A DNA stretch of 62,818 bases, counting the filler, from Asterionella formosa (taxonomy: Eukaryota): the NCBI GenBank assembly GCA_002256025.1. It is 16 parts of 16 records of this genome, joined end to end, with 100 filler letters (N's around TTAATTAATTAA, not from the genome) between each part and the next. Parts side by side here need not be neighbours in the genome. Positions count along the whole stretch, not along the records: positions 44,538 to 45,852 come from NKIB01003040.1; positions 45,953 to 47,267 come from NKIB01003041.1; positions 47,368 to 48,682 come from NKIB01003042.1; positions 48,783 to 50,097 come from NKIB01003043.1; positions 50,198 to 51,503 come from NKIB01003044.1; positions 51,604 to 52,919 come from NKIB01003045.1; positions 53,020 to 54,334 come from NKIB01003046.1; positions 54,435 to 55,748 come from NKIB01003048.1; 8 more parts are not named here. One strand, written 5' to 3'. The notes below the pieces were generated by a model. It worked only from the letters and a program-made list of their open reading frames with translations, was not told the origin of the DNA and ran no database searches. The stretch's first letter is position 1, and each line of letters starts with the position of its first letter. Below, one piece after another: positions 1 through 62,818 of this stretch. The position numbers were made by a program, and so were the translations under genes.

Positions 1-357
1 AGCACTCTATGCTTTCTTGTATCCTGTAAGGACACGTCAGGGACCAAATAGGCTGTAGATATAACAACGATGTCTCCGTGATCGATTGTAATCGTTCCTA
101 AGAGTTTTAATAGAATTATGGGTTTTTACTGTTGGCGTAGATTGTTTTCGAATTCTCTGGTACCATATTCTTTCTTGATTCATTCGATTCAATATGTAGT
201 AGGTAATTTATACCGGGATTTTCTTTCCTAAAATATTTTCTCCAACAACAGCATTCACATACCTGTACATCACCCCGGACTATTTTTGTGCAAAGCCAGT
301 TCAGCACATTACACAGTGCTCCCGGATCCCACTTCTCCCAAGCCTCATTCGGAACCA

Positions 358-2794
358 ATGAAAGCTGAACACGATGTAGAGAAGAATACTCCCTCCTTCT
401 CAGAAGCCTTCTGTCGGCTGGCGTATCATTTGTTTCCTGATGGATGCCCTGAAGAGTCGCTCGAATCTGCGTGGCCAATGCGAAATGATCGATCGACTAT
501 ATCGCACATTCATGCCCGGCAAAGCTTTGAAAGTCTGAAACATATTGGCATTAGTGGTGGATTTTCTGCTTCCGAAATGGATTGTCTCGCCATGGCAGCC
601 TGCGCGACATTGCCATGGAAAGGAGGTGGCAGTGGCCTTGTTGACGGTTCCTCCAAGTGTTTCCGGGATTTATTGAGGCTTATGATTCCGAAACGAGATC
701 ACCAGGTTTCCCATTTTGTAGTAACCAAGCTTGTAACGGTAAAATGCGATGACCTCGGCAAGGCCATTGTTTCCCGGTTCTTGACACTATGTCTCAGGAG
801 CGGGTCACTCGCTCCCACAGCGCGTCAACGGCTCTCGTCCCTGCACGCTCTTCTTTTTTCTTGGTTGCCCTGCGCAGATACCTTTCGATTGGTCCATGCT
901 CTGACTCGACGGAAACTTGTCCGGGCAGATCTTGCCAAACGACTCCGAATGTTGTACGATGGATACACTCAAGCTTCTGACACACCAAGGGGACCAATTT
1001 GGCTATTGTTGCAGCTGTATGCTCGGTATGATCCAGCGGGGTGTGGCAAATACTTGCCGTCGTCAAAACGAAATTGCGGTGCGTTGTCAAAATATTTCCA
1101 GAGTAAGTTACCTCCACAATTGGTATGTATTACACTGTCACAGTCACTATCAACACAATTCAAGTAATAACCACCCATGTTACAGTCCCTGATCAGGCGT
1201 GGGAGCAAGACTTCATCAGAAGATCTCAGACACCCCATGAAAATACGTCAGAGTCAGTAGACAGATACGAAAATAACGAGAAGGCTGTGGGAAAAAATTC
1301 CATGGAGTGGTTAGAAAACGCATTTGATGGCGTGCATTCATTCTCGCTGGGACTAGCATTGGGGCAACAAGAACGACGAGTATTACGAGCGTCTGATTTA
1401 CTCATGGACGATGCTATCAGAAGCCTTCTCCTTTTGAGCAACAATGAGGACGGCATGGAAGTGGTTCGCCTACGAGTCTGCTTACCCTACATGTTGCACG
1501 AAGAATGGTTTCACAGAGTGAAACCAACAGTCAAAAGAAAGAAATACATCAATGACGACGAGTCGTCCCTTGGCTCTGAAATAAGTTCTAGCGACTCTGA
1601 AGACGAGCGCCTTCAAAGCGAAGAAGAAAACGTAGTTGAATCAAATTCCAAAGAAGCTCTTACTGGTGTTGAAGATCAACGGTTAAGAATTTTACAAGCC
1701 TTAGCGTCCATGGCATCTCATTCGAGTTCACTCCTACACGAAGCTGAAACCTTCCTTATCGCTGAAGTGTTGCCATTTTGGGATGGTTCCGACCAAGTTG
1801 GGCAGATATTATGTCATGGGCTATTACCCTTTCTTGCTCCGAGATCGTTCTCTAATTTACACAATAAAATTCTCTGCCATCTGTCTCCTTTGATACAGTA
1901 TGGATCGCCTCGAGTGCAATATCTTATCATCTCAGGAGCTCTGGCATCCATTGTGAAACGTTGGAGCAATAATGACGTGTCAGGCTTTACTCAAACTAAG
2001 AACAACCCCGAAGATTCAAACTCAGTTAGACTGAAGACTGTTCGGGACCTCGTTGAATGGACGGAATCGCAAATCTTGAAAGCAATGCTGATCAATGATG
2101 GTCATGAGCTAATTCTCGAATGTGCTTTGGATTTCTTTTCTACTGTCGTCGAGTATTCGCCGTGTGTGGTGCTTCCTGGACCATCTCTCGTTTATCAACT
2201 TCTCCTGTCTAAGACATCCGTCTGCATCGACTACTTGTGTTCATTGCTGGTCAAATACAAGGTTAGACTTCAGCAACTCAAACAGGGCAGCGAGGACATT
2301 GACGAAGAGTTACAGGACAGGTAAGCAGTTTGTTCGGTCTGACAGTCGTTTAACCCCTAAAACTGACGAAACTTCTTTTTCCCAGTATTGCGCTTTTTAA
2401 CTGCTACATTTGGGATATTTGCTCTGCTCTGTGGCGAAAATCGCCGCTACCTTCAACAGACGTTTTGGAAATGAGTGCTGCTCGGTCCAAATCCATCCTC
2501 TTTACTGATGTAAAAGCAGAAACGCTTGCATCTCTACACGAACACTATGAATCCGTCTCCGTTGCTCTTTCAATCACTCTTGGCGCTTCGTTTCACAGTT
2601 ACATTCGGGCCTTTTTGGGTCAAAGCGAGAAGATGACGGCGATAGAGGGCAAAACGAAACTAAAATACTTGGATTTCTTGAAAGTTCAAGGATTGAATGG
2701 AATCCATTGCTTTCTCACAACATTCGTTGCTTCATTGGCATCACGTGAAGAACGACGACAAAACAAAAAGACACACGAAGGACTTCAATTCTGA
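358..2794 (+). CDS. CENPI: Centromere protein I (CENP-I/Mis6/Ctf3)-like, 3 exons (introns 1103-1185, 2321-2385)
   Basis: Three ORFs join in frame through GT-AG introns. LVHALTRRKLVR...LLQLY, FLIAEVLPFWDG, FNCYIWDICSALWR and C-terminal GK..LKYLDFLKVQGLNGIHCFL resemble Mis6/CENP-I blocks. Start taken as the first in-frame ATG (358). Confidence 0.78.
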
Positions 2795-2914
2795 ACTGAT
2801 TAAAAGATAAGCCTTGATGAATTCTCCTCACCATTTTCGAAGAGAACAATACAGGAGATAATAAAAGGATATTCTCCGTCGCTTTTGCTATGAAATTAGT
2901 TGAGTGTACCTCGG

Positions 2915-4157
2915 CTATAGTGTCATACGTGTGGAATTCGTCAATAGCTCAATCTTCGCAGCCCGAATGTGATAGTTCCGCCGCTTCACCAAAAATTCCT
3001 TGACAAACTCAGAAATATTGCCTCCATTGTCTCCATCTACAAAATGCTCAGCATATTCTTCCGAGTCGTCCAAGGCCATCTTTTTCGCCTTGGTCAAGTC
3101 CCTGAGAATAACTCTTTGATCAGGTGGAGCAGATCGTGATTTTTGTTCGTCTTCCAAGGGCTTGTACACTTTCAGTTTTTCGATGAGGATTGCTTGTAGC
3201 TTCGTCACTTGCGTGTGCATGTCATTGAGGCCTTCTTCTTCTCCGAGATTGATTTGCGCTGCCTTCACATTGTCATCCAAGTTGGTTCCGCCCATTTGCT
3301 GAATTTCTGAATAGATGTCAAGCTTGTTAATGAAACCCAAAAATTCAATTTCATCATTCAGAAGCAACTGCAGTTCATCTCGACTGAGTGAATCCAATTC
3401 AGGGAAGTTGCCAGGAATACTGGGCATGTCAATTTCCGGCATATTCAAGAGCGACTCATAATTTGGCGGTGCCTCAGAACTAAGCGATGCCCGTATATGC
3501 TGAGGTGGTTTGGAAGGAAATCTCTGCTCGTGTGATTCCTGCTGCTGACCTCCTAGACTTTGTTGAATGCGTTGCAAACTAGCATCAGTAATTTCCAAAA
3601 TTTGAGGTGGGTTGAGTTGCAAATGCTTCACCACCTCATGCACTGCAGCCCCCAACAACATGCGAGCATCTCTCCAGCTGTCATCACTTTGAATGACTGA
3701 GTATCCCACCACACGCATTTTCGCGTCCAACCAACTGTGGGTTGCCCGTACGCCGACGAGAGTCATTGCCGGGGTTCTGCAATGAGCACTGGCGTGGGGC
3801 ATGGATGGCAAGTACACTCTCAAAATCAAGGCTTCGCCCGATGTAGTTTGAAACACTGTATCATAGGTCGAATCATCTATTAAGTAAAGATACAGAATAG
3901 AAAAAGTAAGTATCAGTTCAGTGCACAATAATAAGTCGTGGAGAGCATCATATGTTCCTTATAGTCCGCGTACCGGCCGAAACTCTTCTCGTCGATCTCT
4001 TCAGTGTGTCATCGTTGAGGTAACTTTCAAGGTGCTGCGAACGAGCGTATTCAGGCGGTCGAATCGATCCTTGCACAGTCTGAGCGACCGGAGTCAACCG
4101 ACTAGCAGGATACCCTGTGCCGGGAGGTCTTTGACGAGCGGACGACCAAGAAAACAT
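2915..4157 (-). CDS. VPS37: ESCRT-I subunit VPS37 (UEV-like N-terminus, Mod(r) C-terminus), intron 3877-3973
   Basis: ATG at 4157 and an in-frame GT-AG intron. FPELDSLSRDELQLLL and DDSEEYAEHF...FVKEFLVKRRNYHIRAAKIE match the VPS37 C-terminal domain. Confidence 0.8.
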
Positions 4158-4713
4158 CGTTCAAGTGTATAATATGCACATAGAAGAAGAAAAGAAGAGA
4201 ATCTCGCACGTAATAAAATACAAGTAACGACAAGAGAAATACAGGTAATACCAGGGACTGTGCTACATATATCATATGCAAAGGACAACCTAAGCCAGCA
4301 TATTCTCTGTTCGGGGCGGCGTGGTCGCTGGCAGAAGGCAGCACAGACAGCCACGACACAAAGGCTCGGGCTGGCACACCCATGCATGCAATGGACAGTA
4401 CCAGTACCGCACTTACGTATGATCTTCGGTATCTGGAACCTGGTACCAGGTACCAGGTACCAGGTACCAGGTAGTGCAGTGCGATTGATGTCGCTACATA
4501 GACTCTACCCCTTTTACCCGGAAGTAAGTACCAGGTACCAGGTACCGGTAGTACATACTGGACTACCAGGTACCCTGATCTCGCGATGATCAGATCAAGC
4601 AACAAACACCCAATCGAGCGACTGATGCTGATGATGGCCGATAAATTGCCATGCGTTTCTTTGCACACAATACGGAAAAACGGGGAACGAAAATTACCCA
4701 TACTAGGAATCCG

Positions 4714-7353
4714 ATGACAACGAGCGAGGACGGCTGTGATACTGCTGCTGTGGATCAACTGAACGTGAAACAAGCTAAATATCCAATTCAGAAACCTCTG
4801 ACGTTGCTTCTGCAAGCGACCATTCTAGAAGGCCAACCAGCTGAAACAGAGTCACCAGAAGATGCTTTGGCCCAGCTTATTGGCAATGCCTTTGAAGCCA
4901 TGGACGCCATGTACTTTGCAACGTGAGTTTCTGACTGAGGTTTGCGCATGTTTGGATGAAAAATTGGAATGAATCAATCAGACTCACCACAACACACTTA
5001 CAACTAATAACAGCCCAGCAAACAAACGAAAACATGCTGCCTTTTCACATCGACTTTGTGTCCGAGTAGCTACCGATGATCGGACCTTGAGTATTACGGA
5101 TCTGGGTGCTGGCATGACAAGAGCAGATCTGATCAATGCGCTAGGAGTAGGACGTCTATCCATTAGAGCCTTTCGGACGAGCAAGAGATTATGGAAAGAA
5201 GGAGACGGAGGAGCAAGCAGCACAGAGGACGACGAAATTGACGAGGAAGGAAGCAGCAAATTTGAGGATCCAACGGAGGAGGTGGAAGGCGACGAAGAGG
5301 AAGAAGAAGACAATGACGAGGAGGACGACGAAGAAGCAATAGAAATCAACGAAGAGCCAGTGGATGAAGGGCTTCTGCCTTGCAAGGCTTCTGATGTTGG
5401 GGGCTTCTACTCGTCGCTTTGCGCGCTAGGTAAAGGAATTACAGTTGGAACCAAGGTACGCAGGTTAACTTCGGTAGAAGATTCATTTGCTGTCTCACTA
5501 TTTATTACCAACCCCATTGCACAATATCACAGTCCAAATTCGATGATTATTATGAGTTTGAAGTGGGCCACGCTTGTAACTCTACCTCGGACTTTACAGA
5601 CTTTAGCATTGTGCGACCAATGGATGAAGGAATCAGACCAACTAACCAGAATGGATTTTGTTCCTTTGAAGATGTACGAGGAGATTCAGGTACACGAGTT
5701 ACAATTGTTTTGAAAGACAGCTTGGTGGAAGCTGGTTGGTTGGACCATGAAAAGCTCAAACCTATATTTACAAAAGTGTTTGAAACGAGTCAGTACACGG
5801 TAGCATTTTCGTCTGACGAAGATGCACATGATATAATCGAGGCGTCGAACAAGGAAGACGCAGAGTTAAATGCGTTAGAAACGGAGGAGCCTGAGGCGAT
5901 TACCGAAGAGCCTGTTTTGAATGGAGACGAGAGTGAACACTCGAAAGCTGGATCTCACAACACTGTGAAAGAACGAGCCAAATACATTCCCTTACGACTC
6001 AGCCTTGGTGAGCGAAAGATGCTTCGATTAGTGGAAGCAGCCATGACATGCTGCGATTATACCACCGAGGTCGATCGACCCTTTAAGAGTGAAGCGAGAA
6101 GGACGCACCAGCAACTGAAAGCTGTGACTTCTGTGTTGAGAGGTTTGGTAACGGCTTGTGACTATGCTGCGGGTCAACAGCTCGTGGTAGAGGATAACTT
6201 TGCTTCTTACGAAACGTTTTTTCGACAAATGTTCGAAATAGCAAGACGACACAAGATAATGAACCCAGAAAAGATGCGAACAGAGTACGGCAAACTTAGC
6301 TATCTCCTCCAAGATGCTGTCTCCCCGATATTGCAACCACATTTATCCTTTAGCTGCAAAGGACCGATCGAAACGGTCTATAAGTTTTTAGAGGAAAAGG
6401 GAGGACTGGCTGTTCTGGAAGATAAATTAGTGGAAGTTGCAACTGAAGAGGTTCTTGCAGGCAAGAAGAGCCGAGCGAAGATCGCCTCGGAAATCAGCCG
6501 GAAGGAGAGAGCTGTCGCAGCTATAAAATCCAAGTACCGATCCAAAAAGCTAAGTTCGGAAGACATTCACCTCTGTCTCTATTCCATTTGCGATAACAAT
6601 TCATTTTTGAATAGCAACCGTGTTCCAATTGACAAAATAATCGACTTTTTGAAAAAGTTTTTCGCGCCTGAAAAGATCCAAGAGGGGTTCTCGTTGAGCA
6701 TTGTCAGCGGCGAAGATGGGGCCCGACTATCACATAGTCATGAGCGGCAATATTTTTTTGCTTTGCAAAGTCTCACTCTTTGGAGAGACATTATTGATGA
6801 CATGTTCCGGCTTTGGCATATGGCAGAAGAAGACCTGCTAAGCGAAACGGTGACGTACACATTGCAGGACACTGGTCAAGGTTTTCAGCGTGTTCAGCAG
6901 TGTCCACGAACGTATAAGGCTATGCAGCAAATCCTTTCCCGCGTTCAAAGCAAGGTCAGTCAGTGGGTTGGAAGTAGCGTGATCCACATGGGCGATCACA
7001 ACGTGCCGAATTCCTTGAGCTTCATCGATAAATACACTCAAGTACCTCGCATCCTTGGGCCCATAGTTAGCTGCCTCGAGAATTTGGAGCGTATCTGTGA
7101 AGAGGATAGTGGTATTAAGGACATGGTCGATTCTGGCTACGGGGGAATGGAAAAATTGCGCAAGGAAATCTTGCACGACTTCTTTAAGTCAGCCTTTGAT
7201 GGATCTGGCGCTGACAACTTTTACGATGCGGGATCATGCATTGATGGTCGCCTGACAAGCGCTTGGAACTGGTGCTCCCAGCTATCTTCGAAGCCCTATT
7301 ATCCAATTTTTAAGCTGACCGGTTTCAATGGCTTTGATGGTGACTTCAAGTAA
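4714..7353 (+). CDS. Fusion of a degenerate Hsp90-type GHKL ATPase N-domain, acidic linker and DUF2009/UPF0652 domain; introns 4923-5013 and 5456-5532
   Basis: Both introns restore frame. Hsp90-like motifs: AQLIGNAFEAMD, TLSITDLGAGMTRADLINALG, GGFYS, GTRVTIVLK. DUF2009 motifs: ERAKYIPLRL, RRHKIMNPEKMRTEYGKL, GARLSHSHERQY, FDGSGADNFYDAGSCIDGRLTSAWNWC. Confidence 0.85.
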
Positions 7354-7743
7354 TTCACGTCGATTCTAGCAATACTGCCAGAGCCCACTTCATCCAATCC
7401 CATGGACTCGTCATACCATCTATGCTAGCCAAGTACTCCAGCGCTATATGGTAACATATTTTGTTCATTGGTATTGTCATCACATATCCACCTGCGCACA
7501 TTGGCTACCAATCTTAATTTCACGGCTACCGAGTGCAAATGTCTACTACTTTGATATGCTCTATTACTTAACGTGCAGCGATAAAGTAAGCTCTTTGCGT
7601 GAATTTGATTGCCATCTTCGTTATTGTGTACTTTGTTCAACCAGCTGAAAATAAACATATTTATTGAAGTACCGGTAGTCAGTGTAGGTAATCTTTTATG
7701 ACGGCACAGTATTGCTAGTTTCAAAGCATCGGCTTTGTGGCAT

Positions 7744-8723
7744 TCAATTTCGTGCATTTCCCCATCCCCAAACTACCGTCTCTTCAGAGTAAAGGGAATC
7801 AATGAAGCTCTTTCGCCCAAAAACAGCGACCATATAATTGTTGACATGTGGGAAGTCGGTTTCGATATGAATAGCGTTGTTCTTGAAGGCTTTGAGTCCT
7901 ACCTTCATATGATAGAGCTTCGGAGCCAAGGAACAATCAGCGAGGGAAAATACTTGACCATCTCCAACAAGAAAGGGACCAACCCGGTCCCCAGACAAGT
8001 GCGTTTCCAGTTTTTGTAGAGTCTTTTCTAAGGACAACTTAAGTTCTGCATCTTGGTCGTCACCATCAGGGGTGTGTTTCAAGTATCGAGCGACGGCTGG
8101 GAAAAAGCCTTCTACAGCAGCATTGGCCTCGTTCATAAGTCGTTTTGTGGTCATGGTTAATGTAGGCTCTTCAAAGAAAAATTCAAGATATTGCGCAATA
8201 ACTTCCGACTCAGTATAGCATTCTTTGCGATGACGAAGGGCTGGCATCTTCCCTCCATAATGCTCAATCAACCATGTAGGCTTGGTTTCTTGCGTTGACG
8301 GCCGTAAATCATAATCAAGATTCTTTTCATGAAGTACCATGCGAACATACTGAGCAAAGGGACAATCGCCGACCGAAGTTCCATCTGGTCCTGCTTTAAC
8401 ATAAAGTGTCATACCTCCCTCTATGTGCGATCAATGCAATGGACAGTGTGAGCGAATCGGAAAGTGCAGCTACGTTCACATGCGATAGATTCCGACGTAT
8501 TCATCATTAAGAAAAGAAAATACAACAATGCTTCTCTCGCACCTTGAGGCGTTGCTCCGTCACGTCGAACTTCCAACCCTCGATTTCGAATCGCCATGTT
8601 CAGCGCAGGAAGTGATTGAGCTTCACTGGTGGATCTAGTAGGAAAGAAAATAGGAGATACGAGTGCTTCCACAAGGCTGACTAAGCTCAGAGAGACCAGC
8701 AGAATGCGGCAAGTATTTGTCAT
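7744..8723 (-). CDS. DHAR: Dehydroascorbate reductase (GST/CLIC-like), presequence in exon 1; intron 8421-8542
   Basis: GDCPFAQ active site, KPTWL..GKMPAL and SLADCSLAPKLYH. Exon 1 encodes a signal peptide plus Ser/Thr/Arg-rich transit-like region and splices in frame. Confidence 0.9.
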
Positions 8724-9471
8724 GGTCAAGTGATGGATCAATCTGATGCTTTTGTTGATCAGATCTATTATGTTGTTCAGTTTTGGTGCTATGTAGATTT
8801 ACGGACATCGCACATTACAATATTTCACCTGAGTGAAACAAAGTCGTAAGACAATGTTAGGCGCCAGGAGATGTGATGGTTATTAATAGAAACAAAAATT
8901 GCTACAGATGTACAGGTACTAGAGTAAACACGTGCGTACAAACGTTCGCTCATACTTACTACCGGTATGTGGTATGCAGCAGGTTCTACCACCGTATCGT
9001 AGATTTACCATTTGCTTTTGTACTTAAACGCAAAGTCTACCAAGTCGAATCGTGTCGAACGATTCCGGATTCCTACACGACCCAAAAGAAAAAACAAGGC
9101 CGAGAGAGCTGTCGCTCTGGCCGCCACTCAAAACTTGAAACAAAGCAGCAATTTTGAAATTATATTTTTGGCGGCTGCCCCATGATGTCAACAGTAAGAT
9201 AGTCTGGTACCTGGTACTGGCACAAAAATACCTGGTACCAGGGTACGGGTACCTGGTACCGATACTCCCTCATGGATCATGCATTATTATATAATTACCA
9301 AAATAAACAATATGCCTTGCTTCTGCTAAAGAATAATGATATCACAAGTATTTATATACCGGTATTCGTTGCATATTATGTCAATTTTTACTCAAAGATA
9401 ACAAGGTTCGTTCCTCTTGAGGTCGTGAACTTACAAAATTGATGCTCCTGTTCATAACATTCTGATTGACC

Positions 9472-11317
9472 ATGTCGGAGTTCAAATCATCGGCAGCATT
9501 GCAAACAAAGATTCCCAGCGTGGCTTCTGTCACTCTGGGCCTCACTGGAACATCAGATCCCGGCGAAGCCCGTTTCTGGACTCAGAAGTTCGGTCTCGGC
9601 AATGCCTTTTCTGGCCCGCAACCCAAGCACAGTCACCCTCAATCCCTTCAATTCAAGGCCAATTCTAACTCGATAGTCCACGCTGTTGTATTTGGTCCCC
9701 CGGCCTTTGGATCTACCGCGCCCTTGGCGGTAGTGAGTGGTCCCCGAGTGAGTTTGTATGGAGGCACCTCTGTGTCTCCGTTTGCACGCGCTTTGTCACG
9801 TAGTTCAACACAAGAAGAACTAGCTGCCGATCGACAAGTGGTTACAGGAGGAAATCCAGCTCTATGTGCCGCCTATAGGGCAGATGGAAGGCTCATAGCT
9901 GTGGGAACTGACGTTGGTGAAGTGAGAGTATGTGATGCCACCAGCCGAGCAACCTTGTGTACCTTCAAGCCACAGGGGGGCCACGCAGTTAGAACGGTCT
10001 CGTGGATGCGAAGTGGAAAGCAAGTTCTTAGTGGAGGTGATGACGGTGTATTGAGACTATGGAACCTATCACAAGCCACTACTACGGACTCATCGGCGGA
10101 ATTGACTTTGCGGGGTCACGGAGACGCTATTCGATGTGCGGCGATTTGGCAGCCTCGAAGCACCACTTCGACATGGAAAGAACTAGCCATGACTGGATCC
10201 TACGACAATACTATCCGTGTTTGGAACCTAGAGAATCCTAACGAGGGAGATCAAAACAAAGATCGCTGTTTGGCGGTCCTTTCTCATGGTGCTCCTGTTG
10301 AAGCGCTGTTGTTGATGCAAAACGACGAAAACAAGGATGCACCTTGGCTCTTGTCCGCCGGTGGCACGCAAATCAAGGTTTGGAACCCGATTTCGGGAAT
10401 CTGTGTCTTGACTGTTAATACACAACATAGCAAGGCAATTACAAGTTTGGTGGCAATGACTAGAAAGGAGGGCGAGGCTCAAACGCCTTCTTGGCGCATT
10501 CTTACAACTGGTTTAGATGGTCTTATTCGAATCCACACTTGGTCGAGCACAAAGGGAGAACTCAGGCATATTCATGGTATTAAACTTGCTCACCCTGTGA
10601 CATCTCTGGCCTTTAACGAGATAAGTAGTCGCTTGGCTATTGGAACAACCACCGGACTGGTTTTAGTGCGACAACTGGCTCCTAGCCATGTTCAACAAAA
10701 GCGAAAGAGGGACCCACCAGCTGGGACATTTGCATACTTTACTCGAGGTATGAATGCCGAACCTGCAAAAGATGATCACATAGTCAATGATGGTCGAAAA
10801 AGAAAACTCAAATCATTTGACTTGGCATTGCGACAATTCCGGTATGGTGATGCTCTTGACGAGGTGTTGGAAACCCGTCAACCACAAATGGTTAGTAATT
10901 TACAAAACTCAAAGAAACAGCATGGACTTGTTTACGTCTCACCGCTTATCTATTTTATTTCTCGCTTCCCATTCTTTTGCCCATTACCAGGTTGTTGCGA
11001 TCTTGGAAGAGCTTGGCAAGCGTCGCGGGTTATCTGTAGCCCTTTCCAATCGCGACGAACAAACATTGGAACCTATTCTCTCCTTTACAGTTCGATATAT
11101 TACACGACCTCAATACTCATCTCTCCTTGTGGGGGTCGCAAATATTCTATGCGATATTTATGGTGACTTCGCTGGACAGTCTGAGACAGTCGACGAATTG
11201 TTCACAAAGCTGAAGAGCCACGTCAAAGAAGAATGTCTCGTCCAAAAAATGCTATTGCGTGTTGTTGGACAATTAGACGCCATTATAACGGTTGCAGAGA
11301 TGCAGAACGAATACTAG
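9472..11317 (+). CDS. UTP15: U3 snoRNA-associated protein 15 (WD40 + UTP15 C-terminal domain); intron 10891-10990
   Basis: WD40 repeats (GHGDAIRC, TGSYDNTIRVWN, HGAPVE). C-terminal LKSFDLALRQFRYGDALD...VVAILEELGKRRGLSVALSNRDEQTLEPIL. Confidence 0.92.
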
Positions 11318-11459
11318 AATAGATTTGATTAACCTTCAGCCCGTATAATCATCCGTGAGTCTCTTCCCTTAGTCTCGCTGATTCCAGGCCCGTTATTCCT
11401 CGATGTTCTACCATTATCGTTCGTCACAAAATCCATGAAGGTTCCAAATAATCATGTAT

Positions 11460-12164
11460 TCACCCACAAATTCTCATCCACTCTTCCCGTCCAATACCTG
11501 GCCGATAGGCGTCCCGAAAATCTTGCCAGTCAATGCCATCAATCATCCAAGCTCCGTCTTTACCTTGCTGCAATTGCCAACCCATGATGACGAGCAGATT
11601 GTCTCCGTCCCGAGATCGCAAACGACATTCTACCCAACATGTACCATCTTGAAAGTCCAATGCATCAGATGGGTAGGTCGGTACATATCTATCTTCACTG
11701 CCCATCAGAATGCCAAACTGGTTTCCAGGTCGACTCAAAGCAGCTCCCAGCGCCGAAGCAACAACATCTTCTTCCACGTGAGATGAAGCTCCAATAGATT
11801 GCCTCAATTTCCCTCGCCATGATTGCGTGGATGATCTCAATAGCAATCTGAGACCAGAGTCTGGCAGGGGATCATCGGGGTCTTGGAGAGACTCCAAGAC
11901 AGCATTAACAAATTGAATAGGACCAAGTTGAGGATTTGGTGGCCTGCTCAGTTCCTTCTCCAAGATTATTCGTCTCATTTCATTCAAACGGTAAATGAGG
12001 ACATCTTCGTCGTAGCGAGGAGAGTACTGCAAAGCGTGCTCTTTCGGCAGTCTTCTCGCAGGCTGAGCAGATTTTGCATGAAGATATGCTCCGCATGATG
12101 AGCTTAACCATCCAAAACCCAGCAACCATATAATCATTGCATTGCCGCAGAGTGGATTCATCAT
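11460..12164 (-). CDS. Uncharacterized protein with signal peptide, probably plastid-targeted (DUF4864/NTF2-like fold suspected)
   Basis: Long ORF with hydrophobic N-terminus ending SCGA-Y, a PNPQLGP..V..L..PDDPLPDSG motif and a GAWMIDGI strand near the C-terminus. The family guess is weak. Confidence 0.6.
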   Translation of the reverse strand: MMNPLCGNAMIIWLLGFGWLSSSCGAYLHAKSAQPARRLPKEHALQYSPRYDEDVLIYRLNEMRRIILEKELSRPPNPQLGPIQFVNAVLESLQDPDDPLPDSGLRLLLRSSTQSWRGKLRQSIGASSHVEEDVVASALGAALSRPGNQFGILMGSEDRYVPTYPSDALDFQDGTCWVECRLRSRDGDNLLVIMGWQLQQGKDGAWMIDGIDWQDFRDAYRPGIGREEWMRICG

Positions 12165-12955
12165 CGATAGATTAGTTTTCAAAGAAGAATAAATGATTAA
12201 AACCAAATGGTCATTTTTTGGGCATCAGAACAATGTAAGAGAGATGTCACATAGCATCGTATAAACCAGTATGCTATTATCTATTATTATATCTATCGTT
12301 TGTCAAATATTGATGCGTACCATGAATGCTGAATTATTGTGAATCGGAAGAATATTACCGGTCGTTGGGCTTGCTCGCGAACTGATTTTACCCAATCAAA
12401 ATGCGACTGAAGCATCGACGCGGTCGTGACTCACAGGCAACGAGAATAATCGACGAAACATCGTATGTACCAGCTACCATTTGTCGTTGACAGTGTAAGA
12501 CACCGGTATAGCTACATGCTAACTGTTACCGGGTATACATACTGATACATGGTTAAAATAGCTACCGGTATGTAGGATTGGAATAATAATAAGGACTTCC
12601 CGTATGTAACATGTTCATATAGCCGTATTAATACACGTCTATACTGAGATATAATGGTAGTACAACGCCATGGCGGCAAAGCGCTACAATTTTCTTACAC
12701 ATTCATACATATGGAAGTTGACCTCAGAGGGTGATGTGCATAAGTAATGATGATTGATGGCATCAGCAAACCATCCAACCTTTTGTGCTTCAAATGTTTG
12801 TTGATAAAATGGGCAATTCAAAGTCATTGTACAAAGAATCCTAATCAGCCTTGTGTTTTCTTAGCTAAATTTATATTGTTTCATGATGCTGATCGACCTG
12901 ATGCGAAATTTGGGGTTGATCGCTGTCATTTCAATTTCAACTCCTTCATCTCTCA

Positions 12956-13032
12956 GCAAATCTTGGCAGCATTCCAGAGTTAAGCTTTATTCATTTGAGA
13001 AAGCTTAAGTCTGGAATGCTGCCAAGATTTGC
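12956..13032. repeat. Inverted repeat/hairpin, 33-bp arms with 11-nt loop
   Basis: GCAAATCTTGGCAGCATTCCAGAGTTAAGCTTT (12956-12988) pairs with 13000-13032 with one mismatch. Imperfect pairing continues outward to about 12919-13075. Confidence 0.9.
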
Positions 13033-13359
13033 GAAGAGATTGAGAAGAAGTCGAAAATCGCAGATCACAGCGATTTCATAATTTCGGAGATTCATCACTC
13101 ATATATTCGTACATAGAAACCTCCTCTCTCTGAGAACAACATTGTAAAGCTAATTAGTACACATGCACTGGGAACAATGCAAGAACATGCATCATAAATC
13201 ACATCACCTGAATCATAGTCATTGTCATCCTTGACTACTTTTTTGTCATCTCATTTGTATTGTTTGATGTCTCACAACATCAGACCGGTTGATTGTTGGG
13301 TTTAGACAGCCACTTGGAGGTGAAGGAATCGTACCTGTAGTCCCTCATGTTGCAAACAA

Positions 13360-13466
13360 ACATCAACACCTCCTAACAGGAGTAAGTGACGAGAAGAATT
13401 AAGTACTTAGGTATACATCAACACCTCCTAACAGTAACCGATGAGAAGAATTAAATACTTAGGTAT
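13360..13466. repeat. Tandem duplication, two copies of about 53-55 bp
   Basis: ACATCAACACCTCCTAACAG...GAGAAGAATTAA.TACTTAGGTAT occurs twice head to tail. Confidence 0.85.
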
Positions 13467-13496
13467 TCTTTATATAGCCCCAGAATTTAACTTTCA

Positions 13497-13612
13497 GTGA
13501 GAAAGTGCAGAAAGGAACTTCGGTTTTAAACTAGGCCAAATAAACCATTTGGCCTGGTAAAATCCACTACTTTCATCAGCAAAAAACCGAAGGTCCTTTC
13601 TGCACTTTCTCG
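13497..13612. repeat. MITE-like inverted repeat, about 30-bp arms with a nested inner hairpin
   Basis: GTGAGAAAGTGCAGAAAGGAACTTCGGTTTT pairs with AAAACCGAAGGTCCTTTCTGCACTTTCTCGC with 2 mismatches. Inner stem AGGCCAAAT/ATTTGGCCT. Confidence 0.8.
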
Positions 13613-14109
13613 CCAGATCCTATATCCTGACGATATATGGCGTTGATATACACCACTTTGATCTATTACTGTATCTGAGCATATGGAAAGGGTGTACATT
13701 GGTGAAAGCTCCATTTTGCGATAAACATTCATATTTTACTCTGAAGAATTGTGTGTTTAACTACCTACCGTACTCTGACTTGAAGTTCTTTCACCCCTAC
13801 CTCGAGCTAGGGGTTCAACTGCAGGAAGCTTAATTTTCAATTTACTCCTGAAAAACTGGTTTCAAACAAGGTTTCTTTCAGTCCAGTGATGTTTTCCTGA
13901 ACAACCTCAAAATCTGATTTTCAAGATTCCCGCAGGGATTTCTTGGTCAAATAATATGGGTATTCATTGTTAAAAAGTCGCACATACATTTACGTATGTA
14001 TCAATGGATGATCCAACGTTAAAGAAACTATGAAGGTTGAAAATTCAATATTTTAAATACATTAATATACCGGGTACTCAGAATAGTTGTTTAACACAAA
14101 AACCATTTA

Positions 14110-15819
14110 ATGCATCGCAATCGTCCTCCCTCCACCTCTGTCACTCACAAGTTCGGTCTCTGCTTCATCATTCCCTTCTCTTTACTTTCTCGTATTTCAT
14201 TCGCTTGGACTGCTACTGCTAAATCAGTCTTTCAGTTTCCGTCGAGTACTTCTGCATTACATACCATGAGCGCTGGGCGTGTCATGGTGGTTGGCTCAGC
14301 CAATCAAGATTTGGTCTCCTACACCGGAAGAATTCCATCCATGGGTGAAACTGTCATGGGACTTGATTTTCAAACAAGTGCAGGAGGAAAGGGCGCGAAC
14401 CAAGCTGTCGCTGCAGCCTCGTTGTGCATTGCACCCGTGACGATGGTGTGCAAGGTGGGCAACGACGCGTTTGGCGAAAGTCTTTTGAGGAACTTTCAAC
14501 GCGTGGGTGTCGACTATGATACGGAGGCCTGCACAACCAAAGAAGCTCACACAGGTGTAGCTCCTATTATTGTCTCAACGGTCACTGGTGACAACTGTAT
14601 CATCGTTATTCCTGGTGCCAATCATGTATTGACAAAAGATGAAGTTCGAACTGCCATTGAAAGCAAGAAACCTTCTGTTGTTATATGTCAGTTGGAAATT
14701 CTTCCCGACGTTGCCCTAGAGGCTATGAAGGCCGGAAAGGATGTGGGAGCAATAACTATTCTAAACCCAGCTCCAGCACCTCAAGGTTGGACACTGGAAG
14801 AGTTTTATTCGTTTGTTGATATACTCACTCCCAACGAGTCCGAATTGAGAAATCTTTGCGGAGGAGGCGATGACGAAGAAGCAATGGCTCGAAAATTGTT
14901 AGCAAAGGGTATTGGGCAGGCGGTTGTGGTCACCTTGGGATCTCGAGGAGCTTTGATCGTTACAAAAGAAGAGTCTCTCTTAGTGCAGCAGCCGTCGGAC
15001 CTGCCATGCAAGAATGATCCAGTCATCGATACTATAGGTGCAGGTGATTCCTTCTGCGGGGCTCTATCATGCTATTTGTCTGCAGGTCTGGATTTAGTGG
15101 ATGCATCAACCAAAGCATGTGGTGTGGCGTCCATGACAGTTCGGAAACGTGGAGCCCAATCTTCGTATCCCACGGCCAATGAGCTACCTGATTGCCTCAA
15201 AATCAAGAACATGACAGTGTCTAATTCAAAGCCAAAGATTACTTTTGTCACTGGAAATAAGAAAAAGCTGGAAGAAGTTAGGAGAATCTTGTCTTCATCT
15301 GGAGATTTCCCTTTTGAAATCACAAGCCAAAAGATCGACTTGCCAGAATTACAAGGTGATACCCTTGAGATAGCCATTGAAAAGTGCAAATTGGCTGCCA
15401 AGCAAGTAGGTGGTCCTGTACTAACGGAGGACACATCGCTTTGCTTCAATGCTCTGAATGGTCTCCCAGGACCATACATTAAATGGTTTCTGGAGAAGTG
15501 TGGGCATTCTGGTCTCAATAGCATGCTAGGTGGTTTTGATGACAAGACGGCCTATGCCCAGACAGTCTTTGGCTTTTCGACGGGGCCCGATGCAGATGTT
15601 CATATATTTGATGGAAGAACGGCTGGTCAGATTGTTCAAGCACGAGGGGATCTAGCCTTTGGGTGGGATCCTGTTTTCGAACCTTTTGAAGGTGGAGGTA
15701 AGACTTATGGAGAAATGAGTAATGACGAGAAAAACTCAATCAGCCATCGAGCTCGATCAATGGCAAAGTTACAAAGCTACTTGACGGACAATGTCGAAAA
15801 CATTAAATCAGTCATCTAG
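14110..15819 (+). CDS. Ribokinase (PfkB) fused to inosine triphosphate pyrophosphatase (ITPase/Ham1)
   Basis: One uninterrupted ORF. PfkB motifs: [30 protein letters not shown]. Ham1 motifs: [46 protein letters not shown]. Alternative start at 14266. Confidence 0.95.
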
Positions 15820-16683
15820 TTGGGCACACCCAATTCTACATACAAAGAGCAGCTGGCATGCTATTCCATTAAGGTTTTATGCATCATATTTCACTTCTGT
15901 TGGATTTGTATTAGATGACCTTTTAACATTCAGGCAATGTGCAGCAATCATGGTTTAAAGTACCAGAAGCCGTGTTGGAGAAATATTTTTATCCAAGAAC
16001 ACAGGACCAGACTATCAGCAGAGGTGAATTTATGGTATAGTCTTTGTTTCCACTAGTACTGATCCAATTTTCCTTAGTTCCAGCTATACCGGTAATATGC
16101 CAGTAACTGACGATGTTTTAACATAAAATGATAAAACTTTATTTTTGAACACCAGGTAACCAGGGTACTGGTAACCGGTTTACTAATTAGTAACTTCAAT
16201 CGCTCAAGTACAGTCAAGATCACGCAAAGTCACATTCCATTTGTTGTTTGATACTATGTATACCGATATACCCAGGTACGAATGATACTATGCAAATAGA
16301 ATCGTCATGCAGTAAAAAAAGGTGTTATTTGGTATTAACATTTGGTAAGGTCTAAATTCCATCCTCCCGATTTGCTGATCAGCATATGTGCAGATACCGG
16401 TAGTTTACTTCATCATGATGGATGGCATGATGCATGGCTGGTGTTGATTTGCTGTTGTGTGGTGGGCATAATGCGATTGACGCCAGCCATCATAAGAGAT
16501 TTTTTCAACATGCATCACGTGTGCGTACCTACGCACCGGTAAATGTGTAATAATAACACCACGGTGAATGCGCTATATTCCGACAAAAACCTGAAAATAA
16601 AGCTAACGTTGACCTATTAGATTGCCATCAGGATTCGGTTTGTTCCATTCGCTGTTCCAGACCTATTTCACTCTTCAATCAGT

Positions 16684-17460
16684 ATGGTTGCCATTTCTGA
16701 CCTTCCAATTGTAATCCATCTAGCCAACTACATCTGGGCGAACGAAGCCGCTGATGATGTTTCACCGGATGTCTGCTTATCAACTGCCCCAATGATGACT
16801 CAAGCCTGTTGGACACGACTCGTTGTCAAAGGCCTTGGTATCGCCATTATCTTGGGTGCATTTCTGAACAAGGCACCTGTTATTGCCAACATAATGAGTT
16901 CGAAATCCGTCGCAGGCCTATCCAAAACTGGCATCTATGGGGATGTGCTAATGTGCGCCAATACGGCGATTTATAGCTTTCTTAGAGGTTTCCCGATTAC
17001 AGCGTATGGCGAAAATGTTGCATTGGTGTTGCAGTCTCTTGTGATTGTCTTGATGTTGTGGCAGCTAGACCCCAAGACCGACACAAAAGAAAAGCTGATT
17101 TCATTCACCATTTTCACGGTGTACTTTATTGGTACCTTGACCGTTCTTCCAGAAGAATATTGGTCAATCCTCATGACCTCTGTTTTGCCCGTCATTGTAA
17201 TATCTCGTGGTTCACAGATACTAGAAACATTCCGAGTGAAGCACACGGGAGCTCAGGCGATTATGACCTTGACAATGAACTTGGGAGGAGGCACTATCCG
17301 TATTTTGACCACCCTCAACGAAATTGGCTGGGATATGAACGTTTTGAATGGATATTTTCTTGGATTTTTGACAAATTTTGCTATGTTTTGTCAATATTGG
17401 TATTACAGACACAACACTGAAACTTTCTTCAGAGAGTTGAAGGAAAAGAAGAAATCGTAG
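16684..17460 (+). CDS. MPDU1: Mannose-P-dolichol utilization defect 1 (MPDU1/Lec35) PQ-loop family membrane protein
   Basis: KGLGIAIILG..LNKAP.I..I..SKSVAGLS, GFPITAYGE, KHTG.Q and RILTTL; several hydrophobic helices; C-terminal KKKS. Confidence 0.85.
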   Translation: MVAISDLPIVIHLANYIWANEAADDVSPDVCLSTAPMMTQACWTRLVVKGLGIAIILGAFLNKAPVIANIMSSKSVAGLSKTGIYGDVLMCANTAIYSFLRGFPITAYGENVALVLQSLVIVLMLWQLDPKTDTKEKLISFTIFTVYFIGTLTVLPEEYWSILMTSVLPVIVISRGSQILETFRVKHTGAQAIMTLTMNLGGGTIRILTTLNEIGWDMNVLNGYFLGFLTNFAMFCQYWYYRHNTETFFRELKEKKKS

Positions 17461-17511
17461 AGACATTATGCACCGGCATGCAAGTTTAAAATACATTAAG
17501 TAAACTTTTGT

Positions 17512-18177
17512 TTATTTCAGCCCATACTGCTCAGCCATGATCAGTTCTATTTTCTCCTCCACCACCTGTGTCCATCTCTCGTATCCTAGGTCGTTTAAGT
17601 GAAGCTGATCATCTGCAAAGTACTGAGGCTCAGCTCGTGCGAGACACCCTAGAATGGCACCAGCTCTTGTGCCACTTTCACGACAAAACATGGTCAGGCA
17701 ATCTATGAACCAAATCTGGTCCTTCTTGGGATGTTTCTCGGCCGCTCTTCCAAAAGCTTTTGACATTTTGACATATTTCTTCTGGGACATGGGGTCATGA
17801 CTAAGCCATGGCTCGATTTTCGGCCCAAGAAAAATCAAATGTTGGTACGGTGTGTGGAGCATGTTTAGGAGCTTTTCGAATGATGCCAATGTTTCATCCA
17901 GAGGAAGCCCATTTCCAATATCATTTTCGCCAGCACATACCACCACAAAGACTAGACTATTGTAAGGATTTTTTATGAAAAATGAGGTTGCTGCCTGCAG
18001 GGCTTGTTCAACAAATGGCAGGATTTCGACCAACGTTGCACCACTGTGACCACTCATCCGTGGAGTATTGCCTCCCTTTTGTAGGATATTACTGGGCCAT
18101 CTTGCTATATCTGAATCGCCTATATATGATATCGAAAGGGCATCACATGACACCGAAATGGCCGAGGTTTCAGTCAT
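17512..18177 (-). CDS. SGNH/GDSL hydrolase
   Basis: Block I IGDSD, block II GHSGAT, block III CAGENDI, block V DQLHLN..GY..W. Confidence 0.88.
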   Translation of the reverse strand: MTETSAISVSCDALSISYIGDSDIARWPSNILQKGGNTPRMSGHSGATLVEILPFVEQALQAATSFFIKNPYNSLVFVVVCAGENDIGNGLPLDETLASFEKLLNMLHTPYQHLIFLGPKIEPWLSHDPMSQKKYVKMSKAFGRAAEKHPKKDQIWFIDCLTMFCRESGTRAGAILGCLARAEPQYFADDQLHLNDLGYERWTQVVEEKIELIMAEQYGLK

Positions 18178-18734
18178 GATAGCTATTCATTCACCAACAC
18201 GCGGAGAATTCCGTTCCATTTATAATAATTCGTGTCCTATGTCCGACAGGTTATGGACGGGGGGGGGGGGGATTATAGATTATTATTTATATTATTGAAA
18301 ATTTTATATTCGAGGCGAGCAACAAAATGCCAACCACCTGATGTACAAAGCCAAAAATTGTGATGATGCAAGAAGCAACTTTGAGAGCAGGGGCATTTGG
18401 TTTGTTCCTGCTTTTATCATACATACCGGTACATAGAAGCAGGTCAAGCAAAGGACGGTTTGCACTATGGGACTACTGAGGGGGACGGAAAATATCCTCA
18501 TTTCGCATTAGCAATTCACCGGGTACCTGGTACACTCTTATTATGTATAAACCGCTATTAATTATGATAGTAACAGGCACCATTTATTATAAGCGACAAA
18601 TTCCCTTGCCCTTCATTTTCTTGTGGTGCTGGCAACCAGCATGATACGTACTGTTTTTTGAAAACAAATCAATCTCAATCGCTACAAACTTTATTTTAAT
18701 CAGTCGAAACGTAGAACAGTAGACACCGCAAACG

Positions 18735-19703
18735 ATGAAAGCATTTATTTGTGCAATCCTTTCGTCGGCTCTGCTCGCGGCAGTATCGTCAGGGTTCATG
18801 GAGCGACCTCTAAGGAGAAGGCGTTGCTGCCAGGTATACGCAGACAATTCAAGTGATGAAGTAACAGGCGAAAAAGGAATCCGACTAAATAAAGTGTTCA
18901 AGGCCACGCATTCTCGACGAGCAGCCGACGATTTGATCGCAAGCGGGAGAGTCACTATAAATGGTAATTCAGTCGATTCCAAAGGGGGGTCGTTTGTGGT
19001 TCCATTCAAGGACGTTGTCGAATTGGATGGAAAGCTAGTGTCAGGCTGGGAAGAAATGAATGCTGTACAAGAAACAACATCGAACGATTTATCTACAGGA
19101 AATTTCGAATATGTTAAGTATTACAAGCCTCGTGGAGTCACGTGTACAACAGATCGGAGGATAAAAGGAAATATCATTGACGAAATTGCGTACGATGGCT
19201 ACAGGTCCAAACATCGCGTCTTTCCAGTAGGAAGATTGGACAAGGATACTTCAGGGCTAATTTTGCTAACATCTGATGGAAGATTGCCAAATGCATCGCT
19301 ACGATTGTCTCAAAAACAAGCAAAAACATATCATGTACGAGTCAACTCGGAAATTCGAGATTCTGACATCCAAACACTCAGGGATGGCATCGTAATTACT
19401 ACTGTTGCCCAGCGAGACAGAAATGCAAAGGAACATACTGCAAAGACAAAACCATGCATAGTTGAACGCTTCCCTGACCGGAGTGACAGTATAGTAATGA
19501 CAATCATGGAAGGCCGCAACAGACAGATTCGCAAAATGTTAGCAGGGTTGAACTACCATGTAGTGGCTCTGCGACGTGTTAGTTTTGGGGGAATCACTCT
19601 CGATGACCTCCAAGCACCTGGAGCCTGGCGACGATTAAATGTCAATGAAATGGAAATCATTGAGCGCATTTTGACTGAAGCAATAGAGAACGGAGTTCAA
19701 TAA
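18735..19703 (+). CDS. RsuA/RluB/E/F-family pseudouridine synthase with S4 domain, likely plastid-targeted
   Basis: S4 domain RLNK...SRRAADDLIASGRVTING; YKPRGV; catalytic GRLDKDTSGLILLT; EGRNRQIRKM. Signal peptide ends VSSG-F. Confidence 0.92.
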   Translation: MKAFICAILSSALLAAVSSGFMERPLRRRRCCQVYADNSSDEVTGEKGIRLNKVFKATHSRRAADDLIASGRVTINGNSVDSKGGSFVVPFKDVVELDGKLVSGWEEMNAVQETTSNDLSTGNFEYVKYYKPRGVTCTTDRRIKGNIIDEIAYDGYRSKHRVFPVGRLDKDTSGLILLTSDGRLPNASLRLSQKQAKTYHVRVNSEIRDSDIQTLRDGIVITTVAQRDRNAKEHTAKTKPCIVERFPDRSDSIVMTIMEGRNRQIRKMLAGLNYHVVALRRVSFGGITLDDLQAPGAWRRLNVNEMEIIERILTEAIENGVQ

Positions 19704-21007
19704 ACAAAACGTTTCTTCTCATCATCGGGCACTATTTGTAGACATCCTAATGAACGACAAGTCTTCGTCAAATCAACGTGCAGGGCCTGACAAGCTGCGC
19801 ACATAACAACGCCCACAAGTCGAAACGGATACTCTTTGGCTGTTTCCAAATTTTGTAAATGAATGACATAGTGCGTTATTCCAGGCGAGATCATCGCAAC
19901 ACCTTGAGTTGACGTGACATGATCCATCTCCCACCGAGCATTCAAAGGATTCACAACTATCGTTGAAGAACTTCCATCTAGATTGGCATGTAATAATGGA
20001 TAAAGGGATGGGTTTCCTTTGCTCATAAATACAAGGATTAACGGAGTTTCTCCCTGTAGCTGCTGTGTCATCAGTCGCAGAGTAGCTTGCGAATTTATTT
20101 CATACGCATATTTTCCTTTTGCAAACTGATTCATTTGGCCCCCCTCGAGCTTAACTAGAGGAGAAACAGCCCCAGATTCGAACCAGCTTGCGCATAGGTC
20201 GCCTTCCATCCATCCGCCTTTCTCACCAAAAATCGTTTCACCATGAACACGAATAAGTGCGGCTACTTGATCAGACACCCACTGATGCCCCTCTGGTCCA
20301 AGATGATGCATATCTTCGGCAAAAAAGTGCAAAACATCATCAAACTTCATCGGATCAGATGGACGAGGAAGGGATACCATTATCCCGCCGACTGCGAGAA
20401 CCAATTCACGAAGGGCTGCTTGCTTGAAATCATTCATGCGACAATTTTCGCCGACACAATTAGACCATCCAGGTTGCCGATTTGAGTACAGATCCACATA
20501 AATGAGGAGCGCGTGGGGGTATCGCGTTCGTATCCTTGAGAGGAGTAATTTCAAGCCTGTAATTCCATTTATAGAAAATTCAAATATAACGACATTGTAC
20601 TCCACATTAGCAGTTTCCTGTTCATAAATCATGGTTTGCAAGCACTGTGAGGGCCAAACAGCTGAGCTCGCCCTTATAGCGAGATTATCAGAGCGGCCAA
20701 TGAGAGGGTCGCGTGCCAGTAAACTAGGATATGCAAAATCTCTGCTTTGAAGCGTGGTTCCCCAAGTTGTACTGCCTCCGAAACTCAGTACATCAAAAGA
20801 TATCGGAGTCAACATGCGCTTATTATGAAGTGATTCTTTGCTTCCCCAGTGAAATTCAAATTGCTGCTGGTCGAGACAACGTAACAAAAGCAGGAAGGCA
20901 AGCAGAAGGCAGGCATAGTATCGACTGACTGTCACCCAACCATCTTTACCGCCCTCTTTCAGCGTATGAGTGCTTTGGTCGGTGAGTCCCTTCTGTTTGT
21001 CATGCAT
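19697..21007 (-). CDS. Membrane-anchored SGNH-like protein (putative glycan-modifying esterase)
   Basis: N-terminal TM helix, FGGSTTWG, IFEFSING and DMHHLGPEGH. The 3' end overlaps the pseudouridine synthase gene by 7 nt. Confidence 0.65.
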   Translation of the reverse strand: MHDKQKGLTDQSTHTLKEGGKDGWVTVSRYYACLLLAFLLLLRCLDQQQFEFHWGSKESLHNKRMLTPISFDVLSFGGSTTWGTTLQSRDFAYPSLLARDPLIGRSDNLAIRASSAVWPSQCLQTMIYEQETANVEYNVVIFEFSINGITGLKLLLSRIRTRYPHALLIYVDLYSNRQPGWSNCVGENCRMNDFKQAALRELVLAVGGIMVSLPRPSDPMKFDDVLHFFAEDMHHLGPEGHQWVSDQVAALIRVHGETIFGEKGGWMEGDLCASWFESGAVSPLVKLEGGQMNQFAKGKYAYEINSQATLRLMTQQLQGETPLILVFMSKGNPSLYPLLHANLDGSSSTIVVNPLNARWEMDHVTSTQGVAMISPGITHYVIHLQNLETAKEYPFRLVGVVMCAACQALHVDLTKTCRSLGCLQIVPDDEKKRFVY

Positions 21008-21487
21008 GCCCTTCCCTTATCACCGCAAATAAGAAATGAAGGGGTTCTTTGCTTGCTAGATGATGGAAGCAACAAATTCTGAAAGTATTCACGATGTCGG
21101 AGGTGCTGCAGGTCCTGTGAAGATCTCAACTAGAATGCTGACGATTGAAGAGGCTATTGACGAATACAAAAAGATTGAAGCGACGATGAAAGAAGGAAAG
21201 AATAAGAATAAGATTAGTAATGTTTTCAACCATGCAATATTTAGTTATTCCGAGGAAATTCGGGAAGAAGAATTCCAGGGTGGCCTGTCAGAATTTCAAT
21301 CGGTCTGACTTTCATACATAAGCAATACTCTATTTTTTTGACATAGGGTTGATATACAGGTGTTAAATTGTCTAGTTGAAATATCACAGATCTTACTTTT
21401 AAGATCTCTAAAGCTGAAAACGTATTTTCACTTTACACTTTGTAATATTGTGAGCTTTCTGTTAATAGTCTATCTAGTCTTGTTCTT

Positions 21488-21587
21488 NNNNNNNNNNNNN
21501 NNNNNNNNNNNNNNNNNNNNNNNNNNNNNNNTTAATTAATTAANNNNNNNNNNNNNNNNNNNNNNNNNNNNNNNNNNNNNNNNNNNN
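21488..21587. other. Artificial contig linker N44-TTAATTAATTAA-N44, first of 15 (others start at 43023, 44438, 45853, 47268, 48683, 50098, 51504, 52920, 54335, 55749, 57163, 58577, 59991, 61405)
   Basis: Identical 100-nt spacer carrying a six-frame stop oligo at every junction. Confidence 0.98.
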
Positions 21588-21838
21588 CTGAATGAAATGA
21601 AGCTACTTTCTGATTAGTGATGTTGCGGCTCTAATTCTGCAGCAAACAAACGTGGTCGCCAATAGCTAGTCAATGAGAATGGAAGACCCATGATTAAGGC
21701 CATGAGCAACAAACGGCGCCGCCATCTGGTCCATCTTCACTTTGATCCACATCTCATCTTGAAGAACAGATTCGAAATACGGATCGATGTTCGCAATGGG
21801 CGAATTATGATCAAAAGGTATTTCCTTCTTGATTTCGG

Positions 21839-21868
21839 TTGGAATTGGAATTGGAATTGGAATTGGAA
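21839..21868. repeat. (TTGGAA)5 hexamer microsatellite
   Basis: Read directly from the sequence. Confidence 0.9.
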
Positions 21869-23906
21869 TCGGGTATGGCCTTCAATGCATCGTTCTCCAA
21901 TTCTGTCGTATAAATTGACCAAAGCTTTTGATTTCGAGTAACAAACAAACAAATCAAACTTCGCCAGCGTAATTTTTCATCAATATCGAGACCATATCAT
22001 TCGTTATAAGACTGAGATCATCGTCGTCCCCGCAAGAAGGTAGCTCATTAGGGATTCAACGAACGCACATGGCTTGTAAGAAATTCGACTACTGGCTGAT
22101 ATGCGAATGGAGAGATAATGACGAATACTACCGGTACAAGAATTGGATCAAAGCATATACCGGTAGAGCATTCAAATCGGAATGGCAACAAGGAAGGCAC
22201 CGTTGTTGCATCGTCGGGTACAAGGTTTACATATACGTAAGGTGATCTTTGTAAAGTCAAAACCTTCGCTAAAACAATAAGTGATTAAAGGGCAACAGCT
22301 ATTGATCAATCAAACAACGTATCAATATATCAAAGCATTTGGAAAGCAGATTAGTTTTGATCACTAATATATATGACTTCTATGACTTCTATCTAGTATG
22401 CGTAACCTAATGTGTGTAAGCAAATAATCTAACAAACAAATTTGATTGACCACACCAACACGATCATTAATATATCAAAATTATCATCAACATAACACAA
22501 CATTTGATCAATATATCAACAATTTGGGTTAACTGATTAGATTTCTTGGTATGCTAATAACCTGATGTACAAATTTGATTGATCATACAGACACTTGCAT
22601 TGATATATCGAAATTATTATCAACATGTCAAAATATTTGAATGATCAATGAGTTTTTTAACGTATGCTGAGTAAAACGTTAGATCTAATGGAAAATCTAT
22701 TCACAGATGATGTTATAAACTGTCTTTGACACAGGTCACAAGTGATACCACCCCAAATTGCTAAGATGATATAGTACGTATACTGACACTTCCATTACAT
22801 GCATAAGCGACTAGCACTGACAATTGCCAGTCCACAGTGATTTGAGATGAAAACAAGGAAAATGAGGAAAAACTACTTGCTCAAACTTAGTGCAGACTGC
22901 ATGGTGGTCATGCCCATTGTTTCTACTAATCTCATACAGTGGTCAGAATAACCAATTCATCAGCAAAAGTGTATCTAATTGTATCTACTAATGGAGGGTG
23001 TATCTTACAAAAAGGGTGATTTAGAAGGATATACAGTTTGCCGTTGCTTCATTGAGAAAATTGTATCTTACAGAGAGGACCTACTGCATATTACCATAAA
23101 ACCTGGTTTCCTGTACCCCTCAATGTACACAGCAGCCACAGCTGATTTTACTCAGAGGGAGTACAAGACATTGGCCCTTCTATGATCATCCAACATTATG
23201 AAATAACCAACATCACCACCATTTTCTCCATAGTCTAAAACGAAAATAGCAACGTTAAAAGATAAATACTAGTGCTGTAGATGCAAATAGTTTTCTATGA
23301 TCAAAAGAGCCTGTAGTGTTCAGCTTGATAATCATCGTGCAACAACAAGCTTGCAATTTGCAGCTTGGACTGTTGAAAAAGTTCTCAGGCCAAGGATATC
23401 GCCATCACAAATGTCATTGGCATTGCTTGTGTTGTTGTTGATTGCCGGTAATGATGACTCCACAACTGTGACACGAATTGAAAGATAATCTAACGACGTG
23501 AATATACACATTTAAATCAACTGGGAAGCTAACATAACGCACTCTATAGCTAACTCATAGGGGATACAAGAAGGCACCAAGCAAGTTGCAGTAATTGTGC
23601 GGAAACGAAAAGTTTAGCTATCTTTATCCAATATTATGTTAATTTAAGGTTGCTGCATTTGAAACCCTAGGCAAAAATTTAAAAATTGCTTAGGGTTTTT
23701 CAAAATTCCCTGGAATTAAGAATTTTATTAGCTATTTTTGAATGACATGATTCCATTTGAAATATTTAAATCAGTGGAAATTTGCGAGTATGTACATAGC
23801 TTCCTTGTAGAAATTGCTAAATATATATATATATAAACATTCTCAATCACTGTATGTACCGGTATATTTACCCTAAATGACAGCAACTTGCACAGGTTTT
23901 ACGGTA

Positions 23907-24841
23907 CCACCTTAAAACAGAGAGTCAATATTTCAGTACTCCTTCTTTCTACTAAAATTATCGAAGTTTCATAAAAGATTTTAAATTCGAAGCAAGTACG
24001 AATTTTATTTTAGTTGATAGAACGGGGATAGCTATCATTTAATCAGTTCTAAAGCAGAAAAAACAGTTATGGAGATCTAAGCCATTTAGTTTTACCCATT
24101 TTGACGCATAAGTTGACTCTCAGTACATATTTTTTAATCTATACATTAAGATTTTTTACTCCCAAACCTTTTTTAAACTCGATTGTTACCATAAAAACTT
24201 TTTTCTATTACTTTTGTTGATCCTATAATTAGCGGTACCAGCTACCGGTGCCAGGTACCAGGGTTTAAGTGCCGATCACTACAGTACTGGTGGCATATTC
24301 ATCAAGAATTCTTTGTTTGGACCTCGCATATCAATCAGCCACTTCAAGTTCTCATCTCTCCAGTGGTACTCCTCTTGTTTCAATTCATTTCACAGGTGAT
24401 TTTTGTGATTTCATGACAAATCCTTGTATGTAGTGTTTCAGGTAGTCACGCCAAGAGGTCGCAGCTGATGTTCTCCATTTTGTTACATATTATACTGTGG
24501 CAAAAAAGTCTGCTTGGACATTAAATGAATCTACCAACAGAAATACTTTCTAATACCTGCATACATATATATATATAAAAGGTGATGCCAGCTCAATGGA
24601 GTAAAATTAGATTAGTCCATTTCTCATCGACAGCAACCTTTGGGACCAAATACAGAAGTAACACTAGCTAATTGACGAGTTTAAACCAAGATCATTATTG
24701 GTTAGTACATAAATCGCTACAACATTGCTTGAATAATTATGTTCGTATCTAGCATATTTAGCCCAAAACGTGAATTTACTCGATTTCACGTTGACTCTCA
24801 GTTCAAAATCTTTCAAAAGTTGACTCTCAGTTTTTAGGTGG
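23907..24841. mobile_element. Non-autonomous TIR element (MITE), Tc1/mariner-like, flanked by TA
   Basis: TA|CCACCTTAAAACAGAGAGTCAA ... TTGACTCTCAGTTTTTAGGTGG|TA: about 22-bp TIR with 2 mismatches. Internal copies of GTTGACTCTCAG at about 24112 and 24790. AT-rich with no convincing ORF. The TIR could instead extend to 23901/24847. Confidence 0.75.
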
Positions 24842-24961
24842 TACCGTTTCATTCGTACGACCTAGTGTGTACTCAGGCATGAGGAATTAAAATGATTATG
24901 TTAGGATTTGAACGTACGCAAATGAAAAATGTAACATTACAGAAGCGTGATGGAACAAAAA

Positions 24962-25041
24962 TGACGACGGTGGGATTTGAACCCACGCCAATGAAGACTG
25001 GAGCCTAAATCCAGCGCCTTAGACCACTCGGCCACGTCGTC
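24962..25041 (-). tRNA. tRNA-Leu (anticodon UAG)
   Basis: Reverse complement gives acceptor stem GACGACG/CGTCGTC, D arm TGGCCGAGTGGTCTAAGGC, anticodon arm CTGGA-TTTAGGC-TCCAG, long variable arm, T loop GGTTCAAATCC and discriminator A. Confidence 0.96.
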
Positions 25042-25661
25042 ACTATCTCTACAGGGTTCCTGCCAGCCGGGTCCCTCATGAAATAAATGGTTTTAATAGA
25101 ATATTTAAATACTGATTCAATCTTCAAATAGTTGGCGACGGGTACTGACTGGTACATGGTTTTACGGGTACCTGGTACTCTAACCTTCAGACCCACAGCA
25201 TTGAAGGCCACGCCTCCTCCAGAAACATACCGGGTCGTAGATATTTTGGAGTATGCATTAACCTGGAACTCATTCCCTATGTACTACCGGTAGCCTGGTA
25301 AGCAAGTCGAGAAACAGACGAGAACAAAGGAACGACAAGGTACCAGGTACCTGGTACCAGATACCAGGTTCTCGGAGTACTCCTCCGTTATCAGGTAAGC
25401 TACATACCGTATGGCTGTATGATCAAACTGCTCTCCTCAGCACCCTAATGATGTGAATCCGTGATTTTGAAAGTTGCAAGCACTTCTTGATGTAAATTTC
25501 TGCTATCGCATCATAGTTGTCCTTGCTAGTGGCTTCGCTTGATATCTGTGAGAGCCTGGCAGTAGCATCGACTGGACTCTCATCTCTCGTCATTGTGATA
25601 CCCGGACTGTTTAGGGAGAAAGAATCAATAACTACGTGTCTACTTTTCTGAGATTAATTCA

Positions 25662-27829
25662 ATGGACGGAAGTAGTCAGCTATTGGGGTTGGATGCAACT
25701 GCATCGGTTGAAGATATTACCATTACTTTGACTGCAAAACCACATGCCTTCGGAGGGGCGGTTCTTTCCCCAAAGCATGCGAGGGAGTTAACCCCTCAGC
25801 TCTGTCTAGCAATTGCTTCCGCTCTGTCTGAACAGGCGTGTCAGAAAATCAGTATTCCATACACTCTGTGGATTACAGAAGCCTGGAGAGTCTTGGGGTG
25901 GGCTGAACCATCCGCTGCACTCTTTTGGGAAATGGCAACAATGTATCACACTCTTTACCTCGCGGGGCGAGCTCTTGTGGAAGAATATGAAGTCAATAAG
26001 ATCCCCCCTATTCTCTCATGTGGAAGTCAGTCTAGTTATGGGAGCTTGGAAGCTAGCAATCGATCTGGAGGCGGCAACAAGGATAGCACGAAAAAGTTCT
26101 CAACTGCAGCGTCTGCCAAGGAACTTCCAGTTTGGTTGGTGGGCACCTTTCTTTTACTGCATTGCGAAGAATCTGCATTTTTAAGGAACCTCAGTGGTCA
26201 AGACGAGCGAAGATTTTATAACAATGTTAACACACCAGTGTTGGGAGACTTCCACAGTTTGCTTGGAAAAGGGTTTCTTTCTCCCAGGTAAGCCTCCGTT
26301 TTTCTGTTTCTCATCAAAAACACTCCTTCACGAAACCTAACATTTTGTCATAACCCTGCAGAACCCGCATGCATGCTGGCTGGAATGATCAACAGCATTG
26401 TACATCCTACCTTCTGCGACACTTGCGGAAGGTCCTATTATTGACTGCTGTTCCTCATAATTCGGATGCACTTCGCGCCTGCATGCATTTGGCTGCGTTA
26501 CCAGTACCACAAGCTCATCAATCTTCGCAGCCTCTTGATTCAGAAGAAATTCGTCGCCGTCATGAAGAAGAACATGGAAAAGTTGGAACTTCAGTCCGAC
26601 TTTGTATGGAAGACTTGGCGAGACTTCATTTTATCTTGCAGCCTCCTTCTGGTGGTGGAGTGGACGATCCTCCATTACAGTTTGGAGACTTCTTGTGGTC
26701 CGCTATTTACAATGCTCCCATGCCCGCCGATCCCAGTATTCCTCTTGGTGAAGTGGAACGTGAGATCCGCCGACATCTTGAAGCTGAGTTGCAGGCTTTA
26801 AAAGGCGACAAGGAAGAGCAAACGTTAACATTAGCGAAGTTATCATTGGAAGGAGAATCGGAGCGTGCAAAGCAGCCACAGCAAGGCGACCATAAGGAAC
26901 TGACGTACAACAATTTCCGAGGAACAACCGTTTTGTTAAAACCTTCGGAACAATCTGAAACGCGTTTACATGATTTGGTGGTTTCGGAATGCTCCGATGT
27001 TCATATGTACTTGCTGCAACCGTTTGAACACGTTACTATTGCTGCTTGCACAGGATGCACTATTGTAGTTGGAGCAGTGGCTGGGTTGCTTCATGTTGTG
27101 GACTGTGAAAAGACAACTATCACGTCGGCTGCTCGCCGAATCTTGGTCAGCAACTCATGTGACGTTTTACATTGCATCTTTACTCCCTCTCCTCCTTTGT
27201 TAGTGGGTGACAATCGCAATTGTCAATTTGCCCCATATAACTCCTATTATGATGGCATGAGAGATGACTTATTGTCGACGGGACTGGCAGCTGCAGTATT
27301 GCCAGAAAACCAATCGCCTCGATCTGAAGTCACCGTTGCTTCATGGCCTCCGCTGCAATGTGCTAGCAACAAGTGGAATCACCCAGTCGAATTGTCAAAA
27401 TTAGAAATTCCTCAGGTCGGTGGGAATGCATTGCCCCCATCAGACGACAAGTCTAAGCCCCAAGATGATGCGGCAATGCAGACTCCAGTTTTGTTGCCAG
27501 CGTCAGAATTTGATGTTTTATTTGTTCCCATTGTCAGCGAAGGCAAGCAACACGATGAAACGATTGACGGTAGCCAGTACTGTCGTCTTTTGGCGGAAGT
27601 GCTACAACTCTCGCCTTTTCGACTCCCTGTGGAGTATGAACGCCAGGTCACGGGGAAGGCGGACAGAGTACGAAACTTGCAACTTCTTGTGAAAAAAAAC
27701 TTGACGGAAGGCCAGCAACGCCTGTTCGAAGAGGAATTGAATCGAGGATTTCGCGATTGGCTTGTGACGAGCGGAAATCTTCGTCAAGTATTAGATCTAG
27801 TACATTTAGAACGCAGAGGTGATGTCTAA
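25662..27829 (+). CDS. TBCCD1: TBCC domain-containing protein 1; intron 26288-26361
   Basis: In-frame splice. TBCC/CARP beta-helix CSDVHMYLLQPFEHVTIAACTGCTIVVGAV...PLLVGDNRNCQFAPYNSYY; C-terminal FRDWLVTSGNLRQVLDL. Confidence 0.9.
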
Positions 27830-27880
27830 GTATTCCGAGTACATATCAAAACACCACTTGGGCAATTCTTAGCGTTTTGC

Positions 27881-29770
27881 TTAAAGGTTAGGATCAATGT
27901 ACCACACTCGGTAGTTGTCGTCGATTACAACCTGATGCTTGCTTTTTAGTCCACCTTCGATAATGTTTGGCATGAATTTGTTCTTCTTCTCAAATTTCTC
28001 CACGTTTCGCATTCTTACCATTTCTTGAATTTGTTTCAGTTTCGGCTCTGGGATGTCGTCGATAACTCCCTGTGGCAAATACACAGGAACTTCGTTTGCC
28101 ACTTGCAGTGCCCAAGTAACTCCACTAAAGGCGATACCGTGTTCTTCTTCAAGTCGAATCATCAAGCGATCAACAATATTGGGGTTCGAGGTTTGCTGGG
28201 ATTCCATGTATCGAATGAGATTCTCTACTTTTTGCTTCTTCTCGGCCTCCAACACTTCCCCTAGCTTTGATTCCTGATAGAGTCGGAGATAAGGGTGTGG
28301 CTTCGATTTTGAAACGGTCGTGGTCTCTGGAGGTTTAGCCTGGACTGCGACAGCGTTTCGTGGGAGAGGATCTGTTACTTTGCTGGATTCAGGATTCTCC
28401 GTGACTACGTCGTTCTGGATTTCCGAGCCATAGCTCAGCCCCTTAGCCCATTTAAATGGTTTCTTGTCCAGCGCATGGTCTTCTATGTTCTCGACGACGC
28501 CATTGTCGTCAAAGATGCCACCAACAGACCATTGTCGACGTTTTCCATTGACCCCAACCTCATAAGATTGCCATAGCTCGTTTCTAAGAATGTCAGCTAA
28601 CCTGGTGTGGCGCCTGTCAAAATGGATGGCAAACTCTTTTAAAATTTCTTCGATTCGTGCTACAACTTGAGGCTCAGGAGCGCGTCCAGAAAATGGGCTG
28701 ATAGTAAATGGTTTTTGCTCTCTCGTGACCAAATCTTGCAAGATGATTGGTAGCAACGGACTCGTCGCTGATTTAATCGGTTGTGTTCGTGGAAACATAA
28801 GTTCTGGTTTCTTCCAGGGTTCTTGAAAATCTCCATTGATCTTCCAATTATGAAGGTCATCATTGATAGCAACTCTATATGTTTGGTAAAGCTCGAAGGT
28901 TAAGGATCCCACTAGATTCTGATCGTTTCGAGCACTCGCATCCAATCGCTTTTCTAAAAGTAAGTGAATAGCCTCCTGAATATCTTGGCGTATAAAAGCC
29001 GTGTCATTTTCTGAACGAACCAATTCTATTGTATTTGGTAGTTCAGAACATTCGTTGATGTCAAAATGATTTTTTCCGTCCGCCCGCCACATTGGCGGGT
29101 TGTCGATCACTTCTACGCCATTGATAAGTAGTTCAAAATGCATTGCATCAGCTTGTACATAATCTCCTACTTTCCGTAGTTTCGTTCGCCTAGCGAGCAA
29201 GTTGTGTATATCATTTATACTCAGGGAGCACGTCAGTGCGTTGATCTCACCGCCAATTTGTTGATGCACATGGCCTTTGGGTCCAAATAACCTTTTCGCC
29301 CACAAGGCCGATTTGCGAAATACGGATTCTCGTGCCTGAGGAGGCGGAGAAAGACATGTCGACCAGAGCCGACAGCAGTCCCAAATTCTGACCCCGTGAT
29401 TTTGAATCAGAGTCCTTTCTATTTGGTTTATCTCGTTGTTCGAGTCAGAGTGCCTCACCAACTCTCGTCGGGCGAGCAAATCATTAACTGCTGACTCGTC
29501 GACGGGCATGGTAGTATCGCGATCGTCTCTTGTGAAATAGTGCTTCTTGTCGTCATTTTGGAACCCGTAGTCTGGAGAAGATAGCGGAGACGTAGAAAAC
29601 ATCGTTATCGCTGACAGCACGGGATGAGACCTTGATGGAATGGTTTCACAACGAAGGTCGAATGCCGGGGAGAAACCAAAGGCTCCAGCTATCTGCATCA
29701 TCGTCAGCAAGGGAATGCCCGTTGAGTATAAGATTGACGAGTTCGTTGATGCCCTTCGATGAAAAAACAT
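27881..29770 (-). CDS. Predicted plastid protein with about six repeats resembling the CysRS C-terminal anticodon-binding module
   Basis: 629-aa ORF with GAFG-FSP presequence and a repeated L..R...R...D...AD....L...GV.+.D....W pattern. No synthetase catalytic motifs. Confidence 0.65.
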   Translation of the reverse strand: MFFHRRASTNSSILYSTGIPLLTMMQIAGAFGFSPAFDLRCETIPSRSHPVLSAITMFSTSPLSSPDYGFQNDDKKHYFTRDDRDTTMPVDESAVNDLLARRELVRHSDSNNEINQIERTLIQNHGVRIWDCCRLWSTCLSPPPQARESVFRKSALWAKRLFGPKGHVHQQIGGEINALTCSLSINDIHNLLARRTKLRKVGDYVQADAMHFELLINGVEVIDNPPMWRADGKNHFDINECSELPNTIELVRSENDTAFIRQDIQEAIHLLLEKRLDASARNDQNLVGSLTFELYQTYRVAINDDLHNWKINGDFQEPWKKPELMFPRTQPIKSATSPLLPIILQDLVTREQKPFTISPFSGRAPEPQVVARIEEILKEFAIHFDRRHTRLADILRNELWQSYEVGVNGKRRQWSVGGIFDDNGVVENIEDHALDKKPFKWAKGLSYGSEIQNDVVTENPESSKVTDPLPRNAVAVQAKPPETTTVSKSKPHPYLRLYQESKLGEVLEAEKKQKVENLIRYMESQQTSNPNIVDRLMIRLEEEHGIAFSGVTWALQVANEVPVYLPQGVIDDIPEPKLKQIQEMVRMRNVEKFEKKNKFMPNIIEGGLKSKHQVVIDDNYRVWYIDPNL

Positions 29771-30558
29771 TTTGTTAGATTATTTGGTACCTGGTACTGG
29801 CACTCTTCGACGATGGCTCTGAAGGTGAGACAAACCTAGTCACATCACTGGTATTTGTATTGTGAGTACCAGGTACCTGGTACCGGTATTTTCCTGTTGT
29901 TTGGCTGCGTTGCAAAACTGCAGCATGCATGAGCGATGATATTCTTGCCTGGCTGTGGAGATTTCTTGGATTTCCTTCGGCCAGCCAAGACCGCATCATG
30001 GGATACTGTGTGACGTGGTTCTTTGGAGTTGAAGTACCTGGTACCCTGGTACTGTTCTCCCACCTTGCTGTAAAGAGAACTAATGATTTCTGGGATATAC
30101 TGATATTTTGGTATGCAAAGAACAGTCTACCGGTATATATTACTGATACATCGGATGGTCTCGCATGTAGGAGTATATACCGTATTTCAAACAGACTACC
30201 GGTAGCATGATACCCATGGTAGCAGGTGACCGGGAGCACGTACCGGTACTCCAGTGTTTTGTTTTGCCCCCCCCCCCTCCACACACTGAGCATATGCATG
30301 TGCAAAGTATGCAATACCGGTATGTAGTATATTGGATAACATTCCATGTATCGATCGTATGTACACCGGTATTTGGTTTTGTTCGTGCGTTACTCACAAC
30401 CACATTTCAAATATTAACAAACAAAGCAACCAGAATAAATCGTCTCTATCTGTGGTATATAGCGACCACTTTCAACCACCTCGTTCTGTAGATTTCCACA
30501 TCTCCCCATCCACACGCATCACCAAAAATACAGGTTTCTGTGCTTGACAATCAAGAGC

Positions 30559-31203
30559 ATGAAGTCATTCACTTTCTTACTAACGGTTTCTTGTATTCAT
30601 ACGTCAACCGGCTTCTCAGCACCTCTGAGAAAGCTTGACTTTTTTGGATCTATCCAATCCATCTTTCGTCTTCCTAACGACAAGCAGAATCCGTCATCTC
30701 AGACGGAGCGACGAGATGCTCTCAAATCAATTCTGTTATCGGAATGTTCCCAAAAAGGAGTGCCGCGTGAACAAGTCGAGGAATTGATCTACGAATTGGC
30801 AGACTTCTCGCCCATTCGTTGCACTGCAAGCAGCGACTTGCTTCAGAAGAAATGGCTGCTGCTGTGGACCACTGAAAAAGAAATCAATTTCTTTATTGAC
30901 TGGAAACTCAGCTCTCAAATCACGCAAACGATTGATAGAACCTTGTTAGAGAACAACATCCCCTTTGTTCGAGGAGGTAGCTTCGGTGTCAAGGGTAATT
31001 TGTCCATTCCTAATACGCAAGGCATCCGAACAACCTTCCAGTTTACAACTGCAAACTTGGATCTTGGATCGTGGGGATCGTTCAATTTTCCTCCTGTCGG
31101 CGAAGGATGGTTTGATACTATCTATTTGGACGATGATCTCCGGGTGGATACCAATAGTCGAAACGATATACTCATTTGTGTTCCGTTTCCGTCGAATAGC
31201 TAG
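30559..31203 (+). CDS. Plastid lipid-associated protein (PAP/fibrillin)
   Basis: Signal peptide STG-FSAP, W.LLWTTEKEINF and GWFDTIYLDDDLRV. Confidence 0.88.
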   Translation: MKSFTFLLTVSCIHTSTGFSAPLRKLDFFGSIQSIFRLPNDKQNPSSQTERRDALKSILLSECSQKGVPREQVEELIYELADFSPIRCTASSDLLQKKWLLLWTTEKEINFFIDWKLSSQITQTIDRTLLENNIPFVRGGSFGVKGNLSIPNTQGIRTTFQFTTANLDLGSWGSFNFPPVGEGWFDTIYLDDDLRVDTNSRNDILICVPFPSNS

Positions 31204-31632
31204 GCCGGCAACTTACTGTAATAGATTAATGCGCCCTCGATTAAATTTCATCCGAACGGGTATTTTCTTAAAAGGCTACCGGTACTTAACGTTAAATATT
31301 ATCTCATGCATTTTTCAAAGGAAGATATTCTGAGAAGCTCCTAATGACATCATGAGTAGTTTTTGTTTTTGGAAAAGATAGCTTATCTAGGGTTTACGAC
31401 CTCAAAAAGTGTCGAAACTTTTTGGCAATGTCGAGCAAGCATGACATGAGCACACATCTTTTTCAACCAAAGGGCTCTGGCTATTCGAAGATTTTAACCT
31501 GGAGATTTGCTTTTTTATGAATGATCCATAGACGACTAGCGGAATCAAAACAATCGATATTCAACTTAGTAGCGTATCAAGGCAAGCAGATAAAGTGTAT
31601 ACTGGTACGCGGAGGCTATGCAATAAATACTG

Positions 31633-34600
31633 CTACCGTCTAGCAACCGCAAGAGAATGAAAAACGTCCATGACCCGCGGAGCGAGAGCAGCCAACGAAT
31701 CGTTGATGAGGCTGATAAAATACCGCTCTGCGTCTTCATCGGCGAGATCGAGCCTGAATCGAAGCTCGACAGAGGAGATGACCCCATCCGCATTGGCAGA
31801 AGGATTGTTCGAGAGGTCCCCAATGCCAGCATCACTCATGAGATGCAGCAGGTTCAGAACTAGCCCGGCGCTCTTTCGCAACGTATTGAATGCTTGGCAG
31901 GCTAGTGAACAAAATTGACGATACTCTGATGATTCCATTCCTCCCATACCATCAACCATCTGTGAGCCCAAAGAAACGCTTCGAGTTAAAAAATATCGCC
32001 TTACTGAGGGCAGAGGAGACATTGGCGACTTACCTCTCTCGTTAGTCGGAATGCCGGTGGTAAAGGTTTCGGGTCACGACCAAAGATAAAACCAAAGTCA
32101 ATATGGAAGAAATGGCCACTAGTCTGTAACATTATATTGTCAAGGTGCCGATCTCCGACTCCCAACAGATATGTTATTACGCAATAGCCCGCACAACTGC
32201 GAACATAATTTGACATCACTTCGCTTTTTACGTTATACTTAGCACCTTTCTTCGGCGCCTTCGACTGAAAGAATGCCAAGATAGAGTTATTGTGTGAAGC
32301 AAGGACTTGAGAGATCGGGCTCGACGCGTCGACGAATTCAACTAATCCCGATGTGGGAGACATGGCAATGATCGAATAAGGTGTAAGACAGAGGTCGAGT
32401 GCTCCTCGTTTCAGAAGTCCATCCATGAGTTGAATCATCATGATAACAAGTTGATCTTGTCTCAAATCATCTCCAGTCTTCACGATGACTCGGTAGCTCG
32501 TCAGGCTATCTGCAGTTGCGGTAGTTTGCTCGAGTAACTGAGAGCCTCTGGCAGAAACATCCTTCAGTCGAAAGTCAGAGTCATCGATTGGGGGCAAACA
32601 TGAAGCCACCCGAAACTCGATCAAAGCAGGATAAAGAGCTGACTTGAACATTTTCGCAGATTGTGAATAAAGTCCATCAACCAAAATGTGAGGTGCTGAA
32701 GGAAGAGGTACGGGCTTTCCAGCCAACTTCCTGTCGAAACCACCAGCGGCAAGAGCCTCTCGTAGATGCAGCTCCTTCGCGTCTTTCTTTCCCCTTGAAT
32801 CGCGGCTCGACATTTGAATCTCCATTAAACTGGAAATGAACTCGTCCTGTGCTGTTAAAACTTCCCACACTGTTCGTTGCACTTTATGGTCACGTCGCGA
32901 CGATCCGAGTTTAGAAACTGATCCAAGAATAGACTTCAACGACTTTCCTTTCGAATCCTGACTCAAGGACGAGTCAGCCATCGCTGTTGATAGCTTGTCT
33001 TCCAGCGCAGAGAATACTTCGACGTATCTCGCTCCATATGTAGGATCCTGAAGCTCGACTTTAAGGTACCTGGTACATCAACAGACAGCGACATACTAGG
33101 TCAGGCCATAGAGATCACAACGAGCACACAAACCCTGCCAATCTTACCAGTACAAGAAGTTTGCGAGTTCAATGTTTTTCGCAGCGCGTTCGATGAGAAA
33201 ATGTGCAAGTGACGATCCTGAACGTGATGACTTCGTCGAAGATTGTCCCGACAACGGGAGACTGGAAGCAACTGTCTGTTCGGTGTCTTCGTACTTAATC
33301 GCTTGAACAAGCTGTAGCAAATAAAGTCGGAGTTCATCGTCCGGCGCTGATGCGAGAGTATCAATTGCATAGGATCTCACCTGATAGAGGCAAAGAGGCG
33401 AAATGCCATGAAGGTGAGCATGCGAAGAAACACACAGTTTGTTACTGTACCTTGTTGGTGAACTTACAAGATTTGTTTGGAAGGCGACGTGCTTGCCTAA
33501 CAGTCTCAAGGCGTCGGTAACTTCGATCGGGCTACGCTTCCGCCATTGTTCAAGAAGCTCAGCTGCTTGAACCACTTCACTTTCGATTTCCCAATCTACT
33601 GCAAGAAGAAACTTGGTAAGCGCACTGCGGTTGTCAACCAAGCTGAATCTAAATCTCCAAAGAAGATCTTTTTCTTCACGTGTTGGATGATGGGATGGTG
33701 ATGCAATGATTGCTGCGAGCCTATCTCGTTGCTCTCTGTCAGGCTTCAATGCCGGGTCTACCAGACCTCGGAGTAGATCATGTGCCAGAGTGCGGTACTT
33801 GTCCTCGACTGGATTATTTTGTTCGCTCTCGTAGTCCAAGAAAGGCACTAAGGATAGGTGCGTTTCTTCTACTTGTTTTCTTGCCAACGCCAATTCTAAT
33901 GCCGTGACCCCTCCACATGCTCCGTCGAGTGGTGTCGGGTAAAACGTCTCCTCATGCAATACTGGAACATCAAAAAAAGGCATTTCAAGCAATAATATTG
34001 GTGGCGCGTCGTCGTCGACAAAGATGACATTTTGATAGCTTTCTTCGACAGCGGCAAGTATTTCGTTGCAATGCTCTTTCGTAATGGAGTCCAACCAGGG
34101 AACGCTTTGAATATGTCCAAAATTAGAGGTAGGTGGTGCATCCAGAACTTTCTTCGGGGTTTGTTCCAGTCTTTTGAGCTCATCTAAAATTTTGGATGCC
34201 TTCCAAACTTGATCCTCTTCATCCCAAGTCAGTTTGTCGGAGCGAGGTTCCAAACCAGGATTGAGTGAATGGTTAAATTTTCCAGGCAATGTCATGTCTA
34301 ATCTTTGCAAGCCCATTTTCAGCTTTCCGTAAGTCTCGAACAAGGGAAATGTCGTCTCGTAAAGCTGTTCTTCCGATTTTTAGAAAAAAATTGTGTGTTC
34401 AATTCGAGAGCAATATAATTGAACACCAGAAGGTACTTACTTTCCTATCACTTTGTCCAATAATTTCAAGGTACAGGTACGCATCTCTGGGTAAGTCTCT
34501 CCATCGAACTGGCGCTTCTAGCACATGATTCCAAATACATTCATGTGTTGATTGTTGTACTGTCGGTCCAACCAAAGGAAATTGTCTTGGTCTCAGGGCA

Positions 34601-34830
34601 GCCGCTGGAGTACATGACTTGACGGATACCACATCCAAGCCTCCCATGCCGCGTACTGATACTTGTACGCGCCATTCCAACAAGGAGGAACCGTTTTCTA
34701 CTCTGCGATCTCTAATGACATGAGCAGATCGAATCACCATTGTGACATGTGATTTCTGGGACAAGGAGGAATGTGGCATCCAAGTGACATTTACCCACAT
34801 GTCGTCTGGAATTGTCGATAGCTGTGTCAT
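31633..34830 (-). CDS. VPS34: Class III phosphatidylinositol 3-kinase VPS34; introns 34365-34440, 33381-33467, 33070-33147, 31960-32033
   Basis: C2 domain (RWRDLPRDA), PIK helical domain (LYLLQLVQAIKYE) and kinase domain (FKSALYP, KTGDDLRQDQL, GDRHLDN, HIDFGFIFGRDPKP). All four introns are GT-AG and keep frame. Confidence 0.96.
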
Positions 34831-35458
34831 AATTGCTGGCTTGGATGGAAAGCAAAGTGGAAACGGGGCGTGAAGCAAAATGTGCTGCACTGCTACTGTC
34901 TCGCTAGAACTGATATGGATTGCTTCTGAACAAACAAACAAGTCGTCGTTTCCCAAAAAGCAACGAGGAATTTTGTATTTTAACAATAAACGCTTATTTT
35001 ATATTTAAACCACATAGGAAGGTGGAATTTTTATTACCAGCAGTATAGAGTCTGACTACAGTACCGGTACCTACCTACCCGTATTTATACTAGACTACCG
35101 GTACTGGTACGCACCTTAATAATATCATACCACACATCAAAAGGAATCTCGAGGCGTGTGATTCTTACAAACGTAAAAATGCTTCACAAGCTAGCAGGAA
35201 AAATTGTCTAAAGTAAAACTTCAAACATTAAATGAGAAACAGTTCCAGATATGTATCAGCAAAGCAAAAGTGGACTAGCCTACCGGTAAAGCCTGGAATT
35301 ATCCCATCATGCCTATTTTATATCAATTAATTTCGTGACTTATGCAAATAATTTTGGCAAGTGGTGCATTACAATGAACGAAAAGTGTTCTCCACCAGGA
35401 GACAACGACAAATATACCAACTTTCCTCCCAAACCCCACAGAAAATGGAAAACCCAAT

Positions 35459-36930
35459 CTACATATCCTGTCCTCCTCTGTATTCTCTTCCTCCCGTTGG
35501 TGGTGGATGGTACGGCTGAGGGGGGTACTGATGGTGCTGATAATGTCCCCGCACTGGCTGTGGGTAAGGGCCTCTTGGCGGAGGTTGTTGAGGAACCGCA
35601 ACCTGAGCATGATGATCATAGTAGCCATGTGGAGGCGCTTGGCCCCAGTGGGGATGTGGATGATAATATCGAGGATCGTGACCTGCTGAAGGAGGGTGCA
35701 TGGCCTGCCCATGGATAGGAGGAGGTATGCCAGGATATTGCAAATCCCCATGTGGAGCGTACTGTCCAGCATAGTCCGCTCCAGGCCGCTTTCCTTCATC
35801 TTCCTCTTCATCTTCATCCTTATCTAAAACAGGGTTCATTCCGTTGTGCTTGTCGGCCTCGCGCTCGTAGTACTGTTTTTCTTCGCTGGCAAGCTGTTTC
35901 CAGGCGTTACCAACAAGCCGAGCAACTGACCCTCTCTCGGAAGGAACACCGGACTCTGATTGTTTGAGTCTGAGGACATGAGCAGAGAAGAACATGTTAT
36001 AACCAGTCTTATTCCTCTTGCGATTCGCCTGCTTATCGGGAGGTTGATACTTGGCCATCTGCTCTTCATAACGCTTGCGGTCTTCGCGGGCTCTGTTGGG
36101 TTACAACAACACATTGGAGTAAGCGAGTGAAAGAGTAGATACTGTAAGGAACAATGCTCACATCTTTAAACATACCTTTCTTCATAGAGAATCTTATCGT
36201 CTGCGCTAAGCTCTTTCCACTGGTTTCCTGTGGTCGCAACAAGCGAGGCAGGGGGGACTCGCTTAAGCTGAGCGTCGGAATCCGAACTCTTCAACGCTTG
36301 CTCATTTTCCTTGGACAACAGGGCGAAACGATCCTGAACAAAAATGTTGTAGGCGGACAATGCTCGTGTAGGAGCACCTTCGTCCTTGCGCTTTCGCTTG
36401 TACGTCTGCTTCCGTTTGCTGATGAATGCCTTGAGCTTATTGATCTCACCGGCTAGGCGTTCAATCTGTGAGTCCTTTCTCTTGAGAGTCTGAACCAGGG
36501 CGAGCTCCAGTTCCGAGGTGGGCGTAGTAGTGTTGATGATTTCCATTTGCTTGAGCGCCTCTGGGTCCATGTGTTCAATCGCAGCAAAGCCTTTGCCGTC
36601 AATCAAGTCATCAACGTCCTCATCGTCGTCCTCTTTATTAGGTCGACGGGGAGGACGACGGCGAGGGCGAGGAGGTGCCTGGTCAACTTTCTCAGGCTTC
36701 TCTTCGACGGTCTCTTCTTCATCTCCTTCGTTTTCCTCTTCTGCGTCCTGTCCCTCGTCTGCTTCCTTCGCTTCGTCCTTGGTATCGTCAGCCCCGTCGT
36801 CATCGGCCTCAGTTTCTTCGTCGTCCTTTTCTTCGTCGGCCTGTTCTTCGTCGACCTGTTCTTCGTCGTCCTTCGCCGGTTCAGGAGCTTCTTCTTCGTC
36901 TTTGACTCGACGAGATCTACGGGTGGTCAT
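35459..36930 (-). CDS. Two-HMG-box protein with acidic N-terminus and Pro/His/Gln/Tyr-rich tail; intron 36093-36175
   Basis: APTRALSAYNIFV...WKELSADDKILYEERAREDRKRYEEQM and KRNKTGYNMFF...VGNAWKQL..EEKQYYE. Confidence 0.9.
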
Positions 36931-38054
36931 GTTGATGGGGTGGATATTCTGTAGGAACGGGTTAATCAAATCGGGTTTGTTTGCCTTTGGAAAAAGAAGC
37001 GACAGGGTATGAGAGTCAGCCTGGACTATGGGCGCCGTTGAGTTTGCGTAGCTCTTGGTACAACAGCAAAAACGAAGCTGGTGTCATCGTGAGGCTGCAA
37101 CAGAAGGGGTGGAACCTGATTGCTGACATCGTTGAACTAGACGTGGGCACTGCGAGATGCCGTTTGTCGAGATTGATCTCCTAGTGGCGGTTGCTGTGTG
37201 TCCATTCCCTAATTGGCGCAACAGCTGGCACTGTTGTTGTGGTTCGAGTGTTCCGGTATACTTTTCACTTGCGACATTTTCATTGTTTGCGAAATTCTTC
37301 TGCTGATCACAGCTGATCAATAAACTTACCAGGTTCCTAACGGATGTGTGTGATGGAGGCACGGTAAAGGACGATTCTGAGGGTTATCAAACTGATGCTG
37401 ACCTATATCGGATCTAGGCGAGTGTATGTTTGAATGTTCAGCTTATATTCTCTTCATTTGTGTTGTTTGTGATTGATCATTTGATCATCTGATTTATATA
37501 CGTATATCAATATTTCCTCCCAGCGATACTACTTTCAATGATCTTGTAAAATTCTACATTAAGTTTCTATCGTACCTCGGCCAGACAGAAGCAATCAAAG
37601 AGACAATCTTTGTTATGTTCGATCCTCATTTTCACTACTTCATGAATACAGGGCGCGCCAGCATGCCATTTCGTCGCTGTTATATTTGTCACAATTTCTA
37701 CAACACTCTCCGTTTGCCGGTGGACAAATATTCATGTGCTAGAATATTTCACGCTCGGGAACAATTACCGTGCCGGCTCGCAAGTTCCATCTTTAAGACT
37801 CCTTCGACCCAATTATTACGAACATGTCATTAGCTATGCATTGCAAGACGATGATCGCTGGCCTTCTGCTATCGGATTATTATGGCGTGCGTTGATGCAC
37901 GCAGAATCATGGCCATAGAAAATAATTCGAGACCTGCAGGACTGCTGCCAAGACTACCGGTAATATTGTTACTACACGACAACCGTGGTGCCAGTTGTTT
38001 ATATGTAACAGGTACATCAAACATACCGGTATAGATCATGAAAATAACATTATT

Positions 38055-41000
38055 TTAAAATGGGAAAAGATCTGGGCCCATGGCAGGAATATCTTCTACT
38101 CTACCAGAGTGAAATTGAACTTTCACCATCATTTCCCCATCTTGATCTGGTGGTGGATTCAAAACTTTGCCTTCACCAAGTTGCTTGTGACGAACAGAGC
38201 TACCAACGGGATAAAACCACGTTGAGTCCATATTTGCTCGACGTTCCCGAGGACCTTGGGACTTTTTCGTGGGATCAATATGAGTTGCACTCGGAACAGC
38301 ATTGCTACTTGATGGCATGGGAGCAATTTTTGTAGGTAAATATGCTTTGATAACTACCTTGCCCTTTTTCAATTCCGCACTGGGAACCAAATTTGATGAC
38401 CTTTGTGACCGCGCTACTGCTTCCTTGGATGATGTATTCGGTGATGCTGATTGGAGAGAGGAAATGCCGCGAGTTCCAGTTACCTTGGATTTCGGTGATT
38501 GAGTTTGAAAGGATGAAGATCGTAGAGGAGTCGACTGATGGGAAGGTTTTAGGGGAGATAAGCCATTGGTACTGAAATTTCTGGAGTGAGTTCCCTCATG
38601 TTTTGCAGTCCGGGATGATGAGTAAATTTTCTCACCAACCAACACATTCAGGAAGCGACTTCTATCCTTTTGTATTGTCCGAAGATCTGAGCCAACAAAT
38701 ATAGAAACTTCTCGCCTCCACGTCATCACCAGATTGTTCTTTGCTCGAGTCATTGCGACATAACAAAGTCGTCGTTCTTCGTCTAGCTCCACGGATCCCT
38801 CACCTTCCAAAATCGCGCGTTGCGATGGTAGTGTTCCATCTTCATTTCCAATAATAAAAACAGCATCAAACTCCATACCTTTAGATGCATGTATTGTCAT
38901 CAAGTTCGCTTTCAGCCGCTTCTCTTCTCCGTCGCCATCGCTATCGTCACCAAGATCCGCCACTAGTGCAACATCGTCCAAGAAATTCCCAAGTGGAGAC
39001 TCTACATCATCAGTGGGTGCGCTGCCCGAGACTGACTTTAATGCTGGCCCACCACTTGCGTACTTAACCGCTGCCTGTCGGAGCTCCTGGACATTTCCCC
39101 ATCTATCCCCGAATTCTGCGGTTGTTTTCGAAATGGAATTGAAATGTGCTTCGAGATCCATGACTTCAATAGTAGAAAAGATGAGATCAGAAACCGATTG
39201 TGAATAGGCATTGTTCTTGATAGTTCGCATTTGCTTTGAAAACAAAATGAACTTATTCAAAAATCGATTCGACAAAGCAATGGGCGGTATATCTGCTACT
39301 ATTCCACTGAGTTCACCAACACCAAATCCATCAGTAATTGAAAACAACACATCCAGTGGGGTTGGCGTGGGAAGCTCCGGGTGTTTGGAAATGTAATGCT
39401 CCTCAATAGTAGAACAGTACTTGATGAATTCATCCAATGTCTTTTCACCAATACCTTTCGATGGTGTCTTAAATGCTCTCGTCATCGCTGCTTGATCCTG
39501 GCCATTGTAGATCCAACGCAGAAAGCAAAGACAATCCTTGATTTCCTGTCGAGAGTAGAAAGTACCGGCAGATCCTCGAACCACGTAAGGAAGGCTGTTT
39601 TTAACACAAGCTTCTTCGATAGCACGAGATTGCAAGTTCGTTCGATAAATAATAGCGATACTATGGTCAGGTGTGTACTCTCCAGAAGCAATCATTTCTT
39701 GAATCGTATGTACCACGAAGTTGGCCTCTGTCTTGCCATCGGCACATGCCAAAACACGAGGACTCGCACCTGTTCCGCGCATGGGCTTCATATCCTGCCG
39801 CATGCCCTTATTCTTGGAAGGCATCGTGCCTTTGCTGCTTTCAAAGGAAATGATCTTTTGCGCGGCATTAACAATGTTTGTCGTTGACCGGTAGTTTTCC
39901 ATTAGATAGACAGTCTTAACGCCACTCGCATGGTATTTCTTAAACTCTTTCTCAAAGTCAGACATACTCTCCACAGCTGCTCCTCGCCAACTATAAATGG
40001 ATTGATCCGCATCTCCCACCACAAGGAGAGAATCCCTTGTCAGGAGACGAACAAGGTCTAGTTGCACTTTTGATGTATCTTGAAACTCGTCTACCAGTAC
40101 GTGATGCCATCGTTGCTGAAGCGCAGAACGAATGTCGACATGAACATCTAGGAGCTCCTTGGTAAAGTAAATCAAGTCATCAAAGTCCATTGCATTCGAC
40201 GAAAACAACTTCCTGCGATACATTGGATATATTTCCTGTGCGATCCTGTTCCCTCGATTAGCAAGATCTTTGTCATCAAATCTTTCGTTGATGGCGTGCA
40301 GTTCCTTTATCTTTCCCACTGCTGTCAATATAGTCATGACCTTCATGTCCTTTTCATCTTTGAGGTTAATTTTGAGCTCGTCTAAACAACTCTTGACAAT
40401 TCTTAGCTGTTCGCTCTGATCTACAATGGCAAAAGATCCATCAAGGTGAATGGGCCCGATCATTTCTCCTCTAATGGTTGGAAGACTTTCGAGCTTTTTG
40501 CCATTCCATCTCAAAATTTTGGCACAAACGGAATGAAAGGTTCCCAATGTGACACGATCTAAGTGTCTCACCTGTTGTTCCCCCACATGTTCTTCCAATA
40601 GTAGTTTATTCCATTGATCGTCTTCCGAAAGTTCACCTACCATTCCATTCTTCGACATGGCAGCTCCTGCATCCTCTAGAATTTTTTGCAGTCGATGTTG
40701 CATTTCACCAGCTGCCTTTTTGGTAAAAGTAACAGCCAATACCTTATTGTTTGGATCTTCGTAGAGTAAGTGTGCTATACGGCAAGTCAAGACGCGAGTC
40801 TTTCCAGCTCCTGGACCAGCCACAACACGAGTGATGCTCGATAAAGGCTGGGTAACGGCATCCACTTGGGCATCGTTGAGGCCGTGTAAAATTGAGGCCG
40901 AATGGGTCGAGTAGCGAGCCGACGACGAGCCAAGGGTGGAGCTGTAGCGAGTGAGGAAGAATGGACATTGCCGATGCGACTGGAATCTCGTGAATGTCAA

Positions 41001-41135
41001 ACTCCCAGGACATTGTCCTGCCGACAGAAGCGTTTGACGAAATCCATGAGTGCACCTTGCAGTGCGACTCAGTATACAAAAAAGAAACATAATAGCAAAA
41101 GAATTGAATTTCAACACGATGCCTGATGAGGACAT
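38055..41135 (-). CDS. UvrD/PcrA/Rep-type SF1 DNA helicase with organellar presequence and C-terminal Tudor-like domain
   Basis: LNDAQ, AGPGAGKT, VTFTKKAA, TFHS, VDEFQD, VGDADQSIYSWRGA, ENYRST, YRTN, MTIHASKGMEF, EERRLCYVAMTRAK. C-terminal YPVGSSVRHKQLGEGKV. N-terminal signal ends THG-F. Confidence 0.93.
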   Translation of the reverse strand: MSSSGIVLKFNSFAIMFLFCILSRTARCTHGFRQTLLSAGQCPGSLTFTRFQSHRQCPFFLTRYSSTLGSSSARYSTHSASILHGLNDAQVDAVTQPLSSITRVVAGPGAGKTRVLTCRIAHLLYEDPNNKVLAVTFTKKAAGEMQHRLQKILEDAGAAMSKNGMVGELSEDDQWNKLLLEEHVGEQQVRHLDRVTLGTFHSVCAKILRWNGKKLESLPTIRGEMIGPIHLDGSFAIVDQSEQLRIVKSCLDELKINLKDEKDMKVMTILTAVGKIKELHAINERFDDKDLANRGNRIAQEIYPMYRRKLFSSNAMDFDDLIYFTKELLDVHVDIRSALQQRWHHVLVDEFQDTSKVQLDLVRLLTRDSLLVVGDADQSIYSWRGAAVESMSDFEKEFKKYHASGVKTVYLMENYRSTTNIVNAAQKIISFESSKGTMPSKNKGMRQDMKPMRGTGASPRVLACADGKTEANFVVHTIQEMIASGEYTPDHSIAIIYRTNLQSRAIEEACVKNSLPYVVRGSAGTFYSRQEIKDCLCFLRWIYNGQDQAAMTRAFKTPSKGIGEKTLDEFIKYCSTIEEHYISKHPELPTPTPLDVLFSITDGFGVGELSGIVADIPPIALSNRFLNKFILFSKQMRTIKNNAYSQSVSDLIFSTIEVMDLEAHFNSISKTTAEFGDRWGNVQELRQAAVKYASGGPALKSVSGSAPTDDVESPLGNFLDDVALVADLGDDSDGDGEEKRLKANLMTIHASKGMEFDAVFIIGNEDGTLPSQRAILEGEGSVELDEERRLCYVAMTRAKNNLVMTWRREVSIFVGSDLRTIQKDRSRFLNVLVGEKIYSSSRTAKHEGTHSRNFSTNGLSPLKPSHQSTPLRSSSFQTQSPKSKVTGTRGISSLQSASPNTSSKEAVARSQRSSNLVPSAELKKGKVVIKAYLPTKIAPMPSSSNAVPSATHIDPTKKSQGPRERRANMDSTWFYPVGSSVRHKQLGEGKVLNPPPDQDGEMMVKVQFHSGRVEDIPAMGPDLFPF

Positions 41136-43122
41136 TATGTTTGGTTTCCTCGAAGTTATTTGTCCTCAAAAAATTGCAATCACCAACCTCCGGCCTATTT
41201 TCGATTTCGTCGGAGGAGGTCCTAAAACTCACCAGGTGTGTAGGCACGGAAACGCCTGTTTGCAGTTACATGTATATCATATAATACCTGGCTGATGTTT
41301 TCCCTCCGGTATATGATCTCTATAATACCGGTAGTTGCTTCCAAACTGTCAAGGTATGCCCTTTCATGAAGTGAAAGCGCAGATAATTATCCGGCTAACA
41401 GCCCCTCCTATTTAAAAATTATTCCGAAAAGAGGTGCTTACTACCGGTATAATCTCGATATTGTACATGAGACTTCTCTTTTTGGCGCAGCGTTTTTCGT
41501 AGAATAATGACCCCTCCTGAAAAATGGCTCCATACCCCCAGTTTCCCCTGACCCTTTGACAACCAATACCAGTAGGCACAAGAAGAAGGATTTGACATCA
41601 GAGCAATGTCAATACATCATCAATTGCTCCCTTTGCAACATCAAAAGAAATGCTGATGGCAATGATGAATGGATACCCGCCTCATCATAACAAAATCCAG
41701 GTGTTCACCTTGGCTTGCAAACAAATAACCAAAAACTTTCATATCTGGAAGCATGTGATTGTTTCATTCAACAATGGTGGAAGTCAATTTCATGGAACCC
41801 ATTGATGCACATGACCAAAGGCAGACATTGTGGATGTCACAAGAAGTATGGTCAATCTTGTTGCTGGCTCTGAGGCCCAAGACTTGCCCATAGCTTGCTA
41901 TTTTGGTGATGCCAAATTTTTGTTTAAAGTGGCATTTCATTTGTTTTTGTTGCATTTTTAGTCAACAAATCTTGAATATCACATACCAGTGCGTCCAGAT
42001 AGAGGAAAACCATTATGCTGGCTAGCGAAATTCAAGTAAATTTAATAGCCCTAAATAATGCACATGCAAAGCTAGAAAGTGATATAGTCGCCTAAATATA
42101 GTAATCTTGCTGAAGCTCCTGTTGCCTGCATCACCTTGGATAGACTTGCTTATTATGAGCTTTAACGCAGGGCTTGCAAAAATGAGATGCTCAGCACTGT
42201 TTATAATTGCTGATCATGATGTAGATATACCAGAATAGAGGGAATTATAATAATAGCTATCTGTCCAGACATTTGGCTTCCACTTGACTTTTCAATCACT
42301 TGTCAAAACCTTTTTTGATGGTCCATGGCTGCTGCCCACCGAAATGTATTGTAGGAATCTGGAATCATTTTTCGTACCGGTACCCCGGGTACCGGTAGGA
42401 CAATCCAATGATACTGCCAATATGCATTGTAATGTTTCAAAGGCAGCAGCCAGTGAGGTGGTAAATAAAGTAAATTGTACCAGGGCAGATACCGGTACCT
42501 TTACCAGGGTACCAGGCATAGGTCGGTGATTTTATACTGCAGTTAACTGCGAGCCATTTTTTGGCTTCCAGCAGTATACCAGTTATACTTCTACTAACGT
42601 GAGGCAGTATGGTATTGGGGAGTCCCACCAGTTATTATTACAGTTACTTTATTCCAATCCAACAGTATACTGGTATACTGATACTGGTAAATATTACGTA
42701 CAGTATACTGATCAAGAACAATGCGAGCAATGCGCCCGTACGCGAAAATTGGGCCCTCCTAGGTTTACTTGATGATTATAAATTATCAAGATAGGGCTAT
42801 GCTTAGCATGGTTAATCATACAAGAAATAATGTAATCAGGTAATAGAAATGTTGTCCTTTCGAAGATATTGATACTATCTTATATCATAATACCTTCTGG
42901 TGACCTGAAATTGGTGGTTGTCATATAGGTAACAAGAAAAAAATTGCTATTGATGCTATCATAATATATTCAAAAGTAGTTCCCCCAGTGAGTTAATCTG
43001 TAAATTATCTTGAAAAAGTCTCNNNNNNNNNNNNNNNNNNNNNNNNNNNNNNNNNNNNNNNNNNNNTTAATTAATTAANNNNNNNNNNNNNNNNNNNNNN
43101 NNNNNNNNNNNNNNNNNNNNNN

Positions 43123-44437
43123 TTGACTGCAGATGGGACAATGATGGAGTGGGTGTATAAGGTGATGGAGATCAGAAGGAAGGCCAGTGCTGCATTGTTG
43201 AAGATGGCGAAGTTGATGCATGCCAGGATGACCAAGTCGTTGATGCCACAACTCTGAGCTGAGAATAGGAGATAAGCGGTGTGTGGTGGGCTGAAAGGAA
43301 ATCTGATTGAAATAAAAGAGATTATTTGATCTAGTCAAGGGTGCAATAACTGAGAAGCATCCAGAAGGGCTGTAAAAGCGAATGTATGCCTGATCAAGGT
43401 CCTGGCAGCAAATATCAAAGCCAGAGTAATTGTTGGATGTTTGAGTGCAGATGTGTTGTGGGGACAGAAGAGTCTCAGACAACTGAGGGCAGTAGTACAT
43501 GATGACAGGGGTGGTAGAACCATCAGAGAATTGGAGTGGATAATAACCATAACCTGGACAGAGCATACCCTGGACAGATGCATCAGCACCTAGAAGGTCA
43601 AAGGGAACAGAAAGGGGAGTATAGTTCTGGAGTAGTGATAAAGTGGATGTAGCACAGACATTTGCACCTAGGTCACATTGGTGAAGACCTGTGGAGTCAG
43701 AACAGAGGCGAGCAACATGAGCAATAGGGAGAATAGTGTTGGAATTGTTGGCAGAGGGGAGAAATGGAGGAACAAGGGAAAAACAATCAAAATAATCAGT
43801 AGGAAGAGGAGGTATGGTGAATGCATGGGTATACAGGCGATTTAAAGAGGGACAAGAAGGTGTCAGAGGAAGAGGAAGCGGCAACGACAGAGTCCTATTA
43901 GGAGGAGAGCTCTCTCTGACAGTCGTTCCGCAAACCCGTAGCCGTTCATCATTCCTGGAAGGGGAGAATGCCTGGCCCTAGAGAAAATTTGCTTCATAAA
44001 TATCATCTACATGGAGGTCAGGTAAGGAGTCTTCAGGATGGAGGTGTTGAAGATGACGGGCAATGGCCTGACGATGGTTCATGCTATGAAGAGTTCTCCA
44101 AGCAGTGGCAGCATTCTCAGCATGGGAGGGATTAGCAAGAATGTATGTCTGAAGAAGGGCAGCTTTGGCAAGGGAGGAACAGCGAGAAGCAGAATGGCCC
44201 CAAGTACCACAGGCAACACACTGGATGTCCTCACGTTGACGGAAAGGGTGGGAAGGGGTTGGGGTTGATGAGGGCCGCTGGTGAGAGGCATTGGTTTGCC
44301 GAGTGGAAGGATGAGGGGTGGTGATACGATGAGCAAGAGGTGTGAAAGTGCCAGTATGAGTGAGGGAGGGAGTATGAGGAGGATGCTGTGCCAGGACCAA
44401 TGCCAAATTTGGGATAAGGAGAGAAGGTGGGACAGGG
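43123..44437 (-). mobile_element. Ty1/copia LTR retrotransposon fragment: end of gag, protease, GAG-pre-integrase
   Basis: Zn knuckle CVACGTWGHSASRC, protease-like DLGAN, LLSPQ and LWHQRLGHPG. Confidence 0.88.
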
Positions 44438-44783
44438 NNNNNNNNNNNNNNNNNNNNNNNNNNNNNNNNNNNNNNNNNNNNTTAATTAATTAANNNNNNN
44501 NNNNNNNNNNNNNNNNNNNNNNNNNNNNNNNNNNNNNCATCACAGAATATAAATCAAGCAATCATAAAGTATGTTAATTAATATATATGTTTGTCGTTTA
44601 ATATATACAGTTAAAGTCAACAGTTAATATGATAGTATTATACAGTGGATAGGATCTAAGTATATGGATGCGTTGATATGTACATCACTATAATATGATT
44701 TGTGATATGGATTGATGCATATCACATACCGGTATCCTCAACAACCAGCCATCACATTCATTGTCGTGTCGTCTTTCCTTGTT

Positions 44784-45101
44784 TTAGCTATACCGGTATA
44801 TATGCTCAGATCCGTTCCATTGCAAATCTTCCTTCAATAGGTCAAACTCATCATCCTTGAGCATTTGCCTTCCAGTGGCATCGTAGGACTGAAGCGCATC
44901 CAGAAAGATACGCTCCTTTTCGGCTACTGTGAGACGAATGAGTTCCCCACCTTCCGGATCGACGACACAGTATTCCTCGTCAGGAATGCATTCTTCTTCC
45001 TGCAAGTTATTCTCAAAGAATCGTCCAGACTTGGCGTCGTAAGCGATTTCTCTCGTTCCGCACGTAATGGTGATCTTTTCGTCGCTTCCTTCTTCGGCCA
45101 T
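44784..45101 (-). pseudogene. PGRL1: Truncated PGRL1-like (PGR5-like 1) gene fragment inside repeat DNA
   Basis: EKERIFLDALQSY...MLKDDEFDLLKEDLQWNGS matches the PGRL1 N-terminal block. The ORF stops before the TM and Cys region. Confidence 0.75.
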
Positions 45102-45730
45102 TAAAAGTGGACCAGCAACACGACCAGCTGTTGTCGTTATCTTCCTTAAAGTTCGATGATCTTAAATTCATTTACCGGTACTGTCCCGCTGTAGTAGCAG
45201 CAGTCATAGACATGTGAGTTCCCCACTTTCCAGATCGACGACGCAGTATTCCTCGTCAGGACCACTTTCGTTTTTGCTTGATTCCTATGGGGAAAGATGG
45301 AAGTAAGATTTTTTTTACTCATAAATAGTTACTAACAAAATGGTTATTTGTTTTTAATCAAGTACAGCCATTTGCAAATAACCGGACGCTGGTGTCGTTT
45401 CTTTTGCTCCATCGACCGAGTCGGACAGAAGTGTCATGTTTATGTCAGTTCTTGTCACATCTCTTCGTTCCAACTCCTCTTATTCGAAACCGTTTGATAC
45501 GGCGGGATACAACCTTCCTCGCTGTTTCCCAAGTCCAATGGTACCACCAGAATGCAGCAAAGTTTTCTTCCCATTCATGATCCTTGGGACTTCGTCATGT
45601 TGTGGCGTTCTACCCCCTGCTCCATAACCACAGCCACCCTGTCGCGTTCCGTTGCAACGCACGATAATGGGTGATGTACCAAATTTTTCCGGTATAATAG
45701 AGGAGGGGGGGGGCAGCGCTTTGACTTTCA

Positions 45731-45852
45731 CAGCCTCTCTAAAGAGCTGCGACAGAAAATAATAGGGATAAACATAGTACCACCATAACCGTACATGGCA
45801 GCCTCTACAGAGCTGCGACAGAAAATAAAAGGGAAAAACATAGTACCACTAT
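45731..45852. repeat. Tandem repeat of about 68 bp at the contig end
   Basis: CAGCCTCT..AGAGCTGCGACAGAAAATAA...AAACATAGTACCAC starts at 45731 and again at 45799. Confidence 0.8.
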
Positions 45853-45952
45853 NNNNNNNNNNNNNNNNNNNNNNNNNNNNNNNNNNNNNNNNNNNNTTAA
45901 TTAATTAANNNNNNNNNNNNNNNNNNNNNNNNNNNNNNNNNNNNNNNNNNNN

Positions 45953-47267
45953 CAGCAGCGTTCCAGCGGGAATAAGTACAACTCTGTAAGTGGACATGCT
46001 TTTTGTATTGGCGGCTACACGAAAAAGATACTAGACTACAGAGTGAAATCTAAGGTCTGTAATGTGTGCGACAGGGCTATACGGTACAAGAAACCAATCA
46101 AGGAACATGTTTGTCCCAAGAATCATGTAACTGGTAGTTCAAAAGCAATGGAACCAGATGCTGGTGTAGAAATGATGATTGATGCAGTAATGAAAAACAA
46201 TGTTATCTACTCTACAATCATCTGTGATGATGATTCTATTATTCGAGCTGTTTCTAAGTGGTCCTATAATTATTGAAACTACAGTCATCCTTCCAATGGC
46301 CAAGAAAGGATTTAAAAAATCGGACAAAGGATGCCTTCTACTGACAGTACCCGAACCTACATTTCTGTCTGACCCATCCCACAGAGTACGGGTCCTTCTC
46401 CGCCCAGCTTTTATGAAATCCAATGGCCCAGTCTCCCTCAAGCGTCCCTCAAAAGCAGATTGTCTCCGGTTGAAAGTTTACTATGGCGCTTGGATTAAAA
46501 AAAACCGGAACCTCTCTCTGGCCGAATTTAGTATTTCATCCAAGGCACCAATCAACCATTTATTTGGCTGCCACGATTACTGCTCTGAGACAGCATGGTG
46601 CCCTGTAAAAGCAGGAAAAATGGTTAGTAACGGAAAATATCATGACAAGGAAAAGGAAAAAGATTTATACGAATGGTTAATGCTGCATGTTGCAACAAAA
46701 GTCGAAGGCGAAAAGCTACTATCGTTGCATCATCCCTTTGACACGCAGATTAATGAGGCAATGAACAATGCAGTGTCGCGACAATGTCCAAAAAACAAGG
46801 TGTTTGCGGGATCTGGAGGCCTTCAGTATCGAGTGGCTTCGGTTGCTGGGCAACACACACAAGGAGCAACACAATATACAAGGAATGTATACAAGCAATG
46901 TGGAATGCAGATGTCAGCACTGCAAGAATCCTTCTGGAGACAAAAAGAAAAGCGACAAAGTGACGACGGAGCCTATAAAGCACAATTCAAACGAAAGAGG
47001 AAACGAAGCGAAAAAATACATGCAGCACGATTCGAAACAGTCAAACAGGAAAGGCAAGATAACAAATCAGGTAAGACTTACGGTTCTGGTGTTGCGCTCA
47101 CCAGAAGGGAACATCAGGAAACAAGAAGGAAAGGAACAATTGTCTGCAATCATTGTGGCCGCAATGATCATCAAAGGAAAAGCAGCGCACTCTGTCCATT
47201 CAATGTACCGGCAGGCAAAGTGCCTGATCACACTGGTATGCGTATGATCAATGATGATCAGCTACCT
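45953..47267 (+). mobile_element. Frameshifted DNA transposase fragment (Mutator-like/Kolobok-type)
   Basis: C..C...H.CPKNH.GSSKAME, ICDDDS, DPSHRV, HLFGCHDYC...WC, TQINEAMN and a C-terminal CNHCGRNDHQRKSSALC. Frame changes near 46270-46310. Confidence 0.8.
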
Positions 47268-47367
47268 NNNNNNNNNNNNNNNNNNNNNNNNNNNNNNNNN
47301 NNNNNNNNNNNTTAATTAATTAANNNNNNNNNNNNNNNNNNNNNNNNNNNNNNNNNNNNNNNNNNNN

Positions 47368-48682
47368 ATTTTTTTGATAATGAAAACAACCATCAATTCT
47401 TTGATTACAATGACCATGATCAATTCTTTATCCTTTGTCATCTGGCTCTGGAGGCTGAAACGAAAGTTAAAAAGAGGAAGGCGAAATGGGAGCATGAGAG
47501 AATGTCATGGCATTCTCATGTCAAGAAGCTGTGTCATGAGGACGCTTTTGAAAAGACTTATAGAATGTCCCTTCGAGCCTTTAAGAAGTTGGTTTACTTT
47601 TTTACTTGCTGGAGAGTGATGTCATTGGAAATTTCTCCAAGTGCGGTACAGCTACTCCCATTTACCCAGAAATTGTGCTGGCCATTGGCATTCGATGGTT
47701 CCTATGGATGTAGCATAGGTTGATCAGAGGGTGTGTTGGTGCTATTGATGGTTTTTTAGCCACAATTAGTCGCCCCACGCTACGTGACTGTGGAAACAAT
47801 CCAGGAGCTTTTTATTCTGGACATTACATGACTTATGGTATCAATGTTCAGGCTATCTGTGATGTTGAGAGTAGATTTATATTTTTTGGGGTGATTGCTC
47901 CTGGACGATGCAGTGATCAAGTTGCATTTGAGAGAACTGCTCTACCCAACAAAACTGCATTATTTGATTCTGGTTTTTATCTTGTTGGTGATGCAGCATA
48001 TACATTGTCAGATGTCATGTTAGTTCCATTTGTTGGTTCTCAGCGTGATGACCAAACACAAGATACCTATAATTTCTTTCTTTCCCAGCTACGGATTAGG
48101 ATAGAGATGGCATTTGGTTTGTTACAGACAAAATGGGCTGTTCTAAAAAGAAACTTAACAACTGGCTTGGAAACAACTGCAAAAGTGCTTGAGGTATGTG
48201 CACGTTTGCACAATTATGTCATAGACGAAAATAAAGTTGATAAGGATATTTCTGGGTTACCTGGAAGTGATGAGGCAGATGACATCCAGGAGATTTTAGC
48301 TGAAATCACCCCAGTCTACAATTCTCCACTTGGTTGGGGATATTTGCCAACGGTTGAGAAATTGGATGTAATGCCTGGTACTTCTGTCATTCGAGATGTT
48401 ATTCTTGAAAGAATTGCTAACATGGGTTTGCAAAGACCTCCAGGTAATATTGAAAGAAAAAGGTTGGAATTACATGAATTAAATTTAATGTAGATTATAA
48501 TTGATTGTTGAAAAAAAATATTCATTTCAATGTGTCACCTTGAGACCAGAGATTGAAGACCTGATCACGCTTTCTTTTACACAATGCAATTTCTAAACGA
48601 GCTTGGACAATGTCAGAACTTGAAGAGTCATAATCTTTATTTTCGAGTTCTTCCAGTTCCTCCCGCGCAACTCTTAGTCGGA
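47368..48682 (+). mobile_element. PIF/Harbinger transposase fragment (DDE core 47720-48493, disrupted 5' part)
   Basis: GCVGAIDG, YGINVQAICD, LVGDAAY, YNFFLSQLRIRIEMAFGLL, CARLHNY. Upstream FEKTYRMS..AF..L lies in another frame. Confidence 0.92.
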
Positions 48683-48782
48683 NNNNNNNNNNNNNNNNNN
48701 NNNNNNNNNNNNNNNNNNNNNNNNNNTTAATTAATTAANNNNNNNNNNNNNNNNNNNNNNNNNNNNNNNNNNNNNNNNNNNN

Positions 48783-50097
48783 AATACGTCAGGGCTGCGG
48801 GCGTTTCCGTCCGGCTGCCGTCAGCAACTAGTCTCGCCTTACGCCGAAAGTTTTCGCCCATTTTGATGTCGAACACGAAATGACACCTTATCTTTTGGTA
48901 CCCTGGCGGAAGGTCTCCCTCTCGCTTTTCCCACTTTTCAAATGCCGGTCGCACGTTTTTCATTTCCTTGCAGATGGCGTCCCACCATAATGTGTTGCCA
49001 TTGGCTTTATCAATCGCTAACGCCTCTTCGACGGACTTCGGTATCCGTATACCGTATTTGTGAGTTCGCTGCCAATACTTAGACTTTACCTTTGCTAGGA
49101 CTCGGTCCCGTTTCTTTAGAAGAGTCGGCACCCACCACGCGAACGCTGCCTCGTCATCAATACGATTAGCAATTGAGTACTCCACCACCTGTATGGGGTA
49201 CGATTGCTTCATATCCTTAAGTGCGACCCAAGTGGTACTCCCGTCCCTCCATTGGCACAGGAGTTGCCACCCTTGAGTCGTCTGTCTCCGCCGCTTGACA
49301 CCGTTAGACATTGTGATGAACGCGTCCTCTTTGTCGAGTGCCGTCGCATTCCGCCTATGGTCGATAATGTCGTCGAGAAGTACGTGTCGTTCGCCCTCCT
49401 CGTCTATCTGTGAAAACAAATTCTGAGCAATAAGGTTAGAAGACAATGCCTCTGAGTGTCCGTCAAAGAACTCGACCTCATACTCTCTGGTGTCAAGCAA
49501 AGGATTTTCGTGAGCCTTGCCGATAGGTCTACCATCGGCGTCACGCAATCTCTTGGTGACTCTGCCAAACTGAACACCGTCGTTGTCATCTCCAGCGCCC
49601 CTCGCTATCGCTATCTCTTTGTTGAGGTATGTATCCTCGAAAATATCGGGCGTGAAAGTGTCATCGGCATCTGGTTTTTGGTGATCGCTCACAACATTGT
49701 TTATCTCTTCGCCAAATACTGAGTCGTCCTGCAGATCCGAGTATTCATCCCAATCCTGCAATTGTCGCTCCTCCTCGTCGCCTGCATTTTGGTGGTTGTC
49801 GTCACGCATTATTTCCTTTATCCTCTCGTTATACTCCTTGCATCTGTCGTTGACCTCGCTAGTTGTCAGTTCAAGGTGAGTGATACGCTGCACTGTAGTG
49901 CGTGAGATAACGCGACAAGCAATGGTTAGAATCCAATACGACATTAGGTTACCGACTCCGTGAGACACACCAAGCCAGCGCCCGAACATGTTTTCGCCAA
50001 CCCCTGCATTATCCTTGTACCACACCCAATCGTAGAACCCGAAATCCAAGTATTCGGATATGTCGGGTGTCTCGCCTGTGATTTGTTCTATAGGAGT
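48783..50097 (-). mobile_element. CoDi-type copia pol fragment: integrase C-terminus, chromodomain-like segment, start of RT
   Basis: GRWLGVSHGVG, NPLLDTREYEVEF, WQLLCQWRDGSTTW, HKYGIRIPKSVEEALAID..NGNTLWWDAICKEM, FDIK...RRKARLVA. Confidence 0.92.
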
Positions 50098-50363
50098 NNN
50101 NNNNNNNNNNNNNNNNNNNNNNNNNNNNNNNNNNNNNNNNNTTAATTAATTAANNNNNNNNNNNNNNNNNNNNNNNNNNNNNNNNNNNNNNNNNNNNTCC
50201 GACTCGGTCGATGGAGCAAAAGAAACGACACCAGCGTCCGGTTATTTGCAAATGGCTGTACTTGATTAAAAACAAATAACCATTTTGTTAGTAACTATTT
50301 ATGAGTAAATAAAAATTCTTACTTCCATCTTTCCCCATAGGAATCAAGCAAAAACGAAACTAG

Positions 50364-50560
50364 TCCTGACGAGGAATACTGTGTCGTCGGTGGGGAACTC
50401 ATTCGTCTCACAGTAGCCGAAAAGGAGCGTATCTTTCTGGACGCGCTTCAGTCCTACGATGCCACTGGAAGGCCAATGCTCAAGGATGACGAGTTTGACC
50501 CATTGAAGGAAGATTTGCAATGGAAGAACGGATCTGAGCATATACCGGTATATAGCTAAA
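50364..50560 (+). pseudogene. PGRL1: Second, shorter copy of the PGRL1-like fragment
   Basis: Translates PDEEYCVVGGELIRLTVAEKERIFLDALQSYDATGRPMLKDDEFDPLKEDLQWKNGSE. Flanks are the reverse complement of 44538-44800 and 45240-45425. Confidence 0.75.
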
Positions 50561-51603
50561 GCAAGGAAAGACGACACAACAATGAACGTGATGGCTGGTT
50601 GTTGAGGATACCGGTATGTGATATGCATCAATCCATCATGTCACAAATCATATTATAGTGATGTACATATCAACGCATCCGTATACTTAGATCCTATCCA
50701 CTGTATAATACTATCATATTAAGTGTTCACTTTAACTGTATACATTAAACGACAAACACATATATTAATTAACATACTTTATGATTGCTTGATTTATTTT
50801 CTATGATGTCTTGGTAACACTTGCCTACATATTTTATCGTATTTTATTGTCATTGTACTATTTTTACATGATCATATTTCGATCAAAATTATATCATAAA
50901 CATTTTATAAAATCATCATAGTTTTATGATCAATGTATCATAGCTATGTGATGTACTTTATTCAATATTACGTATCATACTTTGGTGATGTATGCATCGA
51001 TGTAACCCTATCATGATATCACATTATCATCTTGCCAATCATGATGAGATGATTGGGAAGCAACTGTATTATGCATCGTGCTACAGGGTATATTATTATA
51101 TCACGCAATTTAGTAGCGAAGTCACTCCGCCTGTAATGTACTAAAGTCGACAGTGCACATACCGGTACTCACATGCTAATCAGGTTTGAGGAAACGGACA
51201 GTGGTTCCAACGAGCGAATAATGATACCACGAGTACCAATTTTTTCAGCAAAAGAACTTGTCTCTCTATTGATGAGGATGACACGGACACCGACTTTTCC
51301 AGGAGCAAACAACAATGAAGAGAGCCAGGCCCCTTGTCGCTCTATTGATGTGAACAAAGATGCGGACAAGTTCAACAGTGAATACAAGAACAACATACCA
51401 ATGAAAACAAGTCGACAGTGTGTGTACGCACACGCCAAGCAGGTTTGAGGCAACCGACAATTCCAACAAGCAAATGACGATACAGATATCAAATTCTTCC
51501 TACNNNNNNNNNNNNNNNNNNNNNNNNNNNNNNNNNNNNNNNNNNNNTTAATTAATTAANNNNNNNNNNNNNNNNNNNNNNNNNNNNNNNNNNNNNNNNN
51601 NNN

Positions 51604-52919
51604 ACCCGGCCCTGGGAGGGAAATGGCAAGTAGCAACACAACTTAGTACTGTTTTGTGCTCAACAGTGAAGTGATTGCCACTACCTCCCCCACCGAACAA
51701 CGGGGAGGGGATAGGATTCTTGATGCTATGGGTGGCATGCACTGGAGTTCTGTCTCCTACCCCACTCCCACCCGAGTATTCACTATCGTGACTACTCGCG
51801 GGACCTCTCTCTAAGCCTGGCAGGTCGAGATGCGGTTCCGGGCACGGGGAGACCAAAAAAGTGCCGAAACAAACACGTGCTTCGACAAATTATAGGAATC
51901 GACGGAGTGTCGTTCCACCCGCAGCTCCTCGGGGGCTGAACCAAGAAATTGGGACAGCTGAATTTGTGCAGGAGACTGGAGATTCTGCCAGAACAGCGTT
52001 TGTGGGCCCTTTCCAAGGGGGGACACAAGGAGAGGAGGAAAAGGAACCAGGAGGAGAAGGAAGCATGGGGAGACCACAGGGTGGTGACCAGAGAGTAGGG
52101 GAGAACAGGGGACCACATGGGGAGTTTCCAACACGGCTCCCGGCGCGGCTCATACGACAGGATGCAGTCCGAAATGACCAAGTCCAGTTGTGTGTGTGGG
52201 GGGAAGAGGGCAGTCTCACTATATTCTGGGAACGCCTCTCTTACCTCTGTCGTGCATCCCCCTCACGGGATGGAAACTTGGCCGTAGTTGAGGGGCCCTC
52301 TCCCTTGATGTGCTGGCGGAATCTATGTATTTCGTCCACACAAGGTGACCAATGTCCATCCACTCACCGAAATGTGGTTAAACTAGGTGGAAGCATGGGG
52401 CGAAGAAGATTGGGTACAAATGCACCACCAACAACAATGGGTGCGAAAAGAAAAAAAAAAAATAGGAAAAAAGAAATAAAAATTGAAAAAATAAAGTTAA
52501 AAAATAAAATAAAAAATAAAAAAAGAGGGGAAGAAAAGGAACCCGGCCCTGGGAGGGAAATGGCAAGTAGCAACACAACTTAGTACTGTTTTGTGCTCAA
52601 CAGTGAAGTGATTGCCACTACCTCCCCCACCGAACAACGGGGAGGGGATAGGATTCTTGATGCTATGGGCGGCATGCACTGGAGTTCTGTCTCCTACCCC
52701 ACTCCCACCTGAGTATTCACTATCGTGACTACTCACGGGACCTCTCTCTAAGCCTGGCAGGTCGAGATGCGGTTCCGGGCACGGGGAGACCAAAAAAAGT
52801 GCCGAAACAAACACGTGCTTCGACAAATTATAGGAATCGACGGAGTGTCGTTCCACCCGCAGCTCCTCGGGGGCTGAACCAAGAAATTGGGACAGCTGAA
52901 TTTGTGCAGGAGACTGGAG
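51604..52919. repeat. Direct repeat with 937-bp period (51604-51981 repeated at 52541-52919), A-rich tract just before the second copy
   Basis: Near-identical copies of about 378 bp at both ends of the contig; A-rich run at 52446-52540. Confidence 0.9.
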
Positions 52920-54434
52920 NNNNNNNNNNNNNNNNNNNNNNNNNNNNNNNNNNNNNNNNNNNNTTAATTAATTAANNNNNNNNNNNNNNNNNNNNNNNNN
53001 NNNNNNNNNNNNNNNNNNNTCCAATTGTATCTCAATAATTCAAGTGCTTCCAGTACTCCACTGTCCCACCTGTCATCCACCACTGATGATTTTGATGTAG
53101 TAGATGATTCCAAATGAAGGAAAAATAATATAGATTACATGTCAATGCTAGTATGATTGATTAGAAAGCTAGGCTATCACTCTAGCTAATTGGAAAAACG
53201 GAAGGTTTTTCTATTCTAGAATACCAATATACAAATGCATAGTCATATTAGTTTTTGACGGGCAGTTCAGATAGGCGTAGTACTAGCTGCGTAAGAATAT
53301 GGAATTTACAGGAAACGTGGTGCTACAATTATTCAAAAAACTACAGGTACTGACTACCGGTAGTTAAGCGACTTCCTTTGATCCTCCGCCTCCTCCTTCG
53401 GTTGCCTTTTCTCGTTTTCTTCCTGTATAGGTATGTTTAACTGGTATGTACGGAAGTGTAGGAGCGGTCGTCATCTGATGAGTCGCTATCGTTGCTCATT
53501 TCATCAGGCAGATACATATGGATGAGTACCCTGGTACCAGGTATGCTACCACAAACCACGCAGTGCATCCCATCATTTTCTTATTGGTAGTAATCGGGTT
53601 TATTAATATAACGATACACATGTAATAACATTCTAGTGCTATTTCTATTCGCTAAAAGTTTCGGTGTGAGATTTGACTATTCTAGGATTTGGTCGATGCG
53701 GTGGGAAAAAATATGAAAAATTCGACTATTTATAAAAAAATTCTCAACCAAGTGACATGTATTGATATTTTCAACTGCAATTGGCTTTGGTATTTGGTCG
53801 ATGCGGTGGCGATGCTCTAAAATAATAATAATGTATAACATTTTTACATGCCCATCACTCTGGTAAGTACAACACAGTCCACTTCTACATATTTATATCA
53901 AAAGATAAACAACCAGTACTAACACATTCATTCTCATACCAGTTTCCATCTATAGGATTAGTCATACTGTGTGCTACAGTTACATGCCCAGCCCTAGAAG
54001 GGCTGGATGCTCTATAGGGATGACGCCTAGAGGTATCTTCCCTTTTCCCTAACCCAAACCCTTAACCCTAATAGTGCATACGTAATCTCCAAACTGACAT
54101 GGTACTCAACCAGCACATGACTTGCTATTTTGACAGTAACTGCTGCAGTTGCAAATCAGTGGTGGGCAAACAAAAATGCCCTCTAGTGTTGCAATATTAC
54201 ATGCTTTTGTTGGAACTGGCCCTGTAAAATTATTCTTTCCAAAAGATAATACAACTGTCAAGAAAGTAAAATTTTAGAACAAATGGTCAAGAAATAGAAG
54301 TTTCAGATAAGCAAAACTTACTCAATAAAGACATNNNNNNNNNNNNNNNNNNNNNNNNNNNNNNNNNNNNNNNNNNNNTTAATTAATTAANNNNNNNNNN
54401 NNNNNNNNNNNNNNNNNNNNNNNNNNNNNNNNNN

Positions 54435-55748
54435 CATGAACCTCTTTATGGTTTCTTGAAGACATTGTACTACTTGATAACTGTTGTCGTTGTCTTCCTT
54501 AAAGTTCGATGATCTTAAATTCATTTACTGTCCCGCTGCAGTAGCAGTAGTCATAGACATAGTATGGTGTTCTATTGCTTGCTTATTACTCCGACTACCG
54601 GTACCACTTTTCAGTTTCACGATCATACAATCCTAAAACTATGATGATTTACTATCCCACTGCAGTAGCAACAGACCTGAAAATATGGTGTTCTATTGGT
54701 TTTTGATTTTACGATTATAAGATCCTAAAACTATGATGATTTACTGTTCGAATGCAGTAGCAACAGTCATGAACATATGGTGTTCTTTTGGTTTTTAGTT
54801 TTACGATCATACGATCCTAAAACTATGATGATTTACTGTTCGAATGCAGTAGCAACAGTCATGAACATATGGTGTTCTGTTGCTAGTTTACTACTCCGAC
54901 TACCCCCAGTATATCACTTACTACCTGCTACTGGTACTCTGTATATATATATGATATATTGTTATTGTCATACCAGTATGATGTACCGGTACAAAAAATG
55001 AAGAGCTCCCGCCCAAAAAAGGGGCTTAAACAATTTGCTACCAAAACCTTGGCGGTTATGACTTACACCAATTGAATGGTCTAAATAATTAGTTTCAACG
55101 GACGTAGAAAATATCGATGCAAACAAATTTCAGAAATAATACCGGTACACGTAGTCGTGAAAAACAATGGACATATAGTGCATTGAGTATTTTCGAATTA
55201 TGTATATGCGAGTATGATCATCCCAACCATATCAGATGTTCCATATCGAGAGCGCCTTTGAATTTTATAAATGTATAACACTTCATATATATATATATTT
55301 TTACAAATTTTATTACTATATTCATGGCATATATATTTTTGAAATCGTTCTGTCATGTTAACAAACAATGCCTGCTGCTTCATGAAAAGATACGTCATAG
55401 TAAAGCACATGACAAGAAAAGAAAGTTTATGCAATGCATAACGAAAAACATTGTGACTTCGACACATTGCGCCTTCGAAGGATGGATAATGTTTAAGGTA
55501 ATGAAGCCATCAATGTGGTACTTGGATGACAATCGTTGGGAGACAGGCAGCACAACAACAAATTGTTAACTAAACGCAGCCACATTTCCTTTTTTCTCAG
55601 TTGATTCAACAGCTCGTTTCGCTTGTTGGGGAGCACCAATGTAAAACAAAACCAAACCAAATTGCGTAAGTGCTCTTGTCGCTCGTTGGACCTATTCACT
55701 TCTGTTGGAACAAAACTAACAAAACGTTTATATTCTCTCAAAGTTAAG
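54435..55748. repeat. Dispersed repeat family, copy 1, with 92-bp minisatellite
   Basis: Unit ATATGGTGTTC...TTTTACGATCATACGATCCTAAAACTATGATGATTTACTG...GTAGCAACAGTCATGAAC at 54683, 54775 and 54867. The remainder aligns with 57485-58416. Confidence 0.9.
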
Positions 55749-55848
55749 NNNNNNNNNNNNNNNNNNNNNNNNNNNNNNNNNNNNNNNNNNNNTTAATTAA
55801 TTAANNNNNNNNNNNNNNNNNNNNNNNNNNNNNNNNNNNNNNNNNNNN

Positions 55849-56122
55849 ATCCAGGATAGTAATCATCTAAAATGTTGGTCCGAAGATTCTTTTTGTTTCT
55901 TGTTCTTCCAGCAGCTTCTTTCTTTTTCGATTGTTCCAGACAAAATCCCTCGTACCAAGTTGGGACAATGTACTCCTGAGGAGGATAACGTACTCCTGCT
56001 GTTGTTCGTGCAGCTGCTGCAGTTGCTGTTGCTATTTTTCTTGCTGTTTCTTCTGCTTCTGTTGTTTCTTCAGCTTCTACTTTCACTTCTACTGCGTTTG
56101 TTCTTTTAAATCTGTCTGTCAT
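55849..56122 (-). CDS. 5' fragment of a hypothetical protein (truncated by contig end)
   Basis: ATG at 56122, open to the contig edge, low-complexity E/T/A N-terminus. Divergent from the mutarotase start. Confidence 0.4.
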
Positions 56123-57011
56123 GATGATTACGATGATAATGCTGAGAAGGGTGTCAATGACGTGGAAAAGAGAGAGAGAGGGAGAGAGTGAGTGAGTGAG
56201 AGCGAGAGAGCGAGAGATGACAACGACAAGGGTGACGTTTGCTGAAGAACCAATAAAAAATGTGGGAAGAAAGCATTACCGCAAATTGCGGTAAATTTCC
56301 TGAAACTAAAGATTTAGTTTTCTTTATCCGATATTAAATTGTTTATTTAAGCAAAATGACCGCACCTTGCCGGTATACGGACCGATGAGACATAAAAATA
56401 GTTCCTTGCTTTAAATTTATTCATGTATATATATGTAAAATGTGGTTAGGCTGGCTCTACTGGACAATGGTGAGTCATACACTTGCTGGATTGTGTTGAT
56501 GTGCTTGAGTACCGGTACCTGGTACCAGGTACCTGATACTTGGCACTCCCTACCCCCTTTACCTGGTACCAGTTACCAGATACCTATTTACATACCGGTG
56601 TACATTTCATACCGGGTATATGCTTATAATTTTATACTGATATACCGTTATACCGTTATACATTGGCACCAGTATCTCTGTACGTTTTTATCATAGGTAC
56701 CTGGTAACTTGGTTTAATACTGTGTACATGATGTTTTGTATCCACATCCTCTGCAACTACGACCGGTACTCAGTACAGTACCAGGTATTCCTTACCCAGG
56801 TTGCTAAAAAGGAAAGAAGAATCTTTGCCAAGCACACTACGTAGTATCAGCCAGCAAAGGAAAGTGATGGACTAAAATAAAATACCGCTATAAAATCTTG
56901 ATCGTCTTCGATTGCCATATTCTTTCAATCCTTCTTCTTCTTCTTCTTCTTCTTCTTCTTCTTTTTCTTACTATTATTAATTATATTATTATAACCTCTG
57001 ACTGCAGATCA

Positions 57012-57162
57012 ATGAGGAGTACTACCATCACAGAACTCCCTCTGGTCACAGCCAACGATGGCGCTATTATTCGTTCCTTTGAATTGTCCAATAGCAGTGG
57101 GATTGTTGTTGTCCTTTCCTCGGTCGGTGCTTCCATTCAATCCATCCTAGTTCCTAATTATT
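57012..57162 (+). CDS. galM: 5' fragment of aldose 1-epimerase (mutarotase)
   Basis: FELSNSSGIVVVLSSVGASIQSILVP matches the mutarotase N-terminal L.N..G..V....GA.I.S..VP pattern. Truncated by the linker. Confidence 0.7.
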
Positions 57163-57262
57163 NNNNNNNNNNNNNNNNNNNNNNNNNNNNNNNNNNNNNN
57201 NNNNNNTTAATTAATTAANNNNNNNNNNNNNNNNNNNNNNNNNNNNNNNNNNNNNNNNNNNN

Positions 57263-58576
57263 TATGCCAGAACATATGGTGTTCTGTTGCTCGCTTATTA
57301 CTCCGACTATTGGTTTTTAGTTTTACGATCATACAATCCTAGAACTATGATGATTTATTGTCCCACGGTAGCTAGTAGCAACAGTCCTGAATATATGGTA
57401 TTCCATTGGTTTCTAGTTTTACGATCATACGATCCTAAAATTATGATGATTTACTGTCCCACTGCAGTAGCAACAGTCATGAACATATGGTGTTCTTTTG
57501 GATCATAATTTTACGATCATACAATCCTAAAACTATGATGATTTACTGTCCCACTGCAGTAGCAACAGTCCTGAACATATGGTGTTCTGTTGCTAGTTTA
57601 CCGGTACTACTCCGACTACCCCCAGTATATCACTTACTACCTGCTACTGGTACCCTGTATGTATAAATGATACATTGTTATTGTCATATGATGTACCGGT
57701 ACACATGAAGAGCTCCCGCCCAAAAAAGGGGCATTTGAACGGTCTAAATAATTAGTTTCAACGGACGTAGAAAATATCGATGCAAACAAATTTCAGAGAT
57801 AATACCGGTACACGTAGTCGTGGAAAACAATGGACATATAGTGCATTGAGTATTTTCGAATTATGTATATGCGAGTATGGCCATCTCAACCATATCAGAT
57901 GTTCCATATCGAGAGCGCCTTTGAATTTTATAAATGTCCAACGCTATATATATATATATATATTTACAAATTTTATTACTATATTCATGGCCAATATATT
58001 TTTCAAATCGTTCTGTCATGTTTACAAACAATGCCTGCTGCTTCATGAAAAGATACGTCGTAGTAAAGCACATGACAAGAAAAGAAATTTTATGCAATAC
58101 ATAACGAAAAACATTGTGACTTCGACACATTGCGCCTTCGAAGGATGGAGAATGTTTAAGGTAATATAATGAAGCCATCAATGTGGTACTTGGATGACAA
58201 TCGTTGGGAGACAGGCAGCACAACAACAAATTGTTAACTAAACGCAGCCACATTTCCTTTTTTCTCAGTTGATTCAACAGCTCGTTTCGCTTGTTGGGGA
58301 GCACCAATGTAAAACAAAACCAAACCAAATTGCGTAAGTGCTCTTGTCGCTCGTTGGACCTATTCACTTCTGTTGGAACAAAGCTGACAAAACTTTTACC
58401 TTCTCTCAAAGTTAAGATGACAAAAATGTACCGGTAAGTTTTATTCAACAACATTGGATACCCGAAACTTACTTATTCAAGAATTTGGCTTACTGACAAG
58501 TTACTATAACAGACTTATGCATCAGTTGCATTGATTTGTGGTAAGTGAAGCAAGAGGATACGATGGAATTGCGTGT
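57263..58576. repeat. Dispersed repeat family, copy 2, with 92-bp minisatellite
   Basis: Units at 57393, 57485 and 57577; colinear with 54775-55748. Confidence 0.9.
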
Positions 58577-58676
58577 NNNNNNNNNNNNNNNNNNNNNNNN
58601 NNNNNNNNNNNNNNNNNNNNTTAATTAATTAANNNNNNNNNNNNNNNNNNNNNNNNNNNNNNNNNNNNNNNNNNNN

Positions 58677-59990
58677 TGCCAATGGAGGGAGCAGGTGGGT
58701 CAACCTCCTGGTCCAGATAGGAGAATTGTTCATCGGGACAGTCGCAATCATCGGAGTCAGCAAGAGGGGAGAAAGGGTTGGTTGATTGGGAAGGAAAAAC
58801 CACTGGATGGGCTCGACGGGCTGCGGCGGAGGCAGGGGGTGGCGTGGAAGTGGGTGGAGGCCGGGGGGAAGTGGGGGTGACAGCTGCTGCATAGGAGGAG
58901 GGAGCAGGACTGGAAGGGACAAGAGGGGGAATAATGTCCCGCACAAGGCGGCCGGAGCCAAGGACGCCAGTAGAGGGAGAAATACCCGGGCGAGACGGCG
59001 GAGCGGTGGCTGAGACCGAGGGAGTAGGCTTAGGAATGATGGAGAAGCGAGGAGTGACTAGGGAACACTGGGCGAACTCATGGGCATTGCAGCGATGTAC
59101 TGGGCACTTGAACGAGAGCATGGAGCAAGCTTGAGCATGCGAGAATGAAGTGTTACCCAGCCAAGCGGTGGGAGAGAGAGTTGAGGAGGGGGAAGCGGCA
59201 GGGCGACCAGGATGACCCATCTTAGTAGTGTCGATACCAGGCATGTCGGTGTAGGTTTTTGCTGATGCTACAAGGGTGGCAAGGGTCATCGTAGTGATGT
59301 CTTTTTGGTGGAGGAGGTACGGTTGTACAAAGGAGTGGAAAGCCGGACCAATAGCCAGGAGGAAACAATAACAGATGAATGGTTCTGTAAAGTGTTGACC
59401 CGCAATAGCAGCCTGAGAGACTAGTTCACGGGTGCGAAAGGAGAGTTGGAGAGGGGTTTCCTTGTCTTTCTGGAAGAGGGTATCCCAGGCGGTCAGTAAA
59501 TTAATTAACGAGTGTGAGTGGGAGACGCGATAATATTGTATTACTTCGTGTAACAGGGCAATGCCATTATGTAGAATGTCCTCTTGGCTCCGCCAGTGGT
59601 CGGAGGCCTGGTCATGGAGGGCAACAATTAAGACACTATATAAGGATTGAGAGAGGGCGGTATAGAAAGGGTCAGAAGGCGACGCCAGGTGTATGTGTTG
59701 CCAGACAGGAGTACTCAGATGGGTAGTAATCATGGTGAACCACTCGTTGAATTTGGTTGGATCTCCATTAAAACGGGGTAGGTGGATGGAGAGTTCCTTT
59801 TTAGCATCGGCGAATGCAAGGCTGGTGACAAGGGCCGCTTGGACATCAGCTTTTGTGGCAATAGAGGATGCCAGGGAATCTGGAAGGTGGGATGAGACAA
59901 TTGTAAAAGAGTCGTCCGCCGCAGACTGAAGGGGGAGGGGCGGAGGGGGAGAGGAAGCGTCCGGCTGAGGGGAGGACCGAGGAGAATGAA
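58677..59990 (-). mobile_element. LTR retrotransposon gag-like fragment, copy 1
   Basis: Long ORF with NGIALLHEV, Q..KETP, LLAIGPAF, a knuckle-like CPVHRCNAHEFAQC and a Pro/Ser-rich tail. Confidence 0.7.
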
Positions 59991-60591
59991 NNNNNNNNNN
60001 NNNNNNNNNNNNNNNNNNNNNNNNNNNNNNNNNNTTAATTAATTAANNNNNNNNNNNNNNNNNNNNNNNNNNNNNNNNNNNNNNNNNNNNGGCTCCCTTG
60101 TTGAGCACAGATACAACCGGCAGTAAGGCAGGACCCCTCTTGATGGCGGTCATGGCTTCGCATGTTATCTTTTTGATTGTTTTGAAGTTGGCCTTTTATC
60201 AGTAACAATTTCAAAATGGCGAGTTAGTGCAATAAATGCGGTCCATTCGTATGCATAATTCATGATAGAAATATATTGTTGTGAAGAAGTAGTCTAGGTC
60301 AAGTGCAATATCGTTTGGGTAGTCTAGTCGTTATCCAGTGGAATATGTTTCCTTCCTTTTCTCTTTTGCTGTATAATGCCTGCCAGCCTGTTGGAGTACT
60401 ACACAATTCATGAAGATTAAAAACGAGCCCTGTTGAAAAATGCTAAGACTGTATGTATATCCCTACCAAGAAAACCTAGTTGATGTGATTCTATAAAAAA
60501 CAAACATTCTCGAAAGCGAAGCAATCGTCTCGTCGCTTTGCAAGTAACAAACAACACCTTGGGAGTATATGATAAGAGTCTTGAAATAAAC

Positions 60592-61377
60592 TCAAAAGAA
60601 AGCAGTAATTCCCAAGAGAACAATGCTCAAAGCAGAGGCAAGGGCAAATTGGTTGGCGGCCGAAGTAGATGGGGACTTGGTGGGAGGCTTGGTTGGAGCG
60701 GGAGAAACAATTGCAGGAGCGGTAGGTGCCACTGGAGCAGCAACCACAGGGGCGGTAGATGCCTCTGGTGCACATGCACATTGTTGAACAGCGAACTGAA
60801 GTAGAGTACAGTTGTCTGGGGAAACGAACCCACTTAGAGCACCTTCCTGAAGCAAGTAGCAACCAATATCTCCAATAATTGGAAGGGACAAAGTGATATT
60901 CGCAGTGACGGTTTTACCCGCTCCGCAAATAGAGCAAGCAGGATAGCCAGGATTGGGAGGTAAAGTAGGAGCAACAATTGAAGAAGGAGCAACAACAACT
61001 GGGGAAGGAGCGGCAACTGGAGCGGGAGAAACAACTGGAGCGGGAGAAACAACTGGAGCGGGAGAAACAACTGGAGCAGCAACCGCAGGAGCGGTAGGTG
61101 CCGCTGGTGCGCATGCACAGGGCCCAACTAAGTTAACAAGAAATGAACATTGAGTTGCATCAATATACCCATCCAGACCACCGAGCTCAAGTTGACCACA
61201 AGTAGCGTTTCTCGCAAAAAGATTCAACGTGACGTCTGGGAGAGTTACCATTAGACCCTCGCCGCAAATATAGCAAGTTGGATTGGTGTTATTTGTAGAG
61301 TCCGCGGCGTGAACAGCAGATGGACAGTAGTTCACCGTCAACATAAAGAAAGCAGCAGAAAAGGAGAATCTCGCCAT
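60592..61377 (-). CDS. Secreted, probably GPI-anchored cell-surface protein with two Cys-rich modules and Pro/Ala/Val linkers
   Basis: Signal peptide; two C..CG.G..V....TC/GC..L...G..G....C..L.....CACAP modules; (SPAPVV)n from an 18-bp tandem repeat at about 61014-61078; hydrophobic C-terminus. Confidence 0.85.
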   Translation of the reverse strand: MARFSFSAAFFMLTVNYCPSAVHAADSTNNTNPTCYICGEGLMVTLPDVTLNLFARNATCGQLELGGLDGYIDATQCSFLVNLVGPCACAPAAPTAPAVAAPVVSPAPVVSPAPVVSPAPVAAPSPVVVAPSSIVAPTLPPNPGYPACSICGAGKTVTANITLSLPIIGDIGCYLLQEGALSGFVSPDNCTLLQFAVQQCACAPEASTAPVVAAPVAPTAPAIVSPAPTKPPTKSPSTSAANQFALASALSIVLLGITAFF

Positions 61378-61504
61378 GTTGTTCTCAGTGTGTTTTGTTT
61401 TAAGNNNNNNNNNNNNNNNNNNNNNNNNNNNNNNNNNNNNNNNNNNNNTTAATTAATTAANNNNNNNNNNNNNNNNNNNNNNNNNNNNNNNNNNNNNNNN
61501 NNNN

Positions 61505-62818
61505 TGCCAATGGAGGGAGCAGGTGGGTCAACCTCCTGGTCCAGGTAGGAGAATTGTTCATCGGGACAGTCGCAATCATCGGAGTCAGCAAGAGGGGAGA
61601 AAGGGTTGGTTGATTGGGAAGGAAAAACCACGGGATGGGCTCGACGGGCTGCGGCGGAGGCAGGGGGTGGCGTGGAAGTGGGCGGAGGCCGGGGGGAAGT
61701 GGGGGCGACAGCTGCTGCATAGGAGGAGGGAGCAGGACTGGAAGGGACAAGAGGGGGAAGAATGTCCCGCACAAGGCGGCCGGAGCCAAGGACACCAGTA
61801 GAGGGAGAAATACCCGGGCGAGACGGCGGAGCCGTGGCTGAGACCGAGGGAGTAGGCTTAGGAATGATGGAGAAGCGAGGAGTGACTAGGGAACACTGGG
61901 CGAACTCATGGGCATTGCAGCGATGTACTGGGCACTTGAACGAGAGCATGGAGCGGGCTTGAGCATGCGAGAATGAAGTGTTACCCAGCCAAGCGGTGGG
62001 AGAGAGAGTGGAGGAGGGGGAAGCGGCAGGGCGACCAGGATGACCCATCTTAGTAGTGTCGAAACCAGGCATGTCGGTGTAGGTTTTTGCTGATGCTACA
62101 AGGGTGACAAGGGTCATCGTAGTGATGTCTTTTTGGTGGAGGAGGTACGGTTGTACAAAGGAGTGGAAAGCCGGACCAAGAGCCAGGAGGAAACGATAAC
62201 AGATGAATGGTTCTGTAAAGTGTTGACCCGCAACTGCAGCCTGAGAGACTAGTTCCCGGGTGCGAAAGGAGAGTTGGAGAGGGGTTTCCTTGTCTTTCTG
62301 GAAGAGGGTATCCCAGGCGGTCAGTAAATTAATTAACGAGTATGAGTGGGAGACGCGATAATATTGTATTACTTCGTGTAACAGGGCAATGCCATTATGT
62401 AGAATGTCCTCTCGGCTTCGCCAGTGGTCAGAGGCCTGGTCATGGAGGGCAACAATTAAGACACTATATAAGGATTGAGAAAGGGCGGTATAGGAAGGGT
62501 CAGAAGGCGACGCCAGGTGTATGTGTCGCCAGACAGGAGTACTCAGACGGGTAGTAATCATGGTGAACCACTCGTTGAATTTGGTTGGATCTCCATTAAA
62601 ACGGGGTAGGTGGATGGAGAGTTCCTTTTTAGCATCAGCAAATGCAAGGCTGGTGACAAGGGCCGCTTGGACATCCGCTTTTGTGGCAATCGAGGATGCC
62701 AGGGAATCTGGAAGGTGGGATGAGACAATTGTAAAAGAGTCGTCCGCCGCAGACTGAAGGGGGAGGGGCGGAGGGGGAGAGGAAGCGTCCGGCTGAGGGG
62801 AGGACCGAGGAGAATGAA
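61505..62818 (-). mobile_element. LTR retrotransposon gag-like fragment, copy 2
   Basis: Same length and boundaries as 58677-59990, with scattered substitutions. Confidence 0.7.

Follow-up and report, generated by a model that had tools for sequence, protein, structure and literature searches.

The palindromic words TACCGGTA, TACCAGGTA and TACCTGGTA of the freshwater diatom Asterionella formosa, together with their decayed forms, are probably (probability about 0.7) scars of excision, left by a DNA transposon of the cut-and-paste kind that targets TA. The window, the whole stretch of DNA that was analyzed, is 62.8 kb of unplaced contigs joined by artificial N44-TTAATTAATTAA-N44 linkers, and counts of words, units and elements refer to it. 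The comparisons made here show that the units are insertions which duplicate TA, that they come in two size classes and that they are largely kept out of coding DNA, cluster in divergent promoters and are polymorphic between assemblies.

Within the window, TACCGGTA was observed 43 times against 0.30 expected (~140-fold; the maximum in shuffles was 3) and TACCWGGTA 25 times against 0.23 expected, bearing out the claim of an earlier note on this DNA that palindromic words are abundant. No words in the window DNA are more strongly over-represented than the scars. Any other 4-bp palindrome flanked by two TAs occurs at most four times, and the perfect units amount to at least 68 scars. CCAGG (n = 12) and CCTGG (n = 13) are equally frequent in the window and TACCATGGTA has 0 occurrences, which fits a single middle base drawn from either end. 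A model of independent trimming, with the third base lost separately at each end, predicts about 3.5 TACCATGGTA and was rejected; a single shared middle position is weakly favored over it. Scars of one end only were also rejected, as TACCATA (n = 3) and TATGGTA (n = 5) compare with about 8 expected by chance per 7-mer pair, by our own estimate for this window.

Three pairs of sites differ by a duplicated TA and a 4-bp core, exactly as had been described. The first, tcatt-TA-CCGG-TA-ctgtccc at 45173..45180, is separated by an exact 6-bp gap from tcatt-TA-ctgtccc, with its single TA at 54526-54527. In the second, ctagtt-TA-CCGG-TA-ctactcc at 57599..57606 is matched by a homologous single TA at 54889-54890. 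The third filled site, tgtca-TA-CCAG-TA-tgatg at 54971..54978, has its homologous single TA at 57687-57688, and the flanks of the two copies are identical at 26/26 bases. A fourth pair, TA-CCGG-TA at 51160..51167 and a single TA at 51425-51426 on the same contig, does show the 6-bp gap reported for it, but lies in a diverged local duplication of only 78% identity and is weaker than pairs 1 to 3. A systematic search, in which the empty site was rebuilt for each footprint-like unit (12-nt flanks, at most 4 mismatches), recovered pairs 1 to 3 and no clean pair beyond them. In these pairs, and at a gap at 30241 discussed below, two TAs bound the scar where the empty site has one. CCGG also occupies different TAs of one TA run, as previously claimed: in homologous orientation, AGC(TA)2-CCGG-(TA)3TGC and AGC(TA)3-CCGG-(TA)2TGC are found on two contigs, the unit being at 44791..44798 and, shifted by one TA, at 50543-50550 on the partner contig. 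Pairs 1 to 3 compare separate unplaced contigs of ~1.3 kb, between which distances are meaningless; these contigs could represent alleles or haplotigs, or else dispersed repeats. The sequence differences themselves stand, and the earlier label of paralogous copies is corrected to this extent.

CCAG/CTGG, the core seen in pair 3, is the commonest single-change variant of CCGG (13 occurrences, against 2 to 6 for the others). CpG decay of CCGG would be a plausible source of it. The CCAG unit at 54971, however, may be a primary product rather than a decayed one, since its flanks are identical to those of the empty copy.

Comparison with further copies indicates the direction of change. The site at 45173 is filled in only 1/7 copies, with an empty TA both at 54526-54527 and in five copies of a 92-bp repeat, and the site at 57599 is filled in only 1/4, being empty at 54889-54890 and in paralogues at ~54584 and ~57296. 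Because so few copies are filled, the filled state at both sites is, judged from these copies, derived, that is, an insertion and not a deletion. The reverse history, which the earlier note had recognized as a danger to its reading, starts from an ancestral filled state and makes the empty sites products of deletion from one TA to the other. Such a loss could occur through a direct repeat of 2 bp (TA) or, at 30241, of 4 bp (GTAC), and the outgroup copies polarize only 45173 and 57599, leaving 30241 and 54971; however, with 6/7 and 3/4 copies empty at the two sites that have outgroup copies, many parallel deletions would be needed, making this history extremely improbable. The expected enrichment of the indel class was found as well: the alignments, 3,502 bases in all, contain 13 gaps, of which four are of 6 bp, and 4/4 of these begin TACC. 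The aligned pairs carry 124 substitutions per 3,502 bases and about 3 unit insertions per ~195 TAs, a number of TAs estimated from the window TA density and not counted in the alignments.

Of 12 units covered by ORF variants that come from other public assemblies, 11 are retained and the place of the twelfth is taken by a clean empty TA, which argues against the assembly artefact that had been a concern. This twelfth unit is the TACCGGTA at 30241..30248, filled in the window and represented by a single TA in ORF variant P0121. Over window positions 29778-30364, P0121 matches at 164/170 and 31/32 residues; its sole gap in this interval, of 2 residues (LEY[RY]V), removes exactly the 6-bp unit at 30241, and 8 other units are kept. 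The three CCGG units at 42375..42497 are all kept (3/3) in ORF variant P0123 of another assembly. The window or part of it is present in 20/24 listed sequencing runs, from 14 studies. Two metagenome contigs, one from a 49%-identical relative (L001) and one of 1 kb from a related species (L002), do not carry the motif, and their non-coding DNA is too diverged for polarizing sites.

The units avoid coding DNA and fill promoter regions. ORFs of at least 150 aa contain 2/68 perfect units, compared to 43% of all TAs (p ~ 5e-14), a count that sets aside two promoter ORFs lacking a Pfam match, and 122/1,997 non-ORF TAs (~6%) fall within perfect units. The units are concentrated in divergent (bidirectional) promoter regions, including one with a cluster of 8 perfect units at 4444..4572, with [CCAGG]x4 and [CCAGG][CCAGG][CCGG] among its arrays, and a cluster of 9 at 29788..30322 between two divergently oriented genes. 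For the ORF at 4105-4824, no relatives were found. Clustering in divergent promoter regions is also what selection would favor if the palindromes were transcription-factor sites, with their abundance coming from function and not from mutational bias. In Phytophthora infestans, TACCGGTA and TACATGTA are over-represented promoter motifs that the reported text reads as binding sites (PMC3597505, PMC3520976). Selection, however, does not explain an origin as exact TA-duplicating 6-bp insertions, nor does it explain units within tandem repeats and within a 935-bp element, and we regard this account as very improbable. A function of the units could be secondary to their origin as scars.

To explain how scars would arise, we infer a transposon as the agent, a stagger in its cuts and a preference for GG-TA-CC. 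On entry, the element would duplicate the TA. On exit, staggered cuts would leave the first two or three bases of its ends (CC or CCA at one flank and GG or TGG at the opposite one), and end joining would seal the break, turning TA into TA-CCGG-TA (a gain of 6 bp) or TA-CCWGG-TA (a gain of 7 bp). The middle base of the 7-bp scar would be the third base of either end. Each scar would carry two TAs and, with GG-TA-CC seemingly a favored target, repeat visits would build head-to-tail arrays.

Scars of this type are left by Tc1/mariner elements, which make a duplicate of the TA and are cut 2 to 3 nt in from each end; those of Sleeping Beauty and impala are C(A/T)G. The diatom units resemble Tc1/mariner footprints in the duplicated TA, in what would be a few terminal element bases trapped between the TAs and in a palindromic product whose middle base is either of two complementary letters. 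They differ in a core that is CCGG or CCWGG, ~140-fold over-represented and present at 122/1,997 non-ORF TAs, and in forming head-to-tail arrays. Footprints are a known kind of sequence; their density and tandem arrays here are unusual. We know of no transposase for the CCGG/CCWGG scars. In Caenorhabditis elegans, the Tc1 footprint is taCATGta, according to the reported text of PMC3520976.

The composition of the arrays bears on how they grew. In addition to those named above, arrays are found at 29867-29888 ([CCAGG][CCTGG][CCGG], inside the cluster at 29788..30322), at 25341..25356 ([CCAGG][CCTGG]) and at 56510..56531 ([CCGG][CCTGG][CCAGG]), the last two followed by decayed units. Neighboring W-W pairs are the same in 4 cases and different in 3 (n = 7), a CCGG unit terminates 3/5 arrays, and CCGG-CCGG arrays are absent from the window. 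Such a mixture of A, T and CCGG units is more easily reconciled with separate events than with slippage. Were replication slippage, starting from one scar and copying the 7-bp unit GGTACCW, the main source of growth, identical units in a row would be expected; one array does consist of four identical CCAGG units, Tandem Repeats Finder reports period-7 arrays, and CCWGG units nearly always adjoin another unit. Slippage copies units unchanged, however, and 3/7 neighboring W-W pairs differ and 3/5 arrays end in CCGG. It also leaves the isolated insertions unexplained, and we consider it unlikely to be the main source. The three-unit array pattern had 0 matches among viral contigs; its matches in two bacterial MAG contigs (L003 and L004) were discarded, having the look of chance hits or of 7-mer repeats in coding sequence.

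The two size classes differ in their flanks. CCWGG units have G at position −1 in 43/50 flanks, a GG-TA-CC context, whereas CCGG units have near-background flanks, except for few T at −1 (6/86). From these contexts, a single element family with one repair outcome would not seem to account for the difference, and the earlier picture of a single family is possibly too simple.

A candidate non-autonomous TA-flanked element is located at 23905..24843 (+ strand). It spans 935 bp between the TAs, has 33-nt arms that are 88% complementary and ends in CCACC...GGTGG, and its target is a 10-bp palindrome, ACGG-TA-CCGT. GTTGACTCTCAGT occurs in it three times, twice in a subterminal position at the right end and once internally. 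Units are also present inside tandem repeats, as they are inside this element. A scan of the window for TA-flanked inverted-repeat elements with any terminus returned two rows, of which this is the sole true element; the other, 25341-29882, was rejected as a pairing of one palindromic array with another that faces it from the far side of two genes. The candidate combines terminal inverted repeats, a TA duplication and the lack of a transposase gene, its ORFs having no Pfam match and no recognizable coding capacity, although the start of the inverted repeat can also be placed 6 bases to the outside (ACGGTACC...), in which case the TA duplication would disappear. Within the window it has no dispersed copies, only its own two arms matching, and no empty site; its terminus did not match viral contigs. 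It resembles Stowaway-like MITEs in its flanking TAs, its inverted-repeat ends, the repetition of subterminal motifs and the lack of recognizable coding capacity; unlike them, it is single copy in the window and larger than typical MITEs.

The ends of this single-copy element, CCA...TGG, are those expected from the bases left in the scars and were predicted in the earlier note. The Tc1/mariner/IS630 transposase predicted alongside them did not appear, no such domain being found among 199/204 window ORFs of at least 70 aa. The only DNA-transposase fragment in the window belongs to PIF/Harbinger (47714-48493), for which TA is not the target. The earlier interpretation of the words as excision footprints is upheld in its derived insertions, its enriched indel class and its CCA...TGG element; its mechanism is a matter of interpretation, as no excision product was observed and the ORFs covered gave no Tc1/mariner/IS630 transposase.

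The units could instead be written at TA without a resident element, for example by a transposase-like nuclease, domesticated or free, that makes staggered breaks which are then filled and joined, or by templated insertion during break repair. Such an origin would suit a window of 62.8 kb in which the ORFs covered gave no transposase of the expected group and there is one candidate element for at least 68 scars, as well as the CCGG versus CCWGG context difference, which is otherwise unexplained. A filled staggered cut, however, duplicates host bases and cannot make CCGG beside unrelated flanks, and the sole TA-flanked element has exactly the predicted ends. We therefore judge writing without a resident element distinctly unlikely, and excision of a transposon is the reading that we prefer.

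A wider proposal, which is tentative and on balance doubtful, is that one transposon process writes TA-CC(W)GG-TA in DNA that is open and non-coding, its rate per TA matching the point-substitution rate in order of magnitude, with scars seeding GG-TA-CC targets so that arrays grow. It would also provide a possible origin for the abundant TA-NNNN-TA promoter motifs of further stramenopiles such as Phytophthora, as raw material for new binding sites. The Phytophthora promoter palindromes TACATGTA and TACCGGTA correspond to motifs M93, M94 and motif-1 in the reported text (PMC3597505), which share with the diatom units the same octamer (M94), the TA-NNNN-TA architecture and a location in promoter regions. 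TACATGTA is reported upstream of 12,070 Phytophthora genes in PMC3520976, where a transposon-scar origin is explicitly set aside. Unlike our reading of the diatom units, both papers take the motifs as binding sites in their reported text, which contains no filled-versus-empty evidence (PMC3597505, PMC3520976). The literature searched, with subscription journals outside its coverage, contained no description of these words as diatom scars.

Transposon scars are usually seen as rare curiosities, and here they are apparently a major source of small insertions. If this is true genome-wide, a strong sequence-specific mutational bias would be molding the regulatory DNA of the diatom, and motif-discovery studies could take scars for binding sites. 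It would also reopen the oomycete question of whether TACATGTA and TACCGGTA are scars, binding sites or co-opted scars, which can be tested through filled-versus-empty alleles.

The unit TA-CCGG-TA (TACCGGTA) occurs 43 times in the window against 0.30 expected, and TACCWGGTA occurs 25 times against 0.23. When TA-NNNN-TA words were ranked, CCGG (43) was followed by CCAG/CTGG (13) and CAGG/CCTG (6). Among TA-NNNNN-TA words CCWGG (25) alone stands out, and control palindromes between two TAs number 0 to 4 each. Classic Tc1/mariner scars consist of a TA duplication and trapped end bases, left by elements that cut 2 to 3 nt inside their ends. The best explanation of the diatom units is that they are transposon scars, a reading that we infer from the window together with one candidate element and hold at a probability of about 0.7.

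The 62,818 bases are no single chromosome stretch, being 16 pieces joined by fifteen artificial linkers (N44-TTAATTAATTAA-N44; 21488-21587 and 14 more sites, the last at 61405-61504), and positions and neighbourhoods across linkers are biologically meaningless. Two large contigs of ~21.4 kb (1-21487 and 21588-43022) carry genes of the usual housekeeping type, whose open frames are long, and fourteen short contigs, each between 1,306 and 1,316 bp and apparently size-sorted, occupy 43123 to 62818. The source is a diatom: a conserved window protein has diatom proteins as its best named relatives. Of the 24 public runs listed, 20 contain the stretch or part of it, and most of the 20 are labelled as freshwater or lake-water metagenomes. 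An open frame at 43075-43977 (minus strand) matches GAG-pre-integrase weakly (E 5.4e-06, slightly under the Pfam cutoff), which suggests a Copia-type retroelement fragment.

The span reported in the earlier note (45173-57688) lies entirely within short unplaced contigs. What it called “paralogous copies” are thus distinct small contigs, whose relationship may be that of alleles, of haplotigs or of dispersed repeats. Homology was found between 44538-45425 and 50198-50808 (opposite strand, 95.9% identical), between 54563-55748 and 57275-58416 (94.3%), and between the whole contigs 58677-59990 and 61505-62818 (97.8%, 29 mismatches, no gaps). This last pair probably represents two alleles, or two copies, of a single locus, and perfect footprint units are absent from both. 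The direct repeats at both ends of one 1,316-bp contig (51604-51981 and 52541-52919, 99.2%) may reflect either an LTR-like organisation or overlap in the assembly of a tandem or circular sequence.

On re-reading, three filled sites and their single-TA partners (45173 and 54526; 57599 and 54889; 54971 and 57687) were exactly as described, and the shift of CCGG within a TA run (44791 versus 50543) is real. A fourth pair (51160 and 51425) does contain the 6-bp gap and is weaker, as the duplication is only 78% identical. The “empty” sequence was reconstructed for every footprint-like unit and sought across the window, recovering the first three pairs and no further clean one, as expected from the little duplicated DNA present. 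Over 3,502 bases aligned between homologous segments there are 124 mismatches and 13 gaps, four of them 6 bp long: TACCGG, TACCGG, TACCAG and TACCAC, the last a complex case adjoining a TACCGG. The remaining gaps (1 to 5 bp, 44 bp and 285 bp) are of other kinds. The 44-bp insertion (55025-55068), in one of two homologous contigs, is without TA flanks or inverted ends. The 285-bp segment (44951-45235), likewise in one of two homologous contigs, has a ~46 bp direct repeat at its edges (GAGTTCCCCAC...CTCGTCAGG) and resembles a tandem segmental duplication carrying an extra piece rather than a TA-flanked element.

If the filled state were ancestral, the empty sites would have arisen by deletion. 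Repeat copies in the short contigs served as outgroups. Of the seven window copies of the segment around 45173, six have a single TA and only that at 45173 has TA-CCGG-TA; of the four copies of the segment around 57599, three are empty. Both sites are insertions, because an ancestral filled state would require many parallel losses; the units are insertional in origin. These outgroups include a 92-bp tandem repeat, in three copies each at 54608-54882 and 57307-57592 on two homologous short contigs, and a related segment within the additional 285 bp present in contig 44538-45852.

Other public assemblies provided a further comparison. Querying a protein collection with the translated non-coding open frame spanning the promoter cluster at 29778-30389 returned one cluster, P0121, an open-frame variant with 4 members from two public sources. 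It matches window 29778-30364 in two frames (at 164/170 and 31/32 residues), the switch lying inside a G/C homopolymer. This run (~30269-30287, ~11 bases) is not of the same length in the window as in the assembly behind P0121, and the difference shifts the open frame. The only gap in P0121, LEY[RY]V, coincides exactly with TACCGGTA at 30241, where the variant has a single TA, and the other perfect units in this interval are retained (8/8), as are all three near 42375-42497 in a second variant, P0123. Independent assemblies thus reproduce 11 of the 12 units, and the twelfth is a clean filled/empty polymorphism in a single-copy region. The units are therefore no artefact of the present assembly, and the process was recently active.

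A scan for TA-flanked inverted ends (any terminus, 6-nt exact seed, at least 13/16 matches, 60 to 5,000 bp spacing) gave two rows in the window. One proved to be a pair of palindromic arrays on either side of two genes, pointing towards each other, and was rejected as an element. The second is a candidate element of 935 bp (23905-24843, plus strand) with the CCA...TGG ends that the earlier note had predicted, TA-CCACCTTAAAACAGAGAGTC... and ...GACTCTCAGTTTTTAGGTGG-TA, present in one copy in the window and without an empty-site control. Its arms are 33 nt and 88% complementary, with an alternative start of the inverted repeat six bases further out; GTTGACTCTCAGT occurs three times, twice near the right end and once internally; no coding capacity is recognisable; and its target, ACGG-TA-CCGT, is a 10-bp palindrome. 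A decayed array of footprint-like units within it (24233-24262, GCGGTACCAGCTACCGGTGCCAGGTACCAGGG) could mean either that the element was itself struck or that it carries such units. No Tc1/mariner/IS630 transposase domain was found among 199 window open frames of at least 70 aa (of 204). The only DNA-transposase fragment found in the window is a PIF/Harbinger-type DDE_Tnp_4 open frame at 47714-48493 (plus strand, E 1.6e-26) in a short unplaced contig; the target of such elements is not TA.

CCAGG (12) and CCTGG (13) occur equally often and TACCATGGTA is absent from the window. This fits CCA and TGG ends in which the two third bases either compete for a single middle place or both disappear, leaving CCGG. 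The Sleeping Beauty scar, C(A/T)G, offers an analogy for this middle base. Five arrays read, by middle base, AAAA, AA-CCGG, AT, AT-CCGG and CCGG-TA, none consisting of CCGG units alone. CCWGG units are flanked by G at −1 in 43/50 and at −2 in 35/50, a GG-TA-CC context resembling the target of the 935-bp element. We read this context as a preferred target regenerated by each scar, so that arrays are self-feeding. CCGG flanks are near background, but T at −1 is rare (6/86 versus 26% expected, p about 1e-5). The contrast between the two classes could equally stem from two element families or from repair that depends on context. The commonest single-change core variant is CCAG/CTGG (13, versus 2 to 6 for other classes), which would fit CpG deamination of CCGG. 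The CCAG at 54971 may instead be a primary joining product, since 26/26 flank bases match its empty partner.

Perfect units fall within open frames of at least 150 aa in 19 of 68 cases, 17 of them in two Pfam-less frames (4102-4824 and 29775-30389) that each fill the space between divergently oriented genes. With these frames set aside, 2/68 units lie in long frames, compared with 43% of TAs overall (p about 5e-14), and 122 of the 1,997 TAs in 25,568 non-ORF bases are within perfect units. The units thus avoid coding DNA and cluster in bidirectional promoters. In Phytophthora promoters, TACATGTA (4,150 promoter hits) and TACCGGTA are among the over-represented palindromes that PMC3597505 reads as binding sites. 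TACATGTA lies upstream of 12,070 genes according to PMC3520976, where the Tc1 scar taCATGta is cited and a Tc1-scar origin weighed, then dismissed; in view of the diatom evidence, a direct test of that dismissal seems warranted. No description of such scars in diatoms was found in the literature searched. Compared with Tc1/mariner scars, the diatom units are unusual in scale and in their arrays, and represent a striking variant of an established phenomenon.
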